In this document: positions 1-64,000 of the stretch, in pieces | Layout of the letters: each line of letters starts with the position of its first letter | Numbering within the stretch: the stretch's first letter is position 1 | Position numbers and translations under genes: made by a program | Notes under the pieces: model-generated | What the model saw: the letters and a program-made list of their open reading frames with translations, nothing else | Database searches by the model: none | What the model was told of the DNA's origin: nothing | From: Thermoplasmatota archaeon | Lineage (GTDB): Archaea > Thermoplasmatota > JAKEGO01 | NCBI GenBank assembly: GCA_028279595.1 | Contig: JANQNK010000003.1 | Coordinates: forward strand, 25,367 to 89,366 | Length of the DNA stretch: 64,000 bases | Reading direction: 5' to 3'

Positions 1-704
1 TCATCGGACGTATCCTGCCACCGCAGGACGTTCCGTTCACATGTGACGGTGTCACCCCAGACCTCATCGCAAACCCCCACGCTATCCCGTCCCGTATGAC
101 CGTCGCCCACGTTCTGGAGATGATCGGGGGCAAGATGGCATCCATGGAGGGCCGCTTCATCGACGGAACCGCGTTCAGCGGGGAGGTCGAGGAGGACCTG
201 AGGGGCGCGCTCAAGCGTGTCGGATTCAAGCCGAACGGCAAGGAGGTCCTTTACGACCCGATCACCGGGCGCAGGATAAGGGCCGAGATATTCGTCGGCG
301 TCATCTACTATCAGAAGCTGCACCACATGGTCAGCGGAAAGCTGCACGTGAGGTCCCGCGGACCTGTCCAGATCCTGACCAGGCAGCCGACCGAGGGGCG
401 CGCCCGCCAGGGCGGTCTCAGGTTCGGTGAGATGGAGCGCGACTGCCTCATCGGGCACGGAGCGTCCATGGTCATCAAGGACAGGCTCCTCGACCAGTCC
501 GACGGGGTCGTGCTTTACATCTGCGGCAACCCGAAGTGCGGTCACATCGGCATGATCGACAAGCGTGGTATGCTCCGCTGTCCGGTCTGCGGAAACACCA
601 CCAACGTCAACCCTGTGGAGACGAGCTACGCATTCAAGCTGCTCACTGACGAGTTGAAGTCGCTGGGCATCATGCCCAGGTTCCAGCTGGAGGAGTTCCA
701 ATGA
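1..704 (+). CDS. rpoB: DNA-directed RNA polymerase subunit B (B') C-terminal part, 5'-truncated by the window edge
   Basis: The frame is open from nt 3. The translation [43 protein letters not shown]...CPVCG carries the conserved RpoB C-terminal motifs and a Zn ribbon. The TGA overlaps the rpoA' ATG (ATGA). Confidence 0.9.
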
Positions 705-3361
705 GGGTCATAGGCATTCCCCGGAAGATAGCCGGGATAAGGTTCACCCTGCTCTCGCCCGACGAGATCAGGAAGATGTCCGCCGTGAAGATCATCACTC
801 CGGACACCTACGACGAGGACGGTTTCCCCTACGAGAAGGGCCTCATGGACCTTCACCTCGGGGTCATCGAGCCAGGTCTGCGCTGTCAGACCTGCGGCAA
901 GAAGGTCGACGAGTGCCCTGGCCACTTCGGCCACATCGACCTCGCCATGCCGGTCATCCATGTCGGCTACGTCAGCATGATCAAGGACTCTCTCCGGACG
1001 ACGTGTCAGGAGTGCGGCCGCTTCCTCCTCTCCGAGAACAGGAAGGAGGAGTACATGCAGGCGCTGACCGATTACAGGGAGAGCGGTCGGAAGAGCGTTG
1101 GCATCGGCCGGATACATTCCGCCATCGTCGGCGAGGCCTCGAAGAACACCGTCTGCCCCAACTGCGGGACGAAGCAGGAGAAGGTCATGCTCGACAAGCC
1201 CACCACGTTCAGGATGGGCTCGACGAAGCTCACCCCCCGCGAGGTGCGCGAGTGGCTCGAGCGGATCCCCGACGAGGACCTTTCACTGCTGAACATCTCC
1301 CCGACCGCGGCAAGGCCCGAATGGTCGGTCCTCACCGTACTGCCTGTGCCGTCGGTGTCCGTAAGGCCGTCCATCACGCTCGAGTCCGGTGACAGGTCGG
1401 AGGACGACCTCACCCACAAGCTCGTGGACGTCATCAAGATCAATCAGAGGCTCCAGGAGAACAGGGACACCGGTGCGCCCCAGCTCATCGTCGAGGACCT
1501 GTGGCAGCTGCTCCAGTACCACGTCACGACCTACTTCGACAACCAGACTGCCGGGATACCACCCGCCAGGCACAGGTCGGGCAGGCCGCTCAAGACCCTC
1601 TCCCAGAGGCTCAAGGGCAAGGAGGGAAGGTTCAGGTCGAATCTATCCGGTAAGCGCGTCAACTTCTCGTCCCGTACCGTCATCTCCCCGGACCCGTACA
1701 TCTCGATCAACGAGGTAGGGATACCCTGGGAGGTCGCACGTGAGCTCACCGTACCCATCCGCGTCACCAACCACAACCTCGAGGTCCTGAGGCAGATGGT
1801 GCTCGACGGACCAGTGCCCGAGGCACCCGGCTACAAGGCCGGCGTCAACTACGTCATCAGGTCCGACGGCCGCAGGGTCAGGGTCACGGACAAGAACGCC
1901 GACACGGTCGCCGAGGCGCTGTCGCTCGGTTCGATAGTCGAGAGGCAGCTCCAGGACGGCGACGTCGTCCTCTTCAACAGGCAGCCCTCGCTTCACAGGA
2001 TGTCCATGATGGCCCACAATGTCAAGGTCATGCCCTACCACACTTTCAGGCTCAACCTCCCCGACTGCCCGCCCTACAACGCGGACTTCGACGGGGACGA
2101 GATGAACCTCCATGTGGTGCAGGGAGAGGAGGCCCGGGCCGAGGCAATGATTCTCATGCGTGTCCAGGAGAACGTCCTCTCGCCGAGGTTCGGGGGTTCC
2201 GTCATCGGGGCCATCCACGACCACATCTCGGGAGGCTTCCTACTGACCCACAGGGACCAGCGCTTCACCAAGAGCGAGGTCATCTACCTGCTCACTCCGA
2301 TCGACTACGACCGCGAGTGGCTTCCTCCCAACGTCGATGACGACGGCAACGAGTACTGGACCGGCAAGCAGGTGCTCAGCATGGTCCTTCCGGACGGCCT
2401 GAACCTGCGGTTCAGGTCCTCGATCTGCGAGAACTGCGACACATGCAAGGAGGAGGAGTGCGAGTACGACGCCTTCGTGACCATCGAGAAGGGAGTGGTC
2501 CTCACCGGGACCGTGGACGAGAGGTCCATCGGCGCCTTCAAGGGAAACATCCTCGACAGGATCGCAAGGAAGTACGGTCCGGACCGGGTCAGGCACTTCC
2601 TCGACAACGTGACGAGGCTCTCCATCCGTGCTATCATGCTCAAGGGCTTCACCACCGGTATCGACGATGAGGACATACCGGAGGAGGCGAAGGTCCAGAT
2701 CGCAGACACGCTGGACGAGGCTACATCCGACGTCGAGCGCCTGGTCAAGGCCTACGAGGCGGACGAGCTCCAGCCCCTTCCGGGACGATCGATCGACGAG
2801 ACCCTGGAGGTCGAGGCCATGCGCATCCTTGGTAAGTCCCGTGACGCTGCGGGACGCATAGCAGGACGACATCTCGGTCTCGACAACTCGGCCGTCATCA
2901 TGGCCCGCTGCGGTGCGAGGGGGTCCATGCTCAACCTCAGCCAGATGGCCGCCTCCCTCGGTCAGCAGGCCGTAAGGGGCGAGCGGATCCAGCGCGGTTA
3001 CAAGGGACGGACGATATCCCACTTCCAGTGGAACGACCTCGGAGCAGGCGCGAAGGGATTCGTCGAGTCCTCTTACAAGAAGGGACTGACCCCGACCGAG
3101 TACTTCTTCCACAGCATGGGCGGGCGTGAGGGTCTGGTCGACACGGCCGTCAGGACATCGAGGTCCGGTTACATGCAGAGGCGTCTCATCAACGCTCTCG
3201 AGGACCTCAAGGTCGACCATGACAGGAGCGTCATCAACACCGCCGGAGTCGTCATCCAGAGCAAGTACGGCGAGGACGGGACCGACCCGTCCAGGTCCAT
3301 GGGAGGCGAGGCGGTGAACATCGATCTCGCGATCGACACCGCGCTGGGAGGGGGTGACTGA
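701..3361 (+). CDS. rpoA1: DNA-directed RNA polymerase subunit A'
   Basis: 886 aa. It has the N-terminal Zn-binding CxxC...CPGHFGHI clamp motif and the [10 protein letters not shown] catalytic aspartate triad, i.e. the canonical archaeal RpoA'. Confidence 0.95.
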
Positions 3362-5094
<1,733 letters not shown>

Positions 5095-5511
5095 ATGAAG
5101 CTGGACGGCGACGACCTCCGAGCGATGGCCCTTTTCGAGAGCATCACCGGAGCCAGGGTGATCGACTTCATGCCCACCGAGGAGTCCTTCCATTTCCTCA
5201 TAGACGCCGACGGAGCCGGTAAAGCCATCGGCAAGGGCGCCGAGAACCTGAAACGCTTCAGGGAACTGACCGGCAGGAGGGTGAACGTCTACGTCCACTA
5301 CAAGGACGAGAGGAAGTTCGTCAAGGCACTCTTCCGGCGGTTCGAGGTCGAGAGCATCGAGTTCACCGAGGACGAGAACGGCCGCGTTGCCGTCGTGAAG
5401 GTCGCGCCGAAGGACAAGGCACGTGCGATCGGTCGCAAGGGCCGGAACATCTCCATCATCGCCGAGATGGCCAAGAAGCACTCCGAGCTCGACAGCGTCC
5501 GGATAGCCTGA
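5095..5511 (+). CDS. nusA: Archaeal NusA-like transcription termination/antitermination protein (two KH domains)
   Basis: 138 aa. KH motifs (IGKGAENLKRFRELTGRRV and IGRKGRNISIIAEMAKKH) are present. It sits directly after L30e, as in archaeal rpo operons. Confidence 0.85.
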   Translation: MKLDGDDLRAMALFESITGARVIDFMPTEESFHFLIDADGAGKAIGKGAENLKRFRELTGRRVNVYVHYKDERKFVKALFRRFEVESIEFTEDENGRVAVVKVAPKDKARAIGRKGRNISIIAEMAKKHSELDSVRIA

Positions 5512-5682
5512 TCGCACCCCACATCTACGATTTTCGGCTCAATTATTTACTGTAATACGGTGGAGGCGCGCGACGACGACCCCGTCGGGTCGTCCATGCG
5601 CCTCGCTTGCACTGGCTCAAGCTTCTGGCTGTAAGCCAAAACTTTTATACGGTCCTCCGGTTAGGACTCAAAGTGGTAGCCA

Positions 5683-7667
5683 TGGCCAGGCGACGCAAGA
5701 TAACCAGTGACGGCAGCGGTGTATCGAAGAAGGCCAAATCGGAGCCGAAGGCACCGAAGGGAAAACCTAGGACACCTGTAAGGAACATCCCGTGGGGCGC
5801 AATAGCCTTCGCGGTCATCATAGCACTCGTGGTCGCCCTCTTCGTCGCGATGCGTCCCGTCGACGACAGCGACGATGATGACGAGCCAATTGTCCCGACC
5901 GAGCTCGTCCGTTCATACGAGGCTTCCATTTCCACGGATTCCGTGTTCCTCCTGACTGACAGGAACGATACGATCCAGATCGTCGTGAACAACACTGGTG
6001 AACTGGATGACGATTACAACATCACGGTCGACCATTCGGACCAACTGGACATTCACGTATCGGACAGCCTCTCCCTCGACCCCGGAGAGAACGAGACATT
6101 GAACCTCACCGTCGAATCCATCGGCACCTTCGGCCTGTACGAGGTCTACATCAACGTTACCGTGGTCATTCCGGTCGATGAGGCGAACACTACGGCGGAG
6201 AACACCGTCATCGTCAACCGGACCACGCAGGTCCAGCTCGAGTTCTCCGTATACGTCTCCCAGTTCAACCTGGACATCCGCGTCCTCGACGACGCGGAGA
6301 CCGCGGCCCCGGGCGAGTCGGTCATCTTCGTCATCGAGATCGAGAACAACGGCACCCTCGACACTAACGTCGACCTCACCATATCGAAGCTGAACGTGGA
6401 CAACGGCGGAAAGGAAAAATGGACCGGAGCCGCCCAGCTCGATGCGCATCAGCTGGCGATGTTCGAGAACGACATCACCCATGTGCGCATGAACGTCACC
6501 GTTCCACAGAATGCGAACCCGGACGGCGAGGTTGCCCATTTCACGATAACCGCGGAATCGGTGGATGCCATTGCAGCCGGAGTTCCTCTTGCTGTATCGA
6601 CCCAGGTGCATCTGACGATATCCAACATCGGATTCTACGCAACCCCCGACTCCTACGAGAAGGAGGTCCAGGAGGAGCACTGGGTGGAGTTCGATTGCGA
6701 GATACGCAACTCGGGGGGAACTGACGTCTACGTCAAGTACCGGGTGTCCGAGATACCTGCGGATTGGATGCGTGACCTAGATCCCTACCCTGAGGACGGC
6801 TGGTTCCTCGGTGACACTCCAGTCACATTCTCCATCGCTATGAGGCCCGAGAACGTCGATATCGGTGATTTCCACCGCTTCATCGTCGAGATCTACTCCG
6901 ACGACCACAACGAGACGAGCTTCTTCTCCGTCAACGTTACCATAGCCGAACCGAGGTTCGATCTGGTCGCGCAGAGCCAATATGTCCCGATAGACCTCGA
7001 ACCGTTCGAGCGAGGGATCGCGTACGAGCACGAGATAATCATATCCAACCTCGGCCTCCTCGAGTACCAGGTGAACCTGACCCTGGAGCATCCCCCCACG
7101 TGGGACATGGACATCGATCCGGGTTGGATCTGGCTCGAGCAGTATTCAGGCACAGAGTGGGAGACAGCCACCCTCCGTTTCCTGATGCCGACCAACACCT
7201 CGGCCGGTGAGCATCCGTTCCTGGTAGTCGGCGAGGCATGGGGCATCGAGGTGGAGCTGAACCTCATCGCCGTAGTGGAGGAGTACCTGAACGGGACCCT
7301 CCATCTTCCGGCTGTAGTGCCTGAGCTCAACCTCTCCCAACCGCCGATCAACGGTTCCTCCCAGGAGTCCCTCGAATTCGTCATTACCAACACCGGGAAT
7401 TCGGCGGCAACCTTCGAGATCGTCATCGAGAACTACCAGGACCTTGACCTTCCAGGATGGAAGATCAATCTCACATCGGGACAGCACGAGGGCGACGAAC
7501 GCATCGTCATAACGATCAATCCCGGGAAGAACAAATCGGTATTCCTGAATGCCAAGGTCAATGATGAGCACGAGGAGGAGGTACTGCACCCGAGCCTATC
7601 ATTCCTGGTGCACCGGGACCCCATATGGCAGATCGACCGTATGGACGCGATCGTTCAGATCCAGTAG
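5683..7667 (+). CDS. Signal-anchored extracellular glycoprotein with repeated CARDB/Ig-like beta domains
   Basis: The start is probably the internal ATG at 5683 (MARRRKI). A basic N-terminus is followed by one TM helix (GAIAFAVIIALVVALFVAM). There are more than 25 N-x-S/T sequons (NDT, NNT, NIT, NET, NLT, NVT...) and repeated beta-rich segments. There is no C-terminal anchor. Confidence 0.5.
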
Positions 7668-7983
7668 GACTGTTCAACCTGGCGACACTCCCGACGGGAC
7701 CGGGTGCTTAGGACCTCATTGATAGGTAATTCTAACACCCGGGCCAGTCGGGAGCACGGTAGCTAGAAGGAATGAAGAGGAGTGCTCCCGACGGGATTCC
7801 GGTGGACACACCGTGCCCACCTCTCCCTTAACTCTATCCAATCAGTTGAATAACGTTCAGGGATCGAACTTCGTTCGAATCCCGTATGGCCCCGACGGGA
7901 CCGGTGTATTAAGAACCCAAAGATCTGTCAGATTAATCACCGGGCCAGTCGGGAGCACATTAGCTAGAGGATAATGAAAGGAG

Positions 7984-8058
7984 TGCTCCCGACGGGATTC
8001 GAACCCGTGTCCCCAGCTCGAAAGGCTGGAATGATTGGCCGGGCTACACTACGGGAGC
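7984..8058 (-). tRNA. tRNA-Glu (anticodon TTC)
   Basis: The reverse complement folds as a cloverleaf. The acceptor stem is GCTCCCG/CGGGAGC, the anticodon stem-loop is CCAGC-CTTTCGA-GCTGG, the T-arm is ACGGG-TTCGAAT-CCCGT, and the discriminator is A. CCA is not encoded. A TATA box (TATATAAA, 8075-8082) lies upstream. Confidence 0.85.
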
Positions 8059-8158
8059 ACGTCGGGGGACACATTCACCAGCCGTATATAAACGTTTTAG
8101 ATGTACAGAACACACGAAATCCTTAAATCGCCTACGGGATATCGCCCAATCCCATTGT

Positions 8159-8245
8159 GTGGGGATAGCCAAGCCTGGTATGGCGATAGCCTGCTAAGCT
8201 ATTGGCGGTTACGCCTCGGGGGTTCAAATCCCCCTCCCCACGCCA
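8159..8245 (+). tRNA. tRNA-Ser (anticodon GCT)
   Basis: The acceptor stem is GTGGGGA/TCCCCAC and the D-arm is GCCA..TGGC. The anticodon stem-loop ATAGC-CTGCTAA-GCTAT gives anticodon GCT. It has a long variable arm (TGGCGGTTACGCCTC) and T-arm GGGGG-TTCAAAT-CCCCC. Discriminator G and CCA are encoded. A TTAAAT box lies ~31 nt upstream. Confidence 0.9.
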
Positions 8246-8270
8246 TTTATCAGTAATCTATTCCGAAGGC

Positions 8271-8398
8271 GTGGGGAGTTGGGTCTCGAACCCCGGAATG
8301 GGCGGGGTTGTTTCGAAATTGATAGCAGTATTCTCAAACCAATTTCGAAACCCAGGTGGCGCGTAGCGTCACCATGGCAAATCCCCCTCCCCACGCCA
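8271..8398 (+). pseudogene. tRNA-Ser-derived tRNA-like element (rearranged paralog, pseudogene or att-site remnant)
   Basis: It shares the 5' GTGGGGA and 3' CAAATCCCCCTCCCCACGCCA termini with tRNA-Ser(GCT). It keeps a GATAGC anticodon-stem remnant and a variable-arm-like hairpin, but no canonical D or T arm can be formed. It contains a perfect 12-bp inverted repeat (8310-8321 / 8340-8351). Confidence 0.4.
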
Positions 8399-8451
8399 TT
8401 TATAATAATATTCAGAAAACGGTTAAGTAAACTCCTGTATCTACCGAAGCG

Positions 8452-9471
8452 ATGGACCTTGTGTTCCTTTCGGTATCGGTCGGTTTCCTTGCGTTCCTTC
8501 TCTACCTCTCGGCATGGTTCGCGGGGTCCGAGACGGCATTGACCCATCTCACGGTCGGACAGGTCGCAGAGATGAAGAGGGACCGGGTCAAAGGCTACAG
8601 GTACATCGAATGGCTGAAGCTCGAGATGGACAGGAGCATCATCGCTATCCTGATCGGTAACAACATCGTGAACATTCTGATGTCTGTGGTGGCTGCCCTG
8701 ATCGCTGACTCACTGTTCTCCACTGTCGGCGTAACCATAGCGGTCGGCGTCATAACTTTCCTCATCATCGTCGTCGCGGACATCACACCGAAGTCGATAG
8801 CGATACTGGACACTGACAGGATAGTCCGGAGGAATGCACGGAGCATCTACTTCATGGTGAGAGCGTTGGGGCCTTTGGTGACCGTCTTCTCGCGATTGTC
8901 GATGGGGCTCATCCGGCTTCGCGGGCACAAACCTCGCAGGAAGAACCTCGTCGTCTCCGAGGAGAGGATAATGGCCCTAGCCACCCTGAGCGAGGAGGAG
9001 GGCGTCATCAAGGAGATCGAGAGGGAGATAATCCACAAGGTGTTCAAGTTCGGGGACAAGCGCGTCGCGGAGGTCATGGTACCGATCTCCGACGTCTTCA
9101 GCATCCCGTCCGGAACATCGCTCGAGGATTCTGCGATCAAGGTCTCGGAGAGCGGCTTCACCCGGGTTCCGGTGGTCAAGGACGGCCGCATCGAGGGGAT
9201 CCTCTACGGAAAGGACCTCCTTGTGGCGGATAGCCAAACCGCCGACGACCTCGCAAGGGAGCCGATGACCGTCGGTGCTGCCGACGAGATAACCGATGTC
9301 TTCGACAGGATGAGATCGAGTCACGTGCACCTGGCCGTCGTGATCGGCAAGGCCGGTGCACAGGTGGGGATAATCACCATGGAGGACATCATCGAGGAGC
9401 TTGTCGGCGAGATCGAGGACGAGTTCTCCGAAGTTCAGAGCGGGAAGACCCCTGCACGAACCGGACAATAA
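8452..9471 (+). CDS. CNNM/CorC/HlyC-family transporter (DUF21 membrane domain plus CBS pair)
   Basis: 339 aa. Four N-terminal TM helices are followed by a tandem CBS region (VAEVMVPISDVFSIP...VHLAVVIGKAGAQVGIITMEDIIEEL). This is the typical CorC/HlyC architecture. Confidence 0.8.
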   Translation: MDLVFLSVSVGFLAFLLYLSAWFAGSETALTHLTVGQVAEMKRDRVKGYRYIEWLKLEMDRSIIAILIGNNIVNILMSVVAALIADSLFSTVGVTIAVGVITFLIIVVADITPKSIAILDTDRIVRRNARSIYFMVRALGPLVTVFSRLSMGLIRLRGHKPRRKNLVVSEERIMALATLSEEEGVIKEIEREIIHKVFKFGDKRVAEVMVPISDVFSIPSGTSLEDSAIKVSESGFTRVPVVKDGRIEGILYGKDLLVADSQTADDLAREPMTVGAADEITDVFDRMRSSHVHLAVVIGKAGAQVGIITMEDIIEELVGEIEDEFSEVQSGKTPARTGQ

Positions 9472-9580
9472 GGATCATCATCCGCTTGATGTGGAGGGAA
9501 CTCCCAATAGGTCCCTCAAGCCATTTCTCAACACAAACGATTATTTCCCAATGGTCCCTTAGGGAAGATGGAGGCCTCGA

Positions 9581-10732
9581 ATGGGACGAAGGTACGCCAT
9601 TATCGGAGCGGGAAGGATCGGCATCGCTGCAGCATACGATCTTGCCATCAACGGGAATGCGGATGAAGTATCATTCATCGATCAGAACGTACAGATGGCC
9701 AGCGACGCCGCTGAACGTCTGAACAGGCTCTTGGACAGGGACGTCGGACAGATGGTGAAGATCGACGTCGAGGACATCACGAAGTTGAGGGGCGTTCTCC
9801 GCGGTGTGGATGCCATCGTCTCTGCTGTCCCATATCATCTGAACATGACGGTACAGCGGGCGGCCATCGATGTTGGGGCGCACATGTCAGACCTCGGAGG
9901 AAACACCGGCATCGTGCGGGCACAACTGGCCCAGTCCGGGGAAGCCAAGGATGCCGGCGTGACGATCGTTCCCGATTGCGGCATGGGACCGGGAATGAAC
10001 GTATCTCTCGCCATGCTCTCCACGACCCACGTCGAGAAGCCTGAGATTGTCCAGATCTGGGACGGCGGCCTGCCCCAGGATCCTGTTCCCCCATGGAACT
10101 ATGAACTCACGTTCAACGTCGGCGGACTGACCAACGAGTACTACGGAAGCGCTACCTTCCTGAAGGACGGAAAGGTGACCAACGTACCTGCATTAAGCGG
10201 TTACGAGGTCGTGGACATCCTGCCGCTCGGAGAACTCGAGGCCTTCGTGACCAGCGGCGGCCTGTCGACCATGCCCTGGACCATGGAGGGACGGCTCCAG
10301 CGACTGGAGAACCGGACCCTTAGATACCTCGGTCACCACGAGCGGATGGTCGCCTACGAACAGCTCGGCATGCTGGAGCTTGAGCCTGTCGAGGTAGGAG
10401 ATCTTGAGATCGTTCCGAGGGACGTCTTCCACTCACTTCTGGAGCCGAGGGTCACCCGACCCGACACGAGGGACATCTGTTTGATCAAGGTGTTTTGCCA
10501 GGGGAAGTCGAGTGAGGCCACGATCACACTGGTGGATCGCTACGACGAAGCCACGGGATTCACCGCAATGCAACGTCTTACGGGATGGCATGCCTCACTT
10601 GTCGCCCTCATGGCCGTCGACGGGAGGATCGATCGGGGTGCCGTATCGGTGGAGAATGTTGATCCTGAGGGAGTTCTGAAGGAGGCAAGGGACAGGGGAT
10701 TCCAGATCGACATCGTAGTTGAGGACACCTGA
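9581..10732 (+). CDS. Saccharopine dehydrogenase-like NAD(P)-binding oxidoreductase
   Basis: 383 aa. It has an N-terminal Rossmann motif (YAIIGAGRIGIAAAYDL) and the domain organisation of the Sacchrp_dh family. Confidence 0.7.
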   Translation: MGRRYAIIGAGRIGIAAAYDLAINGNADEVSFIDQNVQMASDAAERLNRLLDRDVGQMVKIDVEDITKLRGVLRGVDAIVSAVPYHLNMTVQRAAIDVGAHMSDLGGNTGIVRAQLAQSGEAKDAGVTIVPDCGMGPGMNVSLAMLSTTHVEKPEIVQIWDGGLPQDPVPPWNYELTFNVGGLTNEYYGSATFLKDGKVTNVPALSGYEVVDILPLGELEAFVTSGGLSTMPWTMEGRLQRLENRTLRYLGHHERMVAYEQLGMLELEPVEVGDLEIVPRDVFHSLLEPRVTRPDTRDICLIKVFCQGKSSEATITLVDRYDEATGFTAMQRLTGWHASLVALMAVDGRIDRGAVSVENVDPEGVLKEARDRGFQIDIVVEDT

Positions 10733-10828
10733 GCCGGCGGCGAATGGAATAACACAACGCCTCCCTACGCCTACTCTACAATGCCAGTTATCTTAACGAA
10801 TGTGATGACTTGCTCAGACCTTAACATA

Positions 10829-11383
10829 TCATTTTGTAACAGCGTCCCACAGGACGTCGAAACTATCTTCCAATTCCTTTTCATTGATCTTCTTTCGTTT
10901 AGAAAATTCCATTATGAAGACCTGATGCAGTGTAAACAGAATATTACCGAACATTTCATACGAATATTCTTTCAGGGTACCCTTCTTCATTTCCTCTTCA
11001 TATGCAACCCGATATTTCTTCAGCATTGCTGCAGATGCCAATTGGCTCTCCTTTGAGATGTATTTGGAATTCAGAAAGAGGGTAAAGAAGAGGTTGTAAT
11101 CCATATTCTTCAAGGACCACTTGGTATATCCTATCCAGAATTTCTTCAGTTTCAATTCAAAATCATCTTCTTCAACGTAATATGAGTTCATATCTTCGAG
11201 CATATCATTTTTAATGTGCATATACGCTGCATTCATCAGGGCTTCCTTTGTCTTATAATGGTAGAATAGCGTTCCTGAGGCTACGCCCGATTCTCTGGTG
11301 ATTTGAGCTGTGGGGGTGTTCTCGAATCCTTGTTCGACGAATAGTCTGATCGCGGTTTCCAGGATTTTCTGTTTATTATTCAT
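10829..11383 (-). CDS. TetR/AcrR-family transcriptional regulator
   Basis: 184 aa. It has an N-terminal HTH (ILETAIRLFVEQGFENTPTAQITRESGVASGTLFYHYKTKEAL). The gene is AT-rich (~38% GC) and lies 36 bp downstream of the hydrolase gene, so it is probably in the same operon. Confidence 0.85.
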   Translation of the reverse strand: MNNKQKILETAIRLFVEQGFENTPTAQITRESGVASGTLFYHYKTKEALMNAAYMHIKNDMLEDMNSYYVEEDDFELKLKKFWIGYTKWSLKNMDYNLFFTLFLNSKYISKESQLASAAMLKKYRVAYEEEMKKGTLKEYSYEMFGNILFTLHQVFIMEFSKRKKINEKELEDSFDVLWDAVTK

Positions 11384-11419
11384 TCAAGCACTTCAACGAT
11401 TATCATTGATGTATTCCGT

Positions 11420-12316
11420 TTACTTCATATACTTATCGAACCAGCCAAGAATGGGTTTTGGATTGGTACCAATCCAGTCGTAAGCAGCCATTCGGTTGAA
11501 GTTGGCATTCTTCAACTTGGGAATCTCTATCCAGAGCATTTTCTTCTCTACCTTCAGGTCATTGTAATATGTGTTAACAAATTTCTCATCAAGGTAGCCA
11601 TCGTTCTTGTTCTGAATTACTAATGTTGGAATATTGATCGTCTTCACATTATGCATAAATGTATTTGTCGAGTAATCGATCCCTGTTCGGTTTTTGATCT
11701 TTTTATTAACACTTTTAATAAATAATTTAGGCAATGCCCCAGCTTGAATGAACGTCTGATAATCCAGGGGTTGGACAGATACCATGGCTTTCAGATTCTT
11801 GTACTCCCTCAAGCCATCTTCATCCCCGAAAGCATTGGTGGATGCAGCCTGTCCCATACAGATGCTAAATAACCCGATCTTGGCATTTTCATATTCCTTA
11901 TGGTTCGATATGAATTTTACAGCGGCGATGATATCTTTCCTTTCTTCAAGACCCCAGGTGACCCAGGGAATGGTCCCCAAACCACTATTCCCGTGTGCTC
12001 TGAAATCATACATTAGAACGGAATATCCAGAATCATTGAGGTATTTCGCCTGTCTTAGGAAATGTACATCCTTGTGGTATCCTTTAACCATTCCCTTTCC
12101 CTCAAGCGTATAACCTGATCTGCTGCATTGAATCCCGAAATGAGATTGTATTATTACTTTATCCTTGGCGCCTTTGATCAACCATCCTGAAAGTTTTACG
12201 CCATCCGAAGTATCAAATTTGACGTTCTCATAATCAAGACCATACTCCTTTGGATCATCGAACACTTGACCCTGATAAGGTTTAATCATCGCATCTGTCA
12301 GTAAATTCGCAATCAT
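11420..12316 (-). CDS. Alpha/beta-hydrolase-fold protein (dienelactone-hydrolase/BAAT-like)
   Basis: 298 aa. The motif YDFRAHGNSG with a following nucleophile elbow (CMGQAAS) resembles an alpha/beta hydrolase. The gene is AT-rich and sits in the island. Confidence 0.55.
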   Translation of the reverse strand: MIANLLTDAMIKPYQGQVFDDPKEYGLDYENVKFDTSDGVKLSGWLIKGAKDKVIIQSHFGIQCSRSGYTLEGKGMVKGYHKDVHFLRQAKYLNDSGYSVLMYDFRAHGNSGLGTIPWVTWGLEERKDIIAAVKFISNHKEYENAKIGLFSICMGQAASTNAFGDEDGLREYKNLKAMVSVQPLDYQTFIQAGALPKLFIKSVNKKIKNRTGIDYSTNTFMHNVKTINIPTLVIQNKNDGYLDEKFVNTYYNDLKVEKKMLWIEIPKLKNANFNRMAAYDWIGTNPKPILGWFDKYMK

Positions 12317-12349
12317 TTATTCACTTCCTGGAATCACATCTACAACTTA

Positions 12350-12375
12350 ACTGAGTACTCAGTCAGTATTTAAAC
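12350..12375 (-). promoter_or_regulatory. Perfect 14-bp palindrome ACTGAGTACTCAGT next to a TATTTAAA box; putative TetR operator and promoter of the hydrolase-TetR operon
   Basis: A perfect palindrome at 12350-12363 lies between the TATA-like box (12368-12374) and the ATG at 12316. Its arms GAGT/ACTC resemble the palindromes at 15740 and 19595. Confidence 0.45.
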
Positions 12376-12506
12376 TTTATCCATAACTCCTGCACTTTCT
12401 ACGTTGAGAACTGTAGTAATTTACCTCGCACGGTATATAGTCCGATAGAACCGAGCTGAAGTCCCCACACTCTATACCAGTTTCATTGATTCATGGTGCA
12501 GTTCGA

Positions 12507-13073
12507 TCACTTCTTGATCATATCCCACAAGGTAGGGAAGAACTTCTCAATCACCTTCGGGTCCTTGAGCTTCCTTGACGATAGGTAGAGTATGGTAAAA
12601 TTGACGTGTGACATTATCGCCTCCGATAGATAATCCATCGGGAGGTCCTTGATGAGTCCCTCGTCGACAGACCTTTGATAAATGTCTCCCATAAGGTCAA
12701 ATTCCGCAGAGAATTCATCCATTGTGAGCTTGGTGATATATGGCGATGACTTATACATCGCTAGAAATTTCATCTGATTCGGATTCTTTATCCCCCAGGC
12801 GATGCCGATATCCCAGAATGTTTTCACAGCCTCCTCGTTCAACAAGGAATCCTCGGTCAATTGCGGGAAAATGCCCATGAACTCCTGCTTCGTCCCGAGG
12901 TAGAGTTCATTGATCAGTGCCTCCTTGTTCTCGAAGTAGGAGAAGAGTGTCCCAGTACCGACGCCAGCGTCCTTTGTGATACTGGTTGTGGACGTATTGT
13001 CGAATCCTCTTGTCACGAAGAGCTTCAGTGCGCTCCTCATGATGGCATCCCTCTTATTCATCTTTTCACTCAT
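12507..13073 (-). CDS. TetR/AcrR-family transcriptional regulator (paralog of 18126-18716)
   Basis: 188 aa with the HTH AIMRSALKLFVTRGFDNTSTTSITKDAGVGTGTLFSYF. It is ~70-75% identical to the ORF at 18126-18716. It lies 13 bp downstream of the RND exporter gene. Confidence 0.85.
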   Translation of the reverse strand: MSEKMNKRDAIMRSALKLFVTRGFDNTSTTSITKDAGVGTGTLFSYFENKEALINELYLGTKQEFMGIFPQLTEDSLLNEEAVKTFWDIGIAWGIKNPNQMKFLAMYKSSPYITKLTMDEFSAEFDLMGDIYQRSVDEGLIKDLPMDYLSEAIMSHVNFTILYLSSRKLKDPKVIEKFFPTLWDMIKK

Positions 13074-13086
13074 TGTACCACTTAAC

Positions 13087-15702
13087 TCACTTATTGTATT
13101 TTTTTCTATTGCCCGACCTCTGCCTTCGAGATGAGGATCGAGTCCTAGCGATTTTCTTGCGAGCTAGCGGATGGATACGACGTCCCTTCGCAGTAGTCCT
13201 AGCCCATACGACCAGTATGCTTGGCTGTATGAACACCGAGGCCAGTAACGAATAGAGGATCATAAGAGCGGTCAGAGTGCCGAACTGCTGCATCATTCCC
13301 TGCGGGGATAGCGCAAGGATGCCAAAGCCTACCATCGTGGTCACAGCTGCGCCGAAGAGTGCTGTGCCGGTGTGGCTAACTGTAGTGATCACAGCCTTCT
13401 CTATTCTACCATGGTCCTCGAGCTCTTCCGTGAATCGGTGGGTAACATGAATTGCATAGGTCACTCCGAGACCGATGCTGAGTGATCCGATGAGAAGCGT
13501 CATTACATTCAGAGATATGTCGAGGAGGAACATGGTGCCATGGATCCATATGAGTACTAAAATGACCGGGAGTGTGGTGATGATCCCCAAGCTCTTCGAT
13601 TTTACCGAGTTCCAGAATACCAGGGAAAGTACTACAGAGGAAACGACCACAGTGATAATGATCGATGTCAGCATAGAATCATTGATCGCTCCGAGAACGA
13701 GGTTCATTATCACTGGTTCTCCAGTAAGTATCACCCTGTTCACGGTACTCTTCGACTCGAGTCTCTCCAAGGGCGCGGCGTCATCTTCAATGTACGAGAT
13801 TATTTCATCGGTCTTGGAATGTCCCTGTGAGTCTACCCTGATCCGGATCAAGGCGACAGTATATTTTCCGCTATCTTCATCGAAGTACAGGACATTGTCG
13901 AGTTCTCCTGGGTGGTTCTCTGTGATGTACTCGAATAGAACGCTAACATTCGAATCCGGAACATTGTCATCATCAAGATCCTCTGCTCGATACATGGCCT
14001 CGAAATCGGGATCGTAGAGGTCCCCATCGGATACGGTGGACACGTTGGCGAGGTCTCTCATGACCGTAAGCGGGGATTCCACACCATTCCCACCTTGAAA
14101 GAGTATTATCTCTCTATCATCGTTCTCGATGTTCGTATGTGTGGCATCCATGGCCTCGAGCACCTCCGTGGTTGCTACGTTTTCACCTTCGACATAGATG
14201 ATCACGGATTCCTCGGAGAAGTCGAACTCGGTCTGCATGTACTCGAACTCGTCTCTGACCTCGCTACCCTCAGGCAATCCTGCCTCGACGAAATTGAATG
14301 TTGTGGATACCATAGTTGCCAATACCAGCAATATCAGGGTTATTGCAGTCGCTGCCGTCAGTGTCCATTTGGGATGGGATCCCGCAATCTTCCCCCCAAA
14401 ACCCATTGCTTTCGTAAATCCAACCGAGATCGGATTTCTGGTACCGATACCGGAAGCCCTGTCCTTGTTAGACGGTGAGAGGAGATCTTTCCCCTTCTTA
14501 ACTCTGTATGTGTCAATAAGAACCCTACAGGCTGGAACGAAGGTGACGAACACGATATAGGCCGCTAGGATACCTACTGCGACCGTGATCCCGAACTCGC
14601 GGATTGGACCTATATCGGATGTTCCGTTCGATAGGAAACCGATCATACTGGTGAAGGCAGCGAGGAGGAGGGCTGCTCCGGCGGAGACAATGGAGATATC
14701 CGCAGCCTTTCTCACTGTATCACCTTGGGCGATCCGTTCCCTGTATCTCATAGTAAGATGTATGCTGTAGTCCACCCCAAGTCCGATCAGCAAGATGGGG
14801 ACTATGGTGGCAGCCTCGGATGTGTAACCCATGTATATCATGAAGCCTTGGATCCATATCAGAGAGAAAACCAGAGCGAGCAGGCCTATCATCAGATCGC
14901 TTATCGTGCGGAACGTGATCCATAGAACGACGATGATCATTCCAAATGCAATGGGGAACAAGGTGTTCATGGTATAATCCCAACCCTCTTCCATCGTATC
15001 GTTGATCTTCGTGTTCGTGAGCGCGAATGGCCGAACGGAGGAATATTTCCTCTCGGAGACCACCTTGTCAATTCTCCGCTCGATGCGCTCGATCCTATCA
15101 TCTCGATCTTCAGATGTCTCACCAGGCAATATTGTCTTATCAACAGTGACCATCATGAGTGCAGAACGATATTGGCCACCATTTTCTGAGGATGTCAGAA
15201 TATGAATTAATGCTCCAAGGTCAGGGATCTCCAGAGAATCGTTGAATACGCTCCTCAATTCGCTGTTGGTCATATTTCCGTATGATGAGACCAGTGATGA
15301 ATGGTTCCCAGCTTCAGGAAACGCTAGAGGTGCGAGGAGTCGGGGAAGGCTGATGATCCCATCCTGGGAAAGGTTTCCAGATATGACGTCATCCTCTCTC
15401 AATGAAGATTCTAGCTCGAGCATACCGATGAAACAATCAGTCGAAATGATGTCCAGATCCTTATCGGGGGAATTCTCGTGAACCAATACAATGACGTTGT
15501 GGCTCTGGCTGAATTTCTCATCGATATCATCCCTCGCGTCAACCGCCTCATCCCCAGGTATCCATGCATCTTCACCCTGCAAGTCGGCGGCGGGAACGGT
15601 CAAGATGATACCCATCATTATCATCGTGACCAGTACTACGGCCCCGATCGTCAATTCTGGTCTTCCTGTGACCATCTTGCTGACGTTTTTCAATATCTTC
15701 AT
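13087..15702 (-). CDS. RND-superfamily exporter (MMPL domain, COG1033-like)
   Basis: 871 aa. It has two 6-TM bundles, each preceded by a large extracytoplasmic loop, and the typical MMPL/SSD region ...GIGVDYSIHLTMRYRE... and ...GLGVTYAIHVTHRF.... The gene is AT-rich. Confidence 0.85.
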   Translation of the reverse strand: MKILKNVSKMVTGRPELTIGAVVLVTMIMMGIILTVPAADLQGEDAWIPGDEAVDARDDIDEKFSQSHNVIVLVHENSPDKDLDIISTDCFIGMLELESSLREDDVISGNLSQDGIISLPRLLAPLAFPEAGNHSSLVSSYGNMTNSELRSVFNDSLEIPDLGALIHILTSSENGGQYRSALMMVTVDKTILPGETSEDRDDRIERIERRIDKVVSERKYSSVRPFALTNTKINDTMEEGWDYTMNTLFPIAFGMIIVVLWITFRTISDLMIGLLALVFSLIWIQGFMIYMGYTSEAATIVPILLIGLGVDYSIHLTMRYRERIAQGDTVRKAADISIVSAGAALLLAAFTSMIGFLSNGTSDIGPIREFGITVAVGILAAYIVFVTFVPACRVLIDTYRVKKGKDLLSPSNKDRASGIGTRNPISVGFTKAMGFGGKIAGSHPKWTLTAATAITLILLVLATMVSTTFNFVEAGLPEGSEVRDEFEYMQTEFDFSEESVIIYVEGENVATTEVLEAMDATHTNIENDDREIILFQGGNGVESPLTVMRDLANVSTVSDGDLYDPDFEAMYRAEDLDDDNVPDSNVSVLFEYITENHPGELDNVLYFDEDSGKYTVALIRIRVDSQGHSKTDEIISYIEDDAAPLERLESKSTVNRVILTGEPVIMNLVLGAINDSMLTSIIITVVVSSVVLSLVFWNSVKSKSLGIITTLPVILVLIWIHGTMFLLDISLNVMTLLIGSLSIGLGVTYAIHVTHRFTEELEDHGRIEKAVITTVSHTGTALFGAAVTTMVGFGILALSPQGMMQQFGTLTALMILYSLLASVFIQPSILVVWARTTAKGRRIHPLARKKIARTRSSSRRQRSGNRKKYNK

Positions 15703-15735
15703 TCAGATCACCACGGTGACTGTTATTCATATCCA

Positions 15736-15806
15736 TTTCGAGTGACTAATCACTCAATAACATTGGGAGTATATATAATTATTGATTGAGCAGTCACTCA
15801 ATAATT
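15736..15806 (-). promoter_or_regulatory. Conserved operator/promoter element, copy 1: palindrome GAGTGA-CTAA-TCACTC (15740-15755), TATA box (15768-15782) and palindrome ATTGAG-CAGTCA-CTCAAT (15785-15802)
   Basis: It lies 40-100 bp upstream of the RND exporter start. It is ~80% identical over ~75 bp to the element at 19591-19660. Confidence 0.5.
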
Positions 15807-15868
15807 CGGGTCGTATCAAATCTGATGAATGATCTCAGCGATGTCCATTCGATCCAACGGGTCTTGCT

Positions 15869-16861
15869 CTATGGGACGTTGAGCCTTTCCAATCCGACTA
15901 TACCATAACTGGAATCGACCAGTTTGTTTGCCTTTTCAATATCCCGGGCATTTGGATTGGGGGATTCCATCGGCCAACCGCCTTTCTTACATTGCTTGTC
16001 CCTGTAGAGCACACTCTGTTGGCTGAAATAGGCTCCCGAATGCCTCGGTGCGTCATCAGAGAGCAGACAGTGAAGTGACGTCTGAGCGGACTCCTCGTTG
16101 CTGTTGGTCCAGAAGGGATAGATCGGTGCCATCAGCACCCTCATGATCGTCATCAACAGACCTTTGCCACCGAAGTTCGACCTCGCCCAACCCGGATGTA
16201 CGGAAGCCGTTGTTACACCGGTACCCTCGAGCCGATTGGCAAGTTCTAAAGCGTATAATACATTCGCGACCTTTGCCTCTCCATAAGCCGCGAAGTTTTT
16301 GAATTTCCTTGATTGATAGTTCAGGTCTTCAAGGTGGACATCATGCCTGTTCTTTGGGCTGCCTGCATGAACGACGGACGAAAGAATTACTATCCTCGAA
16401 GGAGCGCTCTTCTTCAATACATCAAGCAGCAGTTCCGTCAACAGGAAATGGCCGAAATAGCTGACCCCTATGGTCATCTCTAGGTCATCCTTCGTACGCT
16501 GGATCTCCCGACCCATCGTCACAAGCCCTGCATTGCATGCTAGACCGTCCAGTCTGTCATATTTCTTCAAGAATTCAGCGACGAAATCCCTCACCGATTG
16601 GAGGTCGGCAAGATCTATCCTCATCACATCATAACTCCCTTTCAGTCCCTTGAAGCTCTTGGCCACCTCCTCTCCCGCTTCCGTTCTCCTACATGCCATG
16701 ACCACATGTCCACCCTGCTTCACAAGCTGTCTTGTCGTCTCAAGACCTACTCCCGAATTGGCCCCGGTTACGATGTACACCTTTCCGCTCATATCTTTAG
16801 CGAGGGTCTTCTCATCGACCCATATGACATCCTTTCTACCCATTCTCATCACCACTTTCAT
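15869..16861 (-). CDS. Short-chain dehydrogenase/reductase (SDR; retinol-DH/WWOX-like)
   Basis: The TGANSGVG cofactor motif and the catalytic YxxxK region (YGEAKVANVLYALE) are present. The N-terminus overlaps the upstream LtrA stop, so the true start may be at an internal Met (16849/16843). Confidence 0.8.
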   Translation of the reverse strand: MKVVMRMGRKDVIWVDEKTLAKDMSGKVYIVTGANSGVGLETTRQLVKQGGHVVMACRRTEAGEEVAKSFKGLKGSYDVMRIDLADLQSVRDFVAEFLKKYDRLDGLACNAGLVTMGREIQRTKDDLEMTIGVSYFGHFLLTELLLDVLKKSAPSRIVILSSVVHAGSPKNRHDVHLEDLNYQSRKFKNFAAYGEAKVANVLYALELANRLEGTGVTTASVHPGWARSNFGGKGLLMTIMRVLMAPIYPFWTNSNEESAQTSLHCLLSDDAPRHSGAYFSQQSVLYRDKQCKKGGWPMESPNPNARDIEKANKLVDSSYGIVGLERLNVP

Positions 16862-18125
16862 TTCTCCGATTGACAGTCAATTCATCCATTTCTTCTGGGA
16901 TCAGGCCTCTCATCCAAGTCATCATTGCCGCGATTATTGGTAGGAAGAGAAGTACGTTGGTGATTACGAGTATTTGGGTCGCCCCCAGGTCCAGAAGGCC
17001 GAAGGGGAGCAGCAGGATTGCCGCGATGGGTAATACCTTCCTGCCCACAGCCAACGGTCGTTCGAATTCTCTAGCTATCTGCAGGGTCTTGACCAAAAGA
17101 GCGATCGATACAAGAACAATGGAAAGGGATACGATTATCGACCAACGCACCCCATCGGGAAGATGGTCTCCCTCGTGTTCTATCATGTAAAGGATCGAGG
17201 CTCCGATGACGGTTATCCCTGCGGTCATTGGGAGATGGAGGTAGAACCATCTCATCGTGTTTGACATCCCCGGGCGGGGCAGTCGACTAGAGACCGTGTC
17301 GAAGTATGTCCACCAGATACCGACCGCCAAAAGGGTACCAAGCATCACCTTGGTGCCGAGCTCCCACGTGATATCATGGTGATCTGCAGCTCCGCTGACA
17401 ACGCTGAACACTATCTCTCCGAGGACGATGATGGTTAGGAGACCAAACCTTTCACTCAGTGAAGGGCTGACACTTGAACCGATCTCGAGCTGTTTCCGGG
17501 CTTCAGGATTCCTCCGACCGATCGCAATGAGCATGGTCGGAAGTATGAGGGAAAGGACGAAAGCGAGAGCCCAGAGATAGAACCGGGCCGGTGGTGCAAT
17601 GAAGATCGAACCCGCGAACAGGACGGTATTGAGTAGGAATACCGCTGAATACGGACCCGACAATGGACGGTGATCCGGGTCATGTACTCCCGTCCTCCAC
17701 CAGAGGAACGTCAGGATGAGCTGGAAACCGGCGTAGGAAAGGGCGAATCCCCGCGACGTATCACCCATGGCATCGTGCGCGAAGATCGCCATCATCACGA
17801 CAGTTGCCATCTGGAGGAAGGTGAAGACCCTCGTCCGGATGTCGTCGTTACCATGTACATCGTGGTACAGGGATCCGTTCAACCACGCCCACCAGACTAA
17901 GACGAACAGGAAGGAGAACTCACCGATGCCTACCCAGGTTATGTGGTGAACCAGCGCATGGGAGAGTTGAGCGATGAGTGCCACGTAGACGAGGTCGTAG
18001 AACAGTTCGAGGAACGTCACTGTTCGATGCTCGGGACGATCCCCTGCCCTTCTTGGTGGTTGCCACCAATGATGTAAGGTCCTAGGACGGGTCCTCATAC
18101 GCCGATGTCCCCCCTGTCGATCCAT
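16836..18125 (-). CDS. Low-temperature-requirement A (LtrA)-family integral membrane protein
   Basis: 429 aa and polytopic. The N-terminal motif VTFLELFYDLVYVALIAQLSH...WWAWLNGSLYHDVHG is characteristic of bacterial LtrA (PF06772). Confidence 0.65.
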   Translation of the reverse strand: MDRQGGHRRMRTRPRTLHHWWQPPRRAGDRPEHRTVTFLELFYDLVYVALIAQLSHALVHHITWVGIGEFSFLFVLVWWAWLNGSLYHDVHGNDDIRTRVFTFLQMATVVMMAIFAHDAMGDTSRGFALSYAGFQLILTFLWWRTGVHDPDHRPLSGPYSAVFLLNTVLFAGSIFIAPPARFYLWALAFVLSLILPTMLIAIGRRNPEARKQLEIGSSVSPSLSERFGLLTIIVLGEIVFSVVSGAADHHDITWELGTKVMLGTLLAVGIWWTYFDTVSSRLPRPGMSNTMRWFYLHLPMTAGITVIGASILYMIEHEGDHLPDGVRWSIIVSLSIVLVSIALLVKTLQIAREFERPLAVGRKVLPIAAILLLPFGLLDLGATQILVITNVLLFLPIIAAMMTWMRGLIPEEMDELTVNRRNESGDENG

Positions 18126-18716
18126 TCACTTCCGGATCATATCCCATCCGGTCGGAAAGAGATCCTCTATGACCTTCGGGTCCTTGATCTTCCTGGATGT
18201 GAGATAGAGTATCGTGGCATACATGTGAGAGGTCGTTGCCTCCATCAGGTAGTCGATGGGCAGGTCCTTTATCAGACCCTCCTCGATCGATCTTTGATAC
18301 AGGTCTCCCAGTAACTCCATTTCATCGGCGATCTCGGATTGCGTGAGCTTGGTGATGTAAGGTGAGGACTTGTACATCACGATGAACTTCATCTTGTCAG
18401 GATTCCTGATCCCCCAGTTGATGCCCAGGTCCCAGAACGTTCTGACGACCTCCTCGGTCAGTAGGGTATCGTCCGACAACGGCGGGAAGATTCCCATGAA
18501 CTCCTTCTTGGTCTCAAGATAGAGCTCGTTGATGAGCGCTTCCTTGCTGTCGAAGTAGTTGAACAGCGTCCCTGTCCCCACCCCGGCATTCTTGCTTATG
18601 TTGGCCGTGGACGTGTTGTCGAAGCCCTTGGTCGTGAAGAGCTTCAATGCGCTCCTCATGATCGCTTCCCTTTTGTCCTTTGGCTTACTCATCGCTACCG
18701 TATCCTCCTGAACCAT
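18126..18716 (-). CDS. TetR/AcrR-family transcriptional regulator (paralog of 12507-13073)
   Basis: 196 aa with the HTH EAIMRSALKLFTTKGFDNTSTANISKNAGVGTGTLFNYF. Its stop abuts the LtrA start. Confidence 0.85.
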   Translation of the reverse strand: MVQEDTVAMSKPKDKREAIMRSALKLFTTKGFDNTSTANISKNAGVGTGTLFNYFDSKEALINELYLETKKEFMGIFPPLSDDTLLTEEVVRTFWDLGINWGIRNPDKMKFIVMYKSSPYITKLTQSEIADEMELLGDLYQRSIEEGLIKDLPIDYLMEATTSHMYATILYLTSRKIKDPKVIEDLFPTGWDMIRK

Positions 18717-18750
18717 TTATTACTTGCTCCATACTCGAACATCCTGAGCT

Positions 18751-19575
18751 TCACCTGAAGGCCCGCCGGATCATCCGGTCGTATCCTCGGTCGCCAAAGA
18801 GCCTTCTCATCCAGATCATCGTCCTTGCCATCTGGCCCTTGACATATCTGGTCTTTGGTTTCCTCACGGTCGCAGCCTTAGCGATCGTCTCTCCAAGAAC
18901 CTCCGGATCGGTACCCATCGTTTGCATCCTCGGGCTGTCCATTAACTTGAGGTATGGATCAATCTGACCTTTGTATGCATTTCCATTATCGTACTTTTTC
19001 AACTGTTCTCCGACGACAGCACCAAAGTTCGTCCTTATCGCTCCCGGCTCGATGACCACTACGTCGATACCGAACTCCTTGACCTCGATCCGCAGGCAGT
19101 CAGAGAATCCCTCGATCGCGTGCTTGGTGGCATGGTACCACGCGCCAAGCGGCGTATAGATCTTGCCTCCCATCGAGGATATATTCACTATCCTTCCGGA
19201 CTTCTGCCTCCTCATGTGGGGAAGCACCATCTGGGTCAGCTCGACGAGGCCGAAGTAGTTCACATCGAACTGGTATCTACCATCCTCCATGGGAACGAGT
19301 TCCACGGGACCGTAGAGGCCGAAGCCGGCGTTGTTTATCAGTATGTCGATTCGACGGTCCTTTTCAAGGATCATATCCACCGCTCGCCTGTTGTCTTCGG
19401 TCTTTGAAACGTCCATGCCTATTGGTACGATCCCGAATCTCTTCAGGTCCTCCATCTTGTCGACGCTTCTCGCTCCTGCGTAAACCTTGTGTCCCTGTTT
19501 CGCGAGGATTTTGGCAGCTTCCTTCCCCATTCCGGAGGAGGCTCCCGTAATCAACACAATCTTCTTTTCCATCAT
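18751..19575 (-). CDS. SDR-family oxidoreductase (classical)
   Basis: 274 aa with TGASSGMG, NNAG and YHATKHA (YxxxK) motifs. Confidence 0.85.
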   Translation of the reverse strand: MMEKKIVLITGASSGMGKEAAKILAKQGHKVYAGARSVDKMEDLKRFGIVPIGMDVSKTEDNRRAVDMILEKDRRIDILINNAGFGLYGPVELVPMEDGRYQFDVNYFGLVELTQMVLPHMRRQKSGRIVNISSMGGKIYTPLGAWYHATKHAIEGFSDCLRIEVKEFGIDVVVIEPGAIRTNFGAVVGEQLKKYDNGNAYKGQIDPYLKLMDSPRMQTMGTDPEVLGETIAKAATVRKPKTRYVKGQMARTMIWMRRLFGDRGYDRMIRRAFR

Positions 19576-19590
19576 TTCCTCAACCTCCTT

Positions 19591-19660
19591 ATTGATTGAC
19601 TAATCAGTCATGTATGGGCTAGTATATATAGTTATTGATTGAATAGTCAGTCAACAATTT
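19591..19660 (-). promoter_or_regulatory. Conserved operator/promoter element, copy 2 (TGATTGACTAATCAGTCA palindrome, AGTATATATAG TATA box, ATTGATTGAATAGTCAGTCAACAAT)
   Basis: It lies 20-85 bp upstream of the SDR gene start (19575). It is ~80% identical to copy 1. Confidence 0.5.
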
Positions 19661-19726
19661 GTATAGGTACTGGCTCCCTATCAACCATAGAAAAATACTT
19701 GTAAATTGTCCTGAAATTCGCTTCAC

Positions 19727-21235
19727 TCAAGTATGTCGCCGCTTTCTCCGGTCGACTGCGATGAAGAGTGTTATGATCGCCAAGGCCACCGGCAGGATAG
19801 GCAGTTCAGGAACCTTCTGAGGTGCGCTGTTCTCGGTGTAGTTAATCAATGGATATCGATCCTCCGCACCTGCACTTCCATCGATAGAATATTCGGTCTC
19901 TCCGATGCCATCTCCGTTGCTGTCCGTTCCGTTATAATCTGACCAGTAGTTACCGTGGGTCCCGTTGTCCCAGGTGTTCTTACTGTTGTTGTCGTACCCT
20001 TGCGAGGTGCTCTCACCATTGCTGAGGAAGTTGTTGTGATGGATGACATTATCATAGCTGTCGGCGATGACGCAACCGTAGTCGGTATTGTTGAAGATCT
20101 CATTGTAAGAGACGGTGTTGTTGTTCGAGAAATCATCCAGATCGATCCCATGGATACCGTTCGAATTAACTGTATTGTTACCAATGTCGTTCCTGTAAGA
20201 TGAATCAGAATAGATCCCAGTTTCGTTGTTTGAGCTCACGATGTTATGTAGAAAAATATTGTTCCCGCCCTGATTGATATGGATGCCGTCACCGCTGTTC
20301 ATGCACACAGTGTTGTTCGAGACGTTGTTTCTGAATGCTTCGTAGAAGTATATCCCATACTCACCGTTGGAAATCGCGTTGTTATTACTTATTGAGTTGG
20401 GACCAAAAATGTATCTTAAGTATATTCCATATCGACCGTTCGAGGTCAAATCGTTATCTTTGATGATATTATTGTCACTTGATCTGCTGTAATTCGTTTT
20501 CACACTAAAAGTAGAAATGAGCTTGATACCCAGGTCAGAATTCGCACTTGCATTATTGTCCTTTATTGTGTTGTATGTCGAGGCATCGAGGTATATACCA
20601 AAATAATTTGAACTGACACTATTGTTCTCGATCACAGTGGTGTTGCTGTCGCGTTTAAGATAGATTCCAACATTATTGTGGGTAACGACATTGTTGGAAA
20701 TCGAATTGTTGTTCGAGCCCTTTTGGAAGATACCCGAATCAGTGTTCGAACCGATCAGATTGTACTCAACGGTATTGAAATTGCTCGAGGAGTTCAGGAA
20801 GATGCCATCTCCGCCGTTCCAGCTGATGTTACAATTGACGATCGTGCAGTTCTCTACAGAGGTTAGTAGGATGCCAGAATCAAGGTAGGCTGATCCTGAT
20901 CCAGTAATTTGAAGATGAGATAAATTGACATTATCCGCAGTTATGTTGAGCGTGATCCCACTACCAGTCGCATTTACTATGGTGTTCGAGGAACCATTCC
21001 CGATCAGTGAAAGACTCTTGTTCACAAGAACGTTCTCGAGATACGTCCCATTGAACACGTAGATCGTGTCCCCGTCCGATGATGCGTTAATAGCGTCCTG
21101 TATCGAAGAATGATCGGCCCAACCACCATCATCATCGACGGTAAAGGTCTCTGCTTTGATAGTTGGAAGCGCTTGAAGTGCTATCACGAGGACCATCATC
21201 GTGATCAGCAACCTGGCAATGAATTCCGTCGCCAT
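19727..21235 (-). CDS. Secreted right-handed beta-helix (NosD/PbH1 repeat) protein with a C-terminal TM and basic anchor
   Basis: 502 aa. There is an N-terminal signal peptide. The module TFTVDDDGGWADHSSIQDAINASSDGDTIYVFNGTYLENV is homologous to the N-terminus of the 2028-aa ORF. It has many N-x-S/T sequons and parallel beta-helix repeats. The C-terminus is PILPVALAIITLFIAVDRRKRRHT. The gene is AT-rich. Confidence 0.7.
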   Translation of the reverse strand: MATEFIARLLITMMVLVIALQALPTIKAETFTVDDDGGWADHSSIQDAINASSDGDTIYVFNGTYLENVLVNKSLSLIGNGSSNTIVNATGSGITLNITADNVNLSHLQITGSGSAYLDSGILLTSVENCTIVNCNISWNGGDGIFLNSSSNFNTVEYNLIGSNTDSGIFQKGSNNNSISNNVVTHNNVGIYLKRDSNTTVIENNSVSSNYFGIYLDASTYNTIKDNNASANSDLGIKLISTFSVKTNYSRSSDNNIIKDNDLTSNGRYGIYLRYIFGPNSISNNNAISNGEYGIYFYEAFRNNVSNNTVCMNSGDGIHINQGGNNIFLHNIVSSNNETGIYSDSSYRNDIGNNTVNSNGIHGIDLDDFSNNNTVSYNEIFNNTDYGCVIADSYDNVIHHNNFLSNGESTSQGYDNNSKNTWDNGTHGNYWSDYNGTDSNGDGIGETEYSIDGSAGAEDRYPLINYTENSAPQKVPELPILPVALAIITLFIAVDRRKRRHT

Positions 21236-21405
21236 ATGAATCCCGAACCTGGGTATGGATTTCGCTTAGTTAACAATGTCCATTTGGCCATTGAACCAGT
21301 CAATTTCACAAATAGCTGTATAATTATCTAAACATGGTTATATGACGGAAATCCGGTGATAACCCCACCAAGCATTATAAACGTCAACGAACGATATCGG
21401 AGACT

Positions 21406-24400
21406 ATGCGAGCCGTTGCAGTCGACCGCGCGCTCTGTATATGTATGTGTTTTGGGATCGTTCTCCTATTCCTGGGAACCGTCACAGCGGTTACCCGTAT
21501 AGTGGACGATGACGGTGGTGGATGGGCCGACTTCACGACTGTCCAGGACGCTGTCGACGCGTCCAGCAATGGCGATAGGATCCGTATCTTTACTGGCACA
21601 TACGTCGAGAACGTCGATGTCGATGTTCCAGTAACGATCATCGGGAACGGAACGGGTGCAGTCACCATCGATGGTGACGGGTCCGGCGACTCACTCCTGC
21701 TTTCCGCCGACTGGATCAATGTCAGCGGTCTGCGGACGTCACAGGCGGATGGATACCCGAACGCCGGCATACACATCACGGGTGACAACTGCAACGTGTC
21801 CGGCGTATTGACCCGCGACAACTATTTCGGTATATTCATCGACGGCGCAACCGATTGCGCCATCCACTCCTGCGAGGTCAGGGACAACTATGGCAGCGGG
21901 ATCCACCTCCAGGAGAGTCATGGCAACACGATCTGGGGCAATACCATCGTGGATAACAATCTCGTTACACCCTCGGACGCTGACCTTATCGGCGAATGGT
22001 CCATGGACGAAGCCTCATGGACAGGGACCCCCGATGAGGTCACTGATACTTCCGGCTCGGACCTGCACGGAACCTCGTCCGGCGGAGTGGACACCTCGGC
22101 GACATCGATAGCCGGCCGGTCCGGCCGGTTCGATGGCTCCGACGACCTGGTCACTGTGGGCGACGATCCGGCCCTCGACATCACCACGGAGATGACCCTG
22201 GAGGCCTGGATGTACGCCGAAGGTGATGTCGCATCCGGGGATATCCATTTCCCTTACTTCGAGTTCGACTACTCGAGCTCTGCCTATCCCGACATCCTGC
22301 ATCTCGATGGTAGACTATATGCCGTTCTCTACACGGGTCCAGGGTCGGATGGCTTCGTCAGGACCCTGTGGCTGTCCGACAACGGTGTCATCGAGGTCGC
22401 TGACAGCTACGAGTTCGACAACTCCTATGGCGGTTATCCCTCTGCGGTGAAGGTCACCGATGGGATCATCGCCGTGGCCTATCAGGGGCCCGGGAACGAT
22501 GGGTTCCTCGCGACCATCGGCTACTCTTCGGACGGTACGATAACGACCCCCGTCATCAATTCAGTCGAATTCCACACCTCCGACGGCAGAACGCCCGACA
22601 TCATCCACGTATCGGGCGACGTCTACGCGATCGCGTTCAGAGGACCCGGTTCCGACGGCTTCATAATCACCTACGAGATCGCCTCGGACGGGACCATAAC
22701 CACGCCTGCCATCGACCAGTACGAGTACGACACCTCCAGCGGTGAGTACCCTGACATGGTCCATGTGGCGGGTGACGTCTTCGCGGTGGTCTATCAGGGT
22801 GCCAGCGACGACGGATTCGTCAGGACCATCGAGATCGCGAGCGACGGGACGATCACAACGCCTTACATCGACTCCTACGAGTTCGATACCACTTATACGG
22901 GACTTCCCCGGATCGTCCAAGTGTCGGGAGATACGTTCGCGGTCACCCACAGGTCGTCCTCCCTCCAGGGATACCTGAGGACACTGGACATCGCTTCGAA
23001 CGGGACGATCTCAGGCCAGCTCGACTCCCTCGTGTTCGACAGCAACATGTGTTACGCTCCAGTGCCCATTCACATGACCGGGGATATCTTCGCGGTCGTC
23101 TACAGGGGGCCCGGCGACGATGGTTGGACCGTTACCCTAGATATCCCGTCGAACGGGGACCTCTCCGCCGGACTTACCGACAGGTTCGAGTTCGAACCGT
23201 CCACCGCCATCTATGGTGAACCGATCCGACTGGCGGACGGCATGGTCGCGGTCGCGTTCCGCGGTCCTGGTTCCGACGGCTTCATCAGTACGTTCGCAAT
23301 CGACGGGAGCGGGACCATGTCCGGTCACAGGGCGGTCCTCGAAGCCTCGAGCGCATACGAATCGAGCGCCGTTCACGTCAGCGGAGAGGTCTACGCGGTA
23401 GCATTCCGCGGTGCCTTCTCCACTGGACGTCTGGTGACTGTGACGATAGCCGACAATGGCACGATGGGAGCCGTGGTCGACACCGTCTTCTTCCAGGACG
23501 AATACGCGGTGAATCCGAACCTCATCCACATCTCCGGTACCACGTACGCCATCGCCCACACCGGACCGGGGAACCTGGGCGACCTGATCACCATCGACAT
23601 CGCAGCGGACGGGAACATCGGTGCCAGTCCACTGGACTCATACAGGTTCGACACCTCCTACTGCTACAAGCCGGACCTCCTCCACGTCTCCGGGGACATA
23701 TACGCCGTCGCCTACGAGGGGCGGAGCAGCGACGGATACGTCAGGACCCTGGAGATCGCATCCAACGGCACGATCGCACAATCTGCGGTGGACTCCTACG
23801 AGTTCCACACCTCGAACGGCAGGGACCCATCGATAGCCCATGTCTCCGGAGACGTCTACATCCTTGCGTTCAGGTCGGGCGGCAACGACGGTTTCGTCAG
23901 GACCTTCGACATGGCGTCCGACGGGAACATCGGAGGGACCATCGACACCTACGAGTTCGACACCTCCAACGGTTACGACCCTGACATCATCCACATCGCT
24001 GGAGATACATATGCCGTGGCCTACCAGGGATCTGGATCGGACGGCTTCATTCGGACGATCGAGGTGGAGACCGATGGTGACATCGATACTCCCTACAACG
24101 ACAGCCTGGAATACGACACATCGGCCGGCAGGACGCCGGACATCTTCCGGATCGACGGAGATACCTTCGGGATCGCCTACAGGGGCTCCAGCGACGACGG
24201 GTTCGTCCGGACCATGGACATCGCGGTCGATGGGTCGATCAGTGCGGTCGTAGATACCCTCGAGTTCGACACGAGCGACGGAGGCGAGCCCTGCGTTCTC
24301 ATGCTTTCCAGCGGGGTCTACGCAGCCTTCTACAGGGGCGGCGACATCGACGGCAAGGTAGCCTCGATGGACATATCGGATGCGGGAGCCGTGGGCGGGG

Positions 24401-27400
24401 TCATCGACACCCTGGCCTTCGAGGCGGACTCCATGAGGATGCCCAGGTTCATCCACATTTCCGGTGACGTCTACGCCATTGCCTACACCGGTGCGAACTC
24501 GGCCGGATTCGTATCGACGATCACCATGGACAGTGACGGAAAGGTATCCTCGGGTCCCATCGACAGATTGATGTTCGAGGCTGGGACCTGCTACGAGCCG
24601 TCCATTGTTCATGTTTCTGGAGACCATTTCGCAATCGCATACCGCGGACCCGACAACGACGGATTCGTGACTACCGTCGAGATATCCACTGATGGTTCCA
24701 TCCCGGGGATGGACGACGTCCTCGAGTTCACGACCGCCGAATGCTACGAGCCATCCATTGTCCACGTGTCCGGCGAATACTTCGCGGTCGCCTTCCGCGG
24801 GAACGGCAACGACGGCTTCATCGTGACCCTCGAGATCTCATCGACAGGAATGATCCTCAGTACCGTGGACATCCTCGAGTTCGACACCGTCGACGGCTAC
24901 TGGCCGGACATCGTCCATGTCGCCGGCGACACCTTCGCCGTAGCCGCACGGGGCCAGGGCGGGGACGGCTTCGTCACCACGGTCGGTATCGCCACCGATG
25001 GGACCATCAGCGGCGTCATCGATGCCCTCGAGTTCGATACATCGGAGTGCAATTACCCCGATCTGTTCCACGTCACAGCGAACCTCTTTGCGGTTGCATA
25101 CCGGGGGTCGGGGAACGACGGTTTCATCCGCTCGTTCACGATCTATCCGAACGGGACCCTGGGGCCGACATTGGACACCTTCGAGTTCGATACGTCGGAG
25201 TGCGCCCACCCCGAGGTCGTACTGATGTCGGGATCCCTGTTCGCGATAGCATATCAGGGTTCAGGATCCGATGGTTTCGTGACCACCATCATGATCTCCT
25301 CGGATGGCGCCATCAGCGACCCATATCTCGACAGGTTCGAGTTCGACGTGTCAGAGGGAAGGGAACCGTGCATCGTCAGACTGTCATCCTCGAACTTCGC
25401 CGTGGCATACCGCGGGTCATACATGGTCGGCTACGTGATCTCCGGCGGGCTCATCGACCTTACAGGCATCAAGGGCATCACCAAATCGGAGGCATACGGG
25501 ATCCATACCGATACCGGACTCGCCTACTGCACACTGAACGGAAACACACTGAGCGGACCCGTCGTACCCGGATGGAACCATGTCGCGATGACCTACGACA
25601 GGACGGCGCTATCGGACCAGCACAGGCTCTACATAAACGGTATCCTGGTCGACACAGCGAACGGGAACGACCCGATCGACACCAACTCCGCCGACCTGAG
25701 GATGGGAGACAGTTTCTGGGGATACATCGACGAGGTTAGGCTGCACGACGCGGCGCTCGACCCGGACGTCCTCAGGGCGGACGTTTCCGCCGGTATCCAT
25801 CTCTGGCTTTCGGAGAACAATACGATCGCCTTCAACGACATCGACGGCAATCGGTTCGGTATCCGCTCCGAGGGGTCGTGGAACGAGGTCGTCAGGAACA
25901 ACAACATCACCTCCAACACCTACTCGGGAATACTGTATACCAGGGATTGCGGCGACAACTCGGTCCTGTACAACATCATAGACGGGAATGGTGACGGGAT
26001 CGTCGTCAACGGAACCGGCAACGTCAATGCGACCCGTAACTACTGGGGATCGCCGGGCGGCCCCTCGGGGTCCGGTCCAGGATCGGGCGACAGCGTCAGC
26101 GGCAATGTGGACTACGGCCCATGGTATGCGACGGTGACGACCACTCCTTCGCGGGAATTCCACAACCTTTCGAAGGGATCCACGGACATCGCACTCTCCG
26201 ACTCCATTTCAGGGGTCATGTCCGCTGCGGAAGCTGGGGACGTCCTCACGATAGGAGCTGGTACGTTCTCCGAGAACATCGTCATCAGCGTATCGATGAC
26301 GGTGAGGGGCGGGGGATCCACAGTGTCAACGATATCCCCGGCAGCAGGCGACACCGTAACGGTATCAGCAGCAAATGTCAGAATAGACAACCTCACCCTC
26401 TCCGGGTCCGGAGACACGATTGTCGCCGGAAGCCAACCGGGGCTCGTCATCAGGGATTCGGTCATCACCTCGACCGGCGGGTTCGCGGTCAATGTCACCG
26501 GAGCCCAGGACGTGAATGCCAGCTACAACCACTGGGGGACCATCTCGCAGTCCGTCATCGAGAGCGGCATTTACGATTCCAATGACAATCCTGTGCTCGG
26601 GACCGTATCCATTGCGCCCTGGTACAATGCGGCCATGGACACGCTCTTCACTCCGGACGGAGACCCGCCGACGACCTCGATGACCATCGGAGACCCGAAC
26701 TTCGGGACCGATCCGATCCTCGTCCTGCCGACCACCAGGTTCACCCTCACCGCCGACGATGGTGCGGGAAGCGGAGTGAACATCACGGTCTACCATCTTG
26801 ACGGCGGCGCACCGGTCACATACACGAATCCCTTCGCTGTCGCAGCCCTCGGCGACCATACGATCGGGTATTACTCGATCGACCTCCTCGGGAACGTCGA
26901 GGCCGTCCACACGTTGAACATCACGGTCGACGACACGGTGCCCTCATCGATCTATCCCGATCTTCAACTATCGATCGCCACCACTCCTGAATACGTCACG
27001 CTAATAGACAGGAACATAACCGTCATCGCAGGAGTGTACAACTATGGCAACTTCACACGGACGGGCGACTACACCTACACCGATCCCGAGACCGGGGGCG
27101 TCGTCTCGGCGACGACAGACGACATCTTCATCATCTTCGAGTACAGCGACGACGGAGCGGTATGGACGGAGTTCGCATACAGACGTATCGATTCCTCTGA
27201 TGTCAGGCCCGGAGGGACCGGCGTCGGAATGGCGAACCACATGGTGACCTCAGACGACCGGTTGGAGTTCCGGGCAACGATCTGGTACGAGCCCAATGAC
27301 GCCACAGGGCAGTACGAACCGACGAACGCGCTCGGAGCCCGGATCCATCCTGATACCGAGGATGTCAATGTCGCGCTGATCGCAGAGAAGACCCAGACAG

Positions 27401-27492
27401 GCACCTCGTTCATGCCCGGGACAGCAGCCCTTGCCGTGGCGGCCGTCGCTGCCTCTGCAGTGATATGTCATGTCAGAAAGGATGAGGACTGA
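21406..27492 (+). CDS. Giant (2028 aa) surface protein: NosD-like beta-helix, a LamG jelly-roll split by ~22 tandem 47-aa repeats, more beta-helix, and a PGF-CTERM-like tail
   Basis: It has a signal peptide. The first LamG_3 half is at ~21976-22250 (GEWSMDEASWTGTPDEVTDTSGSDLHGTSSGG...LEAWMYAEGD). The second half is at ~25486-25770 (WNHVAMTYDRTALSDQHRLYINGILVD...GYIDEVRLHDAALDPDVL). The repeat consensus is YEFDTSxGxxPDIIHVSGDxYAVAYRGxGxDGFVRTxxIASDGTIxxxxIDS. The C-terminus MPGTAALAVAAVAASAVICHVRKDED has a P-G-T motif, a TM helix and basic residues. Confidence 0.75.
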   Translation: MRAVAVDRALCICMCFGIVLLFLGTVTAVTRIVDDDGGGWADFTTVQDAVDASSNGDRIRIFTGTYVENVDVDVPVTIIGNGTGAVTIDGDGSGDSLLLSADWINVSGLRTSQADGYPNAGIHITGDNCNVSGVLTRDNYFGIFIDGATDCAIHSCEVRDNYGSGIHLQESHGNTIWGNTIVDNNLVTPSDADLIGEWSMDEASWTGTPDEVTDTSGSDLHGTSSGGVDTSATSIAGRSGRFDGSDDLVTVGDDPALDITTEMTLEAWMYAEGDVASGDIHFPYFEFDYSSSAYPDILHLDGRLYAVLYTGPGSDGFVRTLWLSDNGVIEVADSYEFDNSYGGYPSAVKVTDGIIAVAYQGPGNDGFLATIGYSSDGTITTPVINSVEFHTSDGRTPDIIHVSGDVYAIAFRGPGSDGFIITYEIASDGTITTPAIDQYEYDTSSGEYPDMVHVAGDVFAVVYQGASDDGFVRTIEIASDGTITTPYIDSYEFDTTYTGLPRIVQVSGDTFAVTHRSSSLQGYLRTLDIASNGTISGQLDSLVFDSNMCYAPVPIHMTGDIFAVVYRGPGDDGWTVTLDIPSNGDLSAGLTDRFEFEPSTAIYGEPIRLADGMVAVAFRGPGSDGFISTFAIDGSGTMSGHRAVLEASSAYESSAVHVSGEVYAVAFRGAFSTGRLVTVTIADNGTMGAVVDTVFFQDEYAVNPNLIHISGTTYAIAHTGPGNLGDLITIDIAADGNIGASPLDSYRFDTSYCYKPDLLHVSGDIYAVAYEGRSSDGYVRTLEIASNGTIAQSAVDSYEFHTSNGRDPSIAHVSGDVYILAFRSGGNDGFVRTFDMASDGNIGGTIDTYEFDTSNGYDPDIIHIAGDTYAVAYQGSGSDGFIRTIEVETDGDIDTPYNDSLEYDTSAGRTPDIFRIDGDTFGIAYRGSSDDGFVRTMDIAVDGSISAVVDTLEFDTSDGGEPCVLMLSSGVYAAFYRGGDIDGKVASMDISDAGAVGGVIDTLAFEADSMRMPRFIHISGDVYAIAYTGANSAGFVSTITMDSDGKVSSGPIDRLMFEAGTCYEPSIVHVSGDHFAIAYRGPDNDGFVTTVEISTDGSIPGMDDVLEFTTAECYEPSIVHVSGEYFAVAFRGNGNDGFIVTLEISSTGMILSTVDILEFDTVDGYWPDIVHVAGDTFAVAARGQGGDGFVTTVGIATDGTISGVIDALEFDTSECNYPDLFHVTANLFAVAYRGSGNDGFIRSFTIYPNGTLGPTLDTFEFDTSECAHPEVVLMSGSLFAIAYQGSGSDGFVTTIMISSDGAISDPYLDRFEFDVSEGREPCIVRLSSSNFAVAYRGSYMVGYVISGGLIDLTGIKGITKSEAYGIHTDTGLAYCTLNGNTLSGPVVPGWNHVAMTYDRTALSDQHRLYINGILVDTANGNDPIDTNSADLRMGDSFWGYIDEVRLHDAALDPDVLRADVSAGIHLWLSENNTIAFNDIDGNRFGIRSEGSWNEVVRNNNITSNTYSGILYTRDCGDNSVLYNIIDGNGDGIVVNGTGNVNATRNYWGSPGGPSGSGPGSGDSVSGNVDYGPWYATVTTTPSREFHNLSKGSTDIALSDSISGVMSAAEAGDVLTIGAGTFSENIVISVSMTVRGGGSTVSTISPAAGDTVTVSAANVRIDNLTLSGSGDTIVAGSQPGLVIRDSVITSTGGFAVNVTGAQDVNASYNHWGTISQSVIESGIYDSNDNPVLGTVSIAPWYNAAMDTLFTPDGDPPTTSMTIGDPNFGTDPILVLPTTRFTLTADDGAGSGVNITVYHLDGGAPVTYTNPFAVAALGDHTIGYYSIDLLGNVEAVHTLNITVDDTVPSSIYPDLQLSIATTPEYVTLIDRNITVIAGVYNYGNFTRTGDYTYTDPETGGVVSATTDDIFIIFEYSDDGAVWTEFAYRRIDSSDVRPGGTGVGMANHMVTSDDRLEFRATIWYEPNDATGQYEPTNALGARIHPDTEDVNVALIAEKTQTGTSFMPGTAALAVAAVAASAVICHVRKDED

Positions 27493-27496
27493 CTAT

Positions 27497-28279
27497 TCAC
27501 GAATCGATACCGTCGATGAACTCCCGCAGGGCATCGGCCGTCTCAACGGGCCTCTCGATGGACGGTGAATGGCCGCAGTCCTCCATGACGACCCTTCTGG
27601 ACCCCTTTATCCCCTCGAGCAGGGCGTCCGAGTGGTAGAACCTGAGCATCCTGTCCTCAGTTCCGTGAATGATCAGTGTCGGTGTCTCGATCTCATTCAA
27701 CCTGTCGTTCGTGGACCATCTGACCATTCCCTTGATGCAGCCCCTGAGCCTGGTCTTCCTGTGGTTCACGACGATCTCGTCCAGGAGCTTGAGTCCCCGT
27801 TCGGGCGTCCTGGCTGCATTGACCGCATAGCGCCTCCCGAACCATCTCATGCACGGTTTGAAACCGAATACATACATGAGCGGCGACAGGGGGACCAGGA
27901 CCCACCAGTTCTTCTCCCTCTTCGGCACAGAGGTGGTGTCCATCAGGACGATGCCTGCTGCGGCCCTGGGGTGCGCGAGGACGATCTCCTGCGTCGTCAT
28001 CCCTCCCATCGAGTGGCCGCAGATCACCGGTCGGATGTCGAGCTCCACAATGAGGTCGTGGACCGTGTCGGCAAGGTCCGGGGGTCTGCATGGCACCTCC
28101 TTCCCGAGCTCCATCGACTCGCCGAAACCTGGCAGGTCCACCGCCACGCATCTGTAACCGTCAAGGAGTTCCGTCACCTCTTCGAAATAACGGGTACACG
28201 CGCCCCATCCATGGATGAACAGGATGACAGGGCCTTCGCCACCTGTGTCCGTGTAGAACATGCCTGAACGTGCTCGCAT
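27497..28279 (-). CDS. Alpha/beta hydrolase
   Basis: It has an HGWG oxyanion motif and a GHSMGG nucleophile elbow. The start is probably the internal Met (MRARSGMFYTD); the ORF extends to 28357. Confidence 0.75.
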   Translation of the reverse strand: MRARSGMFYTDTGGEGPVILFIHGWGACTRYFEEVTELLDGYRCVAVDLPGFGESMELGKEVPCRPPDLADTVHDLIVELDIRPVICGHSMGGMTTQEIVLAHPRAAAGIVLMDTTSVPKREKNWWVLVPLSPLMYVFGFKPCMRWFGRRYAVNAARTPERGLKLLDEIVVNHRKTRLRGCIKGMVRWSTNDRLNEIETPTLIIHGTEDRMLRFYHSDALLEGIKGSRRVVMEDCGHSPSIERPVETADALREFIDGIDS

Positions 28280-28389
28280 GTTGTCGGGTACTGTCAATGC
28301 AATGAAAAGGGTTCCGCTCCTGCGGGACCGAAGCGGGAATGCCTGACTGCCTGACATGTCATCGATAACCCTTTAAAACAAGGTCTCCA

Positions 28390-29781
28390 TTGCACGGCGG
28401 GGTATCGATGGACTTGGATATCGACAGGACGATGAACGCCGCCCTGAAGGCGGATGTAGAGTACTGCGACGTCAGGATGGAATCCACCTCCGGACTGAAC
28501 ATCGAGATGCGCGACAGGACGGTCGAGAAGGCCGTCCACGGGATCCAGGAGGGCATGGCCATCCGGGTCCTCAAGGGAGGCGCATGGGGCTTCTTCTCGA
28601 CGAACCTTCCAATGGACGGCGGGGAGATGGTCGAGAGGGCGGTCATGAACGCCGAGGTCGTGCAGAACGGCGACGCGATCATCGCCGAGGTGACGCCCGA
28701 GACCGGCGAGGTCAGCCTCCCGGTGAAGGTCAACCCGTTGGACGTACCGATCGAGGAAAAGCTCTCGTTCCTCAACGACCTCGTGGGATCGGTCCTCGGT
28801 GTCGAGAAGGCTTCGTCCGTCCAGATCACCTACGACGACGGTGTGAGGAACGTCCATATCGCAAGCACCGAGGGTACAGACGTCCGGAGCCAGGTCACAA
28901 CGACCATGGCGCAGGCGAACGTCACCGCAAGGGACGGCTCGGAGATGGTAGGCTACCGCCTCCGCGTCGGAGGGACCCAGGGCTTCGAGATGCTCGACGA
29001 CTCCGTGATCCAGGCGGGAGAGGAGACCGCAAGGAAGGCGGTATCCCTTCTGTCGGCCGGACATCCTCCATCAGGTTCATTCCCTATGATCACCGACCCG
29101 GAGCTCACCGGGGTCTTCGTCCACGAGGCAGTGGGACACGCGGTCGAAGCGGACCTCGTCGCCACTGGTGGGTCCATACTCGACGGCCGCCTCGGAGAGA
29201 TGATCGGCCACGAGTCCGTTTACATCTACGACGACCCCACCATTCCCGGGGCCTTCGGCAGCTTCCCCTTCGATCACGAGGGTGTTCGCAGCAAGAGGAA
29301 GGACATCATCGTTGACGGCCAGTTGATGGATTTCATCAACAACAGGGAGACCGCCGCAAGGCTCGGCATACCCGTCAACGGAGGTTCCCGCGCCATGAGC
29401 TACGGCGTCAGACCCATCGTCAGGATGAGCAACACGATGATGGGACCGGGCGATATGACCCTCGAGGAGCTCATCGAGGGCGTCAAGTACGGCGTTATCG
29501 CCAAGGGCACCCGCGGAGGTCACGTCGACACGGAGAAGGGCACCTTCCAGTTCAGCGCCTCGGAGGCTCATCTCATCGAGAAGGGTGAGCTCACCGAGGT
29601 CCTGCGCGACGTCTCCCTGACGGGGGACATCCTCAGCACCCTGAAGGACATCGACGGGATGACGAAGGAGACGATCCTCGGTCAGCCAGGGTTCTGCGGG
29701 AAGGGCGACATGCAGATCGTCCCCGTCGGCGACGGTGGACCGTTCGTCAGGTTCAAGAACGTCATGATAGGGGGTCGATAG
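28390..29781 (+). CDS. tldD: TldD-family metalloprotease
   Basis: 463 aa. It has the HExxxH-like HEAVGHAVEAD motif and the GxC..G C-terminal region typical of TldD/PmbA. It is followed 2 bp later by its partner gene. Confidence 0.85.
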   Translation: MHGGVSMDLDIDRTMNAALKADVEYCDVRMESTSGLNIEMRDRTVEKAVHGIQEGMAIRVLKGGAWGFFSTNLPMDGGEMVERAVMNAEVVQNGDAIIAEVTPETGEVSLPVKVNPLDVPIEEKLSFLNDLVGSVLGVEKASSVQITYDDGVRNVHIASTEGTDVRSQVTTTMAQANVTARDGSEMVGYRLRVGGTQGFEMLDDSVIQAGEETARKAVSLLSAGHPPSGSFPMITDPELTGVFVHEAVGHAVEADLVATGGSILDGRLGEMIGHESVYIYDDPTIPGAFGSFPFDHEGVRSKRKDIIVDGQLMDFINNRETAARLGIPVNGGSRAMSYGVRPIVRMSNTMMGPGDMTLEELIEGVKYGVIAKGTRGGHVDTEKGTFQFSASEAHLIEKGELTEVLRDVSLTGDILSTLKDIDGMTKETILGQPGFCGKGDMQIVPVGDGGPFVRFKNVMIGGR

Positions 29782-29782
29782 A

Positions 29783-31147
29783 ATGCCCCTGTACACGATC
29801 GATGAGCTGATCGGGACCGCCGACGATGTCATTGCCAGATGGAGGGACAGGCTGGACGGCCTCGAGCTCTTCATGCTCAGACATCACGGCAATTCCGTAT
29901 CCGCCGAGAAGGACAACATAGTGCGCTCGACGGGCAACGATGAGTTCGGCATCGGGATCCGGGCCGTGTCCGACGGCAAGCTCGGATTCTCCTACTGTAC
30001 CGATCCAGGAACGATCGACGCTGCTGTCGATTCCGCCATCTCCCTGTCACGGCTTGGACCCGAGGTCTCGGACCCGTTCAGGCCCTCCAGCGAGACCGAC
30101 GTGCCGGACCTGTTCGACAATCGGACGTCGGAGATCGGTGTCGAGGAGTTGAGGGACACGGTCCAGTCGCTCATCGACGGCGCGAAAGGGATCGACAGCG
30201 AGGTGATAGTGACCTCTGGCGGAGCGAGCGCATTCGTCGAGGAGATAGTGATCGCGAACACCGCTGGCCCCGCGGTCTCGCACAAGGGTACGTACGCCTC
30301 CGTGGGACTGGGCACCCTCTACAAGAGCGACCCCCCGGCGACAGGTTTCGACGGTACAGTGTCCCGAAGGGCTGACGCTGATGCAGCGGAGCTCGCCGAG
30401 AGGGCGGTCGAGATGGCCCGGATGAGCATGGACCCCGTCAAGGACAAGGGTGGTGCGAGGACCATCGTACTGAGGCACTCCGCCCTCTCCGACATCCTCG
30501 AGTTCACGCTCTATCCTGCACTGATCGGGGGTACCGCCCTCAAGGGCAATTCGATATTCAGCGAGAGGATCGGCCATAGCATCGGATCCGAGGTCCTGAC
30601 GATCACCGATGTCCAGGACATGCCCGGGGGATGCGGAGCCTCACCCTTCGATGACGAGGGAATGGCTTCGAGGAGACTGCCCCTCATCGAGAAGGGCGTT
30701 CTCAAGGCATATCTGCACGACCAGGGGAGCGCACAGGAGCACGGGGAAGAGAGCACCGCGAGCGCCAAGAGGAGCGAGAGATGGTCGTCCTCCAGGTCGT
30801 TCAGGGCGCCTCCGGCGCCGCGGACCAGGAACGTGTTCGTCGACGGCACTGTTGACGACGTCGTGGCCGAGGTCGACGACGGCATCTTCGTCGTTGCGGT
30901 CATGGGGGCACACACCTCCAACCCGGTGTCGGGCGACTTCTCCCTGAACACGAACATAGCTTTCAAGATCGAGAAGGGTGAGATCACGGACGCGCTGAGA
31001 CCCATGATGATCGCCGGGAACATCACCGATGTCCTGAATGGGACGTCTATGGTCGGAAGTGACCACCATTTCCACGCTGGCTCCATGTCGGCCGTGGGTG
31101 GATACCTCCCTTCGATCGTCGTCGACGGACTGAACGTCACAAGCTGA
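29783..31147 (+). CDS. pmbA: TldE/PmbA-family protein (partner of TldD)
   Basis: 454 aa and similar in length and fold. It lacks the HExxxH motif, as TldE/PmbA proteins do. It is in a tandem, coupled arrangement with tldD. Confidence 0.8.
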   Translation: MPLYTIDELIGTADDVIARWRDRLDGLELFMLRHHGNSVSAEKDNIVRSTGNDEFGIGIRAVSDGKLGFSYCTDPGTIDAAVDSAISLSRLGPEVSDPFRPSSETDVPDLFDNRTSEIGVEELRDTVQSLIDGAKGIDSEVIVTSGGASAFVEEIVIANTAGPAVSHKGTYASVGLGTLYKSDPPATGFDGTVSRRADADAAELAERAVEMARMSMDPVKDKGGARTIVLRHSALSDILEFTLYPALIGGTALKGNSIFSERIGHSIGSEVLTITDVQDMPGGCGASPFDDEGMASRRLPLIEKGVLKAYLHDQGSAQEHGEESTASAKRSERWSSSRSFRAPPAPRTRNVFVDGTVDDVVAEVDDGIFVVAVMGAHTSNPVSGDFSLNTNIAFKIEKGEITDALRPMMIAGNITDVLNGTSMVGSDHHFHAGSMSAVGGYLPSIVVDGLNVTS

Positions 31148-31161
31148 GGAGGAATGTTAAC

Positions 31162-31875
31162 ATGACAGAATGGAAGAGGGACCGCGAGGCCGTGGACAAG
31201 TGCATGGGCGACATCAACGAGCAGCTCGGCCTCTGGGTCAAGGGCGGAAAGGTCCTGGACCTCGGAGGCGGAAAGGGATGGTCGCTGAACAGGATCGAGG
31301 CCGAATCGAAGGTGATCGTCGACCTGGACCTCGACGAGCTGGTACAGTCCAAGTTCGAGACGGTCCACGGGAACGTCCTCGACCTTCCATTTTCGAACGG
31401 GACCTTCGACAGTGTCATCGCTCGCGGGGTGCTTCACCACGTCCCCAACGACCTCGAGAAGGCTCTGGACGAGGCCAGCAGGGTGCTCGTGGACGGCGGG
31501 ATGCTGTTCGTGCAGGACCCAGGCGGGCTAAATCCTCCGGCATACTTCGCCCGCAACCTCTTCCCGACGGACATCCACGTCCCGGACGAGAAGCCCTTCG
31601 ATCCGAGGTACCTGAGGGGCGAGATGGCCAAGCGGTTCGCCATCGTCGACGAGAGATATCACCATATCACGGGCTACCTTCTTCCGCATATGATCCCGCG
31701 GCTCGGACCGCTCGGTCCTGTCGTCCGGAGGAACGCGGACCAGATCAGGATGATGGAGGACGCCCTCCTGAGGAGGTCCTCCCTTCTCCAGCCATACGCT
31801 GGATACGTCCAGTTCGTGGGCATCAAGAACCCCATCTTACCTAACCCGCCCGTGGATGACGGAGGAGGGCTCTGA
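31162..31875 (+). CDS. Class I SAM-dependent methyltransferase
   Basis: Motif I VLDLGGGKGW and the downstream acidic-loop motifs match Methyltransf_11/25. Confidence 0.75.
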   Translation: MTEWKRDREAVDKCMGDINEQLGLWVKGGKVLDLGGGKGWSLNRIEAESKVIVDLDLDELVQSKFETVHGNVLDLPFSNGTFDSVIARGVLHHVPNDLEKALDEASRVLVDGGMLFVQDPGGLNPPAYFARNLFPTDIHVPDEKPFDPRYLRGEMAKRFAIVDERYHHITGYLLPHMIPRLGPLGPVVRRNADQIRMMEDALLRRSSLLQPYAGYVQFVGIKNPILPNPPVDDGGGL

Positions 31876-32397
31876 ATGCCGGAGCCCGGAATGGTCCACG
31901 TCTACACGGGTGCCGGCAAGGGGAAGACGACAGCCGCCCTCGGTCTTACGGTGAGAGCCCGCGGTCGAGGTCTGTCAGTGCTAATCGTCCAGTTCATGAA
32001 GGGGAACGTCGAGTACGGAGAGCTCGATCCCCTCAGGGACATCGGTGTCGAGATAGTCCAGTTCGGCAGGCCGGACTTCGTCGACCAGCACGATCCGGAC
32101 CCCGTCGATGTCAAGATGGCCCAGGAAGGTCTGGACTACGCCATCGACAGGATAGGCAGCGGCGATTACGATATGGTCGTCCTCGACGAGATCAACGTCG
32201 CGACATCGTGGAAACTGGTTTCCGTCGAGGACGTCCTGGACCTCATCGAGGGCAGGCCTGAGAAGGTCGAGCTGGTCCTGACCGGACGTTATGCACCCGA
32301 GGAGTTCATCGAGGCCGCCGACCTCGTCACCGAGATGGTCGAGGTCAAACATTACTTCAGAAAGGGTACCGAGGCCCGGGACGGCGTCGAGCGCTGA
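31876..32397 (+). CDS. cobO: ATP:cob(I)alamin adenosyltransferase (CobO/CobA/BtuR family)
   Basis: 173 aa. The P-loop VYTGAGKGKTTAALG and the motif ...VQFMKG...DMVVLDE... are typical of CobA/BtuR. Confidence 0.8.
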   Translation: MPEPGMVHVYTGAGKGKTTAALGLTVRARGRGLSVLIVQFMKGNVEYGELDPLRDIGVEIVQFGRPDFVDQHDPDPVDVKMAQEGLDYAIDRIGSGDYDMVVLDEINVATSWKLVSVEDVLDLIEGRPEKVELVLTGRYAPEEFIEAADLVTEMVEVKHYFRKGTEARDGVER

Positions 32398-32398
32398 A

Positions 32399-33172
32399 CT
32401 AGTTGATCACCATCAACAGGATGAAGGCCATTATCGCGAAGAACGTTATCAGGACCACCGCCAGCCCCCACGCCGACTTGTTCGACACGCGGTCTATGAC
32501 CCCGTCAGCCCAGTCGTCCATCATGGAGTCGTCCGACGGTGTGAACTCGTCCTCACCGTGGTAGGCGTAGCTCCTCTTGACGATCCCGGAATGCCCGGTG
32601 GACCCGTGCCTGTCTCGGTGGATGCTGTCGTAGTGCTTGAACTCCACCCGCTCGGTCTGTCTCTGGTACTTGGGTCCGTGGGGCGAGAACCTCTGCTTCT
32701 TGTACGTCGGGATGCGGCTGTACCGCTCGCCGTACTTCTTCTTGACGCCCTCGGTGTAGGACGGGCTCTGGGAGACGAACCTGTCGTACCAGATCTGGGA
32801 CAGCTCGCCGAACTTGTCGAAGTCGGTGTCCCGTCGGCGCCCTCTCTCCTTCCGTAGATCGGCCCTTCCCCCGACCCTCGTCACCCGTCCCGTGCCGGCC
32901 TTCGAGAACTTGGTCGGGTACTTCATCTCCTGGAACTCATCGCCCGCCTTCTTCCTCTCCTCGCGGACCTTCCTGTCGTAGGCTCGCCTCTTGATGGGAT
33001 CGGACAGTACCTGGTAGGCGTCGGAGACCTCGTCGAATCGGAGTTCTGCGTCGGCGCCCTTGTAGATGTCGGGATGGTATTTCCTGGCGGCCTTCCGGTA
33101 TGCCTTCTTGATGGCATCCCGGGTGGCATCAGGCTTCAACCCGAGCACGGCGTAGTAGTCCTTCAGAAGCAC
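32399..33172 (-). CDS. J-domain (DnaJ-like) protein with a C-terminal TM anchor
   Basis: The N-terminal J-domain DYYAVLGL...[12 protein letters not shown] carries the HPD motif. The C-terminus is hydrophobic ([21 protein letters not shown]). Confidence 0.8.
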
Positions 33173-33236
33173 ACCCTCATCCTTTCGTGGATTACGAATG
33201 GGATGAAGTCTATAAAAACTGTGTGCCGTCGATGGA

Positions 33237-33686
33237 TCAGACCGAGAGTTCCGTGGTTCCCCTCATCTCCTCCGCGAGCTCCTCCAGCTTCTCAAGGATA
33301 TTCCCGTCGGTCAGTGCGAGGATCCTTGCCGCCAGGATGGCGGCGTTCTTGCCATTGTCGAGCCCGACCGCTCCCACTGGTATCCCAGGGGGCATCTGGA
33401 CGATGGAGAGGATAGAATCCATGTTGACCTTCCCAGAGACGGGGATCCCGACGACAGGCTTATGGGTGTGGGCGGCCACGACTCCGGGGAGCGCGGCGGA
33501 AAGCCCGGCTATCGCTATGAAGACGTCTGCTTCCGATCCCGTGACAATGGCATGGACGGAACCAGGGTCCCTGTGCGCTGACGCGACCGACACCTGGTAT
33601 CCTATACCCAGACGGTCCAGCATGGCCGTGGCCTTCTCTGCGACCTTCATGTCCGATTTGCTTCCCATGATTATGTGTACGCCCAT
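33237..33686 (-). CDS. purE: N5-carboxyaminoimidazole ribonucleotide mutase (PurE)
   Basis: The HIIMGSKSD...VASAHRDP...[18 protein letters not shown]...VGIPV motifs are canonical for PurE. The ORF extends to 33695. Confidence 0.8.
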
Positions 33687-33696
33687 GGCAAACACC

Positions 33697-34647
33697 TCAA
33701 GCGACCCTCATGACCATCTCCGGGGTCAGTCCCTTCTCCGTTATCGAGTAGAATAGGATGGCGTTCTTGTCCGGTCTGTTCCTGACCTTCTTGATGATGA
33801 GACGGTTCTCGAAGGTGGAACCGACACGGGAGATCTCCAGTTCGACGACGATGTCGCACGCTGCCTGGAGCGCGTGCTCGATCCTCGTTTCCCAGGAGTC
33901 CTTGACGGATGTCAACAGGAGTGTCCCTCCCTGGCTCTGGACGTAGGCCTTCAGGGACCTTAGCCCCGCGATGACCTCCTCGTGCGGATAGTGCTCCAGG
34001 AAGAAATCGACCGAATCGATGATTATCCTGAACGGCGGCTGGAGGGATGTGGCGTCGTAGAGGAGCTCGTCCAGGAAGTTGATGCTCCTGTACTCGTCGA
34101 GCTCGATCTCCTCTGTCATGTCCATCTCGGCGATGTCCGATATCGTGATGCCGTCCCTCTGTAACTTTGCGACCTCCAGCTCCTTCTGGAGGACCTTCTC
34201 GTAATACTGGGTGAAGATGTCGACGATGGTCATGTTGGTCGGCCAGTCGAAGTACTTCATCGTGGCGATGACCTCTCCGGCGCTCTCGTTGGTAGCGTAG
34301 TAGATGACGTTCTCAGCACCGATCCCTGCCATGGCGAACTGCTTGGCCAGGAGCTCGAATCCGGATCCCGGGGTACCCATGCCAAGCATCGAGTATCCCC
34401 TCGGTATGCCGTTCATGAGCAGGTCGTCCAGCTTCTCGATGCCGGTCGGAAGTACGTCGTCGAGGTCGAGCTGGGGAAGGGGTTTCGACTCGCCCTCCTC
34501 CTCGTCGGAGGGAGCGACATCCGTAGAAAGCGCGGTCTCCTCTGCCTGCTTCTCGATATCCTCACCCGAGACCCTCTCGAGCTTTCCCTTGCCACGCTTC
34601 TTCCATCGCTCGAGAATCTCGCTTATGTCCTTCTTGCTGCTGGACAT
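33697..34647 (-). CDS. KaiC/RecA-superfamily ATPase-like protein with a degenerate Walker A (probable pseudo-ATPase)
   Basis: It has an acidic N-terminal ~90 aa. The RecA-like core reads GMGTPGSGFELLAKQ; the P-loop Lys/Thr are replaced, giving GSGFE. It is similar to archaeal KaiC/FlaH-like modules. Confidence 0.55.
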   Translation of the reverse strand: MSSSKKDISEILERWKKRGKGKLERVSGEDIEKQAEETALSTDVAPSDEEEGESKPLPQLDLDDVLPTGIEKLDDLLMNGIPRGYSMLGMGTPGSGFELLAKQFAMAGIGAENVIYYATNESAGEVIATMKYFDWPTNMTIVDIFTQYYEKVLQKELEVAKLQRDGITISDIAEMDMTEEIELDEYRSINFLDELLYDATSLQPPFRIIIDSVDFFLEHYPHEEVIAGLRSLKAYVQSQGGTLLLTSVKDSWETRIEHALQAACDIVVELEISRVGSTFENRLIIKKVRNRPDKNAILFYSITEKGLTPEMVMRVA

Positions 34648-34656
34648 CGGACCACC

Positions 34657-35466
34657 TCATTCGTCGTCTTCGTCCTCGTCATCATCGTCCCCGCCGCGCC
34701 TGAACAATCCGAAGATAGTCTTCAGGATGGTCACAGGGATCCAAAGGATGATCCTGATGATCCAAAGGACGAGGTCGATGACGGTCAGAATCAGCTTGAG
34801 TATGATGTTGGTCGGAGGTTTCCTGCTCTGCAGGAACTTCCACTGCTTGATCTCGAAGAATCCGACGGGCTCCATCTCCTCGGGCTCTGGCTTCGCCGCC
34901 TTCTTCTTCTTTTTCTTCTTCTTCTTTTTCTTGCCCTTCTTCGGCTTCTTGGGCTCCTCGGCCGCGACCTCCTCCACCTCCACCACCGGCTCTACGTCCG
35001 GGGTGGTCTCGGGTACATCCGGTACCGCAATGGATTCGGGCTTTCCGACCTTGACCTTGGGGGCCACCGGGACTCCGAGTGACTCGCCGTACTTCTCCTT
35101 GAACTTCTTCTGGACGCCGGACTCGCCGCCCATCAGGTAGTCCATCTTGCGCTCGATCTCGGGGACCCTGGATGTGTCGACGGGAAGGTCGGGGACCTCG
35201 ATCTCCTGCTCGACGACCGTGACGTCCTCGCTCACGACCTCGAACTCCGGGACCTCTCCCTCCTCTTCTGTAACGGTCTCGAACTCCGCTGGCTCCGAGT
35301 CGCCGAGGGCGCGGGACAGTCTCGCCTCCTTCTTCTGGAGCTTGCGCTGTACCTTGGTCATCTTCTTCTCGAGCTTGCGATGCTTCTTGGAAGACTTCCG
35401 CTCACGCTTGAGAACCTTCTTCTCGTGTTTACGCTCCTTTTTCGCCTCTTTCCAGTTCTCTGCCAT
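34657..35466 (-). CDS. Lys/Glu-rich low-complexity protein with a C-terminal TM segment and an acidic tail
   Basis: The start was chosen at ATG 35466 (MAENWKEAKKE), which has a GGGGAGG SD-like sequence 8 nt upstream. It contains the run KKPKKGKKKKKKKKKKKAAK, then two TM helices, then DDDDEDEDDE. It lies 9 bp upstream of the KaiC-like gene. Confidence 0.45.
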   Translation of the reverse strand: MAENWKEAKKERKHEKKVLKRERKSSKKHRKLEKKMTKVQRKLQKKEARLSRALGDSEPAEFETVTEEEGEVPEFEVVSEDVTVVEQEIEVPDLPVDTSRVPEIERKMDYLMGGESGVQKKFKEKYGESLGVPVAPKVKVGKPESIAVPDVPETTPDVEPVVEVEEVAAEEPKKPKKGKKKKKKKKKKKAAKPEPEEMEPVGFFEIKQWKFLQSRKPPTNIILKLILTVIDLVLWIIRIILWIPVTILKTIFGLFRRGGDDDDEDEDDE

Positions 35467-35671
35467 CGGAGTTTCCTCCCCAATCCAGATAGCCTTTCCG
35501 TACTTAATGCTTTTTGAGATTGACCGTACGATGCACCATATGAAAAGATGCAGAAAGTTGCATTTCTCATCCGGTTTTTTCACATGCCTGGCCAATGATG
35601 ATGGGTTCGCCTGACATCCCTGTCGAATCCTTATATATGTGCGCCGGGATATCCAACCCGAAGGTGCGACC

Positions 35672-36046
35672 ATGATGCCGGGAATGGGCAGGATGAATCC
35701 CCGCCAGATGAAGAAGATGCTCAAACGTCAGGGCATCGACATCGACGAACTGGACGACGTGATCGAGGTTATCATCAGGATGCCCGACCGGACCCTCGTG
35801 TTCGACGCACCAGCAGTCACGATCATGAAGGTTCAGGGCCAGGCCACGTACCAGATAGTCGGCGACCCCAGGGAGTCCGCCGGCGGAGGAACGCCATCCG
35901 AGGCCGCCCCAGAACCGCCCGAGTTCCCCGAGGACGACATCAGGCTCGTCGTCGACAACACCGACGCCGACCGCGAGAAGGCGATCGAGACGCTCCGCGA
36001 GTGCAACGGGAACCCGGCCGACGCAATCATCAAGCTGACGGGATAG
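35672..36046 (+). CDS. nac: Nascent polypeptide-associated complex protein (NAC alpha, archaeal)
   Basis: It has the NAC domain (MMPGMGRMNPRQMKKMLKRQGIDIDELDDVIEVII...) and a C-terminal UBA-like domain (REKAIETLRECNGNPADAIIKL). A TATA box TTATATAT lies ~35 nt upstream. The ORF track starts at GTG 35639. Confidence 0.85.
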   Translation: MMPGMGRMNPRQMKKMLKRQGIDIDELDDVIEVIIRMPDRTLVFDAPAVTIMKVQGQATYQIVGDPRESAGGGTPSEAAPEPPEFPEDDIRLVVDNTDADREKAIETLRECNGNPADAIIKLTG

Positions 36047-36047
36047 A

Positions 36048-38858
36048 ATGGTCTTCGATGTCATAGCCAGGTTCATTGAGAAACACGCGAGGGAGATCCT
36101 CGTCATAGAGGTGCTCTTCACTGCGCTACTCGTTGTCAAGATCACTGAACCAGAGGCATTCCAGTTTGAGAGCGATCTCAACAAATTTCTGCCGGAGAAC
36201 GAAGAGACCCAGGCTCATGAACGTCTTCAGGACAGATTTGGGCATGATCCCTCTACTTACTTCGTTCAAGTCGAACCAAAGAACGGTGATGATGTAATTA
36301 CCGTTGATTCTGTCCGGGACCAATATCGAATCCAAGCTCTGATCGGCAGTGAAGATACCTCCTATATCAGGAATGGAAAGGTGACAGGCGTTCTCAGCTT
36401 CGCAACCCTCGTCGAGGCAATCCTTCAATTGAACAATTCGGAAGCTTCATTGCTCGAGGCCTCAGATGAAGATCTCGCGAACGCCATACATAATACATGT
36501 TCATTTCTGAACTCGAACGATCCAGACAATTATCGAAGCAAATGGAAACATCTCAATGCCCAATCGGAGGATAGCAACAACGCAGCGAAAACGATGTCTC
36601 CGGAGGACCTGATGGTCCTGAGGAACATACTCTTCTCAAAGGATTTCTATCATAGCGATAGCAACAGGATATCAGAGGCCTCCTCCACCTTGATACTGAT
36701 ATGGATCAATGGATCTCATGATCCCACTGAGCGGCGGGAGGTCGCCGTCTCAATAAGAGACGATCTCGATGGTCTCTCACTGCAGCACGTAACCATCAAA
36801 GAGACCGGCGCTGACCTCCTGGCTCATGATGTCGATGAAATGACAAAGATATCCAATATGATCCTTGGTGTCGGCATCCTGTTGATCATCCTTGTCGTCC
36901 TCTACCTGTCCTTCAGAAGCATATCCTACATGCTGCTTCCCGTCCTAACGATGCTCCTTGCTATCGTATGGACGATTGGAACCATGATACTCATCGATGT
37001 TACCTTCACCGCTATCGATGTCGCTGCGATCCCACTTATCGTGGGTTTAGGCGTCGATGACTCCGTCCATCTATCCAAACGTTATCAAGAGGAACTGAAG
37101 AAGAGCGGGAATCCAGCCGTAGCGCTGGTCACATCGATAGACAAGATCGGTACAGCAATATTCCTCACGTCACTCACGACCGCTCTCGCCTTCATGTCGA
37201 ATCTAGTATCCCCTGTAGGTCCGATCCGTGATTTCGGTCTGATCTGCGCTACTGGCATCGCATATGCATTCATCCTCACGATCACTTTCCAAGCTGCACT
37301 CAGATATGAATTGGACAGGTATGAGGCCAATGTCCTTGAGACACAGACCAATAAGGCCCCAAAGCTTGAGTCCGGGATGCACAAGTTCGGTGCTAAGGTC
37401 ATCGACAATCCGAAACCCGTCGTTGCGATCGTCCTATTGCTTACCGTCTCCTCGTTATGGGCATCAGGATATGTCAGAACCGATTTCCGGGTCGAGGATT
37501 TCCTCCCGGACGACTGGGAGACAGTGGAGACCTATCAGGACATTGAATCTTCGTATACAGCCGCAAGCCAGAGCCGGGTCTATTACGTCATCGAAGGTGA
37601 TGTCGAAACGGTGGATATGGCATGGACGCTCTTAAGACTCGAGAACGAAACGGAGAACGATAAACGGATCGTTAGCGTCGATATGGATGCGAATAATTCA
37701 CTCGATGACGTTTACCTGATGGAATCCATTCTTGACTACGTCGAACTTGCATTCTGGCTCAACAATTCAATGGCTGACGAATACAATTGGGAATATCGGG
37801 AGAACGATAGTACAGGTCAGACCATAATGTATCCCCAATCCGATTGCACGGACGAGGACATCTCGGACCTGTATGACTATCTTCGCAATAACGACACTTT
37901 CAAATATCTGACGAGAAAGGTTCTTCGAGGCCGTAATATCGGCAACGGTGAGTGGGAGTTCAGGATAACCATCGTTCGTATGTTCGTCGACGCCAGATCG
38001 GAGACCTCCAAGGCGAAGGATGTGGTCGATGACCTGGATCGCAATTTCGAGGTCATCAATTTCCCATCCGGTGTCAAGGTCACCAAGGCCGGCTACGTCA
38101 TATCCACAATTTCGACCATCGAAGCCATCCAGAGGAGCCAGATCGAGTCCACCATCATCTCGATCATCGTCTCCGCGCTCATCCTGATGTTCATCTACCG
38201 GTCGGCAACGGTCGGCATCCTCGCCGCCTTACCCGTAGCCATCTCCGCCTCATGGGTCCTGGGAACGATGGCATTCACGGAATACATGTATGCCAACGTC
38301 TCGACCACTTTCCCTGACATCAGTCTCAACGTTCTCACTGTCATGGTGACTGCGCTAACGATAGGTCTAGGCATAGACTACTCGATCCATATCATTCAAA
38401 GGTTCAAGGAGGAGCGCGAGGAGCAGGGCGCCGAGGTGAGGGAGGCGATGCTGACGTCGATCTCTCACAGCGGGACAGCGATCTTCATCTCGATGATAAC
38501 GACGGTCCTCGGATTCGTCGTTCTGCTGTTCTCGCCGATGCCGATAACCCAGCACTTCGGGCTCATAACATCCGTGACGATGATATTTGCCTTCTTCCTG
38601 TGCATATTCTTCCTGCCGATATTCCTGATGATATGGGCGAAGAGGGAGGAGGCAAGGATAGCCGAGGGAGGCGGCAAGGAGAGCTTCCTTTCCAGGTTGA
38701 AGCCGAAACCGAAGCCTGTCGAGATATCGATCGCAGGCGAGGTCGTCGAGGAGGAGACCACCGCTACCGGGGAGGACAGCGTCGTCGTATCGGAGGATGC
38801 CTCAGAAGTCGCTGAAGAAGAGGATGCTTCCGTCGTAGTTATCGTCGGCGAGGAATGA
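36048..38858 (+). CDS. RND-superfamily exporter (MMPL domain), second copy
   Basis: 936 aa. It has two 6-TM bundles, with GLGVDDSVHLSKRYQEE and GLGIDYSIHIIQRFKEE motifs. Its architecture is similar to 13087-15702. Confidence 0.8.
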   Translation: MVFDVIARFIEKHAREILVIEVLFTALLVVKITEPEAFQFESDLNKFLPENEETQAHERLQDRFGHDPSTYFVQVEPKNGDDVITVDSVRDQYRIQALIGSEDTSYIRNGKVTGVLSFATLVEAILQLNNSEASLLEASDEDLANAIHNTCSFLNSNDPDNYRSKWKHLNAQSEDSNNAAKTMSPEDLMVLRNILFSKDFYHSDSNRISEASSTLILIWINGSHDPTERREVAVSIRDDLDGLSLQHVTIKETGADLLAHDVDEMTKISNMILGVGILLIILVVLYLSFRSISYMLLPVLTMLLAIVWTIGTMILIDVTFTAIDVAAIPLIVGLGVDDSVHLSKRYQEELKKSGNPAVALVTSIDKIGTAIFLTSLTTALAFMSNLVSPVGPIRDFGLICATGIAYAFILTITFQAALRYELDRYEANVLETQTNKAPKLESGMHKFGAKVIDNPKPVVAIVLLLTVSSLWASGYVRTDFRVEDFLPDDWETVETYQDIESSYTAASQSRVYYVIEGDVETVDMAWTLLRLENETENDKRIVSVDMDANNSLDDVYLMESILDYVELAFWLNNSMADEYNWEYRENDSTGQTIMYPQSDCTDEDISDLYDYLRNNDTFKYLTRKVLRGRNIGNGEWEFRITIVRMFVDARSETSKAKDVVDDLDRNFEVINFPSGVKVTKAGYVISTISTIEAIQRSQIESTIISIIVSALILMFIYRSATVGILAALPVAISASWVLGTMAFTEYMYANVSTTFPDISLNVLTVMVTALTIGLGIDYSIHIIQRFKEEREEQGAEVREAMLTSISHSGTAIFISMITTVLGFVVLLFSPMPITQHFGLITSVTMIFAFFLCIFFLPIFLMIWAKREEARIAEGGGKESFLSRLKPKPKPVEISIAGEVVEEETTATGEDSVVVSEDASEVAEEEDASVVVIVGEE

Positions 38859-38867
38859 TCGAATTGG

Positions 38868-39305
38868 TCAAGCGAGCTTTCTGGCCCTCATCAACGAGAA
38901 TGCCATGCTCAGCGCTATCGAGATCGTGATCGACGGCCAGAAGACGAACCTGTAGGCGGTCGCCAGAAGACTAGCGACGATGAGGATCCCGAGGAGCGAG
39001 TATCTGATATCGCTCCTGACCTCGTTCAACGGAGACATGGCCTTCTTGGGGTCGCGCCACAGTTCTCGGTCCGAGGCTATCGACCTTCCGCAGACCGGAC
39101 ACCGCTCCGCGTCCATCATGATGAAACTACCGCAGCCTGGACACTTGATCCGTCCCTCCAGGTAACGGTTGTGATACCCGATGAACGAAATCCCACCGAC
39201 GTATCCGAAGGGCTGGAGGAGATCCGTGATCGTGGCGGTGACCTTCGAGAGACTGATTGAGGGTCTGCGTGGCTTCGGTCTCTTCTCACGCTTCCCGACC
39301 TTCAT
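38868..39305 (-). CDS. Zinc-ribbon membrane protein (hypothetical)
   Basis: 145 aa. It has a CPGCG...CPVCG Zn ribbon followed by two TM helices. Confidence 0.45.
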   Translation of the reverse strand: MKVGKREKRPKPRRPSISLSKVTATITDLLQPFGYVGGISFIGYHNRYLEGRIKCPGCGSFIMMDAERCPVCGRSIASDRELWRDPKKAMSPLNEVRSDIRYSLLGILIVASLLATAYRFVFWPSITISIALSMAFSLMRARKLA

Positions 39306-41653
39306 CAGGCACCTCCCTCGTAATCGCGGACGGCTCGCAGGGCGATGGCCGCCTGGCCGAGCGAGATCCCTCCGTCACCGTTGGGGACCTGGTTGTGAAG
39401 GATCGGCCTGAGACCCCATGACTTCGTGATCCCCGTGAACATGTCGACGATTGGTATGTTGTAGCTTACTCCGCCGGACAGACCGATGCGCTTGTCCAGG
39501 TTCCCGTCGAGGATCGTCGTGTAGGCATCCTCCAGGAGTGCCTCCATCGTGGCGTAGACCATGGAATAGATGACGTCAGCCTTCTCGGAGAATGTGTTCG
39601 CCTTGATCTGGGCGCCCTGCGCCAGGATGTGCGATGTGGAGATCCTTGCGGGTGTCCCCACCTTCTTGATCTCGAAGCTGTAGATCGGCTCCCCCTTGGC
39701 CAGATAGGGCTCCAGCTTCATGGCCGGCTCGCCGTTGTAGGTCCTCTCGACGCAGATGGTGTAGTAAGCCGAGATCGCATCGAGGAATCGTCCGAATCCC
39801 GATGAGAGCGGAGCTCCCTTCGCGGCGTTGCGGAGCAGATTGGCCTGATCGTCCCCGATCATCGGCAACTCCAGGCTTTCCTTGTCCAGCATCGCGAACG
39901 CTATCCTCTCCGGGAACAGGATCGCCTTCTCCCCTCCGATGAGCGGTATCTGCTCGAGCCCCGAGAGCCACTTCGACGTGCGCAGGCTCGCGTGGAGGAC
40001 CTCGCCGCCCCATGCGGTGCCGTCAGGGCCGTAGCCCGTGCCGTCGAGGGTGAGGAACGAGAACGTCCCATCCCAGGATGCCGGACTGATCGAATCGATT
40101 ATCAGGGAGGCTGCGTGGGCGTGATGGTGCTGGACCTCGACGAGGGCGGAACCGTACTTCTCGGCCAGCTTCTCGCCGATCCTCCTCGTCCGGTACTTCG
40201 GATGCATGTCGACGGCGATGATCTCCGGTTCCTTGATCCTCTGGAACCTCCTCATTATCTTCGAGGCGTTCTTCCCGAAGTCCATGACACCGAAGCCCTC
40301 GGCGTTCCCGATGTACTGGGTCAGGTAGCCCATCCCGTCCTTCCCCACGCACATTGTCAGGTTCTCCTCGGCGCCGAGGGCGAACACGCTCCTCTTCCCG
40401 CCGATCTTGACCGCCTCTGGGACGAAGCCCCTTGACTTCCTGAGGAAGAAGACGTTGTCGTGGTATGTCCTGAGCAGGGTGTCGTCGGTCCTGTTGACTA
40501 TCTCCCTGTCGTGTAGCAGGTAGTAATCGGCGTTGAGACCGAACACCTCGTCGTTGCTGGTTATCATCGGCTCCCCTCTGCGGTTCGCCGACGTCACTAT
40601 CATGAAATCGCTCTCCATGAAGTAGAACAGGATGTAATGGAGTCCGGTATACGGGAGGAACACTCCTATTGTGTCGAGGCCGGGCGAGATCCCGTCCATC
40701 ATCTCGTCCCATGGCGGTTTCAACCGTTTCTTCTTAACCAGGACGATCGGACGTCCAGGATGTATGAGCATGGACCTCTCGTCATCAGAGAGGTCTGCGA
40801 TGGCCTCGATCGAATACAGGTCCCTGGCCATGAGGGCGAACGGCTTCTCCCGCCGCCGGTACCATTCTCTCAGGTCCCACACCTTCTCGAAGAGGGATGC
40901 GATGTGCATTCCGCCCCAGCTCTTCATGACACCGATGTTGCCCGAGTCGACCAGGTTGGCGAACTCCTTCAGGGGCTTCCATCCCCTGTCGTCGAGCTTG
41001 ACGCCCTTGTTGTCGAACAGCGTGTAGTTCGGGCCGCAGGTCGGACAGGACGTGGTCTGCGCGTGGAACCTCCGGTCCATCGGGTCCTCGTACTCCGCAA
41101 AACAGTCAGGGCACATCTTGAACGTACCCATCGCCGTGTTCTTGCGATCGTACGGAAGGTCTGATGTCACGGTGAACCTCGCTCCGCATGATGTGCAGTT
41201 GGTGAACGGGAAAAGGTGTCGCCGGTTCCCCTCGTCGAATAGCTCGGCGACGCAATCCTCGCATAGGGCGGTGTCCATAGGGATGCCCGCGGACACGCCG
41301 CTCATCTCGCCCTCCGTCGATCTAACGATCCTGAACTCCGTGAACTCGTCCGGCACGGCTCCGGGGAGCTGTTCGATCTTCTCGATCGTCGCCAGGAGTG
41401 GCATCTCCGACATCAGACGGTCTATGAAGCCCTGAACGTTCCTGTCGATCACTATCTCGACGTAGTTGCCCCTGTTGTGGACGTATCCCTTGAGTCCCAT
41501 CGAGGTAGCGATCCTGTAGACAGTGGGTCTGAATCCCACTCCCTGCACGGTGCCGTAGATGTGGAGCTTCACGCCCTTCCGTAGCGCTGAATCTTTATAA
41601 GTAAATTTGTCAATCCGCCGCCCACCCTGGGTGACGTCAGGTACCACATCCAC
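39305..41653 (-). CDS. hypF: [NiFe]-hydrogenase maturation carbamoyltransferase HypF
   Basis: 782 aa. It has an acylphosphatase domain (VKLHIYGTVQGVGFRPTVYRIA), two CxxC Zn-finger pairs, and YrdC-like and Kae1/HypF C-terminal carbamoyltransferase domains. Confidence 0.9.
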   Translation of the reverse strand: MDVVPDVTQGGRRIDKFTYKDSALRKGVKLHIYGTVQGVGFRPTVYRIATSMGLKGYVHNRGNYVEIVIDRNVQGFIDRLMSEMPLLATIEKIEQLPGAVPDEFTEFRIVRSTEGEMSGVSAGIPMDTALCEDCVAELFDEGNRRHLFPFTNCTSCGARFTVTSDLPYDRKNTAMGTFKMCPDCFAEYEDPMDRRFHAQTTSCPTCGPNYTLFDNKGVKLDDRGWKPLKEFANLVDSGNIGVMKSWGGMHIASLFEKVWDLREWYRRREKPFALMARDLYSIEAIADLSDDERSMLIHPGRPIVLVKKKRLKPPWDEMMDGISPGLDTIGVFLPYTGLHYILFYFMESDFMIVTSANRRGEPMITSNDEVFGLNADYYLLHDREIVNRTDDTLLRTYHDNVFFLRKSRGFVPEAVKIGGKRSVFALGAEENLTMCVGKDGMGYLTQYIGNAEGFGVMDFGKNASKIMRRFQRIKEPEIIAVDMHPKYRTRRIGEKLAEKYGSALVEVQHHHAHAASLIIDSISPASWDGTFSFLTLDGTGYGPDGTAWGGEVLHASLRTSKWLSGLEQIPLIGGEKAILFPERIAFAMLDKESLELPMIGDDQANLLRNAAKGAPLSSGFGRFLDAISAYYTICVERTYNGEPAMKLEPYLAKGEPIYSFEIKKVGTPARISTSHILAQGAQIKANTFSEKADVIYSMVYATMEALLEDAYTTILDGNLDKRIGLSGGVSYNIPIVDMFTGITKSWGLRPILHNQVPNGDGGISLGQAAIALRAVRDYEGGA

Positions 41654-41700
41654 GCAGAACCCTTATTAACGGCCCAACGGATTCGTCGACGGTGGGATAG

Positions 41701-42267
41701 ATGGACCTGACGAAGCTGATCGAGAGCATGAGGGACGCGCCGATCGTCCCCAAGGGAGATTACAACTACTACGTGTTCTCCATCACCGACGGTGTTCCGG
41801 CGATCGAGGTGGACGTTCTGGAGGAGGTCATCGACGGGATCATGGGGATCGCCGACACCGACGTCGACAGGATCGTCACCATGGAGGCGATGGGGATCCC
41901 GATAGCAACGGCCCTCGCCCTCAGGACGGGAATACCATTCTCCATCATCAGGAAGCGCGCCTACGGCCTAGAGAACGAGTGCATCGTCGAGCAGGAGACC
42001 GGATACTCCCAGAACACAATGTACATCAACTGCCTAGAGCCCGGTCTCAGGGTGCTCCTGGTGGACGACATCATCAGCACCGGCGGTACGCTCATAGCCG
42101 TCCTGAAAGCGCTCAGGCACATGGAGGTCGACATCGCCGACGTTGTGATGGTCGTCGACAAGGGCGATGGTGCCAGCAGGGTGCTTCAGGAGACTGGATT
42201 CAAGGTCAAATCCCTCGTGAGGGTCGAGCCCACTGACGGGGCACCCCGTGTTGAACCCCTGCACTGA
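41701..42267 (+). CDS. Purine phosphoribosyltransferase (archaeal HGPRT/APRT-like)
   Basis: The PRPP-binding motif VLLVDDIISTGGTL is present. Confidence 0.75.
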   Translation: MDLTKLIESMRDAPIVPKGDYNYYVFSITDGVPAIEVDVLEEVIDGIMGIADTDVDRIVTMEAMGIPIATALALRTGIPFSIIRKRAYGLENECIVEQETGYSQNTMYINCLEPGLRVLLVDDIISTGGTLIAVLKALRHMEVDIADVVMVVDKGDGASRVLQETGFKVKSLVRVEPTDGAPRVEPLH

Positions 42268-42311
42268 GTCGGTGCATATTGTCTTTTTACCGACAATGCG
42301 TTACGGGATTC

Positions 42312-43232
42312 ATGGACCGCCAGGGAAAGGCCTATGCATATGCCATCGCGGCAGTGCTGATCTGGTCCACGGTAGCGTCCGCGTTCAAGCTTTCCCTGCG
42401 GTACCTGGAGCCGATGCAGCTCCTCTTCTACTCCTCCGCCGTCTCGCTAGTCGTCCTGCTCGGGATGCTGGCGGTCCAGGGGCGGTTGAAGGACCTGTTC
42501 GGTCTGTCGAGGAGGGAGTACCTCTTTTCTGCCGCTCTCGGACTGCTGAACCCTTTCCTCTACTACGTCGTCCTGTTCGAGGCATACGACCGGCTCCGGG
42601 CACAGGAGGCGCAGCCGCTCAACTACACGTGGGCCGTCGCCCTTGTGCTGCTGTCCATCCCGATACTGAAGCAGAGGATAGGGGTCCGGAGCATCGGGGC
42701 GGTGTTCGTAAGCTACGCAGGTGTGCTGGTGATCGCTACCAGAGGGGACGTCCTCGGAATGAACTTCACGAACGGGACCGGTGTGGCCCTCGCCCTGATC
42801 AGCACGGTGATATGGGCCCTGTTCTGGATCTATAACGTCAGGGACAAGCGGGACCCCGTTCTGAAATTGACACTGGTGTTCATCTTCGGTTTCATCCCTG
42901 TCGCGATCCTGACCGCCTTGACGTCTGGATTCGATCACGGCGGGACCGAAGGTCTGGCCGGTGCGGCCTACGTCGGCGTTTTCGAGATGGGCATCACGTT
43001 CGTCCTCTGGCTCAGGGCGTTGAGCCTCTCGAAGACGACGGCCCAGGTCGGTATCCTCATCTACCTCTCTCCCTTCGTTTCCCTCTTCCTGATCAGGTTC
43101 CTGGTGGGCGAGACCATTGCCATCTCGACCATTGTCGGCTTGGTCCTCATCGTCGCCGGTATACTGATACAGAGGACCGATCCGGTCGGGAAGAGGAAGA
43201 AAAGGAAAAGGTTGAAGCGGAAAAAGAATTGA
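42312..43232 (+). CDS. DMT-superfamily (EamA-like) transporter
   Basis: It has 10 predicted TM helices and two EamA repeats. The start is probably the internal Met at 42312; the ORF track starts at 42279. Confidence 0.75.
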   Translation: MDRQGKAYAYAIAAVLIWSTVASAFKLSLRYLEPMQLLFYSSAVSLVVLLGMLAVQGRLKDLFGLSRREYLFSAALGLLNPFLYYVVLFEAYDRLRAQEAQPLNYTWAVALVLLSIPILKQRIGVRSIGAVFVSYAGVLVIATRGDVLGMNFTNGTGVALALISTVIWALFWIYNVRDKRDPVLKLTLVFIFGFIPVAILTALTSGFDHGGTEGLAGAAYVGVFEMGITFVLWLRALSLSKTTAQVGILIYLSPFVSLFLIRFLVGETIAISTIVGLVLIVAGILIQRTDPVGKRKKRKRLKRKKN

Positions 43233-43298
43233 CCCGCACTCGCCCGATCCGAGTGCTTCCCGCCCACCCATTGGTGGTTATACTGGTTATTGGTCCAA

Positions 43299-44138
43299 TC
43301 AAGGTAATACCGGAGGGTCCATGACTCTCATGAGGACAGCTTCGGGATCATCGACTGATATCAGTGGTGTGTAGACAGGGATGTCCGTGGAGATACCAGT
43401 GACCGCCTTGACGTTCTGCGATGTCTTTCCGAGTACCAGTCCCTTCGCCTTGCCCTTCCGGACCATCGCCTCAGCCTCCTCGATCCCGCCTTCCTCGATC
43501 CTCAGTCTCCTGTCCCATGCCCGGAGCGGTTCGGCCCTTCCGGCCTCCCCGAATGCGACGACGGGGCATCCCCTGCGCATCATCATCCACGCCGCAGCGA
43601 GTCCGTTATCGTCGTTGATCAACGCCGCCAGCTGCTTCTGGCTTCCGAGCGGATACCCGCCGAGGCCGTCGACCTTATCGGTGTAAAGATAGGATTGGTT
43701 GCCCCTGACCTCTATGTACAGGATATCATTGGGATTGGTCAGGTCGACCTTCAGACCATGTTCCTCGACGATGTCGGCGCCGATCCGAGCTGCCAGCTCC
43801 ATCGAGGTGTAATCGTGGGTCCCCGTCCTCCTTGCCCTCACGGCGAACGGGCCGTCGAAATCGGCGCTCATCTCGAGGGCGAGCTTCGATATCTCCTCCG
43901 GGTCGTCCGATGTGTCCTCTGTCATGCTGAACGATCTGATGCCGAAGGTCCTCTCGAGGATCCTGTCGGCGGGCTCGTCTGTGAGAAGGTAGAGATGACC
44001 GCCATCGGAACGGACCTTCCCGGCCATGCCGGCTGTCTCGAGGTGGTCCAGGATGTTCCTCTTCAGAAGGTTGACCATCCTCGTACGGACTGGACGGCTC
44101 TTGAGGCCAATTTCGCTGTATCTGATCATGTAGCGCAT
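43299..44138 (-). CDS. THUMP-domain protein, ThiI-like but lacking the SGGxDS PP-loop
   Basis: The N-terminus MIRYSEIGLKSRPVR is a ThiI-type THUMP start. The C-terminal Rossmann-like region (AALINDDNGLAAAWMMMRRGCPVVAFG) has no PP-loop signature. Confidence 0.55.
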   Translation of the reverse strand: MRYMIRYSEIGLKSRPVRTRMVNLLKRNILDHLETAGMAGKVRSDGGHLYLLTDEPADRILERTFGIRSFSMTEDTSDDPEEISKLALEMSADFDGPFAVRARRTGTHDYTSMELAARIGADIVEEHGLKVDLTNPNDILYIEVRGNQSYLYTDKVDGLGGYPLGSQKQLAALINDDNGLAAAWMMMRRGCPVVAFGEAGRAEPLRAWDRRLRIEEGGIEEAEAMVRKGKAKGLVLGKTSQNVKAVTGISTDIPVYTPLISVDDPEAVLMRVMDPPVLP

Positions 44139-47100
44139 CTATTCCACCGTCCGGCGTCTCCTCCAGACGTAGGTGACAGCGACGGCGGCGACCACGACGC
44201 CCACGGTGATGTAGACGTAGTTGCCGTAGCCCTCTATGGCTCCTGGGTGATCGCTCGCACCGAAGGGCGTGTGCCATCCCACCTGGGGACCGCCTGACGC
44301 CTCCATTATGACAGGTTTCTCCCACGAGTACTCGGGGACGAACACGTAGAGGTCAGGGTCCCCGAAGTAGACCACGTTCTCGAAGATGTCCCACCACCAC
44401 TGGTTGGTGAGGTACTCGATGCCCACGTGGTGCATCCCCTCGGAGTAGGCCTCGCCCACGGAGTCGCCAAGCGCCACTTGGCGCATGAACATCTCGATGG
44501 CGAATGCAGAGTACCATGAGGTAAGCCATGGGTCGATGACCTGGAAGATAGAACCGTGGCGGACCATGGTCAGGTGAAGGTAGGTGTTCGCGATGAGGCA
44601 GGAACCGGCTATGAATCCGACGGAGTGGATGTTCCTCATGGCATCATCCATCATCGTCCCGGTGACGAGGTTGGTCTGTGTCACCTGCTGCCCGATGGCT
44701 ATGATGACGCCGTCATGGTCCTCGTACAGCTCCCCGGTGATCGGGTCGCTCCCGACGGCCGGGAAGACGTCGATGCCTGCCTGCTTGCTCATGGTGTAGG
44801 TGTCCGGCCCGAGCCTGTCCGTCGGGTTCTCCTCCGTACAGCCGTTGAGCTCGTAGCCGCGCCAAGGGTTGGGTTCCGGCTGCCCTGGAACGCCCCTGCT
44901 GGTGCCGTCGTCGTTCCAGAATCCCACAACCCCGGAGCCATCGCCGTAGCTCTGGTGGCCGCCGTGCATTACCTCGAACCACATGATGGAGCCCCTGTTG
45001 AGGTTCTCCATGGTCTCGTCGAAGGCGGTCGTGAAGACGGAGGAGTATCCAGCGTAATCGGCGTAATGGGGCACGACCTCGGATGTGGTCATGTCGGGAT
45101 AGTAGGAACCGGGCCCCCTCGAGCCGGGATAGTTTGTGTTGCCCTCGTCGATCGGATGGCCGGTCTCGTCCCAGTACGGCGTGACACCGCTCGCCCCTAC
45201 GTAATTCGTACCCCAGTAGAGCGAGGCGCGCTCGTTGAACCTGTGCTGGTAGGATACCCAGGACTGTGCGACAGGGAACTCCGCCTCGATCTCCATCTCG
45301 GGCTGGATGAGCGGTCCTGGACCATTCGACTTCGATCCGGTTATCCTAAGGGAATTGTGTTCATCGATGTCGGGGTTCACACCCGGGTTCGCGTAGATCA
45401 TGAGCGGGTACATCGCATTTCGCGAGACCCACATCGACTGGTCGACGGGGGAACCGAAGATGCGTCCCGGGTCAGCCGCGCCGACGAAGACGCGGTCCCA
45501 TGCCTGTCCGATATTGAGATGGCCGGCCACAGTGACGATGCTCTCCTTCTCGAGCCCGTCAAGCCCCATCTCCCCGAGGAACTCGTAGACCATCCTGCCC
45601 GTCAGGACCATGGAGCCGACGCCTGGAGGCAGCCTGTTCCTGTAGGCGTTCGCCCAGTAGACGTTGTTCCACGCGGCCGGTCCAGACAGTTCGGGATGCA
45701 CCTCCGTGACGAGCATCGGGGCTCCGTGGACGGCTGCGGTGTAGGCCGCGGGTCCGATGGAGGTGCCCTTCTCATGGACCCCCTCCGGCCCGTCGCTCCC
45801 GGGATACCAGTACTTCCAACCGCCGACCGTGGTGAACACGATGTCGTTCTCTCCCGACATCGTCCTGATCATGTTGTAGGCCTTCTTGTACGAGGTGATC
45901 TCGGTGACGTCCAGCGGAGTCTCGTCCCACTCCCGGTAATCGAACTTTCCCTTGACCCCCGAGTAGTCGCCGAGGTTGACCAGTGTCACCTTCTCGACGC
46001 CGAGCGTATCGAGCGCCTTCTTGGCGGATGACGGGACGCTTCCGGTCCCGACGTAGATGAGCGGCTGGTTCTTCATGGCCGCGATGACGGCGCCCTGTCC
46101 CGCCGACGCCAGCATGTGAGCGACGACAGGCTTCTCGGTGTGCTTCCATGAATAATCGATGGTGAAGTCGCCGCCTGCGCCCTCCCGCAGGGCCACGACA
46201 GCGATGCTGTAACTCCCAGTTCCGAGCTCGGGCAGCTCGAGGACCTTGGGGTTGGAGTCGTCGAGGATTGTATCTACCTGCTCCCCCGCGGGACCGAGGA
46301 GGATGAGGCCCATGTCCTCAGCTCCGTCGAGCTCGATCGTGATGTCGGATGGCGTGTACTTGAACTCGTCGGGGATATCCAAGACGGTCCCCGGGAAGAG
46401 ACGGACCCTGATGTTGTAGTAGGCGCGCGAGTCCTCGGTCGTCAGCGGCCACGGCTCATCCTCGATGGATTTCGTGGGCATGTAGGTGACCGTCGCCTCC
46501 CAGTCCCCCGGATTGAAGGCGTATGACTTGCAGATCTCGTGTGGAGGCTGGAACGGACGGTTGAGGTTCTCCTGGACGACGTTCCAGAACTCGGATGCGG
46601 CCACCTCGCCGATGGACATGTCATACAGCTGGAGGTCGAGGTCCTTCCCCCGCTCCGTCGCCGCCGACCCGTCCGGGCCGATGGTCTGACCGGCCCAGGT
46701 CCAGTTCAGGAGGGCCTCGACGTACGAGTATCCATCGGGAACCTCGAACTCGTGAACGTCGGGCTCCACCGGGTCCGGCAGTTTGCTCCCCTGGAAATTG
46801 TATTCCACCAGCGGTTCGCTGGCCAGTGATCCGCTCATCGTCCCTATGACAGCATCCATCGAGGACGACAGACCCGAGGCGATCGGTACGACCACCGCCT
46901 CCTTCGAGTAGCGCCAGTTGTGGAGCGCAAGGTCCGATGAGGTCTTGAACGGGCTCATCGCGTAGACGTTCGTGTCTTCCCCGGAGTAAGGGACGATGTT
47001 GCTCTCCCCGATTATGTCGACCTGGTCGAGGCTCCCCTCGTTGGCCGTCAGGTAGTCCTCCATGAAGTAGTGGATCCCCTGCGTGTCGTTGAGGGCCCTT

Positions 47101-47399
47101 GATTCGGTGTCCGTGCCCAGATGAGGTTCCTGGTAGTACAGGACGGGCGATGCATAGAGTGAATCCCCTCCCGCGAACACTGCTGTGGGGATCGAGGCAA
47201 GGTACAGGAGGTCGTCATCGTACGTGTATTCATCGTACTCCACTATCGTCGCCCTGGACATCGGTACGATCGGCAGCCACCCGCTGTTGGCCTCTCCTGC
47301 AATGGAGACGCGCTCCCTAGAAGGGACCTCCGGCTCTATGCATCCGGAGAACGCCATAAGGACCATCATTACGGAAAGTGCAGCTGCTAGACCTCTCAT
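44139..47399 (-). CDS. Large (about 1086 aa) secreted, C-terminally anchored protein; possible S-layer protein or cysteine-peptidase-like domain
   Basis: It has a signal peptide with a lipobox-like FSGC. The C-terminal TM plus RRRR (VGVVVAAVAVTYVWRRRRTVE) suggests an anchor. The candidate catalytic dyad MHGGH...AGSC gives only a weak suggestion of C25/C11-like proteases. The ATG at 47399 is preferred over GTG 47408. Confidence 0.4.
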   Translation of the reverse strand: MRGLAAALSVMMVLMAFSGCIEPEVPSRERVSIAGEANSGWLPIVPMSRATIVEYDEYTYDDDLLYLASIPTAVFAGGDSLYASPVLYYQEPHLGTDTESRALNDTQGIHYFMEDYLTANEGSLDQVDIIGESNIVPYSGEDTNVYAMSPFKTSSDLALHNWRYSKEAVVVPIASGLSSSMDAVIGTMSGSLASEPLVEYNFQGSKLPDPVEPDVHEFEVPDGYSYVEALLNWTWAGQTIGPDGSAATERGKDLDLQLYDMSIGEVAASEFWNVVQENLNRPFQPPHEICKSYAFNPGDWEATVTYMPTKSIEDEPWPLTTEDSRAYYNIRVRLFPGTVLDIPDEFKYTPSDITIELDGAEDMGLILLGPAGEQVDTILDDSNPKVLELPELGTGSYSIAVVALREGAGGDFTIDYSWKHTEKPVVAHMLASAGQGAVIAAMKNQPLIYVGTGSVPSSAKKALDTLGVEKVTLVNLGDYSGVKGKFDYREWDETPLDVTEITSYKKAYNMIRTMSGENDIVFTTVGGWKYWYPGSDGPEGVHEKGTSIGPAAYTAAVHGAPMLVTEVHPELSGPAAWNNVYWANAYRNRLPPGVGSMVLTGRMVYEFLGEMGLDGLEKESIVTVAGHLNIGQAWDRVFVGAADPGRIFGSPVDQSMWVSRNAMYPLMIYANPGVNPDIDEHNSLRITGSKSNGPGPLIQPEMEIEAEFPVAQSWVSYQHRFNERASLYWGTNYVGASGVTPYWDETGHPIDEGNTNYPGSRGPGSYYPDMTTSEVVPHYADYAGYSSVFTTAFDETMENLNRGSIMWFEVMHGGHQSYGDGSGVVGFWNDDGTSRGVPGQPEPNPWRGYELNGCTEENPTDRLGPDTYTMSKQAGIDVFPAVGSDPITGELYEDHDGVIIAIGQQVTQTNLVTGTMMDDAMRNIHSVGFIAGSCLIANTYLHLTMVRHGSIFQVIDPWLTSWYSAFAIEMFMRQVALGDSVGEAYSEGMHHVGIEYLTNQWWWDIFENVVYFGDPDLYVFVPEYSWEKPVIMEASGGPQVGWHTPFGASDHPGAIEGYGNYVYITVGVVVAAVAVTYVWRRRRTVE

Positions 47400-47554
47400 G
47401 CTATCCACGATTCTATGGCAACCACGTAAATAACGATTATGGTTAACTGGACCCAGTTAGGTTATTGATTTCCCGCAAAGGGTGGTGAGACACGCGCGCC
47501 GGATATCCGAGCGGCCGGCCATGCGTGTCAAATATCGAGGAATTGGTTGGCGTC

Positions 47555-47965
47555 CTAGCGTCTTCGAAGGCTTCCGGTGTAATGCCAGCGCTGGACCTTG
47601 AACATGTTCCTCCAGAAGGTCCCTTCGGTGATCCATGTCACGTAGTAGCACCAGAAGACGATGGTCATCGGAAGGTACACCAGGGACATCTTCCTTTCCT
47701 CCACGTCGGAATCGCCGCTGAAGAATATCCACCATATCCTGAAACCGATCAGGAATATCGGTATGGAAATGAGTATCCACCACCTGGCCATGGACGGGTC
47801 CAACCGCTTCTTTCCGATCGTGTAGTCGTCCTCGTCGCCCATTATACCGATCCTTCGCTGGTCGTAGGTCTCCTGGGTGTCCCCGTCGTAGTTGTCCCTC
47901 AACCTGGCGAGATAATCCTCGGTGGACTCGTCCACCCTGGTCCCCATCTCCTTCTTGATCCCCAC
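47555..47965 (-). CDS. Small membrane protein (hypothetical); tandem paralog of 48003-48449
   Basis: 136 aa with two TM helices. It shares the motif EDYLARLRDNYDGD (SDYIQSLKEKYSDE in the neighbor) with the adjacent ORF. Confidence 0.4.
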   Translation of the reverse strand: MGIKKEMGTRVDESTEDYLARLRDNYDGDTQETYDQRRIGIMGDEDDYTIGKKRLDPSMARWWILISIPIFLIGFRIWWIFFSGDSDVEERKMSLVYLPMTIVFWCYYVTWITEGTFWRNMFKVQRWHYTGSLRRR

Positions 47966-48002
47966 GTCTTATCATATGGATCGCCAAAGAAAAGCGTTTC
48001 GT

Positions 48003-48449
48003 TCAGCGGCCGAAGACCTTTCGACGGTATCGCCTCTTCCCACCGCCTCCGTGCGACATGAAGTAGAATGCCGTCAGGACCACGGCCAACGCGAAGAGGA
48101 GCATCTGGACTATCGATATGAGCATGCCTTCCCAGCCGGCCATTATTATATGCACCGTCAGGACCAGGACCCAGAGGAATCCGAGGATCATCAGTGGAAG
48201 GTAGTCGCCGATCGATCCGCGGGGCGTCTCCACCCGCCAGTCCTGGTCCGATTCGAACGTTCCGAGGGACCTCTGCCTGGGGGCGCCTTTGTGCTCGTCA
48301 GAATATTTCTCCTTGAGGCTCTGGATGTAATCGGACGTGTCTTCGTGGTCCTCCTCCTGAACCTGACGCGCTCTGGGTATCGAGTGCTGCCTCCTTGCAG
48401 AACCGCGTCCTCCGGGGCGCGGTCGGTCCTGTCCGCGCCGTTCAGGCAT
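48003..48449 (-). CDS. Small membrane protein (hypothetical); tandem paralog
   Basis: 148 aa with two or three TM helices. The N-terminus is Arg-rich. Confidence 0.4.
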   Translation of the reverse strand: MPERRGQDRPRPGGRGSARRQHSIPRARQVQEEDHEDTSDYIQSLKEKYSDEHKGAPRQRSLGTFESDQDWRVETPRGSIGDYLPLMILGFLWVLVLTVHIIMAGWEGMLISIVQMLLFALAVVLTAFYFMSHGGGGKRRYRRKVFGR

Positions 48450-48453
48450 CCGT

Positions 48454-49398
48454 TCACTCCTTCAGGAACTCCATGATCTGCCGTCTGATGAGGTGGTAGG
48501 CGACGATGTTCCCGTACTCCTTCGAGAGCTCGTGTCCGCGCTTCATCAGGCTCTCGTGGAACCCGGAAGGCAGGAAGATGGGCCCGTGCTCGAGCTCCAG
48601 TCCGCCGAAGCCCGCTTCTATGACAATGCGTATGAGCTGGAGGATGGAGTCCTCGCCGTACCCCTTCGGGATCACGGTGATCTCGATGGAATCGTCCCCG
48701 TACTCGAGGGTGTGGATGACGTGCTCCCTGAGCAGGTGACGCTTCGGGAGTCTCGGCAGCAGTATCTCGATCGGCTTCGATCCAGCCTCGTCGACCAGCA
48801 CCTCGCGCTTTCCCCTCTTCATGTGCCAGAGCCTCACCTTGGCCTTCCTGTCCCTGTCCACCCTTATGGTGCTGTTCTCGGTGAGGTGACGGCCGGTGAC
48901 TATCCACCGTTCGTCGATGAGTATCTCTATCGGTATGGGTGAGGGCAACGGGTATACGCCTCCCGACCTCGCGGCCTCGACGACGTCCTGCGGTTTCAGG
49001 ACTATGCCGCTGTACTTACGCAGTGATACAGCGTCCTCGGAGACTGTGTGCGCGTACTCCTCGAGCTGATGCTGGACCCATGCTATGACCGGTGCGGATA
49101 TCCTCTCGGCTCCGGCTCGTTTCATTATCCGCCGGACGGGGGATCGGAAAAGGACGTCCTGCTCGGACCACTCGAACGACCTCGCCTTCGGCTTCAACCG
49201 GAGGGTGGCCTCCTCTACGTCCTTGGGTTTGATGATCTTCCGTCTGTCCTCGTGACAGATGCGCACTGCCTCCTCTCCGATGCGCAGAGCGTACTCCTCC
49301 AGGGCGCTCCTCATGTAGAGCGTCCCGGTCAACCTGACCCGGTCTGCCCCTCCCTGCTTCAGGAGTCGTCTGACCGGTGCTACGAAGAGTTCTGGCAT
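48454..49398 (-). CDS. Tandem histone-fold (doublet) protein fused to a ~180-aa C-terminal domain of unknown function
   Basis: Two HMf-like folds are present: ELFVAPVRRLLKQGGADRV...AVRICHEDRRKIIKPKDVEEA and VLFRSPVRRIMKRAGAERI...AVSLRKYSGIVLKPQDVVEAA. For comparison, HMfB has LPIAPIGRIIKDAGAERV...RKTIKAEDIELA. Confidence 0.7.
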   Translation of the reverse strand: MPELFVAPVRRLLKQGGADRVRLTGTLYMRSALEEYALRIGEEAVRICHEDRRKIIKPKDVEEATLRLKPKARSFEWSEQDVLFRSPVRRIMKRAGAERISAPVIAWVQHQLEEYAHTVSEDAVSLRKYSGIVLKPQDVVEAARSGGVYPLPSPIPIEILIDERWIVTGRHLTENSTIRVDRDRKAKVRLWHMKRGKREVLVDEAGSKPIEILLPRLPKRHLLREHVIHTLEYGDDSIEITVIPKGYGEDSILQLIRIVIEAGFGGLELEHGPIFLPSGFHESLMKRGHELSKEYGNIVAYHLIRRQIMEFLKE

Positions 49399-49444
49399 CA
49401 CTACCGAACCCCTTATTATTGGTAGGGTAGTTAACGATTATGGT

Positions 49445-49918
49445 ATGCAGGCCAGTGGGTCGAACGATGTGGTCGTTTTGGACGCCTCCTCCCTCTCCGC
49501 GGGATGGCAGCCGGAGCCCGGTTCCCGGGTGGTCACTCCGTCGAGGGTCTGGCGCGAGATGGAGGAGCTCGGAGCCCCTCCCTTCGAGGTCGGGATCGCC
49601 GAGCCGAGCCCGGGATCCCTTGATTCGGTGAGGGCCGCTTCTGCCGGTACGGGCGACGACATTCGACTCTCCAACGCCGACTTTGACCTACTCGCCCTCG
49701 CATCGGACATGGGTGCCCTTCTGGTCACCGAGGATTTCTCTGTCCAGAACCTCGCAGAGACCCTTTCGATCCCGTGGACGAGCGTCGGAAGACCCATTTC
49801 CGAGGTCCGGAAATGGCGGTACCGTTGCAAGGGATGCCTCAAGGTGTTCGACGAGAGATATGACGACTGCCCGGTCTGCGGGTCTGAGCTCCGCAGCTAC
49901 GGGGGAAAGCGTCGATGA
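49445..49918 (+). CDS. nob1: Nob1-like PIN-domain endonuclease with a C-terminal zinc ribbon
   Basis: It has a PIN domain (VVLDASSL...D...LVTEDFSVQN) and a CKGC...CPVCG Zn ribbon. Confidence 0.7.
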   Translation: MQASGSNDVVVLDASSLSAGWQPEPGSRVVTPSRVWREMEELGAPPFEVGIAEPSPGSLDSVRAASAGTGDDIRLSNADFDLLALASDMGALLVTEDFSVQNLAETLSIPWTSVGRPISEVRKWRYRCKGCLKVFDERYDDCPVCGSELRSYGGKRR

Positions 49919-50310
49919 AGGACCTCCCGTTCGGGATCGTGTACGCCGCTCAAGCGGAGTTCCTTTTAGGAATTATCTTCCTAGGAGGCGGTGGGATCCT
50001 GTTCTTCAATGCGGACAATCTGACCGGGACACCGACACTTCTGGGAGCCGTAGGAAGCGGGACCCTGGCAATGATCGGACTAGCACTCGTTTCCATAGGT
50101 CTGCTTGACATACTCGCAGCATTCTTCCTTACCAGATTGAGAGCACTAGGGTTCGGCGGTGTGATGTTCTGTTGCGTGACCTCGGCAAGTATATCTGCGT
50201 ACCTCCTGACAATCGGATTCACGATGGGAGCGATGAATCTGTTCCTGAACATCGGAATACCATTGTATCTGTTGAGATGGGATGTCCGACAGGAATACAT
50301 ACCGAGATAG
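49915..50310 (+). CDS. Small integral membrane protein (hypothetical)
   Basis: 131 aa with four predicted TM helices. Its start is coupled to nob1 by an ATGA overlap. Confidence 0.35.
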   Translation: MKDLPFGIVYAAQAEFLLGIIFLGGGGILFFNADNLTGTPTLLGAVGSGTLAMIGLALVSIGLLDILAAFFLTRLRALGFGGVMFCCVTSASISAYLLTIGFTMGAMNLFLNIGIPLYLLRWDVRQEYIPR

Positions 50311-50311
50311 A

Positions 50312-50932
50312 CTACTTCTTCACCATGAACGACAGACCGTCGAAGTTCGGCCTATGTCCGGGCAGGAACGTATGGAGATGTACGGTTTCGATGTCAGGAT
50401 GATCCCAGGACACGTCCAGGAACTCGCCTCCAGAGACGAAGGCGGTGTTGTCGAAGACCATCAGGCCCCCCGACCTGAGTACGGGGATCGTGAGCTCCAT
50501 GCTCTCGATGTAGTACTCCTTGTCGACATCGATGAATGCGACGTCAACGCTCTCCTTCTCGATCTTCTCGAGAACCCCTCCGGCATCGCCGGTGACGACT
50601 TCGACGGTGTCCGAGAAACCCGCCTCCTTGATGTTCCCCCTCGCCCTCTCGGCCATCTCCGGGTCCCACTCCACAGTCACGAGGTTCCCTCCTTTGGGTT
50701 CCAGCGCCCTGGCCATCCAGATGGCGCTGTATCCCGTACAGGTACCTAGCTCTAGCACGGAATTGGCGTTCGAGGTCTTCACGAGCAGGTAGAGCAGCCG
50801 TCCGACCACCGGCCCGATGATCGGAAGACCCTGGTCGTCGGCCTCCGCTTCCAGCTGGCCCAGGATCCCTCCTTCCTTTGGAAGGTACTTCTCGAAATGC
50901 TCTGCGCCGTGTGTCTCGGTCGGGTCGGACAT
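50312..50932 (-). CDS. Class I SAM-dependent O-methyltransferase (family 3, CCoAOMT-like)
   Basis: It has VLELGTCTGYSAIWMA (motif I) and the ...VDVAFIDVDKEYY... motif. Confidence 0.8.
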   Translation of the reverse strand: MSDPTETHGAEHFEKYLPKEGGILGQLEAEADDQGLPIIGPVVGRLLYLLVKTSNANSVLELGTCTGYSAIWMARALEPKGGNLVTVEWDPEMAERARGNIKEAGFSDTVEVVTGDAGGVLEKIEKESVDVAFIDVDKEYYIESMELTIPVLRSGGLMVFDNTAFVSGGEFLDVSWDHPDIETVHLHTFLPGHRPNFDGLSFMVKK

Positions 50933-51009
50933 GCGATCTCCTCGGTCGTCAGGACCGGTCTACCACGATTAATACGTTGCCCCCAAACGGATGACATAAA
51001 TATCGGCCA

Positions 51010-52098
51010 GTGCATCAACGGATTGTGACCGAGACGCGGAAACGGCCCAGGGCCCATAGGAAGAAGGCGTCCGACACGAACAGGGAGCTCACCGACTACA
51101 TCAAGGGAGTTGCTATCCTCGTCGTCGTCGCCAACCATTTCCTTAATGCATACGTCTCGCGGCAGTATTCGGGCTACAGCAACGGGGTGATCGCGTTCTT
51201 CTTCGTTCTCAGCGGGTACGGCCTGTACCATTCGATGCAGCGAGACAGGGGCAGGCTCGATCCCCGCTCTCTCGTCCGGTTCTTCCGGAAACGGTTCGAA
51301 CGTATCTATCCGATCTACTGGATAGGATACGCGGTCTACCTGGCGTTCGGGATAATCGCCATCAGCGTGGTGGAGCTCTTCGCCGTCCAGTTCACCCAGC
51401 CCAGGTTCCTGTGGTTCATCCCTGCCATGGTCCAGTGTTACATCGCGGCTCCCTTCCTCTACGCGGCGTTCAGACGTTTCGGAAAGGGGAAGTTCATCGT
51501 TCTCAGTGTGCTGGGAATCGCCGTACTCAACGTGGTGTTCCATCTCGCAGAGGTCCCGACGGTCAAGGTCTGGTCCTACAGGGGCGTCTACATGTCCCAC
51601 ATCCTGCTCTTCGCGATCGGATTGGCGCTCCCATCACTACTGAGCGGATCCTTGCCGTTAAAGGGGTGCAGCCCCGGTCATGCGAGGGTCTTTTTGGGGG
51701 GTTCCCTGGTCCTCTTCCTTTTCGCCCTCCAGGAGACCACGCCGAGGGCTCACGAGTTCCCCGGGTCAGAGGTCCTGTTCGGATCCCTGCTGGTGGTCTC
51801 TGTCCTGCTCGTCACCTACCACGCGCTTCTCCTCGCATGCAAAGTGCCCCTGATGGATATATTCAGGAGGGTGGGCATCTATACGTACAGCATATACGTC
51901 TTCCACGGCCTCTTCTTCGACGGTCTGAACCGGATCGGTCTCATCGAAAGGCATGGAAGCGGAGCAAAAGGGACGGTCGCCGTGATCATCCTCGTTCCCA
52001 TCTTCATCCTCGCCGCGTCCCTCCTCGAGGAGATCGTTTCGAACCGTTTTTCAATGGGGAAGGCTGTGCGGAATTGGCGCGACAACATTTTCCATTAA
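51010..52098 (+). CDS. Acyltransferase-3 family (OatA-like) membrane acyltransferase
   Basis: It has 10-11 TM helices. The N-terminal motif YIKGVAILVVVANHF and a conserved His match Acyltransf_3. Confidence 0.75.
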   Translation: MHQRIVTETRKRPRAHRKKASDTNRELTDYIKGVAILVVVANHFLNAYVSRQYSGYSNGVIAFFFVLSGYGLYHSMQRDRGRLDPRSLVRFFRKRFERIYPIYWIGYAVYLAFGIIAISVVELFAVQFTQPRFLWFIPAMVQCYIAAPFLYAAFRRFGKGKFIVLSVLGIAVLNVVFHLAEVPTVKVWSYRGVYMSHILLFAIGLALPSLLSGSLPLKGCSPGHARVFLGGSLVLFLFALQETTPRAHEFPGSEVLFGSLLVVSVLLVTYHALLLACKVPLMDIFRRVGIYTYSIYVFHGLFFDGLNRIGLIERHGSGAKGTVAVIILVPIFILAASLLEEIVSNRFSMGKAVRNWRDNIFH

Positions 52099-52510
52099 TG
52101 TTACTGTTTTCAACCATCGCTCTCATTTCATTATTCGTGCTGCAGTCCGGTTTTCAGGTACTGGCTCCCCCGATTTCGGGCTGTTCCACGGGTTCCACCG
52201 GAAATCCGATTGTAACATGTTTTCTAATGTGTATATATACTCAATTTTACGAACGTATTCTCACAGGGGAGGGAATTGGAGAACGCTCCGGATGATCTTC
52301 GTTCACCCGAACATCCGGCCCGGTTTTCGATTGCCTCGCTCTCCACAAAGGGGGGAGCATGAATATCCGTCCGACGGACAGACCATCCACCTGCTCGTTC
52401 GGGCCTGTCACCTCGCATTCGTTTTGCACCCCCCGCCCCACTCCCCAGCGTCGTCCATTTTAGAAACCTTTTACAACCAATTCACACATCCTTGACATGG
52501 GGACCCTGTT

Positions 52511-53092
52511 ATGATTCCCGATGATGGATTGACCAGATGCTCTTGGTGCCTGAGCGATGAACTGTACAGACGATATCACGACGAGGAATGGGGGGTACCC
52601 GTCCACGACGACAACACACACTTCGAATTCCTGGTCCTCGAGGGTGCCCAGGCTGGCCTCAGCTGGGCCACCGTTCTGAAGAAACGGGATGCATACAGGC
52701 AGGCCTACGAAGGATTCGACCCTGCAAAGGTTGCCGAATATGACGAAGAGAGGATCGAAGAGCTCCTCGGGAACCCAGGGATCATCCGAAACCGCATGAA
52801 GATCAACTCATCCGTCAACAACGCCAAGCGTTTCCTCGAGGTCCAGGAGGAGTTCGGTTCGTTCAATGCCTATCTCTGGAACTTCGTCGAATGGAAGCCA
52901 GTCGTGAACAGGTGGAAGACGCTCGAGGAGATACCCGCGAAGACCGAGCTCTCTGACAGGGTCAGCAAGGACCTGAAGAAGAGAGGGTTCAACTTCGTCG
53001 GATCGACCATTATGTATGCCCACCTGCAGGCCGTCGGAATCGTGAACGATCATCTTATTGATTGCTTCAGGCACAGCGAACTGTCACCCTAG
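52511..53092 (+). CDS. tag: DNA-3-methyladenine glycosylase I
   Basis: The motifs CSWC...YHDEEWGVPVHDD...FEFLVLEGAQAGLSWATVLKKR are the canonical Tag Zn-binding and HhH glycosylase motifs. Confidence 0.85.
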   Translation: MIPDDGLTRCSWCLSDELYRRYHDEEWGVPVHDDNTHFEFLVLEGAQAGLSWATVLKKRDAYRQAYEGFDPAKVAEYDEERIEELLGNPGIIRNRMKINSSVNNAKRFLEVQEEFGSFNAYLWNFVEWKPVVNRWKTLEEIPAKTELSDRVSKDLKKRGFNFVGSTIMYAHLQAVGIVNDHLIDCFRHSELSP

Positions 53093-53195
53093 AAATGAAG
53101 GGCTCGCGGGGACCGGACGCTTAAGAATGAATTGACCTGTTGGTATAACGTCCGGGCCTAGCGAGCCCGCGTTACCGAGAAGATAATGTGAGGAG

Positions 53196-53269
53196 CGGGC
53201 TCGCGGGGATTTGAACCCCGGTTTGAGGCTCCGGAGGCCCCAGTGATATCCAGGCTACACTACGAGCCC
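53196..53269 (-). tRNA. tRNA-Arg (anticodon CCG)
   Basis: The reverse complement has acceptor GGGCTCG/CGAGCCC, anticodon stem-loop GGGGC-CTCCGGA-GCCTC (anticodon CCG), T-arm CGGGG-TTCAAAT-CCCCG and discriminator G. A TATATATAT box lies at 53291-53299 upstream. Confidence 0.85.
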
Positions 53270-53442
53270 GCAGTGGTCAAGTCCACTCTCTATATATATG
53301 GCTTTTCGGCAGGACGTTCCTTCTGATGGGGATGATCGGCGCTCGCTGACAGCTCTTTCCGTCAGCAACGCGTCTCACCAATGTAGATCCTATTGATGGC
53401 GGATTCATAGGTATTATATGCCGGGTCGGCTGTCATGTCGGC

Positions 53443-54219
53443 ATGGACCCCGTGTTCCTCTACATAGTCGGAACGGCAGGCTCCGGAAAGAGCACCCTGA
53501 CAGGCTCTCTTCGAGAGTGGATGATAGCCCAGGGCTATGAGGCGATCACCGTCAATCTCGATCCCGGAGCGGACGAACTGCCCTACACACCTGACATCGA
53601 CATAAGGCACTACGTCAACCTCGCCGACGTGATGGACGAGTTTGGGCTCGGACCGAACGGAGCCCAGGTGGCCGCCGCCGACCTCGTTGCCCTGAACCTT
53701 GAACCGATCAAGGAGGCCGTCGAGGAGATGACCGACGGGTTCATTCTCGTGGACACCCCGGGACAGATAGAACTGTTCACCTTCAGACAGAGCACGAAGC
53801 AGATAATCGATTCCCTCTGGCCCGAGCGGAGCGCGATCCTCTTCCTGTTCGATCCGTTCCTCTCATCGACGCCGAACGGATTCATCACGCTTCAGATGCT
53901 GTTCGCGACGACGAGGTTCAGGTTCGACCTGCCTATGACAGGCGCTCTGACGAAGATAGACCTGCTCGAGGAGGACAAGATGGCCGAGATACTCTCATGG
54001 ATCAACCATCCTGATATCCTCTATGATACTGCAATGAGCAAGAGCGCATCGATGGAGAAGGAGATGGGACTCGTCGTGTTCAGGATGCTGGAGGAGATGT
54101 CCGCATCGGGAAACCTCATACCGGTATGTTCCGCCGACAGCTACGGGATGCCTGACATCTACAACTACCTTCAGCAACTCTTCATCGGCGGCGAGGACGT
54201 CGAGACCGGGTTCCGTTGA
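53443..54219 (+). CDS. GPN-loop GTPase
   Basis: It has a P-loop (VGTAGSGKST), the GPN motif (NLDPGA) and DTPGQIELF. Confidence 0.85.
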   Translation: MDPVFLYIVGTAGSGKSTLTGSLREWMIAQGYEAITVNLDPGADELPYTPDIDIRHYVNLADVMDEFGLGPNGAQVAAADLVALNLEPIKEAVEEMTDGFILVDTPGQIELFTFRQSTKQIIDSLWPERSAILFLFDPFLSSTPNGFITLQMLFATTRFRFDLPMTGALTKIDLLEEDKMAEILSWINHPDILYDTAMSKSASMEKEMGLVVFRMLEEMSASGNLIPVCSADSYGMPDIYNYLQQLFIGGEDVETGFR

Positions 54220-54224
54220 CCGGA

Positions 54225-54503
54225 TCACTTGCGGTCCAGTATCTCCGCCTTCTTGTCCTGGTATTCCTCTCGAGAGATATCTCCCCTGGCGTACCTTCTG
54301 TCCAGTATGTCGATGGCACTTCCGGACGTTTGCCTTCTTGATCCTTGCCTGTTCAGAGGCCTGTTCTCACCGAACAGATAGAGGATGAATAGGAACATGA
54401 ACATCAACAGGATCATTCCGATCCCCATCCAGACGTATCCGAACCAGAAGCTCCCACCGCAGCTGGCGGTGTCGTTCAGCAGCCACTCGAACGAGAAGCC
54501 CAT
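54225..54503 (-). CDS. SHOCT-domain small membrane protein
   Basis: It has an N-terminal TM helix and a C-terminal RRYARGDISREEYQDKKAEIL (SHOCT) motif. Confidence 0.6.
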   Translation of the reverse strand: MGFSFEWLLNDTASCGGSFWFGYVWMGIGMILLMFMFLFILYLFGENRPLNRQGSRRQTSGSAIDILDRRYARGDISREEYQDKKAEILDRK

Positions 54504-54602
54504 ATCATCACCGTTCTTTCACCGACCCGAGACTGCATATAGTTAACACCGAAATCGCTCGATTTGCACAATGAAATTCCCTAGTACCAACAATCGATTT
54601 GA

Positions 54603-55616
54603 TCACAATTCGTCGTTGAGCCAGATGGCATGGACCAGCCCGTATCCGTAGTGGTCGTCGTGCGGGGTGTTCTGGCCTGGACACTTCTCGTTGCTGTCCA
54701 TCATCGCCTGCTTGAACTCGGTGACCTTGTCCTCGTCCACCAGCTTGTAGTCCGGATGGGCGTCCAGTTCCAGTGCGACGATGGCCGCCACGAACGCTGT
54801 GGCCTGCGATGTCCCTGATGCCTTGACGTAATCTCCGCCCTTCCAGCAGGAGGTTATGTCGACCCCGGGTGCCACGCACTCGGGCTTCTTGTCCGGGTCC
54901 TCCCTGTCCTCCTCCTCGGGGATGAACGGGATATCGCCCTCGTTGTCTCCCTGCGAGCTGAACGAAGCGATGCGTTTGTTCCTGTCGATCGCTCCTACCG
55001 CGATGACCTTGGGATAGTTGGCTGGAGAGGATACCTCCCCATCATCATTCTCGCCGTCGTTACCTGCTGCGGCCACGACGATAACACCCTGGTCGATGGC
55101 GTCGGCGCATGCGCTCCTCGTCTGGTCACCGAGGTTCAGGAGCCTGGGTTCTCCTCCGAGGGACAGGCATATGACATGTGCTCCCTCATCGACGCACCAG
55201 TCTATGGCAGATGCGACGTCCGCGTCGGTACCGGCACCGTCGCGGTCCAGTGCCTTTGCGACAACGAGCTCAACACCTATGGCTCCACCTTTGATGTCAC
55301 CGGTCCCAGCTATGATCCCCGCGACGTGACTCCCGTGTCCATGGTCGTCGTATGGATCATCCCTGTTGTCTATGAAATCCCGCCAGGCGACGATGCTGGT
55401 CCTCTTGAAGCTCTCGTGACCCTTGTCGATGCCAGTGTCCACGATCCCGACGATGATGCCGGTACCGTCGTAGCCCTTGTCGTTCATCTCGTCGATGTGG
55501 GTGATGTCGAATGCCCACTGCGTTCGGCTGTGGGAATCGCCATTCTCCTCGAAACATCCGGACGCTGCGATGGTCGATAACACTATCAGGGTTATCATCA
55601 GGGTTCGGGCTGACAT
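54603..55616 (-). CDS. Subtilisin-like serine protease (peptidase S8), lipoprotein or signal-anchored
   Basis: The catalytic triad motifs are VGIVDTGID (Asp), HGHGSHVAGII (His) and GTSQATAFVAAIVAL (Ser). The signal peptide ends in a lipobox-like ASGC. The start was chosen at the internal ATG 55616. Confidence 0.85.
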   Translation of the reverse strand: MSARTLMITLIVLSTIAASGCFEENGDSHSRTQWAFDITHIDEMNDKGYDGTGIIVGIVDTGIDKGHESFKRTSIVAWRDFIDNRDDPYDDHGHGSHVAGIIAGTGDIKGGAIGVELVVAKALDRDGAGTDADVASAIDWCVDEGAHVICLSLGGEPRLLNLGDQTRSACADAIDQGVIVVAAAGNDGENDDGEVSSPANYPKVIAVGAIDRNKRIASFSSQGDNEGDIPFIPEEEDREDPDKKPECVAPGVDITSCWKGGDYVKASGTSQATAFVAAIVALELDAHPDYKLVDEDKVTEFKQAMMDSNEKCPGQNTPHDDHYGYGLVHAIWLNDEL

Positions 55617-55734
55617 CACCGAATCTATCCCTTTCTCGGTTAAAACCTTTACTGAAGCCGTGTAATATCCCCGATTCGGGTCATGTCCAATCTTTATATA
55701 GGTGAAGCACTTTTGAGCGCAAGAGGTCATCACC

Positions 55735-56616
55735 TTGGCAGAGAAGAGAAGCAGGGCAGCCGCCCGTCAGTTGCGCGATCGATGGCGAATGAAGGCGTGG
55801 TACAATCTCACCGCGCCAGACATGTTCAACAGGGCATCCCTAGGCGAGACCCTGTCGGACGAACCGGAGAAGCTCGTGGGAAGGAAGACAGTCGTATCGC
55901 ACCAGGACCTCTCTGGGGACTATTCGAAGGCGCACGTCAAGCTGGCCTTCGAGGTCTATGCCATCAAGGGGAACGATGCCCTTACACGTTTCATAGGTCA
56001 CGATTTCAGGAAGGATTACGTCATCCGTCTGGCCAGGAGGCGCCGGACGAAGATCGACGGGGTCTTCGACCTCAAGACCAAGGACGGCTACGTCGTCCGG
56101 GTAAAACCCCTCGCAATAGCCGAGAAGCGGATCAAGACCACCCAGGAGAAGGGGATACGCGAGGCAATGGGGGTCATCGTCGACGAGTGGGCCCAGAAGA
56201 TGACGTTCAGCGAGTTCGTCAAGGCCATGCTCTCCGGCGAGGTCGCGGACGCTGCCACGAAGCAGTGCAGGACCATATTCCCGGTCAGGAAGCTCGAGAT
56301 CAAGAAGTCCCAGGTAATTTCCTTCCCGGAGATCATCGAGAGGATCGTCGATGAGCCCGAGGAGGACGAGGAAGCTGAGGACGCGGTCGAGGAGGAGGTC
56401 GTCGAGGAGGAGCCCACTCCCGAGGAGATCGGGTCCCGCGAGGACGTGCTAGAGCTGTTCACCAGCCTCAAGGGCATAGGCCCCATGAAGGCCGAGGCGC
56501 TCTACGACGCCGGCTTCGAGAGCCTCGACAAGCTCAAGGAGGCCACCACCGACGACATAGCCAACGTCGAGGGTTTCTCGCCGAGCCTGGCCAAGAAGGT
56601 CATCGAACAGCTCTGA
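55735..56616 (+). CDS. rps3ae: 30S ribosomal protein S3Ae (S1e) fused to a C-terminal acidic linker and an (HhH)2 domain
   Basis: The first ~200 aa match the S3Ae core (RWRMKAWYNLTAPDMF...). They are followed by an EEDEEAEDAVEEEVVEEE linker and LKGIGPMKAEALYDAGFESLDKL...VEGFSPSLAKKVIEQL HhH motifs. Confidence 0.8.
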   Translation: MAEKRSRAAARQLRDRWRMKAWYNLTAPDMFNRASLGETLSDEPEKLVGRKTVVSHQDLSGDYSKAHVKLAFEVYAIKGNDALTRFIGHDFRKDYVIRLARRRRTKIDGVFDLKTKDGYVVRVKPLAIAEKRIKTTQEKGIREAMGVIVDEWAQKMTFSEFVKAMLSGEVADAATKQCRTIFPVRKLEIKKSQVISFPEIIERIVDEPEEDEEAEDAVEEEVVEEEPTPEEIGSREDVLELFTSLKGIGPMKAEALYDAGFESLDKLKEATTDDIANVEGFSPSLAKKVIEQL

Positions 56617-56803
56617 ACCCGGCCCCCACGTTCAATTTCCACCTTTTCAGCCATAGCTAGGTCTCGTTGGTGAAGGTCATCCCGTTCTGAGGGTGAATTA
56701 CGTTCAAAACGGTGGTGTATCATGATTATAACCCTCCAAAAACGGTACTCACCAAGTTTCGTATATAAGGCATGAAGGAATTTGTTGGGTTGGAGGCGCA
56801 ACA

Positions 56804-57001
56804 ATGGCGAACGAGGCTCATAGGAAAACAATGGCGAAAGCTCCGGTGGTCGTCGGTGCTGTAGGTGCGGTCCAGGTGGCGGAGGTCAGACAGCGGCTCG
56901 ACGAATTGGTGGCGATGGGGTACGAGCAAATGCTCCAGGAGCGATTGGTGAACAACCAGTCTTCCAAGGACAAATCACGATTGAAGTTCCTTCTGCTCTG
57001 A
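56804..57001 (+). CDS. Small hypothetical protein (65 aa)
   Basis: A TATA-like box (CGTATATAAGG, ~56759) lies ~40 nt upstream and a GGAGG sits 7 nt upstream of the ATG. It has no recognisable family. Confidence 0.25.
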   Translation: MANEAHRKTMAKAPVVVGAVGAVQVAEVRQRLDELVAMGYEQMLQERLVNNQSSKDKSRLKFLLL

Positions 57002-57079
57002 ACCGATCGTCTAGAGTGCGCCTTCCTCCTTTTTTTCGGGGGTCTTGGTCCCAGTGTGGACGAAACCCCTGATCGATAA

Positions 57080-57730
57080 TTATCTGGCTTTACGCCAGTA
57101 GTATATACCTGCTGCGAAGCACAGGGCAGCTCCTATCGGCAGGAACCAGAACGTCTCCTTGTACGGACGGGTCTTCACCTCGAACGAGGTCTCGGGGATC
57201 GTTCCATGGACGCCCTCCGGGTAGGTGCCGTTCAGCATATCCATGAACTCCTCGCCGGTGAAGTAGCCCCGGGACCAGAACTCGGCCTTTTCCCCCTTCC
57301 TGAGGAACGAGAGCCTCATTCGTATGACGTATACGCCTGCCGGGGTCGTCTTGTCGGTATCCACGTTGAACTTGATGTTTATCTTCTCCTTCGAGTCCAC
57401 GTCTCCCAGGATGTACTGGTCGACCACTCCCGAATAGGTATCGTAGTCGCCCGAACCTATTGGGTGCATCTCCGGCGGATTGGAGACCTCGTGGATCCTT
57501 TGCTCATCGTCTTCCAGGAGTCGAAGGTAGACCTCGAGTTCCAGGACAGCGTCGATGAGATCGAAGTTGAGGCGGTTCTTGAAGGTGAAGTTCATCTCCA
57601 TGTCCCCGCCAGGGTTGACAACGACCTTCTTGACCTCGTCTATCGTCGGCCAGTACTTGATCTTCCACGCTCCGGCGGAACCTGCGGTGACCAGGATCAT
57701 GATGATGACACCGATGGCCGCCCAACGCAT
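57080..57730 (-). CDS. Membrane-anchored hypothetical protein (N- and C-terminal TM helices, extracytoplasmic beta-rich domain)
   Basis: 216 aa. It has a signal or TM segment at the N-terminus and a TM helix at the C-terminus (FWFLPIGAALCFAAGIYYWRKAR). Confidence 0.4.
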   Translation of the reverse strand: MRWAAIGVIIMILVTAGSAGAWKIKYWPTIDEVKKVVVNPGGDMEMNFTFKNRLNFDLIDAVLELEVYLRLLEDDEQRIHEVSNPPEMHPIGSGDYDTYSGVVDQYILGDVDSKEKINIKFNVDTDKTTPAGVYVIRMRLSFLRKGEKAEFWSRGYFTGEEFMDMLNGTYPEGVHGTIPETSFEVKTRPYKETFWFLPIGAALCFAAGIYYWRKAR

Positions 57731-57763
57731 GGAACGTGAAACGTCATCCGCCTTAAAAACACT

Positions 57764-58387
57764 TTACCCCGGACATCGGTAGACCAGCAGGACGCCTCCG
57801 TCGAGCCTTCTGCTCTCAACGAACTCGAGATCCACCATGTCATCCATCGTGAACGCGCCCTCTCCGGTGGCAAGGCTCACCGCCTTCCCGCCTATTATCC
57901 TGTCCGCCACGAAGACCTGGAGGACGTCGAAGAGACCCCTTCGGAGGAATTCCGAGATCACCGTCCCCCCGCCCTCCACCAGCATCTCCCTGATGTCCAT
58001 CGCCCCGAGGTCCCTCAGGACCATCCTGATGTCCACGAGGTCTCCGTCAAGTGGGTAGTTGCGAACGATGACCCCCTCGGGGGCGTCCATCGAGGCCGTC
58101 GGTCCAAGGGCGATCAACGTCCTCGGCGGAGCCTTCATAACGAGAGCGTCCTCTGGAGTCCTTCCGTTGGTGTCCAGCACTATCCGGACGACGTCCTCGT
58201 TCGGGCTCAGCCTGGGATCGTCGGAAATGACCGTCCCGACACCCACGAGGATCGCGCCTACCGAATTCCTCAGCTCCTTCACCCTCGCCATGTCCTCGTC
58301 GCTGGATAGCCTCGTCTGCTCTCCTGTGTTGAGTGCCAGCCTGCCGTCGAGGCTCATCGCGGCGTTGATGGTGACATAGGGACGCAT
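57764..58387 (-). CDS. RibD C-terminal-domain reductase (archaeal riboflavin-pathway diaminohydroxyphosphoribosylaminopyrimidine reductase)
   Basis: The motifs MRPYVTINAAMSLDGRLA...ILVGVGTVISDDPRL...LVEGGGTV are the typical dihydrofolate-reductase-like RibD_C fold. Confidence 0.8.
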   Translation of the reverse strand: MRPYVTINAAMSLDGRLALNTGEQTRLSSDEDMARVKELRNSVGAILVGVGTVISDDPRLSPNEDVVRIVLDTNGRTPEDALVMKAPPRTLIALGPTASMDAPEGVIVRNYPLDGDLVDIRMVLRDLGAMDIREMLVEGGGTVISEFLRRGLFDVLQVFVADRIIGGKAVSLATGEGAFTMDDMVDLEFVESRRLDGGVLLVYRCPG

Positions 58388-58513
58388 CCGCTGCGAATCC
58401 GCACGGTAATAGAAAAAGATTGGTAACGATGCTAACGATCATTTCGGCGGACGCGCTCGCCCGCGGCGCTGTCGGCGGGCAACACGTCTCGATAATAGTG
58501 ATGATCGGATTCT

Positions 58514-61500
58514 CTACGCCGCAAAGATGACGTCGAGCCCCATCCTGTAGGCCCACATCTCGATGGTCCTCTCGACCTCCGCCCATTCGCCCTCGAACTC
58601 CTCGATCGTCAGTCTGGACACCTGCTCGCGGGCCTTGAACGCGGCCTTCATCTCCGCCCCGTGGAAGACGACGTAGCAGTTCGTCATGCCGAACTTCCTC
58701 TTGATGTCGTCGTAGAGGTACTGGAAGAGCTGGTCCTTCGGCGAGAGGACGAACCGCCTCTCGATCTCCTGTTCCCTCACCGATCCGACGTCCTCCGCCA
58801 GCATCCAGTGGACGACCTCGCTCCCCTCGACGAGCAGCCCCTTTACGAGGAATCCCTCGTCCTCGAGCTCGCGAAGTATACGGCGCAGCTCGAGCATGCC
58901 CATCCTGTGCTTGGTGTACGACGCCAGTCTCTCGGCCGAGAACATGCCGAAGTTGCCGAAGATGCGCCTCATCACCCACTTCCTGGCCTCCGGCGGCTCG
59001 ATCTCCGGCTCCGGGACGAGCGTGTAGCGGCCCCTGGCGTCCTTGACGATGTACAATCCCTCGTAGAGCTTCTTGAGGTTGGACGTGAAGTCCTCCGGCG
59101 TCATCGTGGTCTTCTTCTGCAACTTCGTCCTGCTGATGCCGAACTCGGGCACCCGCATGTAGATGTGCTTCATCATCGGCGTGAGCTGGGCGTCCTTCGC
59201 GGCCCTGTACTTCGGAAGGTCCTCGTGATTTGTGAGCGTCAGGTAGTCGGGAATGAGCAGCGCCTTCGGCAGGTCGCTGGAGCGGTGATAGCCGTCGAGC
59301 GATACCGGACGCCCCTGCAGGCGTAGCGCCAGTTCCATCTCGGACCTGATCCCGCCCATGGTGGCCAGGACCTCCTTGATGGTGCCGAATCGTTTGTTCT
59401 CGGGTATGTGCTGCCTGTCCAGGACGTACGAGACGATGTCCCGCTCCGAGAACGACTCGGACGTGCCGACGCCCGAGACCAGGTTCCTTCCGACCCGTGA
59501 GAACCCCTTCTCTATGAACATCATGTATGTGTCGGGGTCCATCTCCTCCACAGGTACCGAATTGACGGCCTTGATCCTGACGACGTCCATGTAGTAGTTT
59601 CGGTAGTATTCCCACGTCCTCTCCAGCGCGTCCAGGAGGCCAGGGAGCTTCTCCGGCGGCACCAGGATGTCCCTTACGTCCACGGCGCCGCTCATGGGCC
59701 ACATGTGGATGGCCCCGATGACCTCGCTCCCCTCCGTGACCACCGAGTACCAGCCGTCGCCGAACCGCGAGAGCACCTCGAACCTGTGCCTGAAGGTGAA
59801 TGCGTCCCTGAGGGAAAGGGCCCTTATACCTTCGGGAGTGCCGGCCTTTCCAAGCCTGTCCAGGTATTCAGTGAGCACGTACATCTCCATGTCGTGCTCT
59901 GCCGAGATTATGCGCGTGACGGCGTCCTCCTCCTCGAGCCTGTCAAGTGCGTCGAGCACCTCCTGGTAGGGGAGTTTCAGGAAACCCCGGATACCCACCA
60001 GGGGCGCGACCCCGAACACCTTGAGCATGGTCCTCACCGTGTCGACGATCGGCTCCTCCGGCCATTCCTCGACATCGAGGGCGTAGTACCTGTTTATCGT
60101 GCTCCAGTAGTTGCCGCTGGGCGGCTTGCGATGAATGTAGAGATTGTAATCGAGCCTCGTGATGATGTCCATGACCTCCCATCTCTCGAGGTCGAGATAC
60201 TCCGCGACCTCGGAACGTGAGGACCCGGGATTCTCGTTTATAATCCTGAGGACATCCATCTCCACCTCGTTCAGCTCCTCCCGACGATAGGTGCCGATGT
60301 AGATGGGGGCGTCCTCGGCAAGGACGTAGGACACCTGGCCGCCCACGAACCGCCCCTGGATTATCCTGCCCTCGGCGAGGAGCTCTATCCATCTGTCGAA
60401 ATCAAAGTCGCGCACCCGCAGGGCGATCGAGCGCACTCCGGTCGCGAAACGGTATCTCTCGAAGTACTCCTCGATGGTGTCGACCTCTGTCAACATGATC
60501 TCAGTGACGAAGTCGGAGATCGCCTGGGCACCGAAGACAGGTTCCTCGCCCCCCCGCTCGATGGATATCAGGTCCCTGGTGAGGATGTACTGGCGCGGGG
60601 CCTTGGTCCCGATGAAGAAACCGGACCTGACGAGACCGGAGCGCTCCAGGTCCTCGAGGGTCGTGTCGACCAACTGTTCCTCGAGCGAGAGCGCGAAGGA
60701 GATCTCCTCAAGGACGGAGGGTCCGTGGAACTCCAGGTATTTCGTGCAAAGGTCCTGTACGGCTCCCTCGACCTGCCTCACGGCAATGTCCGATGGGGCG
60801 TAGACCACGCTCCCATCCTCGGTGAACCCCCTCGTGACCAGATAGGCCTCCTCGAGGAGCTTGATGTCGTCGCTGGACGCCTTTCCCTTTTCGAACTTCT
60901 CGAGCAGCTTGTCACCGTCGATCCTCTTCGCGTAGACGGAAGCGTAGAGTTCCAGCCTGTCGGTCGGGACCCACTTGAGCCCCTTGATCCAGGCGGATGA
61001 GATCAGCCCATCGTCGACGAGCTCCGCAGCCCACTCCAGGACCTCCTCCCTCGGGAGTTCGGTGAAGTCCATGATGTTCTCCCCCCGCTCCCTGAAGACG
61101 GTCATCGCTCCGAAGGCCTTCAGGGCTGCGAGTATGTCCTCCTTGTCCACGACGGCCGGCCTCTTCGAGCGGTAGTGCACGTCGACGTTCTTCTCCGGCA
61201 GCGCCGCCTCCCCTTCACCCAGTACCTTCGAGAGCACCTTCCGGTGCAGCTCCCTGAGCAGGGCCGACCTGTCCTCCATGAGGACTATGTCGGATTTACC
61301 CGCAAGGACCACCGAATGGCCGAACGGGGACGGTGAATCCGTGTAGCCGAGCACGTCGAACGATATCTCGCCCGACTCGATCCCCTCGAGCACCTCGGCG
61401 GCGTTGTCCAGGTCCATCACGTCGTGCAGGATCTCGTTGTACGTCTCGTCCAGGACCGGAAAGTTGTCAGCCTTGTGAAGCGCCTCCAGGAGCCTCTGGG

Positions 61501-63799
61501 AGCGGAGCTGCTGCTTCTTCACGGAGATCTCGTGGCCCTTGAAGTTGCGGAGGATCATCATGGACCGCGCGCCGGTGTGCCTGAACCTCTGCTTGAACAG
61601 CTCCGTCTGCCTGATCGCCTTCCTCAGGACGGTCCCCAGGTCCTTTGACGAGACCATTCCCCTCAGGTCGTCGAGCTCGATCCTCTTCGGAAGTGTGAGC
61701 ATGAAGTTGTCGTCCGTTAGCGAGACCTTGACGTTCTTCTTGTACTGCCTCGAGAGCTCGAAGGCGTAGGCACGGGACAGCGCGTCGTTCACCCTCCTCC
61801 CGAAAGGGAAGTGGAAGACGACGTTCACCCTGCCCTTCTCGTCCTCGAATCCCTCCACGAGCACCCTGCTGTTGGTCGGGACCGCCTCGACGGACCCGAT
61901 CTGCTGTCTGAAGTAGGATATCACGGTCTTCGCGGCGCCCAGGTCCGTGTGGTATTCCTCCATGAGGAGACCTTCCATCTCCTCGTCCGGGGTATCGGCC
62001 AGTATCATCTCCGTTAGCCTGTTCCGGAACTTCCCGACCTCGACCGAGAGGTCGAAGGTCCTGGGGAGCATCTCGCCGGACCAGGAGGGAACCGTCGGCT
62101 TCTTTCCGTGTGCGTCCTTGACGTAGACCCTGTTCCCGCGGACGCTGGTGAGCTCGTAGGTCTTGCCCCCGAGCAGGAATATATCCCCCGTCCTGAGCCG
62201 TTCGACGAACTTCTCGGCGAGGTCCCCCAGGGGCATCCCGTACTCTAGGAACACCCTGTATGAGATCTCCTGCGGGATTGTCCCGATGTTCATGAAGTAG
62301 ATCATCCTGGTGCCCCTGCGGGCTCCGAAGACCCTCTCGTCCGGGTCGTACCAGATCTTGCCGTAAATGCCGCTGTCCTCGTAGGAGTGGCGGCCGGCGG
62401 CGAAGTTGAGGACGTCGATGAACCTGTCACGGTCGATGTCCCGGTACGGGTAGGAACGACGGACCAGTTCGAGAGCCTCGTCGACCTCCCATTTCCTCTC
62501 GAGGGACATTCCGATGAGCGCCTGGGCGAGGACGTCGAGGGACCCGAAGAGGAAGTTGGTGCGGTCGATGGTGTTGTCCATCGCGCACTTCGTCAGGACC
62601 ATCGTCTCCACGAGGTCGTTCTCCTCGAAGACAACGATGCGCCCGACCGAGGTCTCGTGAAGGGCGTGGCCGGCGCGTCCCACGCGCTGGATCCCCTTGG
62701 CGATGCTCTTCGGGGAGCCGATCTGGATGACGAGGTCGACGTAGCCTATGTCGATGCCGAGCTCCAGGGATGTGGATGTGACGACCGCCTTCATCTCGCC
62801 CGCCTTGAGCCGCTCCTCCACCTCGAGACGGATCTCCTTAGAGAGCGAGCCGTGGTGGGCCGAGATGTCCTCCACACCACGCTCCTTCAACTTGTGGACG
62901 ACGGCCTCTGTGCCCGACCTGGTGTTGGTGAAGATGAGCGTGGTACGGTTCTGGTCGATGAGGTCCTTCAGGACGTCGTACATCTTCTCGTTCACGATCT
63001 CGAACGGAAGGGCCGTCATGTCTGCGACCGGCGTCATCACCGCGAGGTCCATGCTCTTCTGCGCTCCGATCTCGACGATGTTGACATCGCGCATCTCGCC
63101 GTTGTCGAATCCCACGAGATACGCGCCGATCTCCTCGATGGGCGACTGCGTCGCCGACAGTCCGACGCGGACCACGTCCTCCGACGACATGTCCGCTAGA
63201 CGTTCTACCGAAAGTGCGAGGGAGACACCCCTCTTCGAGGACGAGATCTCGTGGATCTCGTCGACGATCATGTACTTGACCCCCTTGAGGCGTTCGACGA
63301 ACTTCGTGGTCGAGAGCACGAGCGAGAGCGTCTCCGGCGTGGTGATCAGGATATGCGGGGGCTTCCTGACCATCTTCTGCCGCATGTAGCTGGTCGTGTC
63401 TCCTGTCCTCACGGCCACCCTGACAGGGGATATGTCGTCGAAACCCGCCTTCTCCAGGTACTCGTTGATTTCCGCGAGCGGGGTGTTGAGGTTCCTCTCT
63501 ATGTCGTTGGCCAGCGCCTTCAACGGAGAAACGTACACGCAGTAGATCTTGTCCTCCAGAGTTCCTTCCTTCGACTTGATGATCAGTTCGTTAAGAATGG
63601 AGAGGAACGCTGTTAGGGTCTTTCCGGAACCTGTCGGAGCCGCCACTAGGACGTTCTTCCCCTCGTGGATGTACGGGATCGCATAGGCCTGCGGGGGCGA
63701 GATGTCCTCGAAACGCTCCGTGAACCACTCCCCAACGGTGTCATCGAGCAGAGAGAGGACCTCGTCCTTCGAATGAGGTCTATCTATCCTATGTATCAT
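58514..63799 (-). CDS. lhr: Lhr-family ATP-dependent DEAD/DEAH-box helicase, unusually long (1761 aa)
   Basis: The N-terminal helicase core has APTGSGKT (Walker A), DEIH (motif II) and QRVGRAGH (motif VI). These are followed by Lhr-type WH/beta-barrel domains and a ~700-aa C-terminal extension. Confidence 0.85.
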   Translation of the reverse strand: MIHRIDRPHSKDEVLSLLDDTVGEWFTERFEDISPPQAYAIPYIHEGKNVLVAAPTGSGKTLTAFLSILNELIIKSKEGTLEDKIYCVYVSPLKALANDIERNLNTPLAEINEYLEKAGFDDISPVRVAVRTGDTTSYMRQKMVRKPPHILITTPETLSLVLSTTKFVERLKGVKYMIVDEIHEISSSKRGVSLALSVERLADMSSEDVVRVGLSATQSPIEEIGAYLVGFDNGEMRDVNIVEIGAQKSMDLAVMTPVADMTALPFEIVNEKMYDVLKDLIDQNRTTLIFTNTRSGTEAVVHKLKERGVEDISAHHGSLSKEIRLEVEERLKAGEMKAVVTSTSLELGIDIGYVDLVIQIGSPKSIAKGIQRVGRAGHALHETSVGRIVVFEENDLVETMVLTKCAMDNTIDRTNFLFGSLDVLAQALIGMSLERKWEVDEALELVRRSYPYRDIDRDRFIDVLNFAAGRHSYEDSGIYGKIWYDPDERVFGARRGTRMIYFMNIGTIPQEISYRVFLEYGMPLGDLAEKFVERLRTGDIFLLGGKTYELTSVRGNRVYVKDAHGKKPTVPSWSGEMLPRTFDLSVEVGKFRNRLTEMILADTPDEEMEGLLMEEYHTDLGAAKTVISYFRQQIGSVEAVPTNSRVLVEGFEDEKGRVNVVFHFPFGRRVNDALSRAYAFELSRQYKKNVKVSLTDDNFMLTLPKRIELDDLRGMVSSKDLGTVLRKAIRQTELFKQRFRHTGARSMMILRNFKGHEISVKKQQLRSQRLLEALHKADNFPVLDETYNEILHDVMDLDNAAEVLEGIESGEISFDVLGYTDSPSPFGHSVVLAGKSDIVLMEDRSALLRELHRKVLSKVLGEGEAALPEKNVDVHYRSKRPAVVDKEDILAALKAFGAMTVFRERGENIMDFTELPREEVLEWAAELVDDGLISSAWIKGLKWVPTDRLELYASVYAKRIDGDKLLEKFEKGKASSDDIKLLEEAYLVTRGFTEDGSVVYAPSDIAVRQVEGAVQDLCTKYLEFHGPSVLEEISFALSLEEQLVDTTLEDLERSGLVRSGFFIGTKAPRQYILTRDLISIERGGEEPVFGAQAISDFVTEIMLTEVDTIEEYFERYRFATGVRSIALRVRDFDFDRWIELLAEGRIIQGRFVGGQVSYVLAEDAPIYIGTYRREELNEVEMDVLRIINENPGSSRSEVAEYLDLERWEVMDIITRLDYNLYIHRKPPSGNYWSTINRYYALDVEEWPEEPIVDTVRTMLKVFGVAPLVGIRGFLKLPYQEVLDALDRLEEEDAVTRIISAEHDMEMYVLTEYLDRLGKAGTPEGIRALSLRDAFTFRHRFEVLSRFGDGWYSVVTEGSEVIGAIHMWPMSGAVDVRDILVPPEKLPGLLDALERTWEYYRNYYMDVVRIKAVNSVPVEEMDPDTYMMFIEKGFSRVGRNLVSGVGTSESFSERDIVSYVLDRQHIPENKRFGTIKEVLATMGGIRSEMELALRLQGRPVSLDGYHRSSDLPKALLIPDYLTLTNHEDLPKYRAAKDAQLTPMMKHIYMRVPEFGISRTKLQKKTTMTPEDFTSNLKKLYEGLYIVKDARGRYTLVPEPEIEPPEARKWVMRRIFGNFGMFSAERLASYTKHRMGMLELRRILRELEDEGFLVKGLLVEGSEVVHWMLAEDVGSVREQEIERRFVLSPKDQLFQYLYDDIKRKFGMTNCYVVFHGAEMKAAFKAREQVSRLTIEEFEGEWAEVERTIEMWAYRMGLDVIFAA

Positions 63800-64000
63800 T
63801 GCTTCTAAGCTCCCCCATTAATCCGTGTCGTATCGGAGACGTATTATAAAAGCTGAATGGAAATTGTCGTTACTGTTCCTCTCTCTCCCTTCTCCGATTG
63901 ATATGCATCCTCAATAGGTTCCATTTGATCTGCCTCGACGTCTGGTCCTCGAGTCTAGCCTCGGAAAGTCTTCTCCTTTCGATCATTTCTTTCCGTTTCT

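Follow-up and report, generated by a model that had tools for sequence, protein, structure and literature searches.

The 64-kb stretch of DNA analysed here (the window) carries, between about 10.75 and 21.4 kb, a low-GC island (37-53% GC against ~60% in its flanks) that contains three TetR-encoding operons and a NosD/beta-helix gene. All the genes of the TetR-operon region lie on the - strand. Operon 1 codes for an RND exporter of the MMPL/HAE3 type and the regulator TetR1; the best NCBIfam match of the exporter was HAE3 (TIGR00921), at a score under the cutoff of that model. Operon 2 codes for a short-chain dehydrogenase (SDR), the regulator TetR2, an LtrA-family membrane protein and a second SDR, the gene for which stops 67 nt before the upstream box (O1u) of the operon 1 promoter. 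The terminator scan returned hits at chance level only and no terminator-like signal between operon 2 and O1u, so read-through from operon 2 into operon 1 may occur. Operon 3 codes for an alpha/beta hydrolase and the regulator TetR3. The coordinates of these genes and of their promoter features are collected in Table 1.

The label "LtrA", which had been given in an earlier note on this sequence, holds in the sense of the low-temperature-requirement membrane protein (PF06772). LtrA as a group II intron protein was ruled out, with no group II intron detected by Rfam; searched at gathering thresholds, Rfam returned three tRNAs only in the window. Elsewhere in the window, a second MMPL-family exporter of 936 aa is encoded in the high-GC part (36048-38858, +), with no adjoining TetR gene and no box. 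Next to the 502-aa NosD/beta-helix gene of the island (19727-21235), a 2028-aa protein is encoded at 21406-27492 (+). It contains well over a dozen tandem repeats of ~51-52 aa (153/156-nt period, ~22300-25400) followed by a NosD/beta-helix region, and its gene is transcribed divergently from the 502-aa gene.

Table 1 Genes and promoter features of the three TetR operons in the window
Feature	Positions	Strand	Details
TetR3, 184 aa, operon 3	10829-11383	-	TetR1/TetR2 family; 30% identical to TetR1
Alpha/beta hydrolase, operon 3	11420-12316	-	45% identical to the hydrolase of the L001 operon
Fifth box	12347-12366	-	CTGACTGAGTACTCAGTTAA; 2 mismatches to the box pattern, 1 to the looser pattern; directly after the TATA box
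TATA box, third promoter	12367-12374	-	TTTAAATA
TetR1, 188 aa, operon 1, gene 2	12507-13073	-	TetR_N 1.8e-13; 13 nt past the MMPL gene
MMPL/HAE3-type RND exporter, operon 1, gene 1	13087-15702	-	Pfam MMPL 5.5e-42
Downstream box O1d	15738-15757	-	TTGAGTGATTAGTCACTCGA; 1 mismatch
TATA box, MMPL-TetR1 promoter	15770-15778	-	TTATATATA; contains the 8-mer of the native tRNA-Arg promoter
Upstream box O1u	15782-15801	-	TTGAGTGACTGCTCAATCAA; 0 mismatches to the box pattern
Second short-chain dehydrogenase, last in operon 2	15869-16861	-	adh_short 1e-29
LtrA-family membrane protein, operon 2	16836-18125	-	PF06772, 9e-72
TetR2, 196 aa, operon 2	18126-18716	-	71% identical to TetR1, 75% to the L001 TetR
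Short-chain dehydrogenase, operon 2, gene 1	18751-19575	-	adh_short 3.4e-48
Downstream box O2d	19592-19611	-	ATGACTGATTAGTCAATCAA; 1 mismatch
TATA box, SDR-TetR2-LtrA-SDR promoter	19623-19630	-	TATATATA
Upstream box O2u	19635-19654	-	TTGACTGACTATTCAATCAA; 0 mismatches

An archaeal host with native TATA promoters

The host of this DNA is an uncultured Thermoplasmata archaeon. The window opens with separate genes for the RNA polymerase subunits A' (886 aa, Rpb1 domains 1-5) and A'' (480 aa), a split that is an archaeal trait, and the best named relatives of A'' were from Thermoplasmata (68% identity). Downstream of rpoA'', an independent assembly has the genes for L7Ae and NusA-KH. From the split RpoA'/A'', its Thermoplasmata relatives and the L7Ae/NusA-KH genes, the host was taken to be one that transcribes with archaeal RNA polymerase, TBP and TFB.

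The native promoters of the window agree with this assignment. The tRNA-Arg gene is preceded by the TATA box CATATATATAG, which includes TATATATA and ends 22 nt before the mature 5' end, and the tRNA-Glu gene by TTTATATA, which ends 27 nt before it; at two leaderless-looking genes the TATA boxes end 24-25 nt before the ATG. The sequence TATATATA occurs four times in the window (0.16 expected), namely in the promoters of operons 1 and 2, in the tRNA-Arg promoter and at 52232. The two operon promoters hence carry an 8-bp box like the native ones, which end 22-27 nt upstream of RNA 5' ends. The earlier note had remarked on an archaeal-style TATA box among bacterial-type genes. As the genome is archaeal, with tRNA promoters that themselves use TATATATA and TTTATATA, a TATA box of the native type is what would be expected and the seeming paradox falls away; the bacterial flavour of the regulators stands, since both the TetR clade and the box are closest to their Bacteroidota versions.

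Transcription starts were predicted by adding 22-25 nt to the 3' end of each TATA box, a distance calibrated on the two tRNAs and the two leaderless-looking genes. This places the starts at 15745-15748 (the centre of O1d), at 19598-19601 (the centre of O2d) and, for the third promoter, at 12342-12345, just past the fifth box, which accordingly lies at about -22 to -3. Against the start predicted for operon 1 stands the fact that the first AUG of the resulting mRNA (15736) does not share the reading frame of the MMPL gene; GGTGA is found five nucleotides upstream of the MMPL start at 15702. That first AUG opens a 54-codon ORF (15572-15736, -), which begins 11 nt past the predicted mRNA start, runs across the start codon of the MMPL gene in a different frame and codes for a highly charged product. 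It is probably not a gene.

Two further observations concern the native promoters and the tRNAs. The fourth TATATATA (52232-52239) is found before a stretch of ~270 nt without an obvious ORF (52240-52510), upstream of a gene at 52511. Relaxing the Rfam search of this stretch to E=1 still returned no match, and its predicted fold was not better than that of shuffled sequences (z -0.9); it may represent an extended leader or a small RNA that has escaped annotation. Downstream of tRNA-Glu and tRNA-Arg (7690-8000 and 53103-53212, -) lie, respectively, two tandem units of ~200 nt and one such unit, each made of a copy of the tRNA 3' T-arm/acceptor, a conserved TCCTCTCATTATCTTCTAGCTAA and a long hairpin, in this order. 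In its outer stem the hairpin reproduces the acceptor strands of the tRNA next to it, and the Glu and Arg versions differ by compensatory changes. The units were called as tRNA by neither ARAGORN nor Rfam, and their fold was marginal (z -2.0); repeats derived from tRNA, scars of integration or a co-transcribed RNA could explain them.

Two promoter elements built on a common box

The regions at 15736-15806 (copy 1) and 19591-19660 (copy 2) had been described as ~80% identical promoter/operator elements at the heads of two operons, each with a TetR paralogue. This description is borne out by our analysis: both positions are correct, the elements share 56 of 73 aligned columns (77%), and the paralogues are 71% identical at the amino-acid level. 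The account of the palindromes had to be changed. Each element was said to carry two distinct inverted repeats, and in copy 1 both of these are indeed perfect (GAGTGA-CTAA-TCACTC, 15740-15755, and ATTGAG-CAGTCA-CTCAAT, 15785-15802). In copy 2, GATTGA-CTAA-TCAGTC (19594-19609) pairs at only 5 of 6 positions and the second repeat, ATTGAA/GTCAAC, at only 3 of 6 in the register used before. There is instead a single type of box, present twice in each element, and one common register fits all four sites. This box, TTGAsTGA-N4-TCAnTCAA on the - strand, spans 20 bp with 8-bp arms.

In each promoter, TATATATA is bracketed by the two boxes, at start-to-start distances of 44 bp (copy 1) and 43 bp (copy 2). 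A gap of 4 nt separates the 3' edge of the upstream box from the TATA box, so that the upstream boxes reach into the position of the BRE. On the 3' side of O2d, a Shine-Dalgarno sequence (AAGGAGGT) is followed by the ATG at 19575. Overlapping registers of the box, shifted by 4 bp, were also recognised, together with a 4-nt periodicity. The fourth position of the arm is variable, being G in copy 1 and C in copy 2 and in the related contig described below. Paralogue-specific recognition was considered as an explanation of this G/C difference in the left arm and was rejected as unsupported, because the position varies within the family and even from one arm to the other of a single site.

A motif scan of the 64-kb window yielded one further copy of the box. 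With up to 2 mismatches allowed, the pattern matched five times, at the four sites and at 12347-12366, against 0.09 matches expected on both strands; none of 100 shuffled sequences reached the observed number. The looser pattern TGANTGANNNNTCANTCA, with at most 1 mismatch, returned the identical five sites (0.26 expected in the window), and all five fit TGAnTGA-N4-TCAnTCA (equivalently 7-N6-7) with 0-2 mismatches. All are intergenic and fall in three regions, each of which heads an operon that encodes a TetR of one family. Neither the third TetR gene nor the fifth box had featured in the earlier note.

The box across homologous loci

Close relatives of TetR1 were few: apart from itself and TetR2, there was one protein at 65% identity. 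It is encoded on a related contig, L001 (NCBI MAG GCA_028279645.1), from the same sample as the window (SRR20820740). The L001 operon comprises an SDR, a hydrolase, an SDR, a 68-aa ORF, the TetR (65-75% identical to TetR1/TetR2) and a methyltransferase. Its promoter likewise has two boxes, 43 bp apart, and between them GTATAAGTA, a poorer TATA sequence. In an alignment of the three promoters (the two window copies and L001), about 31 of the 40 box columns are invariant (15 of 20 in O1u). It is in the two boxes and around the TATA sequence that invariant columns cluster; they are almost missing from the flanks and from the spacer between TATA and box. We count this conservation as a likely sign of selection on the boxes. 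Over the last 4 kb of the L001 contig (16001-20046), GC content drops from 47-60% to ~35%; this end may have been acquired as well, or may reflect a mis-join.

We also compared 80 homologous loci, from Bacteroidota, Acetobacterium, Spirochaetes, Rhodoferax and many Methanobacteriaceae. With at most 1 mismatch, the box pattern was found 40 times in the 32.5 kb flanking the TetR genes and 3 times in the remaining 816 kb of these loci, a 335-fold enrichment near TetR. A flanking match was present in 31 of the 80 loci. The box thus tracks the TetR genes across phyla, on both sides of the gene, and this distribution suggests that the boxes belong to this TetR family. The core of O2d, TGACTGATTAGTCA, is identical to boxes beside bacterial homologues, and L001 shares the box TGACTGATTAGTCATTCA with L006, a locus whose neighbouring genes look bacterial. 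Genes that adjoin the box elsewhere code for aldo-keto reductases with Fe-S domains, an outer-membrane efflux protein, an SDR and a CYP102-type P450 fusion.

In the Methanobacteriaceae, the TetR gene is typically preceded by a TATA box of the TTTAAATA type (variants include TATAAATA and ATTAAATA) with a box 1-6 nt later, as seen in 13 of the 15 loci displayed; the exceptions are L037, which has none, and L039, where the arrangement lies further upstream. A second box precedes the next gene in most Methanobacteriaceae loci. TATA then box is also the layout of the third window promoter, which in this respect resembles the Methanobacterium homologues. As an observation in its own right, loci L013, L015, L022, L023, L029-L032 and L039 form a conserved two-promoter regulon with TATA and box before the TetR gene and, in most of them, the second box before an aldo-keto reductase with a 4Fe-4S domain. 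TetR and reductase are paired in Acetobacterium and Spirochaetes as well, a pattern that points to repeated exchange between domains.

Two boxes that bracket a TATA box were found only in the window (twice) and in L001, among 88 loci. A single metagenome-wide scan for TCAATCAA-N20-28-TGASTGATTAGTCA returned no further dual-box promoter. The sole contig that it picked out, L087, has no upstream palindrome and no nearby TetR gene, and was judged a chance match.

Relation to characterised TetR regulators

A profile of the TetR family was compared with known structures. The best matches were several uncharacterised TetR structures, followed by RamR (3vvx, 4.6e-29) and the FadR proteins of Bacillus subtilis (3whb, 1.6e-21) and B. 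halodurans (5gp9/5gpc, 3.5e-20). Coverage extended over the DNA-binding and the ligand-binding domains (positions 2-187 of 188 against RamR and 3-170 against FadR). The match to 6el2, which we take to be the FadR of Sulfolobus acidocaldarius, was weaker (9.5e-17). Against a provisional RamR sequence, TetR1 was 31% identical over 132 aa; the relationship to RamR is taken from the structure profile instead.

On its sequence, the box is a putative TetR operator of the known FadR/RamR/FatR type. The RamR operator is a 20-bp inverted repeat, ATGAGTG-N6-CACTCAT (PMC4310594), and O1d, read in the same way, is tTGAGTG-ATTAGT-CACTCga. At the ramA/romA promoter of Salmonella, the RamR box lies directly after an AT-rich core element (TATAATGAGTG...) (PMC5645378), as the fifth box does at the third promoter of the window, and RamR targets also include efflux. 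The RamR systems of Salmonella and Klebsiella differ in having a sigma-70 promoter with one operator region and divergent genes, whereas here archaeal TATA promoters carry two boxes each and the regulator gene lies inside the operon; identity to RamR is only ~30%.

In the crystal structure of FadR (YsiA) of Bacillus with its box, WTGAATGAMTANTCATTCAN, two dimers sit as a dimer of dimers on a pair of 16-bp repeats with an offset of 4 bp (PMC5397183). This box resembles the present box in length and in its layout of arms and spacer, and the offset fits the periodicity seen here. Binding of two dimers with such an offset would account for the 4-nt periodicity, for the shifted registers and for the two apparent palindromes reported before. 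The fourth arm position is A or T in Bacillus but G, C or A here, and the B. subtilis and B. halodurans proteins respond to acyl-CoA and govern a beta-oxidation regulon, in contrast to the exporter, dehydrogenases and hydrolase encoded here. FatR/Bm3R1, also part of this wider group, are TetR repressors of CYP102 that are displaced by fatty acids (PMC3814354). In locus L083 (Guptibacillus), the box TGAATGAACGTTCATTCC lies between a TetR gene of the present family and the adjoining CYP102-type P450-reductase fusion, and detoxification of lipophilic compounds is a theme common to both; FatR/Bm3R1 differ in being bacterial, 28% identical and served by one operator.

Among archaea, the only characterised TetR regulator is FadR of S. 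acidocaldarius, a ligand-released repressor that binds a semi-palindromic 16-bp motif as one or two dimers (PMC6449355). It is autoregulated through a site just downstream of its own start, where binding of TBP/TFB is not prevented, and most of its sites lie >130 bp from promoters (PMC6449355). The likeness is that of an archaeal TetR acting on itself near its own start, which for the present operons is our inference; the protein belongs to another TetR clade, and the boxes described here sit tight on both sides of the TATA box. In other protein families, LrpA and MDR1 bind just downstream of the TATA box and block recruitment of RNA polymerase, and Lrs14 occludes the whole promoter and blocks TBP/TFB (PMC2995911). 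The two boxes stand at positions suited to both of these modes, although the proteins are unrelated. In the literature, we found no description of an archaeal TetR with TATA-flanking operators beyond the FadR of Sulfolobus, nor of both positions combined in one TetR-controlled promoter.

Origin of the operons

The earlier note had proposed that the circuit was duplicated together with its cargo. Duplication fits the promoter core (~75 bp, 77%) and the TetR gene (73-75% at the DNA level) but does not extend to the cargo: operon 1 carries the MMPL/HAE3 exporter, operon 2 the SDR, LtrA and SDR genes, and contiguous homology over whole operons is absent. In a rough neighbour-joining tree without support values, TetR1, TetR2 and the L001 TetR were placed beside Reichenbachiella within a Bacteroidota group, apart from the Methanobacteriaceae clade; TetR3 sat on a long separate branch. 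The part of the island that holds the hydrolase and TetR3 genes is the most AT-rich (~38-42% GC) and has the Methanobacterium-style TATA and box promoter. An independent short-read (Logan) assembly spans the left junction of the island into a saccharopine dehydrogenase gene, which argues against an assembly chimera. The tree placement and the low GC content suggest that the TetR protein and its box were acquired from bacteria, with a rebuilding of the promoter thereafter.

Proposed regulation and alternative explanations

The sequence anatomy, the archaeal host, the homology of the TetR proteins to RamR and FadR and the family-wide co-occurrence of box and TetR gene lead us to propose that operons 1 and 2 are headed by an archaeal core promoter bracketed by two boxes of the FadR/RamR/FatR type. 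A ligand-released TetR probably represses its own operon there by blocking TFB/TBP and the polymerase. Without ligand, the operon's own TetR, and probably its paralogue too, would bind both boxes, each of which might take a dimer of dimers by analogy with B. halodurans FadR. On the upstream box the repressor would clash with TFB/TBP at the BRE; on the downstream box, centred on the predicted start, it would block recruitment of RNA polymerase. A small, probably lipophilic ligand would then release the repressor and switch on the exporter, the dehydrogenases and the repressor gene itself. As the repressor gene lies inside each operon, the circuit would be negatively autoregulated. We infer release by a lipophilic ligand from the family (RamR, FadR and FatR) and from the cargo (an HAE3-type exporter, dehydrogenases, a hydrolase and LtrA). 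The behaviour of S. acidocaldarius FadR, with its distant sites and unimpeded TBP/TFB at its own promoter, counts against the blocking proposed here.

The two boxes could alternatively belong to tandem modules of TATA and box, a weak upstream TATA firing past the upstream box and the central TATATATA at the downstream box, which would also be a roadblock on the longer transcript. This is conceivable because L001 and, weakly, copy 2 have a TATA-like sequence upstream of the upstream box: CTATATAG, the better TATA of that promoter, lies one nucleotide before it in L001, and the weaker TATACAAA four nucleotides before it in copy 2. The order TATA then box is, moreover, that of the 13 Methanobacteriaceae loci and of the third promoter (12347-12374). 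Nothing TATA-like precedes O1u in copy 1 (CCGAATTAT), and the central TATATATA is conserved in both window copies and equals the native tRNA-Arg TATA, so we consider tandem promoters unlikely. A regulator of dual function, activating from the upstream box through recruitment of TBP/TFB in the manner of Ptr2, LysM and Ss-LrpB and repressing from the downstream one, would have precedent in archaeal activators, which typically bind a few bp upstream of the BRE (PMC2995911), and in S. acidocaldarius FadR, which stimulates TBP/TFB interaction at its own promoter (PMC6449355). The upstream box, which stops 4 nt short of the TATA box, occupies part of the BRE position instead of a place upstream of it, the same box sequence recurs over the predicted start, and RamR, FadR and FatR are all repressors; we hold a dual role to be distinctly improbable.

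Two further readings dispense with an archaeal promoter or with a protein operator. Each box could form a hairpin of 6-8 bp, and the element is repeated within the low-GC island, as might be expected of RNA hairpins in the 5' leader or of a mobile-element or recombination site. The predicted start would cut the downstream palindrome in half and leave the upstream box untranscribed, no flanking repeats or transposase genes were found, and the motif accompanies TetR genes in different phyla, on either side of the gene, leaving these explanations very little likelihood. If the DNA is of bacterial origin, the TATA-like stretch could also be read as the -10 element of a sigma-70 promoter whose -35 element falls in the upstream box: a consensus scan gave GTGACT-18-TATACT and CTGACT-18-TATACT at the two elements (9 of 12 positions each), and the TetR clade is nearest to Bacteroidota. 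Matches of 9/12 are no better than the chance matches in coding DNA (16 found, 8.7 expected), the contig carries an archaeal RNA polymerase and archaeal-type tRNA promoters, and the independent assembly joins the island to its high-GC flank; such a promoter is scarcely credible here.

Returning to ligand-released repression from boxes around the TATA box, a more elaborate version can be put forward tentatively, although we regard it as rather doubtful. A Bacteroidota-like TetR-operator pair might have entered Thermoplasmata, where two dimer-of-dimer boxes about four helical turns apart would clamp the TBP/TFB site, possibly cooperatively, and cross-binding of the paralogues would form a two-ligand gate over the exporter and dehydrogenase operons. 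If true, this would be a promoter design not described for archaeal TetRs.

Significance

The arrangement is an ordinary self-regulating repressor switch with a box of known type, and no new class of mechanism is involved. What is new is the box on archaeal TATA promoters, used twice and on both sides of the TATA box. The same type of box is thus met after the -10 element in Enterobacteria, after the TATA box in Methanobacterium and on both TATA sides here; on our reading of one locus, it may also follow a sequence resembling the Bacteroidota -7 element. The operons offer a testable case of a bacterial-type repressor and its box plugged into the eukaryote-like transcription machinery of archaea. 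Studies of archaeal TetR regulators are very few, so that in vitro transcription work would find handy templates in the three promoters, and they may provide compact, probably ligand-switchable promoter parts for archaeal genetics.

Follow-up and report, generated by a model that had tools for sequence, protein, structure and literature searches.

The tandem protein repeat encoded in frame +1 of the ORF 21406–27492 (+) defines a new propeller family, of a known kind and so far without a name. In the reading that we favor, to which we assign a probability of about 0.65, its units form seven-bladed propellers set within a LamG domain, which is itself set within a right-handed beta-helix, and the whole would act as a surface adhesin engaged in multivalent recognition. 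Positions refer to the window, that is, the whole stretch of 64,000 nucleotides that was analyzed, and the features are collected in Table 1.

Table 1. Features of the repeat-bearing protein and its paralogue (nt positions in the window; aa, residues of the host protein)
Feature	Position	Strand	Basis or remark
Host ORF, 2028 aa	21406–27492	+	Holds the whole feature
N-terminal hydrophobic segment, about aa 8–29; putative Sec signal peptide/signal anchor	21427–21492	+	Hydropathy scan
NosD-like right-handed beta-helix, first part, aa 30–190	21493–21975	+	Pfam/NCBIfam; 37% identity to ORF 19727–21235 (-)
LamG/concanavalin-like jelly-roll, N-terminal half, aa 194–283	21985–22254	+	PF13385 when spliced
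Units 1–7, aa 284–641, putative propeller 1	22255–23328	+	Repeat profile, AlphaFold2, homologue counts
Units 8–14, aa 642–1001, putative propeller 2	23329–24408	+	Repeat profile, AlphaFold2, homologue counts
Units 15–21, aa 1002–1346, putative propeller 3	24409–25443	+	10-residue block mean pLDDT >90 over most
LamG jelly-roll, C-terminal half, aa 1347–1454	25444–25767	+	PF13385 when spliced
Beta-helix resumes, aa 1455–1560	25768–26085	+	NosD and Beta_helix Pfam matches, aa 1450–1545
Second NosD-like beta-helix segment, aa 1600–1740	26203–26625	+	BLASTP to paralogue: aa 1600–1734, 28% identity, E 2e-8
OmpL47-type beta-barrel (Ig-like) domain, aa 1777–1841	26734–26928	+	NF047446, E 2.2e-16
C-terminal hydrophobic helix and charged tail (PGTAALAVAAVAASAVICHVRKDED); putative membrane anchor/sorting signal	27415–27489	+	Hydropathy
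Divergently transcribed paralogue of the beta-helix stalk, 502 aa, without LamG-propeller cassette	19727–21235	-	

The repeat array and its sequence relationships

All units of the array (nt 22255–25443/25485) lie inside the single ORF, and a search with a profile built from the units themselves located 21 of them on the + strand (nt 22258–25482), with no further units elsewhere in any frame of the window. Unit 21, the final one, is truncated after its fourth strand, where the LamG domain picks up again around residue 1346 (nt 25443). The units are 49–52 residues long, giving a period of about 51 residues (about 153 nt), and the autocorrelation of identity peaked at 51–52, 102–103, and 154 residues. 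When a profile was built from the odd-numbered units, the held-out even-numbered units scored 52–82 bits (E 1e-16 to 1e-25), whereas the best score in the shuffled-unit control (n = 200 shuffles) was 7.3 bits, and the repeat thus stands well above chance. The initial annotation had described a repeat at 22258–25441, which proved real and rightly placed, its end agreeing with the truncation at nt 25443; its estimates of about 47 residues (about 141 nt) and about 22 copies are replaced by the measured period and by the 21 units of the profile search. The consensus of the 21 units, xxEFDTSxxxxPxxxHVSGDxxAVAYRGxGxDGFVxTxxIxxDGxIxxxxD, matches the motif pattern proposed there, and the same residues are retained across all blades. 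The consensus as originally written is itself 52 residues long.

The units are old. Their mean identity is 39% at the amino-acid and 53% at the nucleotide level, and third codon positions are near chance (43% identity versus 38% expected from composition), bearing out the original remark that the array is not a recent amplification; moreover, TRF detected no DNA-level tandem array. Units 7, 8, 9, 14, 15, and 21 are the most diverged, a pattern expected at the edges of rings.

Comparison with family libraries left the repeat unassigned. The 1061-residue repeat region matched no Pfam family in Pfam-A (2025 copy) at E values up to 1, and NCBIfam 20.0 returned a spurious FhuB fragment and nothing genuine. 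Among 36 further family members (7 homologues, 23 stand-alone propellers, and 6 more), Pfam-A again gave no genuine match, the scattered sub-threshold fragments belonging to a different unrelated family in each protein and mostly lacking any single stretch that passed alone. Neither the repeat profile nor the whole-module profile found anything among PDB sequences, and there was no significant Pfam or NCBIfam profile match to the named propeller families (WD40, Kelch, PQQ, YVTN/LVIVD, NHL, TolB, FG-GAP, VCBS, RCC1, Tachylectin, and others). In homologue P0101, true LVIVD repeats (residues 579–617 and others) occur separately from a module of the present repeat (residues 1015–1377). The family was therefore rightly called unnamed in the first place: nothing in Pfam, NCBIfam, or the PDB sequences covers the repeat, no significant match to a named propeller or beta-sandwich repeat family was found at the sequence level, and the sole link to a named family is a similarity of fold to the PLL lectins, at about 11% identity.

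Predicted fold and nested architecture of the host protein

The earlier suggestion that the units are beta-propeller blades finds good support in the predicted structures. AlphaFold2 models analyzed by DSSP resolve each unit into four strands (28 for 7 units), copy numbers run in sevens (7 copies in 42, 14 in 54, and 21 in 2 of 120 homologues; 7, 14, 21, 28, and 49 in a representative library), and Foldseek searches with the predicted models matched solved propellers at a probability of 1.0. The model of the 7-unit homologue P0081 has a mean pLDDT of 81.5 and a pTM of 0.74, with block means of 85–98 over the second half of LamG and the propeller. The model of the 21-unit window array has a mean pLDDT of 75 and a pTM of 0.45; most 10-residue blocks in units 10–21 average above 90, and confidence is weak around units 5–9 and falls below 50 in the first propeller and at the 7/8/9 boundary. 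Because seven units close one ring, the 21 blades most likely form three seven-bladed propellers, comprising units 1–7, 8–14, and 15–21. This 7+7+7 partition, together with the mutual arrangement of the propellers, is the most likely one mainly on the basis of homologue counts, since the model is poor in the first propeller and at the 7/8/9 boundary and its pTM is low. Units 7–9 combine the highest divergence with the lowest model confidence.

In Foldseek searches with the 21-unit model, the top matches were DDB1, Trm734, SF3B130, and CPSF160, in which three seven-bladed propellers likewise follow one another in a single chain. These proteins differ in being eukaryotic intracellular WD40-like scaffolds with about 10% identity, and the TM score is only about 0.2, the mutual arrangement of the propellers being either different or poorly defined in the model. 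With the predicted 7-unit module, the seven-bladed PLL, PHL, and CV39L lectins came first, the best match having an E value of 3e-11, a target-normalized TM score of 0.77, and an rmsd of 4.1 A.

The flanks of the array correspond to the two halves of a Laminin_G_3 (PF13385) domain of the kind found in surface proteins. Taken singly, each half covers just its own portion of the profile, whereas the two spliced together cover positions 1–148 of 151 (E 6.4e-18); beyond about profile position 33, some 1,060 inserted residues interrupt the domain. Both halves also flank the array in 57 of the 120 homologues. There is thus good support for a model in which the array is a cassette inserted in a loop of the LamG jelly-roll. 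The LamG domain itself is predicted to interrupt the NosD-like right-handed beta-helix, which upon splicing gives a single, weak TIGR03805 stretch across the junction (E 4e-4) and whose uninterrupted scaffold is shown by the paralogue. A beta-helix containing a LamG domain that contains three propellers would be a tidy case of domain-in-domain insertion; a LamG supermodule with an inserted propeller is described in none of the domain libraries searched and in none of the papers retrieved. The insertion of the array within LamG does not appear in the initial annotation.

The host is, by strong inference, a cell-surface protein of a Thermoplasmata archaeon, because the only two hydrophobic segments in the hydropathy scan lie at its ends, a signal or anchor segment at the N-terminus and a hydrophobic anchor at the C-terminus, and because the partner domains (NosD beta-helix and OmpL47 barrel) are of extracellular types. 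The C-terminus has the general layout of a sorting signal only, a hydrophobic helix followed by a charged tail, and its last 54 residues matched no NCBIfam model at all at E values up to 10, sorting signals of the PGF-CTERM/archaeosortase type included. A class III (pilin) signal was sought with Pilin_N (PF07790) and N_methyl (PF07963), neither of which matched, and the N-terminus aligns with the NosD-like paralogue; the host is therefore not a pilin.

Family contexts and the proposed recognition role

About 1,800 clusters (50% identity) carry the repeat, and all named sources seen were uncultured archaea, bacteria, or viruses. The repeat is typically carried by type IV pilins whose genes adjoin those for pilus assembly, and by proteins with a weak match to a phage minor-tail family; among the homologues are both archaeal pilins (Pilin_N) and prepilins of bacteria (N_methyl). 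Thus, a repeat-pilin gene on a Thermoplasmatales chromosome adjoins two T2SSE and two T2SSF genes, and on a bacterial contig the repeat gene adjoins those for T2SSF, MshE-type T2SSE, and a secretin. On IMG/VR viral contigs, the propeller forms the N-terminal part of proteins of 541–577 residues, for whose C-terminal parts phrog_6977 'minor tail protein' is a weak match (E 1e-6 and 1e-5); on one of the viral contigs (L095), the propeller gene lies near major-head and tail genes.

Two known systems bear on these contexts. In Saccharibacteria, a seven-bladed propeller on a pilin mediates host binding, with PilY1 as a known precedent (PMC11623550). PilY1 of Pseudomonas and PilX2 of Saccharibacteria TM7x are pilin-like or associated with the pilus, bear a heptabladed propeller, and have been implicated in attachment (PMC11623550), and most homologues of the present repeat are likewise pilins encoded beside T2SSE/T2SSF genes. 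The PilX2 propeller, however, consists of RCC1 repeats and that of PilY1 belongs to another family, neither Pfam model matching the present repeat; furthermore, the window protein is without a pilin signal, and the repeat propeller is usually nested in LamG. The PLL lectins (Photorhabdus PLL, PLL2–5, and PHL; Chromobacterium CV39L), the best structural matches of the module in the PDB, share with it seven four-stranded blades of about 50 residues. Their sugar sites lie between adjacent blades, where a Trp residue stacks on the sugar through CH-pi interaction, and the repetition of these equivalent sites allows multivalent sugar binding (PMC6943638). Such a mechanism is the one proposed for the repeat. 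Whereas the PLL lectins are free-standing proteins of about 370 residues, some of them oligomeric, the repeat propeller is a cassette in LamG, occurs in arrays of 7, 14, 21, and more blades, and is attached to a pilin, a likely phage tail protein, or a beta-helix stalk.

The pilin context, the viral tail-like context, and the lectin-type LamG fold point to recognition of external targets. The array is accordingly viewed as a multivalent surface-recognition module, most likely with a role in attachment, the adhesive and binding functions being inferred from the family context. The beta-helix stalk would hold the propellers at a distance from the cell, as the distal, multivalent ligand-recognition heads of the adhesin. 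Since the same residues recur in every blade, a propeller could offer up to seven equivalent sites, or about 21 per molecule, and binding would proceed by avidity. The most likely ligand is a glycan, or some other repeated structure, on the surface of another cell or of a particle. By analogy with its structural matches, the module is possibly lectin-like, glycan specificity being the weakest step of the proposal. The conserved polar residues (E, D, T, H, S, D, R, and D) could instead form a structural hydrogen-bond network, as in WD40, in place of ligand sites.

This last point also belongs to an alternative that we consider unlikely, in which the array is a structural or protein-protein platform without a glycan role, such as an envelope- or S-layer-associated scaffold, a docking platform, or a spacer. 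Beta-propellers are generic interaction scaffolds, DDB1, SF3B130, and CPSF160 being protein-docking platforms, the conserved polar residues may be purely structural, and no sugar-site signature is conserved; nevertheless, the recurrence of the repeat in pilins beside pilus machinery, its N-terminal place in viral proteins with a weak tail-protein match, and its embedding in a lectin-type LamG fold argue against a mere platform. The platform and the adhesin overlap if the external target is a protein. That the repeat is instead a very divergent member of the PLL/PHL 'bangle lectins', a strict fucose/O-methyl-sugar lectin and not a new family, appears improbable. Blade length and number are common to both, and in the Foldseek search with the 7-unit module, 19 of the 20 best matches were to PLL2, PLL4, PHL, PLL5, PLL3, PLL, and CV39L (E 3e-11 to 2e-9; target-normalized TM 0.64–0.77). 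Against membership, no sequence relation is detectable, since no PLL-family chain in the PDB sequence set was found by the repeat or module profile (hmmsearch, E up to 10) or by phmmer, and identity in structural alignments is just 9–14%. The rmsd of 4–13 A is also large for true members, which superpose mutually at 0.6–0.7 A (PMC6943638). Moreover, no repeat column holds a conserved Trp, a single W occurring among the 21 units, so that the PLL sugar-site Trp has no counterpart.

An enzymatic role, namely a glycoside hydrolase, lyase, or sialidase-like propeller acting on surface polysaccharide alongside the beta-helix, is very improbable. NosD/pectate-lyase-like beta-helices and LamG often accompany carbohydrate-active enzymes, and the NanA sialidase appears low in the Foldseek list, but catalytic propellers build one asymmetric site from different blades, whereas here all blades keep the same residues; no enzyme family matched in Pfam-A or NCBIfam, and arrays of 2–7 propellers of the same type suit avidity and not catalysis. 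A beta-solenoid, or small beta-sandwich modules in a row, with no propeller at all, might be read from the NCBI name of one homologue, 'beta strand repeat-containing protein', and from the weak modeling of units 5–9, but this is scarcely credible, given that copy numbers are multiples of seven in more than 100 proteins and that the confident 7-unit model matches solved seven-bladed propellers.

Beyond the adhesin reading, we advance only tentatively, as a rather doubtful extension, that LamG with one to several inserted seven-bladed propellers is an undescribed receptor-recognition module moving across domains of life, a new lectin/adhesin family with its own ligand specificity that type IV pili, phage tails, and beta-helix stalks with an anchor would carry interchangeably. 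Its sharers may include uncultured archaea (Thermoplasmatota, DPANN-type lineages, Bathyarchaeia, and ammonia oxidizers), bacteria (Patescibacteria, Dehalococcoidia, Omnitrophota, and Desulfobacterales), and their viruses. If so, the module could be a basis of virus-host recognition and of attachment between cells, episymbiosis included, in those lineages; almost none of the proteins that serve surface recognition in uncultured archaea, Patescibacteria, and Dehalococcoidia have been characterized. Both the fold and the broad concept of a propeller adhesin carried by a pilus or surface stalk are established, and the present finding extends them without surprise, adding a candidate adhesin head for the pili of archaea and bacteria and for likely phage tail proteins. 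The repeat is a compact, easily recognized domain (about 350 residues per 7-blade module) that current libraries leave blank or mislabel through spurious fragments, and a name for it would sharpen the annotation of many proteins now listed as 'hypothetical', 'LamG-like', or 'type IV pilin'.

The neighbors of the host ORF (genes for SDRs, TetR, LtrA, MMPL, a hydrolase, and TldD/PmbA) give no functional hint. The GC content of the paralogue is 39–47%, as against 56–64% in the host ORF.

Repeat units of the array

Splitting the translation of the 2028-aa ORF (hereafter designated the repeat protein) at the motif [FY]A[IV]A[YF][RQ]G gave 21 consecutive units of 49-52 residues each, with unit 21, the final one, incomplete: it stops after strand four, near aa 1346 (nt 25443). 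The units share the consensus xxEFDTSxxxxPxxxHVSGDxxAVAYRGxGxDGFVxTxxIxxDGxIxxxxD, with a single invariant Gly and nearly invariant P12, A23, G28, and G44. A six-frame scan of the 64 kb with the unit profile detected only these 21 units, and the even-numbered units, when held out, scored 52-82 bits against a profile of the odd-numbered ones, versus 7.3 bits for the best of 200 shuffled units. These results bear out the repeat and its location as described in the initial annotation. Its period of 47 residues (141 nt) and its count of about 22 copies require revision: the unit lengths and the autocorrelation of identity, with peaks at 51-52, 102-103, and 154 residues, give a period of about 51 residues (153 nt), and the profile scan gives 21 copies.

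At the DNA level, TRF run at a low threshold found no tandem array, and the repeat is thus detectable at the protein level only. The mean pairwise identity between units is 39% for amino acids and 53% for nucleotides, and identity at third codon positions is 43%, as compared with 38% expected from composition. These near-random third positions rule out a recent amplification of the array and indicate, as judged from the sequences, that the unit duplication is ancient. Together with the TRF result, they agree with the earlier description of the DNA copies as diverged and not recently amplified.

Locations of the features in the window
Feature	Position	Strand	Basis or composition
Repeat-bearing ORF, 2028 aa	21406-27492	+	
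Repeat array, 21 units	aa 284-1360, nt 22255-25485	+	motif splitting
NosD-like right-handed beta-helix, two stretches either side of LamG	aa 47-185 and aa 1450-1545	+	Pfam-A, NCBIfam
C-terminal tail ...SFMPGTAALAVAAVAASAVICHVRKDED	27415-27489	+	short motif, hydrophobic helix, charged tail
NosD-like beta-helix paralogue, 502 aa, divergently transcribed neighbour	19727-21235	-	
ORF, 686 aa	5607-7667	+	weak Ig-like matches only (FixG_C, Ig_VWA7, HYDIN-type Ig)
ORF, 1089 aa	44139-47408	-	no family in Pfam up to E 1e-3
Lhr-type helicase, 1761 aa	58514-63799	-	DEAD, Helicase_C, WH_Lhr, DEAD_assoc

Searches with the 1061-aa array found no family in Pfam-A at E up to 1 and only a meaningless FhuB fragment in NCBIfam, and PDB sequences, searched with a single sequence, the blade profile, and the whole-module profile (seven-unit block), gave no propeller match. 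Pfam-A likewise yielded nothing genuine for 36 further family members, in which the matches were weak fragments, mostly without a stand-alone passing stretch, of a different unrelated family in each protein. The labels falling inside propellers (DUF3471, DUF6679, DUF2844, NdhO, Colipase_C, EccE, TTC3_9th, Allantoicase, and CheB_methylest), including those precomputed for the homologues P0009, P0010, P0069, P0077, P0110, and others, seldom surpass the gathering score. Because the family differs from protein to protein and few single stretches pass, we rejected these labels as real domains and regard them as noise summed over repeats, which would mislead automatic annotation of the propeller family. 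As far as HMMER-level searches reach, the repeat family is unnamed, as had been proposed.

Predicted fold and architecture of the repeat protein

An AlphaFold2 model of the array (aa 275-1370, 35 aligned sequences) showed four beta-strands per unit, with a mean pLDDT of 75 and a pTM of 0.45; 10-residue blocks over units 10-21 mostly averaged above 90, and the model was weak around units 5-9. Its best Foldseek matches were the triple seven-bladed propeller proteins DDB1, Trm734, SF3B130, and CPSF160. A single 21-blade ring was ruled out because copy numbers among the homologues come in sevens: 7 units occur in 42, 14 in 54, and 21 in 2 of 120 homologues, and the same profile, run on a library of 1.84 billion representatives, retrieved proteins with 7, 14, 21, 28, and 49 units as well as free-standing proteins of about 380 aa with 7 units. 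From the predicted models and these copy numbers, we conclude that the 21 units would form three seven-bladed propellers, the 7+7+7 partition being inferred from the family; the most diverged units of the repeat protein (7, 8, 9, 14, 15, and 21) coincide with the expected ring edges. Moreover, the homologue P0081 (727 aa, one 7-unit block) gave a confident model (mean pLDDT, 81.5; pTM, 0.74), with block means of 85-98 from the second half of the N-terminal LamG part through the propeller to the C-terminal LamG part. With this predicted model as the query, 19 of the top 20 PDB matches were the seven-bladed lectins PLL, PLL2-5, and PHL of Photorhabdus and CV39L of Chromobacterium (E from 3e-11; target-normalised TM up to 0.77; identity, 9-14%). 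Thus, the four strands per unit, the copy numbers in sevens, and the solved seven-bladed propellers matched by predicted models support the initial assignment of the units to beta-propeller blades. Larger arrays of the same blade were also seen: P0121 carries 49 units (7x7) in 2690 aa, and the others (P0123, P0124, P0129, and P0230) show 28, 25, 26, and 24 detected units. Pfam found no genuine family in P0121 or P0125.

The array is flanked by LamG segments of 98 residues before and 110 residues after it, each of which alone matches only part of the profile. When spliced, they match positions 1-148 of the 151 of PF13385 (E 6.4e-18), from which the propeller array is, at the sequence level, an insertion in the LamG jelly-roll after about profile position 33. 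Of 120 homologues, 57 have both LamG halves bordering the array, and LamG with inserted propellers is thus a conserved supermodule. The flanking beta-helix stretches, when spliced, gave one weak continuous beta-helix match spanning the junction. The paralogue, which lacks the LamG-propeller cassette, is 37% identical to the repeat protein over aa 5-188, signal segment included. The layout is likely nested, a beta-helix containing LamG containing three propellers. Further downstream, the C-terminal part has a second, separate beta-helix segment, then an OmpL47-type barrel, and at its end a hydrophobic helix followed by a charged tail. Hydrophobic segments are confined to the two ends of the protein, which supports a secreted, C-terminally anchored surface protein. 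The tail has the layout of an archaeosortase-type signal; curated sorting-signal models gave no match to it, and it could be either a simple membrane anchor or a sorting signal not yet classified. An entry on a 313-kb NCBI contig has exactly the sequence of the repeat protein.

Occurrence of the propeller in other proteins

The blade profile matched 1,832 clusters (50% identity) at E up to 1e-3 and 1,384 at E up to 1e-10. A hand-made degenerate DNA pattern for YA[IV]AYxGxGxDG[FY] retrieved 84 stretches from species-representative genomes, those listed being all MAGs or single-cell genomes. Among those listed, the core motif occurs in archaea (Thermoplasmatota, Woesearchaeota, Bathyarchaeia, Aenigmatarchaeota, and Nitrosopelagicus) and in bacteria (Dehalococcoidia, other Chloroflexota, Patescibacteria, Omnitrophota, Desulfobacterales, Nitrospirota, and Gammaproteobacteria). 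Querying the genome collection with the repeat protein confirmed no relative. Most of the proteins that carry the propeller are pilins in archaea (Pilin_N, AVSEIIG-type N-termini) or prepilins in bacteria (GFTLIEM, N_methyl), and PKD or He_PIG domains are frequent in them. In the two gene contexts read, a 14-blade pilin gene of Thermoplasmatales comes immediately behind a pair of T2SSE ATPase genes and a pair of T2SSF platform genes, and the gene for a bacterial prepilin with a C-terminal propeller adjoins those for T2SSF, an MshE-type T2SSE, and a secretin. At locus L090, a gene of >1934 aa with DUF2341 and Laminin_G_3 (5981-11484) follows that of P0001, which among the homologues of the first search is the only one besides the repeat protein with 21 units, placing two giant surface proteins in tandem.

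The propeller is also encoded on eight IMG/VR viral contigs. In the two contigs examined (L091:5001-6734 and L095:5001-6626), a 7-blade propeller forms the N-terminal ~370 aa of 541-577-aa proteins, the C-terminal parts of which weakly match phrog_6977 'minor tail protein' (E 1e-6 and 1e-5); the L095 gene lies near those for a major head protein (phrog_212) and a tail protein (phrog_807). Cultured-phage and plasmid records gave no match by tblastn. Stand-alone propeller-only proteins of about 380 aa without a signal peptide (P0138 and 22 others; L088:6001-7140) have in common the N-terminal sequence MAEGDIGAVID and the C-terminal tail IET...HxLLMGIG, both conserved. Their genes lie among many short ORFs without a Pfam family on record and a ParB gene, in a setting that looks like a virus or mobile element.

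Proposed role of the propellers and other features of the window

An operon-based function was ruled out, as the neighbours of the repeat-protein gene are unrelated housekeeping or efflux genes, uninformative on function; what is proposed here for the propeller we infer from context and fold. Three propellers nested in a lectin-type fold, on the predicted beta-helix stalk of a surface-anchored protein, would serve as the recognition heads of an adhesin, presumably through many equivalent low-affinity sites acting by avidity. Pili and likely phage tail proteins carry the same module, and the distal parts of both recognise external surfaces, which supports this role. So do the closest solved folds, multivalent lectins of the PLL type with binding sites between blades (PMC6943638), and the propeller-bearing pilus proteins PilX2 (Saccharibacteria) and PilY1, already tied to attachment (PMC11623550). 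Moreover, the same residues are kept in every blade, which fits equivalent sites and avidity and not one asymmetric catalytic centre. By analogy, its mode of action would resemble that of PLL-type multivalent propeller lectins or of the pilus adhesin heads of the PilY1/PilX2 type, but the module lies outside both families by the features tested and matches no named propeller repeat of Pfam/NCBIfam. The least secure part of this proposal is glycan specificity, since the repeat has no sequence link to the PLL lectins and lacks their sugar-stacking Trp residues; a structural role is possible for the conserved polar residues. The fold and general role are of kinds already known; the sequence family, the LamG-nested cassette, and the spread among uncultured archaea, bacteria, and viruses are not in the domain libraries or literature searched.

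The window is archaeal, having split RpoA'/A'' genes, with the nearest named RpoA'' from Thermoplasmata MAGs at <=68% identity. A low-GC stretch (10000-21400, especially 19600-21400; 39-52% GC versus ~60% for the genome) carries genes for TetR regulators, an MMPL transporter, two SDRs, LtrA, and the beta-helix paralogue, whose GC is far below that of the repeat-protein gene despite the 37% identity. Possibly, this region is an acquired island; neither an integrase nor a flanking tRNA turned up, and the tRNAs lie at 7983-8245. The Lhr-type helicase has a C-terminal AlkZ-like DNA glycosylase region and winged-helix domains. The 686-aa ORF, just downstream of the RNA polymerase genes, possibly encodes another surface protein.

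What the first reader, a model, noticed from the sequence alone, without database searches (positions are those of the whole stretch)
48454..49398. Histone-fold doublet fused to a ~180-aa C-terminal domain of unknown function
There are two consecutive HMf-type histone folds. The first retains the RK-I/T DNA-contact motif (DRRKIIKPKD). The second has it replaced (YSGIVLKPQD). They are followed by a basic/hydrophobic domain with no recognisable motif (PLPSPIPIEILIDERWIVTGRHLTENSTIRVDRDRKAK...). Doublet histones are rare. A doublet carrying an extra globular domain could be a specialised chromatin or transcription factor. An unusual ~32-nt upstream motif is shared with the neighboring large secreted-protein gene.
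Basis: partly seen in the sequence, partly recalled or inferred. Interest (0 to 1): 0.65.

Follow-up and report, generated by a model that had tools for sequence, protein, structure and literature searches.

The report
Histone doublet fused to unknown domain
This archaeal gene joins two DNA-packaging histone folds to a conserved extra domain with no known relative, in a very rare protein family that I did not find in two recent surveys of prokaryotic histones.

Summary
Window 48454-49398 (minus strand) encodes a 314-aa protein with two tandem HMf-type histone folds (Pfam PF00808 E=1.6e-16, NCBIfam archaea_histone E=5.4e-22, two stretches each). A 168-aa C-terminal region matches no Pfam, NCBIfam, PHROG, PADLOC or PDB sequence family.

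AlphaFold2 models that region confidently (pLDDT 90.5) as an Ig-like beta-sandwich (aa 157-243) plus a ~70-aa helical module (aa 249-313). Foldseek finds only generic beta-sandwiches.

The architecture is very rare: 4 clusters at 50% identity among 1.84 billion representatives. The named ones are Thermoplasmata or Thermoplasmatota MAGs. All domains are under strong purifying selection (dN/dS 0.03-0.10).

The helical module also exists as a stand-alone 74-80-aa protein, always just upstream of rpS8e-SRP19.

Both folds keep the DNA-anchoring Arg10, Gly16 and Arg19 equivalents. They have lost the His49 and Leu62 tetramer contacts.

My reading: a DNA-binding pseudo-dimer that cannot build hypernucleosomes and uses the added domain for partner binding, oligomerisation or DNA bridging. 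That step is inferred.

The "32-nt" shared upstream motif is really 18 nt. Its 12-nt core is specific and is conserved upstream of both genes in three of the four genomes where both upstream regions could be read.

The parts
48454..49398 (-). Gene for the 314-aa histone-doublet fusion protein (stop codon 48454-48456)
   Evidence: ORF list and sequence. Orthologs at 26-91% identity share the same architecture. dN/dS is 0.064 against L003 at dS 0.93.
49195..49398 (-). Histone fold 1 (aa 1-68): alpha1-L1-alpha2-L2-alpha3. Keeps the R10, K13, G16, R19, R52, K53, K56 and D59 equivalents. T54 is Ile, H49 is Glu, L62 is Glu.
   Evidence: Pfam and NCBIfam stretch 6-64. Alignment to HMfB. Residue table.
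49153..49194 (-). Linker of about 14 aa between the two folds (aa 69-82), poorly conserved
   Evidence: Domain identities: 7% or less to P0005, P0006 and P0007. Alignment A4.
48961..49152 (-). Histone fold 2 (aa 83-146). Keeps the R10, K13, G16, R19, K56 and D59 equivalents. L2 is one residue shorter with R52 lost, K53/T54 are Ile/Val, H49 is Tyr, L62 is Glu.
   Evidence: Second HMM stretch. Residue table.
48670..48960 (-). Predicted Ig-like beta-sandwich subdomain (aa 147-243, nine strands). It is the least conserved part of the family.
   Evidence: AF2 model mca22fd23b894: overall pLDDT 90.5, 86-95 per 10-residue block past the first ten. Foldseek PDB and BFVD hits are only generic beta-sandwiches at TMq 0.33 or less. 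Identity is 22-26% to distant members.
48457..48669 (-). Helical module (aa 244-314) with invariant P-x-G-Y, G272 and Y295. Homologous to stand-alone 74-80-aa archaeal proteins.
   Evidence: Profile search hits P0008, P0009 and P0012. Alignments A5 and A8. Not a degenerate histone fold: hhalign probability 0.4%.
49427..49444 (-). Upstream block A (ACCATAATCGTTAACTAC; core ACCAYAANCNTT at 49433-49444), at -46 to -29 from the ATG. Probable BRE/TATA-region element. It abuts the start codon (49445) of the divergent Nob1-like gene.
   Evidence: Conserved upstream of orthologs in L001, L003, L008 and L009.
49399..49420 (-). Upstream block B (AATAATAAGGGGTTCGGTAGTG): an AT-rich box plus a GGTG-type Shine-Dalgarno-like stretch. 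Conserved as TATAAGGnTTCGGTG in orthologs.
   Evidence: Alignment A7 and raw sequences. The functional assignment is inferred.
47426..47443 (-). Second copy of block A (ACCATAATCGTTATTTAC), at -44 to -27 from the ATG (47399) of the 1089-aa surface-protein gene
   Evidence: The same motif lies upstream of the orthologous gene in L003 and L008. It sits at the upstream edge of the conserved promoter island.
48003..48449 (-). 148-aa small protein (basic N-terminus plus 2 predicted TM helices). It starts 4 nt after the histone gene's stop, so it is probably co-transcribed.
   Evidence: Orthologs in L003 (61%) and L001 (32%).
47555..47965 (-). 136-aa paralogous small membrane protein
49445..49918 (+). 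Divergently transcribed Nob1-like gene (PIN_6 plus Zn ribbon), 46 nt from the histone gene. This pairing is conserved in 5 lineages.
   Evidence: Pfam and NCBIfam. Synteny.
49915..50310 (+). 131-aa membrane protein that follows the Nob1-like gene in all 5 lineages
44139..47408 (-). 1089-aa protein with a lipobox signal peptide (FSGC) and a C-terminal TM anchor, with no family match. It carries the shared upstream motif.
   Evidence: Orthologs in L001, L003 and L008.

Best explanation
The gene encodes a DNA-binding histone pseudo-dimer: two covalently linked HMf-type folds that pack against each other. It binds and bends about 30 bp of DNA through the conserved alpha1/L1 arginines.

It cannot polymerise into tetramers or hypernucleosomes. 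Both folds have lost the His49 and Leu62 four-helix-bundle contacts, and the C-terminal domain starts directly after alpha3 of fold 2.

The appended domain is an Ig-like beta-sandwich packed against a conserved helical module. It supplies a different interaction surface, for self-association (DNA bridging) or for binding a partner. The protein would then act as a discrete architectural or bridging chromatin protein rather than a wrapping one.

Shown: the two folds, the residue pattern, the fold prediction of the added domain, its rarity, its selection and its synteny.

Inferred: DNA binding, the lack of polymerisation, and that the C-terminal domain mediates protein-protein contacts.
For: - Two significant histone-fold matches.
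- The equivalents of HMfB R10, G16 and R19 are invariant in both folds of all 7 family members, down to 26% identity. Henneman et al. 2018 (PMC6136690) name R10 and R19 as the minor-groove anchors.
- The doublet is basic in 5 of 6 lineages, pI 9.5-10.1.
- The tetramer-interface criteria of the same review (L46, H49, D59, L62) are not met. H49 is E or Q in fold 1 of six of the seven members (Ala in P0007) and Y or H in fold 2. L62 is E in both folds of six of the seven (Gly in fold 1 of P0007). The review scores H49D plus E62 in Nanosalina HB as unable to tetramerise.
- The C-terminal domain folds confidently: pLDDT 90.5, pTM 0.84, and 84-90 across the five models.
- It is under purifying selection as strong as a typical structural domain: dN/dS 0.075-0.097 at dS about 0.9.
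- The helical module is the best-conserved part after fold 1.
- There are precedents. Several prokaryotic histone categories use a C-terminal domain to oligomerise and bridge DNA: Methanococcales MJ1647, coiled-coil histones and phage histones (PMC11390915).
- In the most divergent member the gene directly follows gyrB-gyrA.
Against: - No experiment or multimer model supports self-association.
- One member (P0006) is acidic overall (pI 5.1), with a near-neutral doublet.
- Fold 2's L2 DNA contact is degenerate, so one of the three DNA-contact sites of a histone dimer is weakened.
- Tyr (or His in P0006 and P0007) at the H49-equivalent position of fold 2, together with the retained Asp59, could still allow some dimer-dimer contact.
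- The full-length AF2 model was poor (pLDDT 56), so the relative placement of the domains is unknown.
- The conserved neighbours (a Nob1-like gene here, rpS8e-SRP19 for the free module) point to ribosome or RNA biology rather than chromatin.
Confidence: 0.45

Rival explanations
1. Gene-specific regulator. The protein, alone or through its C-terminal domain, recognises the conserved ACCAYAANCNTT element. It would autoregulate its own operon together with the large surface-protein gene, and possibly the divergent Nob1-like gene. That would make it a histone-fold transcription factor in the sense of NF-Y.
For: - The 12-nt core occurs only twice in 64 kb (0.08 expected), upstream of exactly these two genes and at the same distance from the ATG.
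- The same two genes carry it in L003 and in the distant L008 (39% and 55% protein identity).
- It stays upstream of the histone gene in L009, where the intergenic spacer is 322 nt instead of about 46 nt.
- Divergent arrangement with a neighbour is typical of autoregulated DNA-binding proteins (general knowledge).
Against: - The motif lies at the upstream edge of the conserved promoter island, -46 to -29. That is where BRE/TATA would sit, so it may be a promoter variant shared by strongly expressed genes rather than an operator.
- Histone folds bind DNA without base specificity. In NF-Y the specificity comes from NF-YA, which is absent here.
- L001 lacks the motif upstream of its surface-protein gene.
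- Its 9-nt core ATAATCGTT also occurs upstream of two unrelated genes.
Confidence: 0.2
2. Not a DNA-binding protein. The doublet is a protein or RNA scaffold, as in TAF-like or other non-DNA-binding histone folds. It would work in ribosome or RNA biogenesis, with the helical module as the functional core.
For: - The divergent pairing with a Nob1-like PIN endonuclease is conserved in 5 lineages, 39-91% identity.
- The free helical module is always encoded 0-18 nt upstream of rpS8e-SRP19, in three different 50%-identity clusters.
- Several prokaryotic histone categories are thought not to bind DNA.
Against: - The residues most conserved in the histone part are exactly the DNA-anchoring ones: R10, R19 and G16 in both folds.
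- The doublet is strongly basic in most members.
- Synteny among fairly close relatives is weak evidence. P0007 sits next to gyrase instead.
Confidence: 0.15
3. An ordinary nucleosomal or hypernucleosome-forming histone, possibly the main chromatin protein of this lineage, that merely carries a decorative domain.
For: - Best sequence matches are nucleosomal histones HPhA and HMfB.
- G16 is retained, and L46 and D59 are largely retained.
- No other histone-fold ORF exists in the 64-kb window.
- Most Thermoplasmatota lack histones (PMC13260811), so this could be the sole one.
Against: - H49 and L62 are replaced in both folds.
- A 168-aa globular domain directly after alpha3 of fold 2 should clash with the stacking of a hypernucleosome (inference).
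- The rest of the genome could not be checked for other histones.
Confidence: 0.1
4. An annotation or assembly artefact: two genes fused by a frameshift, or a mobile or viral gene.
For: None found.
Against: - The same continuous architecture appears in independent assemblies from NCBI, JGI, ENA and Logan.
- dN/dS is low in every domain.
- There are no relatives in viral contigs.
- GC content is native, 0.607 against about 0.60 for most of the window.
- The neighbours are housekeeping genes.
Confidence: 0.01

Closest known systems
Archaeal nucleosomal histones (HMfA/HMfB, HPhA; Pfam PF00808)
   Same: - Each half is a bona fide HMf-type histone fold (E about 1e-7 to PDB chains).
- The proline, R10, K13, G16, R19 and D59 equivalents are retained.
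   Different: - Two folds sit in one chain, followed by a 168-aa extra domain.
- H49 and L62 are replaced in both folds.
- Fold 2 lacks the R52-D59 clamp and the RKT loop.
Doublet histones: M. kandleri HMk (PDB 1F1E) and Halobacteria 'Halo double' / acidic doublets (cluster 3, median 143 aa, pI 4.7)
   Same: - Tandem histone folds in one polypeptide, expected to form an intramolecular pseudo-dimer.
- The two halves are asymmetric.
   Different: - Those are acidic, about 143-154 aa, and carry no further domain.
- This doublet is basic (pI 9.7), from Thermoplasmatota, and carries a C-terminal beta-sandwich plus helical domain.
Poseidoniia double histones (Schwab 2024), also called acidic quadruplets (2026 survey). 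Also from Thermoplasmatota.
   Same: A double histone followed by an 'unknown C-terminal domain', in the same phylum.
   Different: - Their C-terminal part is interpreted as a degenerate second pair of histone folds, and the proteins are acidic (pI about 5.2, about 262 aa).
- Here the C-terminal part is predicted to be beta-rich plus a helical module, with no profile similarity to histone folds (hhalign 0.4%).
- The exhaustive profile search with the C-terminal domain found no such proteins.
DNA-bridging histones with C-terminal oligomerisation domains (Methanococcales MJ1647, PDB 8BDK; coiled-coil histones such as HMfC; phage histones)
   Same: The design principle is shared: a histone-fold DNA-binding unit plus a C-terminal domain that replaces the four-helix-bundle mode of assembly.
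   Different: - Those are single folds that dimerise first, and their C-terminal parts are helical or coiled-coil.
- Here the dimer is covalent, and the C-terminal part is an Ig-like sandwich plus a helical module.
- Oligomerisation is untested here.
NF-YB/HAP3-type histone-fold transcription factors (the name NCBI gives ortholog P0003)
   Same: They share the Pfam family PF00808.
   Different: - There is no NF-YC-type partner and no NF-YA.
- There is no evidence of CCAAT-type specificity.
- The name merely reflects the Pfam model.

Membership tests
Archaeal HMf-type (nucleosomal) histone | Significant match to the histone-fold HMM (PF00808 / NF043032) | tested here: met
   PF00808 scores 60.7 bits against a cutoff of 21.4. 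NF043032 scores 78 bits against a cutoff of 50. Each has two stretches.
Archaeal HMf-type (nucleosomal) histone | DNA minor-groove anchors R10 and R19 (plus K13) | tested here: met
   R10 and R19 are invariant in both folds of all 7 members. K13 is K or R in nearly all. The criteria come from PMC6136690.
Archaeal HMf-type (nucleosomal) histone | L2 R52-x-T54 with the R52-D59 salt bridge (RxTxxxD) | tested here: inconclusive
   Fold 1 has R-K-I-I-K-P-K-D: R52 and D59 are present and T54 is Ile. Fold 2 has R52 deleted and K53/T54 as Ile/Val, with D59 kept.
Archaeal HMf-type (nucleosomal) histone | Dimer-dimer four-helix-bundle residues L46, H49, D59, L62 (tetramer or hypernucleosome capability) | tested here: not met
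   Fold 1 has I, E, D, E. Fold 2 has L, Y, D, E. This is a sequence criterion only; assembly itself was not modelled.
Archaeal HMf-type (nucleosomal) histone | Small residue G16 at the stacking interface | tested here: met
   Gly is present in both folds of all members.
Doublet (pseudo-dimeric) histones (HMk 1F1E, Halobacteria doublets) | Two histone folds in one chain joined by a short linker | tested here: met
   Folds span aa 1-68 and 83-146. 1F1E is matched with two stretches.
Doublet (pseudo-dimeric) histones (HMk 1F1E, Halobacteria doublets) | About 140-155 aa, acidic, no further domain (cluster 3 of PMC13260811) | tested here: not met
   The protein is 314 aa, the doublet pI is 9.66, and there is an extra 168-aa domain.
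Doublet (pseudo-dimeric) histones (HMk 1F1E, Halobacteria doublets) | Intramolecular pseudo-dimer packing of the two folds | tested here: inconclusive
   The full-length AF2 model gives the right helices, but pLDDT is only 31-57 in the histone half.
Poseidoniia double / acidic quadruplet histones | C-terminal half is a degenerate second pair of histone folds | tested here: not met
   The C-terminal half is predicted as nine beta-strands plus a helical module. The helical module gives hhalign probability 0.4% against the histone-fold profile. No Poseidoniia sequence was compared directly.
DNA-bridging histones (MJ1647, coiled-coil, phage) | C-terminal domain that oligomerises so that two DNA-binding faces point apart | not testable with these tools
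No multimer modelling was available.
NF-Y (NFYB/HAP3) transcription factor | Heterotrimer with NF-YC and NF-YA conferring CCAAT specificity | not tested
   There is no partner gene in the neighbourhood. The NCBI name for P0003 stems from the Pfam family name.

The most novel reading that the evidence does not exclude
A histone pseudo-dimer has been converted into a dedicated regulator or organiser of a small regulon. Through its unique Ig-like/helical domain it would recognise, or be recruited to, the conserved ACCAYAANCNTT promoter element. That element is shared by its own operon (histone gene plus small membrane proteins) and by the major lipoprotein-type surface-protein gene. If so, this is a prokaryotic histone-fold protein with locus-specific action, built on a domain unknown elsewhere.
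Probability: 0.12. Interest if true: 0.75.

Novelty: new variant of a known kind. Interest (0 to 1): 0.5.

Why it matters
Surveys of prokaryotic histones show that fold-plus-extra-domain architectures mark functional departures from DNA wrapping, such as bridging, membrane anchoring or loss of DNA binding.

This protein would add a further category with three features:
- a basic covalent doublet, in a phylum where histones are mostly absent;
- loss of the tetramerisation contacts;
- a conserved two-part domain (Ig-like sandwich plus helical module) with no relative among solved structures by Foldseek, and no family assignment.

The helical module also defines an uncharacterised small archaeal protein encoded with rpS8e-SRP19. 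Understanding either protein would therefore inform the other.

The family is tiny and found only in uncultured archaea, so the impact is on the catalogue and evolution of histone architectures rather than on a general mechanism.

Tried and rejected
Structure and fold searches:
- Full-length AF2 with 5 sequences gave a poor model (pLDDT 56). It was not used beyond secondary structure.
- Profile searches of the C-terminal domain and of the helical module against PDB sequences returned only de novo designed proteins. I dismissed these as compositional.

Sequence searches:
- The word-index search with the doublet alone returned only one partial ortholog, P0018. The nearest singlet or doublet histone relatives therefore remain unknown.
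- Scans of metagenome contigs and viral contigs with the C-terminal profile found nothing.
- PHROGs and PADLOC had no hits for the protein or its neighbours.

Ideas tested and rejected:
- A 'Rosetta stone' idea: that the 96-aa gene next to the free helical module corresponds to the beta-sandwich. It is a hydrophobic membrane protein.
- The helical module as a degenerate histone fold: hhalign probability 0.4%.

Other checks with nothing found:
- Rfam and a terminator/promoter scan of the locus.
- Literature searches for a description of this architecture.

Not possible: checking whether the genome has other histones.

Full report
**1. What is there**

The minus strand of window 48454-49398 carries an ORF of 314 codons. 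An in-frame GTG lies one codon upstream, but orthologs conserve only the ATG at 49398.

The protein matches the archaeal histone models. Pfam CBFD_NFYB_HMF gives E=1.6e-16 and NCBIfam archaea_histone gives E=5.4e-22, each with two separate stretches. Against PDB sequences the best hits are HPhA, HMfB and HMfA (E about 3e-7 to 1e-6). The Methanopyrus doublet 1F1E is hit with two stretches.

A local HMM places the two folds at aa 1-68 and 83-146, and finds no other histone-fold ORF in the 64-kb window.

**2. State of the two folds**

I aligned the folds to HMfB and tabulated seven family members.
- The equivalents of R10, G16 and R19 are invariant in both folds of every member. K13 and K56 are nearly so.
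- Fold 1 keeps R52-K53 and D59, with Ile or Val at T54.
- Fold 2 has an L2 loop one residue shorter. It lacks R52 and has Ile/Val in place of K53/T54.

Henneman et al. 2018 (PMC6136690) list R10 and R19 as the minor-groove anchors. They list L46, H49, D59 and L62 as the dimer-dimer interface needed for tetramers and hypernucleosomes. Here H49 is Glu in fold 1 (Glu or Gln in six of the seven members, Ala in P0007) and Tyr in fold 2 (Tyr or His across the family). L62 is Glu in both folds of six of the seven members, and Gly in fold 1 of P0007. The review rates a comparable pattern, H49D plus E62 in Nanosalina HB, as unable to tetramerise.

The doublet is basic. Its pI is 9.66, and 9.5-10.1 in five of six lineages. 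P0006 is the exception.

**3. The C-terminal 168 residues**

No Pfam, NCBIfam, PHROG or PADLOC family matches. No PDB sequence matches either as a single query or as a profile.

I modelled the region with AlphaFold2 using an 11-sequence alignment. The result is confident: pLDDT 90.5, pTM 0.84, and 84-90 for all five models. It has two parts:
- nine beta-strands (aa 157-243);
- a helical module (aa 249-313).

Foldseek against the PDB gives no hit at E<=1e-3, and TM-scores are at most 0.31. The top hits are Ig-like or lipid-binding beta-sandwiches: the AglB C-terminal domain, the MalQ N-domain, Unc119/RhoGDI and TCR V domains. BFVD gives one borderline hit (E=9.5e-4, rmsd 23.9 A, uncharacterised phage protein) and otherwise the same picture.

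**4. Distribution**

The word-index search of 5.8 billion clusters found four relatives at 67-91% identity. One is annotated 'NFYB/HAP3 family transcription factor subunit [Thermoplasmata archaeon]'. Later searches added a partial one.

An exhaustive HMMER profile search with the C-terminal domain covered 1.84 billion representatives. It found only four 50%-identity clusters with the full architecture: P0002, P0005, P0006 and P0007. It also found a handful of stand-alone 74-80-aa proteins that match only the helical module.

The GTDB species genomes hold two loci, a Thermoplasmata MAG and a Thermoplasmatota MAG. Metagenome-contig and viral-contig scans found nothing more.

Between the window and L003, dS is about 0.9 while dN/dS is 0.03-0.10 in every domain. 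The whole fusion is therefore a functional, constrained gene and not an artefact. The helical module is better conserved than the sandwich: 55/45/31% against 26/26/22% identity to P0005, P0006 and P0007.

**5. Context**

The window is ordinary archaeal chromosome. It carries RNA polymerase A' and A'', HypF, Lhr, S3Ae, a methyltransferase and a ThiI-like protein. The locus has native GC content.

Five lineages (window, L001, L003, L008, L009; 39-91% identity) share one arrangement. The gene is divergently paired with a Nob1-like PIN/Zn-ribbon gene, which is followed by a 131-aa membrane protein. In four of the five the intergenic spacer is only 42-49 nt.

In the closer relatives the histone gene is followed by one or two small two-TM proteins, after a 4-nt gap in the window. 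A 1089-aa lipobox surface protein comes next.

The most divergent member, P0007, instead follows gyrB-gyrA.

The free helical-module proteins always lie 0-18 nt upstream of rpS8e-SRP19, in low-GC archaeal contigs.

**6. The upstream motif**

Both copies are on the minus strand. The 3' end of each copy lies 26-28 nt upstream of the respective ATG.

The degenerate core ACCAYAANCNTT occurs exactly twice in the window, against 0.08 expected, and no shuffle reached two. It is present upstream of the histone gene in L001, L003, L008 and L009. It is present upstream of the surface-protein gene in L003 and L008, but not in L001.

Upstream of the surface-protein gene it marks the sharp 5' boundary of the conserved promoter island. 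Beyond it the window and L003 do not align.

A second block, TATAAGGnTTCGGTG, is conserved between the motif and the histone ATG.

I read block A as a BRE/TATA-region element, and block B as an AT-rich melting region plus a Shine-Dalgarno-like GGTG. This is inference; no TSS data exist. An operator for a specific regulator, possibly the protein itself, cannot be excluded.

**7. Interpretation**

The most economical reading has three parts:
- a DNA-binding histone pseudo-dimer that retains the alpha1/L1 anchors;
- loss of the canonical polymerisation interface;
- a new interaction domain.

This is analogous in design, though not in sequence or fold, to the DNA-bridging histones with C-terminal oligomerisation domains described by Schwab et al. 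2024.

The rivals are a locus-specific regulator, a non-DNA scaffold tied to ribosome or RNA biology, and an ordinary wrapping histone with a decoration. They are weighed in the structured fields above.

**8. Comparison and novelty**

The protein does not fit any of the 17 categories in Supplementary Table 2 of Schwab et al. 2024. It also fits none of the five clusters of the 2026 archaeal survey, where doublets are acidic, about 143 aa and mostly halobacterial, and where most Thermoplasmatota lack histones.

The nearest in concept is the 'Poseidoniia double'. Its C-terminal half is considered a degenerate double histone fold and is acidic; the present one is neither.

Full-text searches found no description of this architecture.

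I classify it as a new variant of a known kind: prokaryotic histone variants with accessory domains. It is of moderate interest. It is real, conserved, very rare and structurally unassigned, but it comes from uncultured organisms and its function is untested.

Noticed in passing
L004 3449-3673, L005 2907-3131, L016 87-320, L018 108-350: An uncharacterised family of 74-80-aa archaeal proteins with a P-x-G-Y...Y-G...Y motif and no Pfam or NCBIfam match. It is homologous to the C-terminal helical module of the fusion. These genes always lie 0-18 nt upstream of rpS8e-SRP19, in low-GC (30-35%) contigs.
   Followed up: partly
L010 3060-9173 (also L011, L012): The most divergent family member (P0007, 390 aa) has an N-terminal extension and a Cys-rich insertion in the sandwich. 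It lies directly downstream of gyrB-gyrA on the same strand.
   Followed up: partly
window 44139-47408 (-): A 1089-aa protein with a lipobox signal peptide (…FSGC) and a C-terminal TM anchor plus an RRRR tail. It has no match in any family library. It is conserved in L001, L003 and L008 and carries the same upstream motif as the histone gene. It is possibly the major cell-surface protein.
   Followed up: partly
window 48003-48449 (-) and 47555-47965 (-): Two paralogous small proteins (148 and 136 aa) with a charged N-terminal region and two predicted TM helices. They are probably co-transcribed with the histone gene. Orthologs exist in L003, and there is a single 173-aa relative in L001.
   Followed up: partly
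window 55735-56616 (+): Ribosomal protein S3Ae (aa 10-198) appears fused to a C-terminal helix-hairpin-helix HHH_5 domain (aa 240-293). This is an unusual architecture for S3Ae. The start codon (TTG) was not verified.
   Followed up: no
window 58514-63799 (-): A 1761-aa Lhr-type helicase (DEAD, Helicase_C, WH_Lhr, DEAD_assoc) with an AlkZ-like DNA-glycosylase region at aa 1174-1338.
   Followed up: no
window 10000-22000 and 36000-38000: Stretches of lower GC (0.46-0.53 against about 0.60). Each holds an MMPL-family transporter (13087-15702 and 36048-38858). The first also holds LtrA and NosD/beta-helix proteins, with a 2028-aa giant adjoining it at 21406-27492. These may be acquired islands.
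   Followed up: no
window 9536-9544, 11395-11403, 47432-47440, 49433-49441: The exact 9-mer ATAATCGTT occurs four times in the window. All four are in intergenic regions upstream of genes. By my base-composition estimate about 0.2 exact copies are expected.
   Followed up: partly
L009 2476-2797: In the P0005 lineage the spacer between the Nob1-like gene and the histone gene is 322 nt instead of 42-49 nt. Both conserved upstream blocks nonetheless stay next to the histone gene. An ATG also remains at the position where the Nob1-like gene starts in the window, but no ORF runs from it into that gene.
   Followed up: partly
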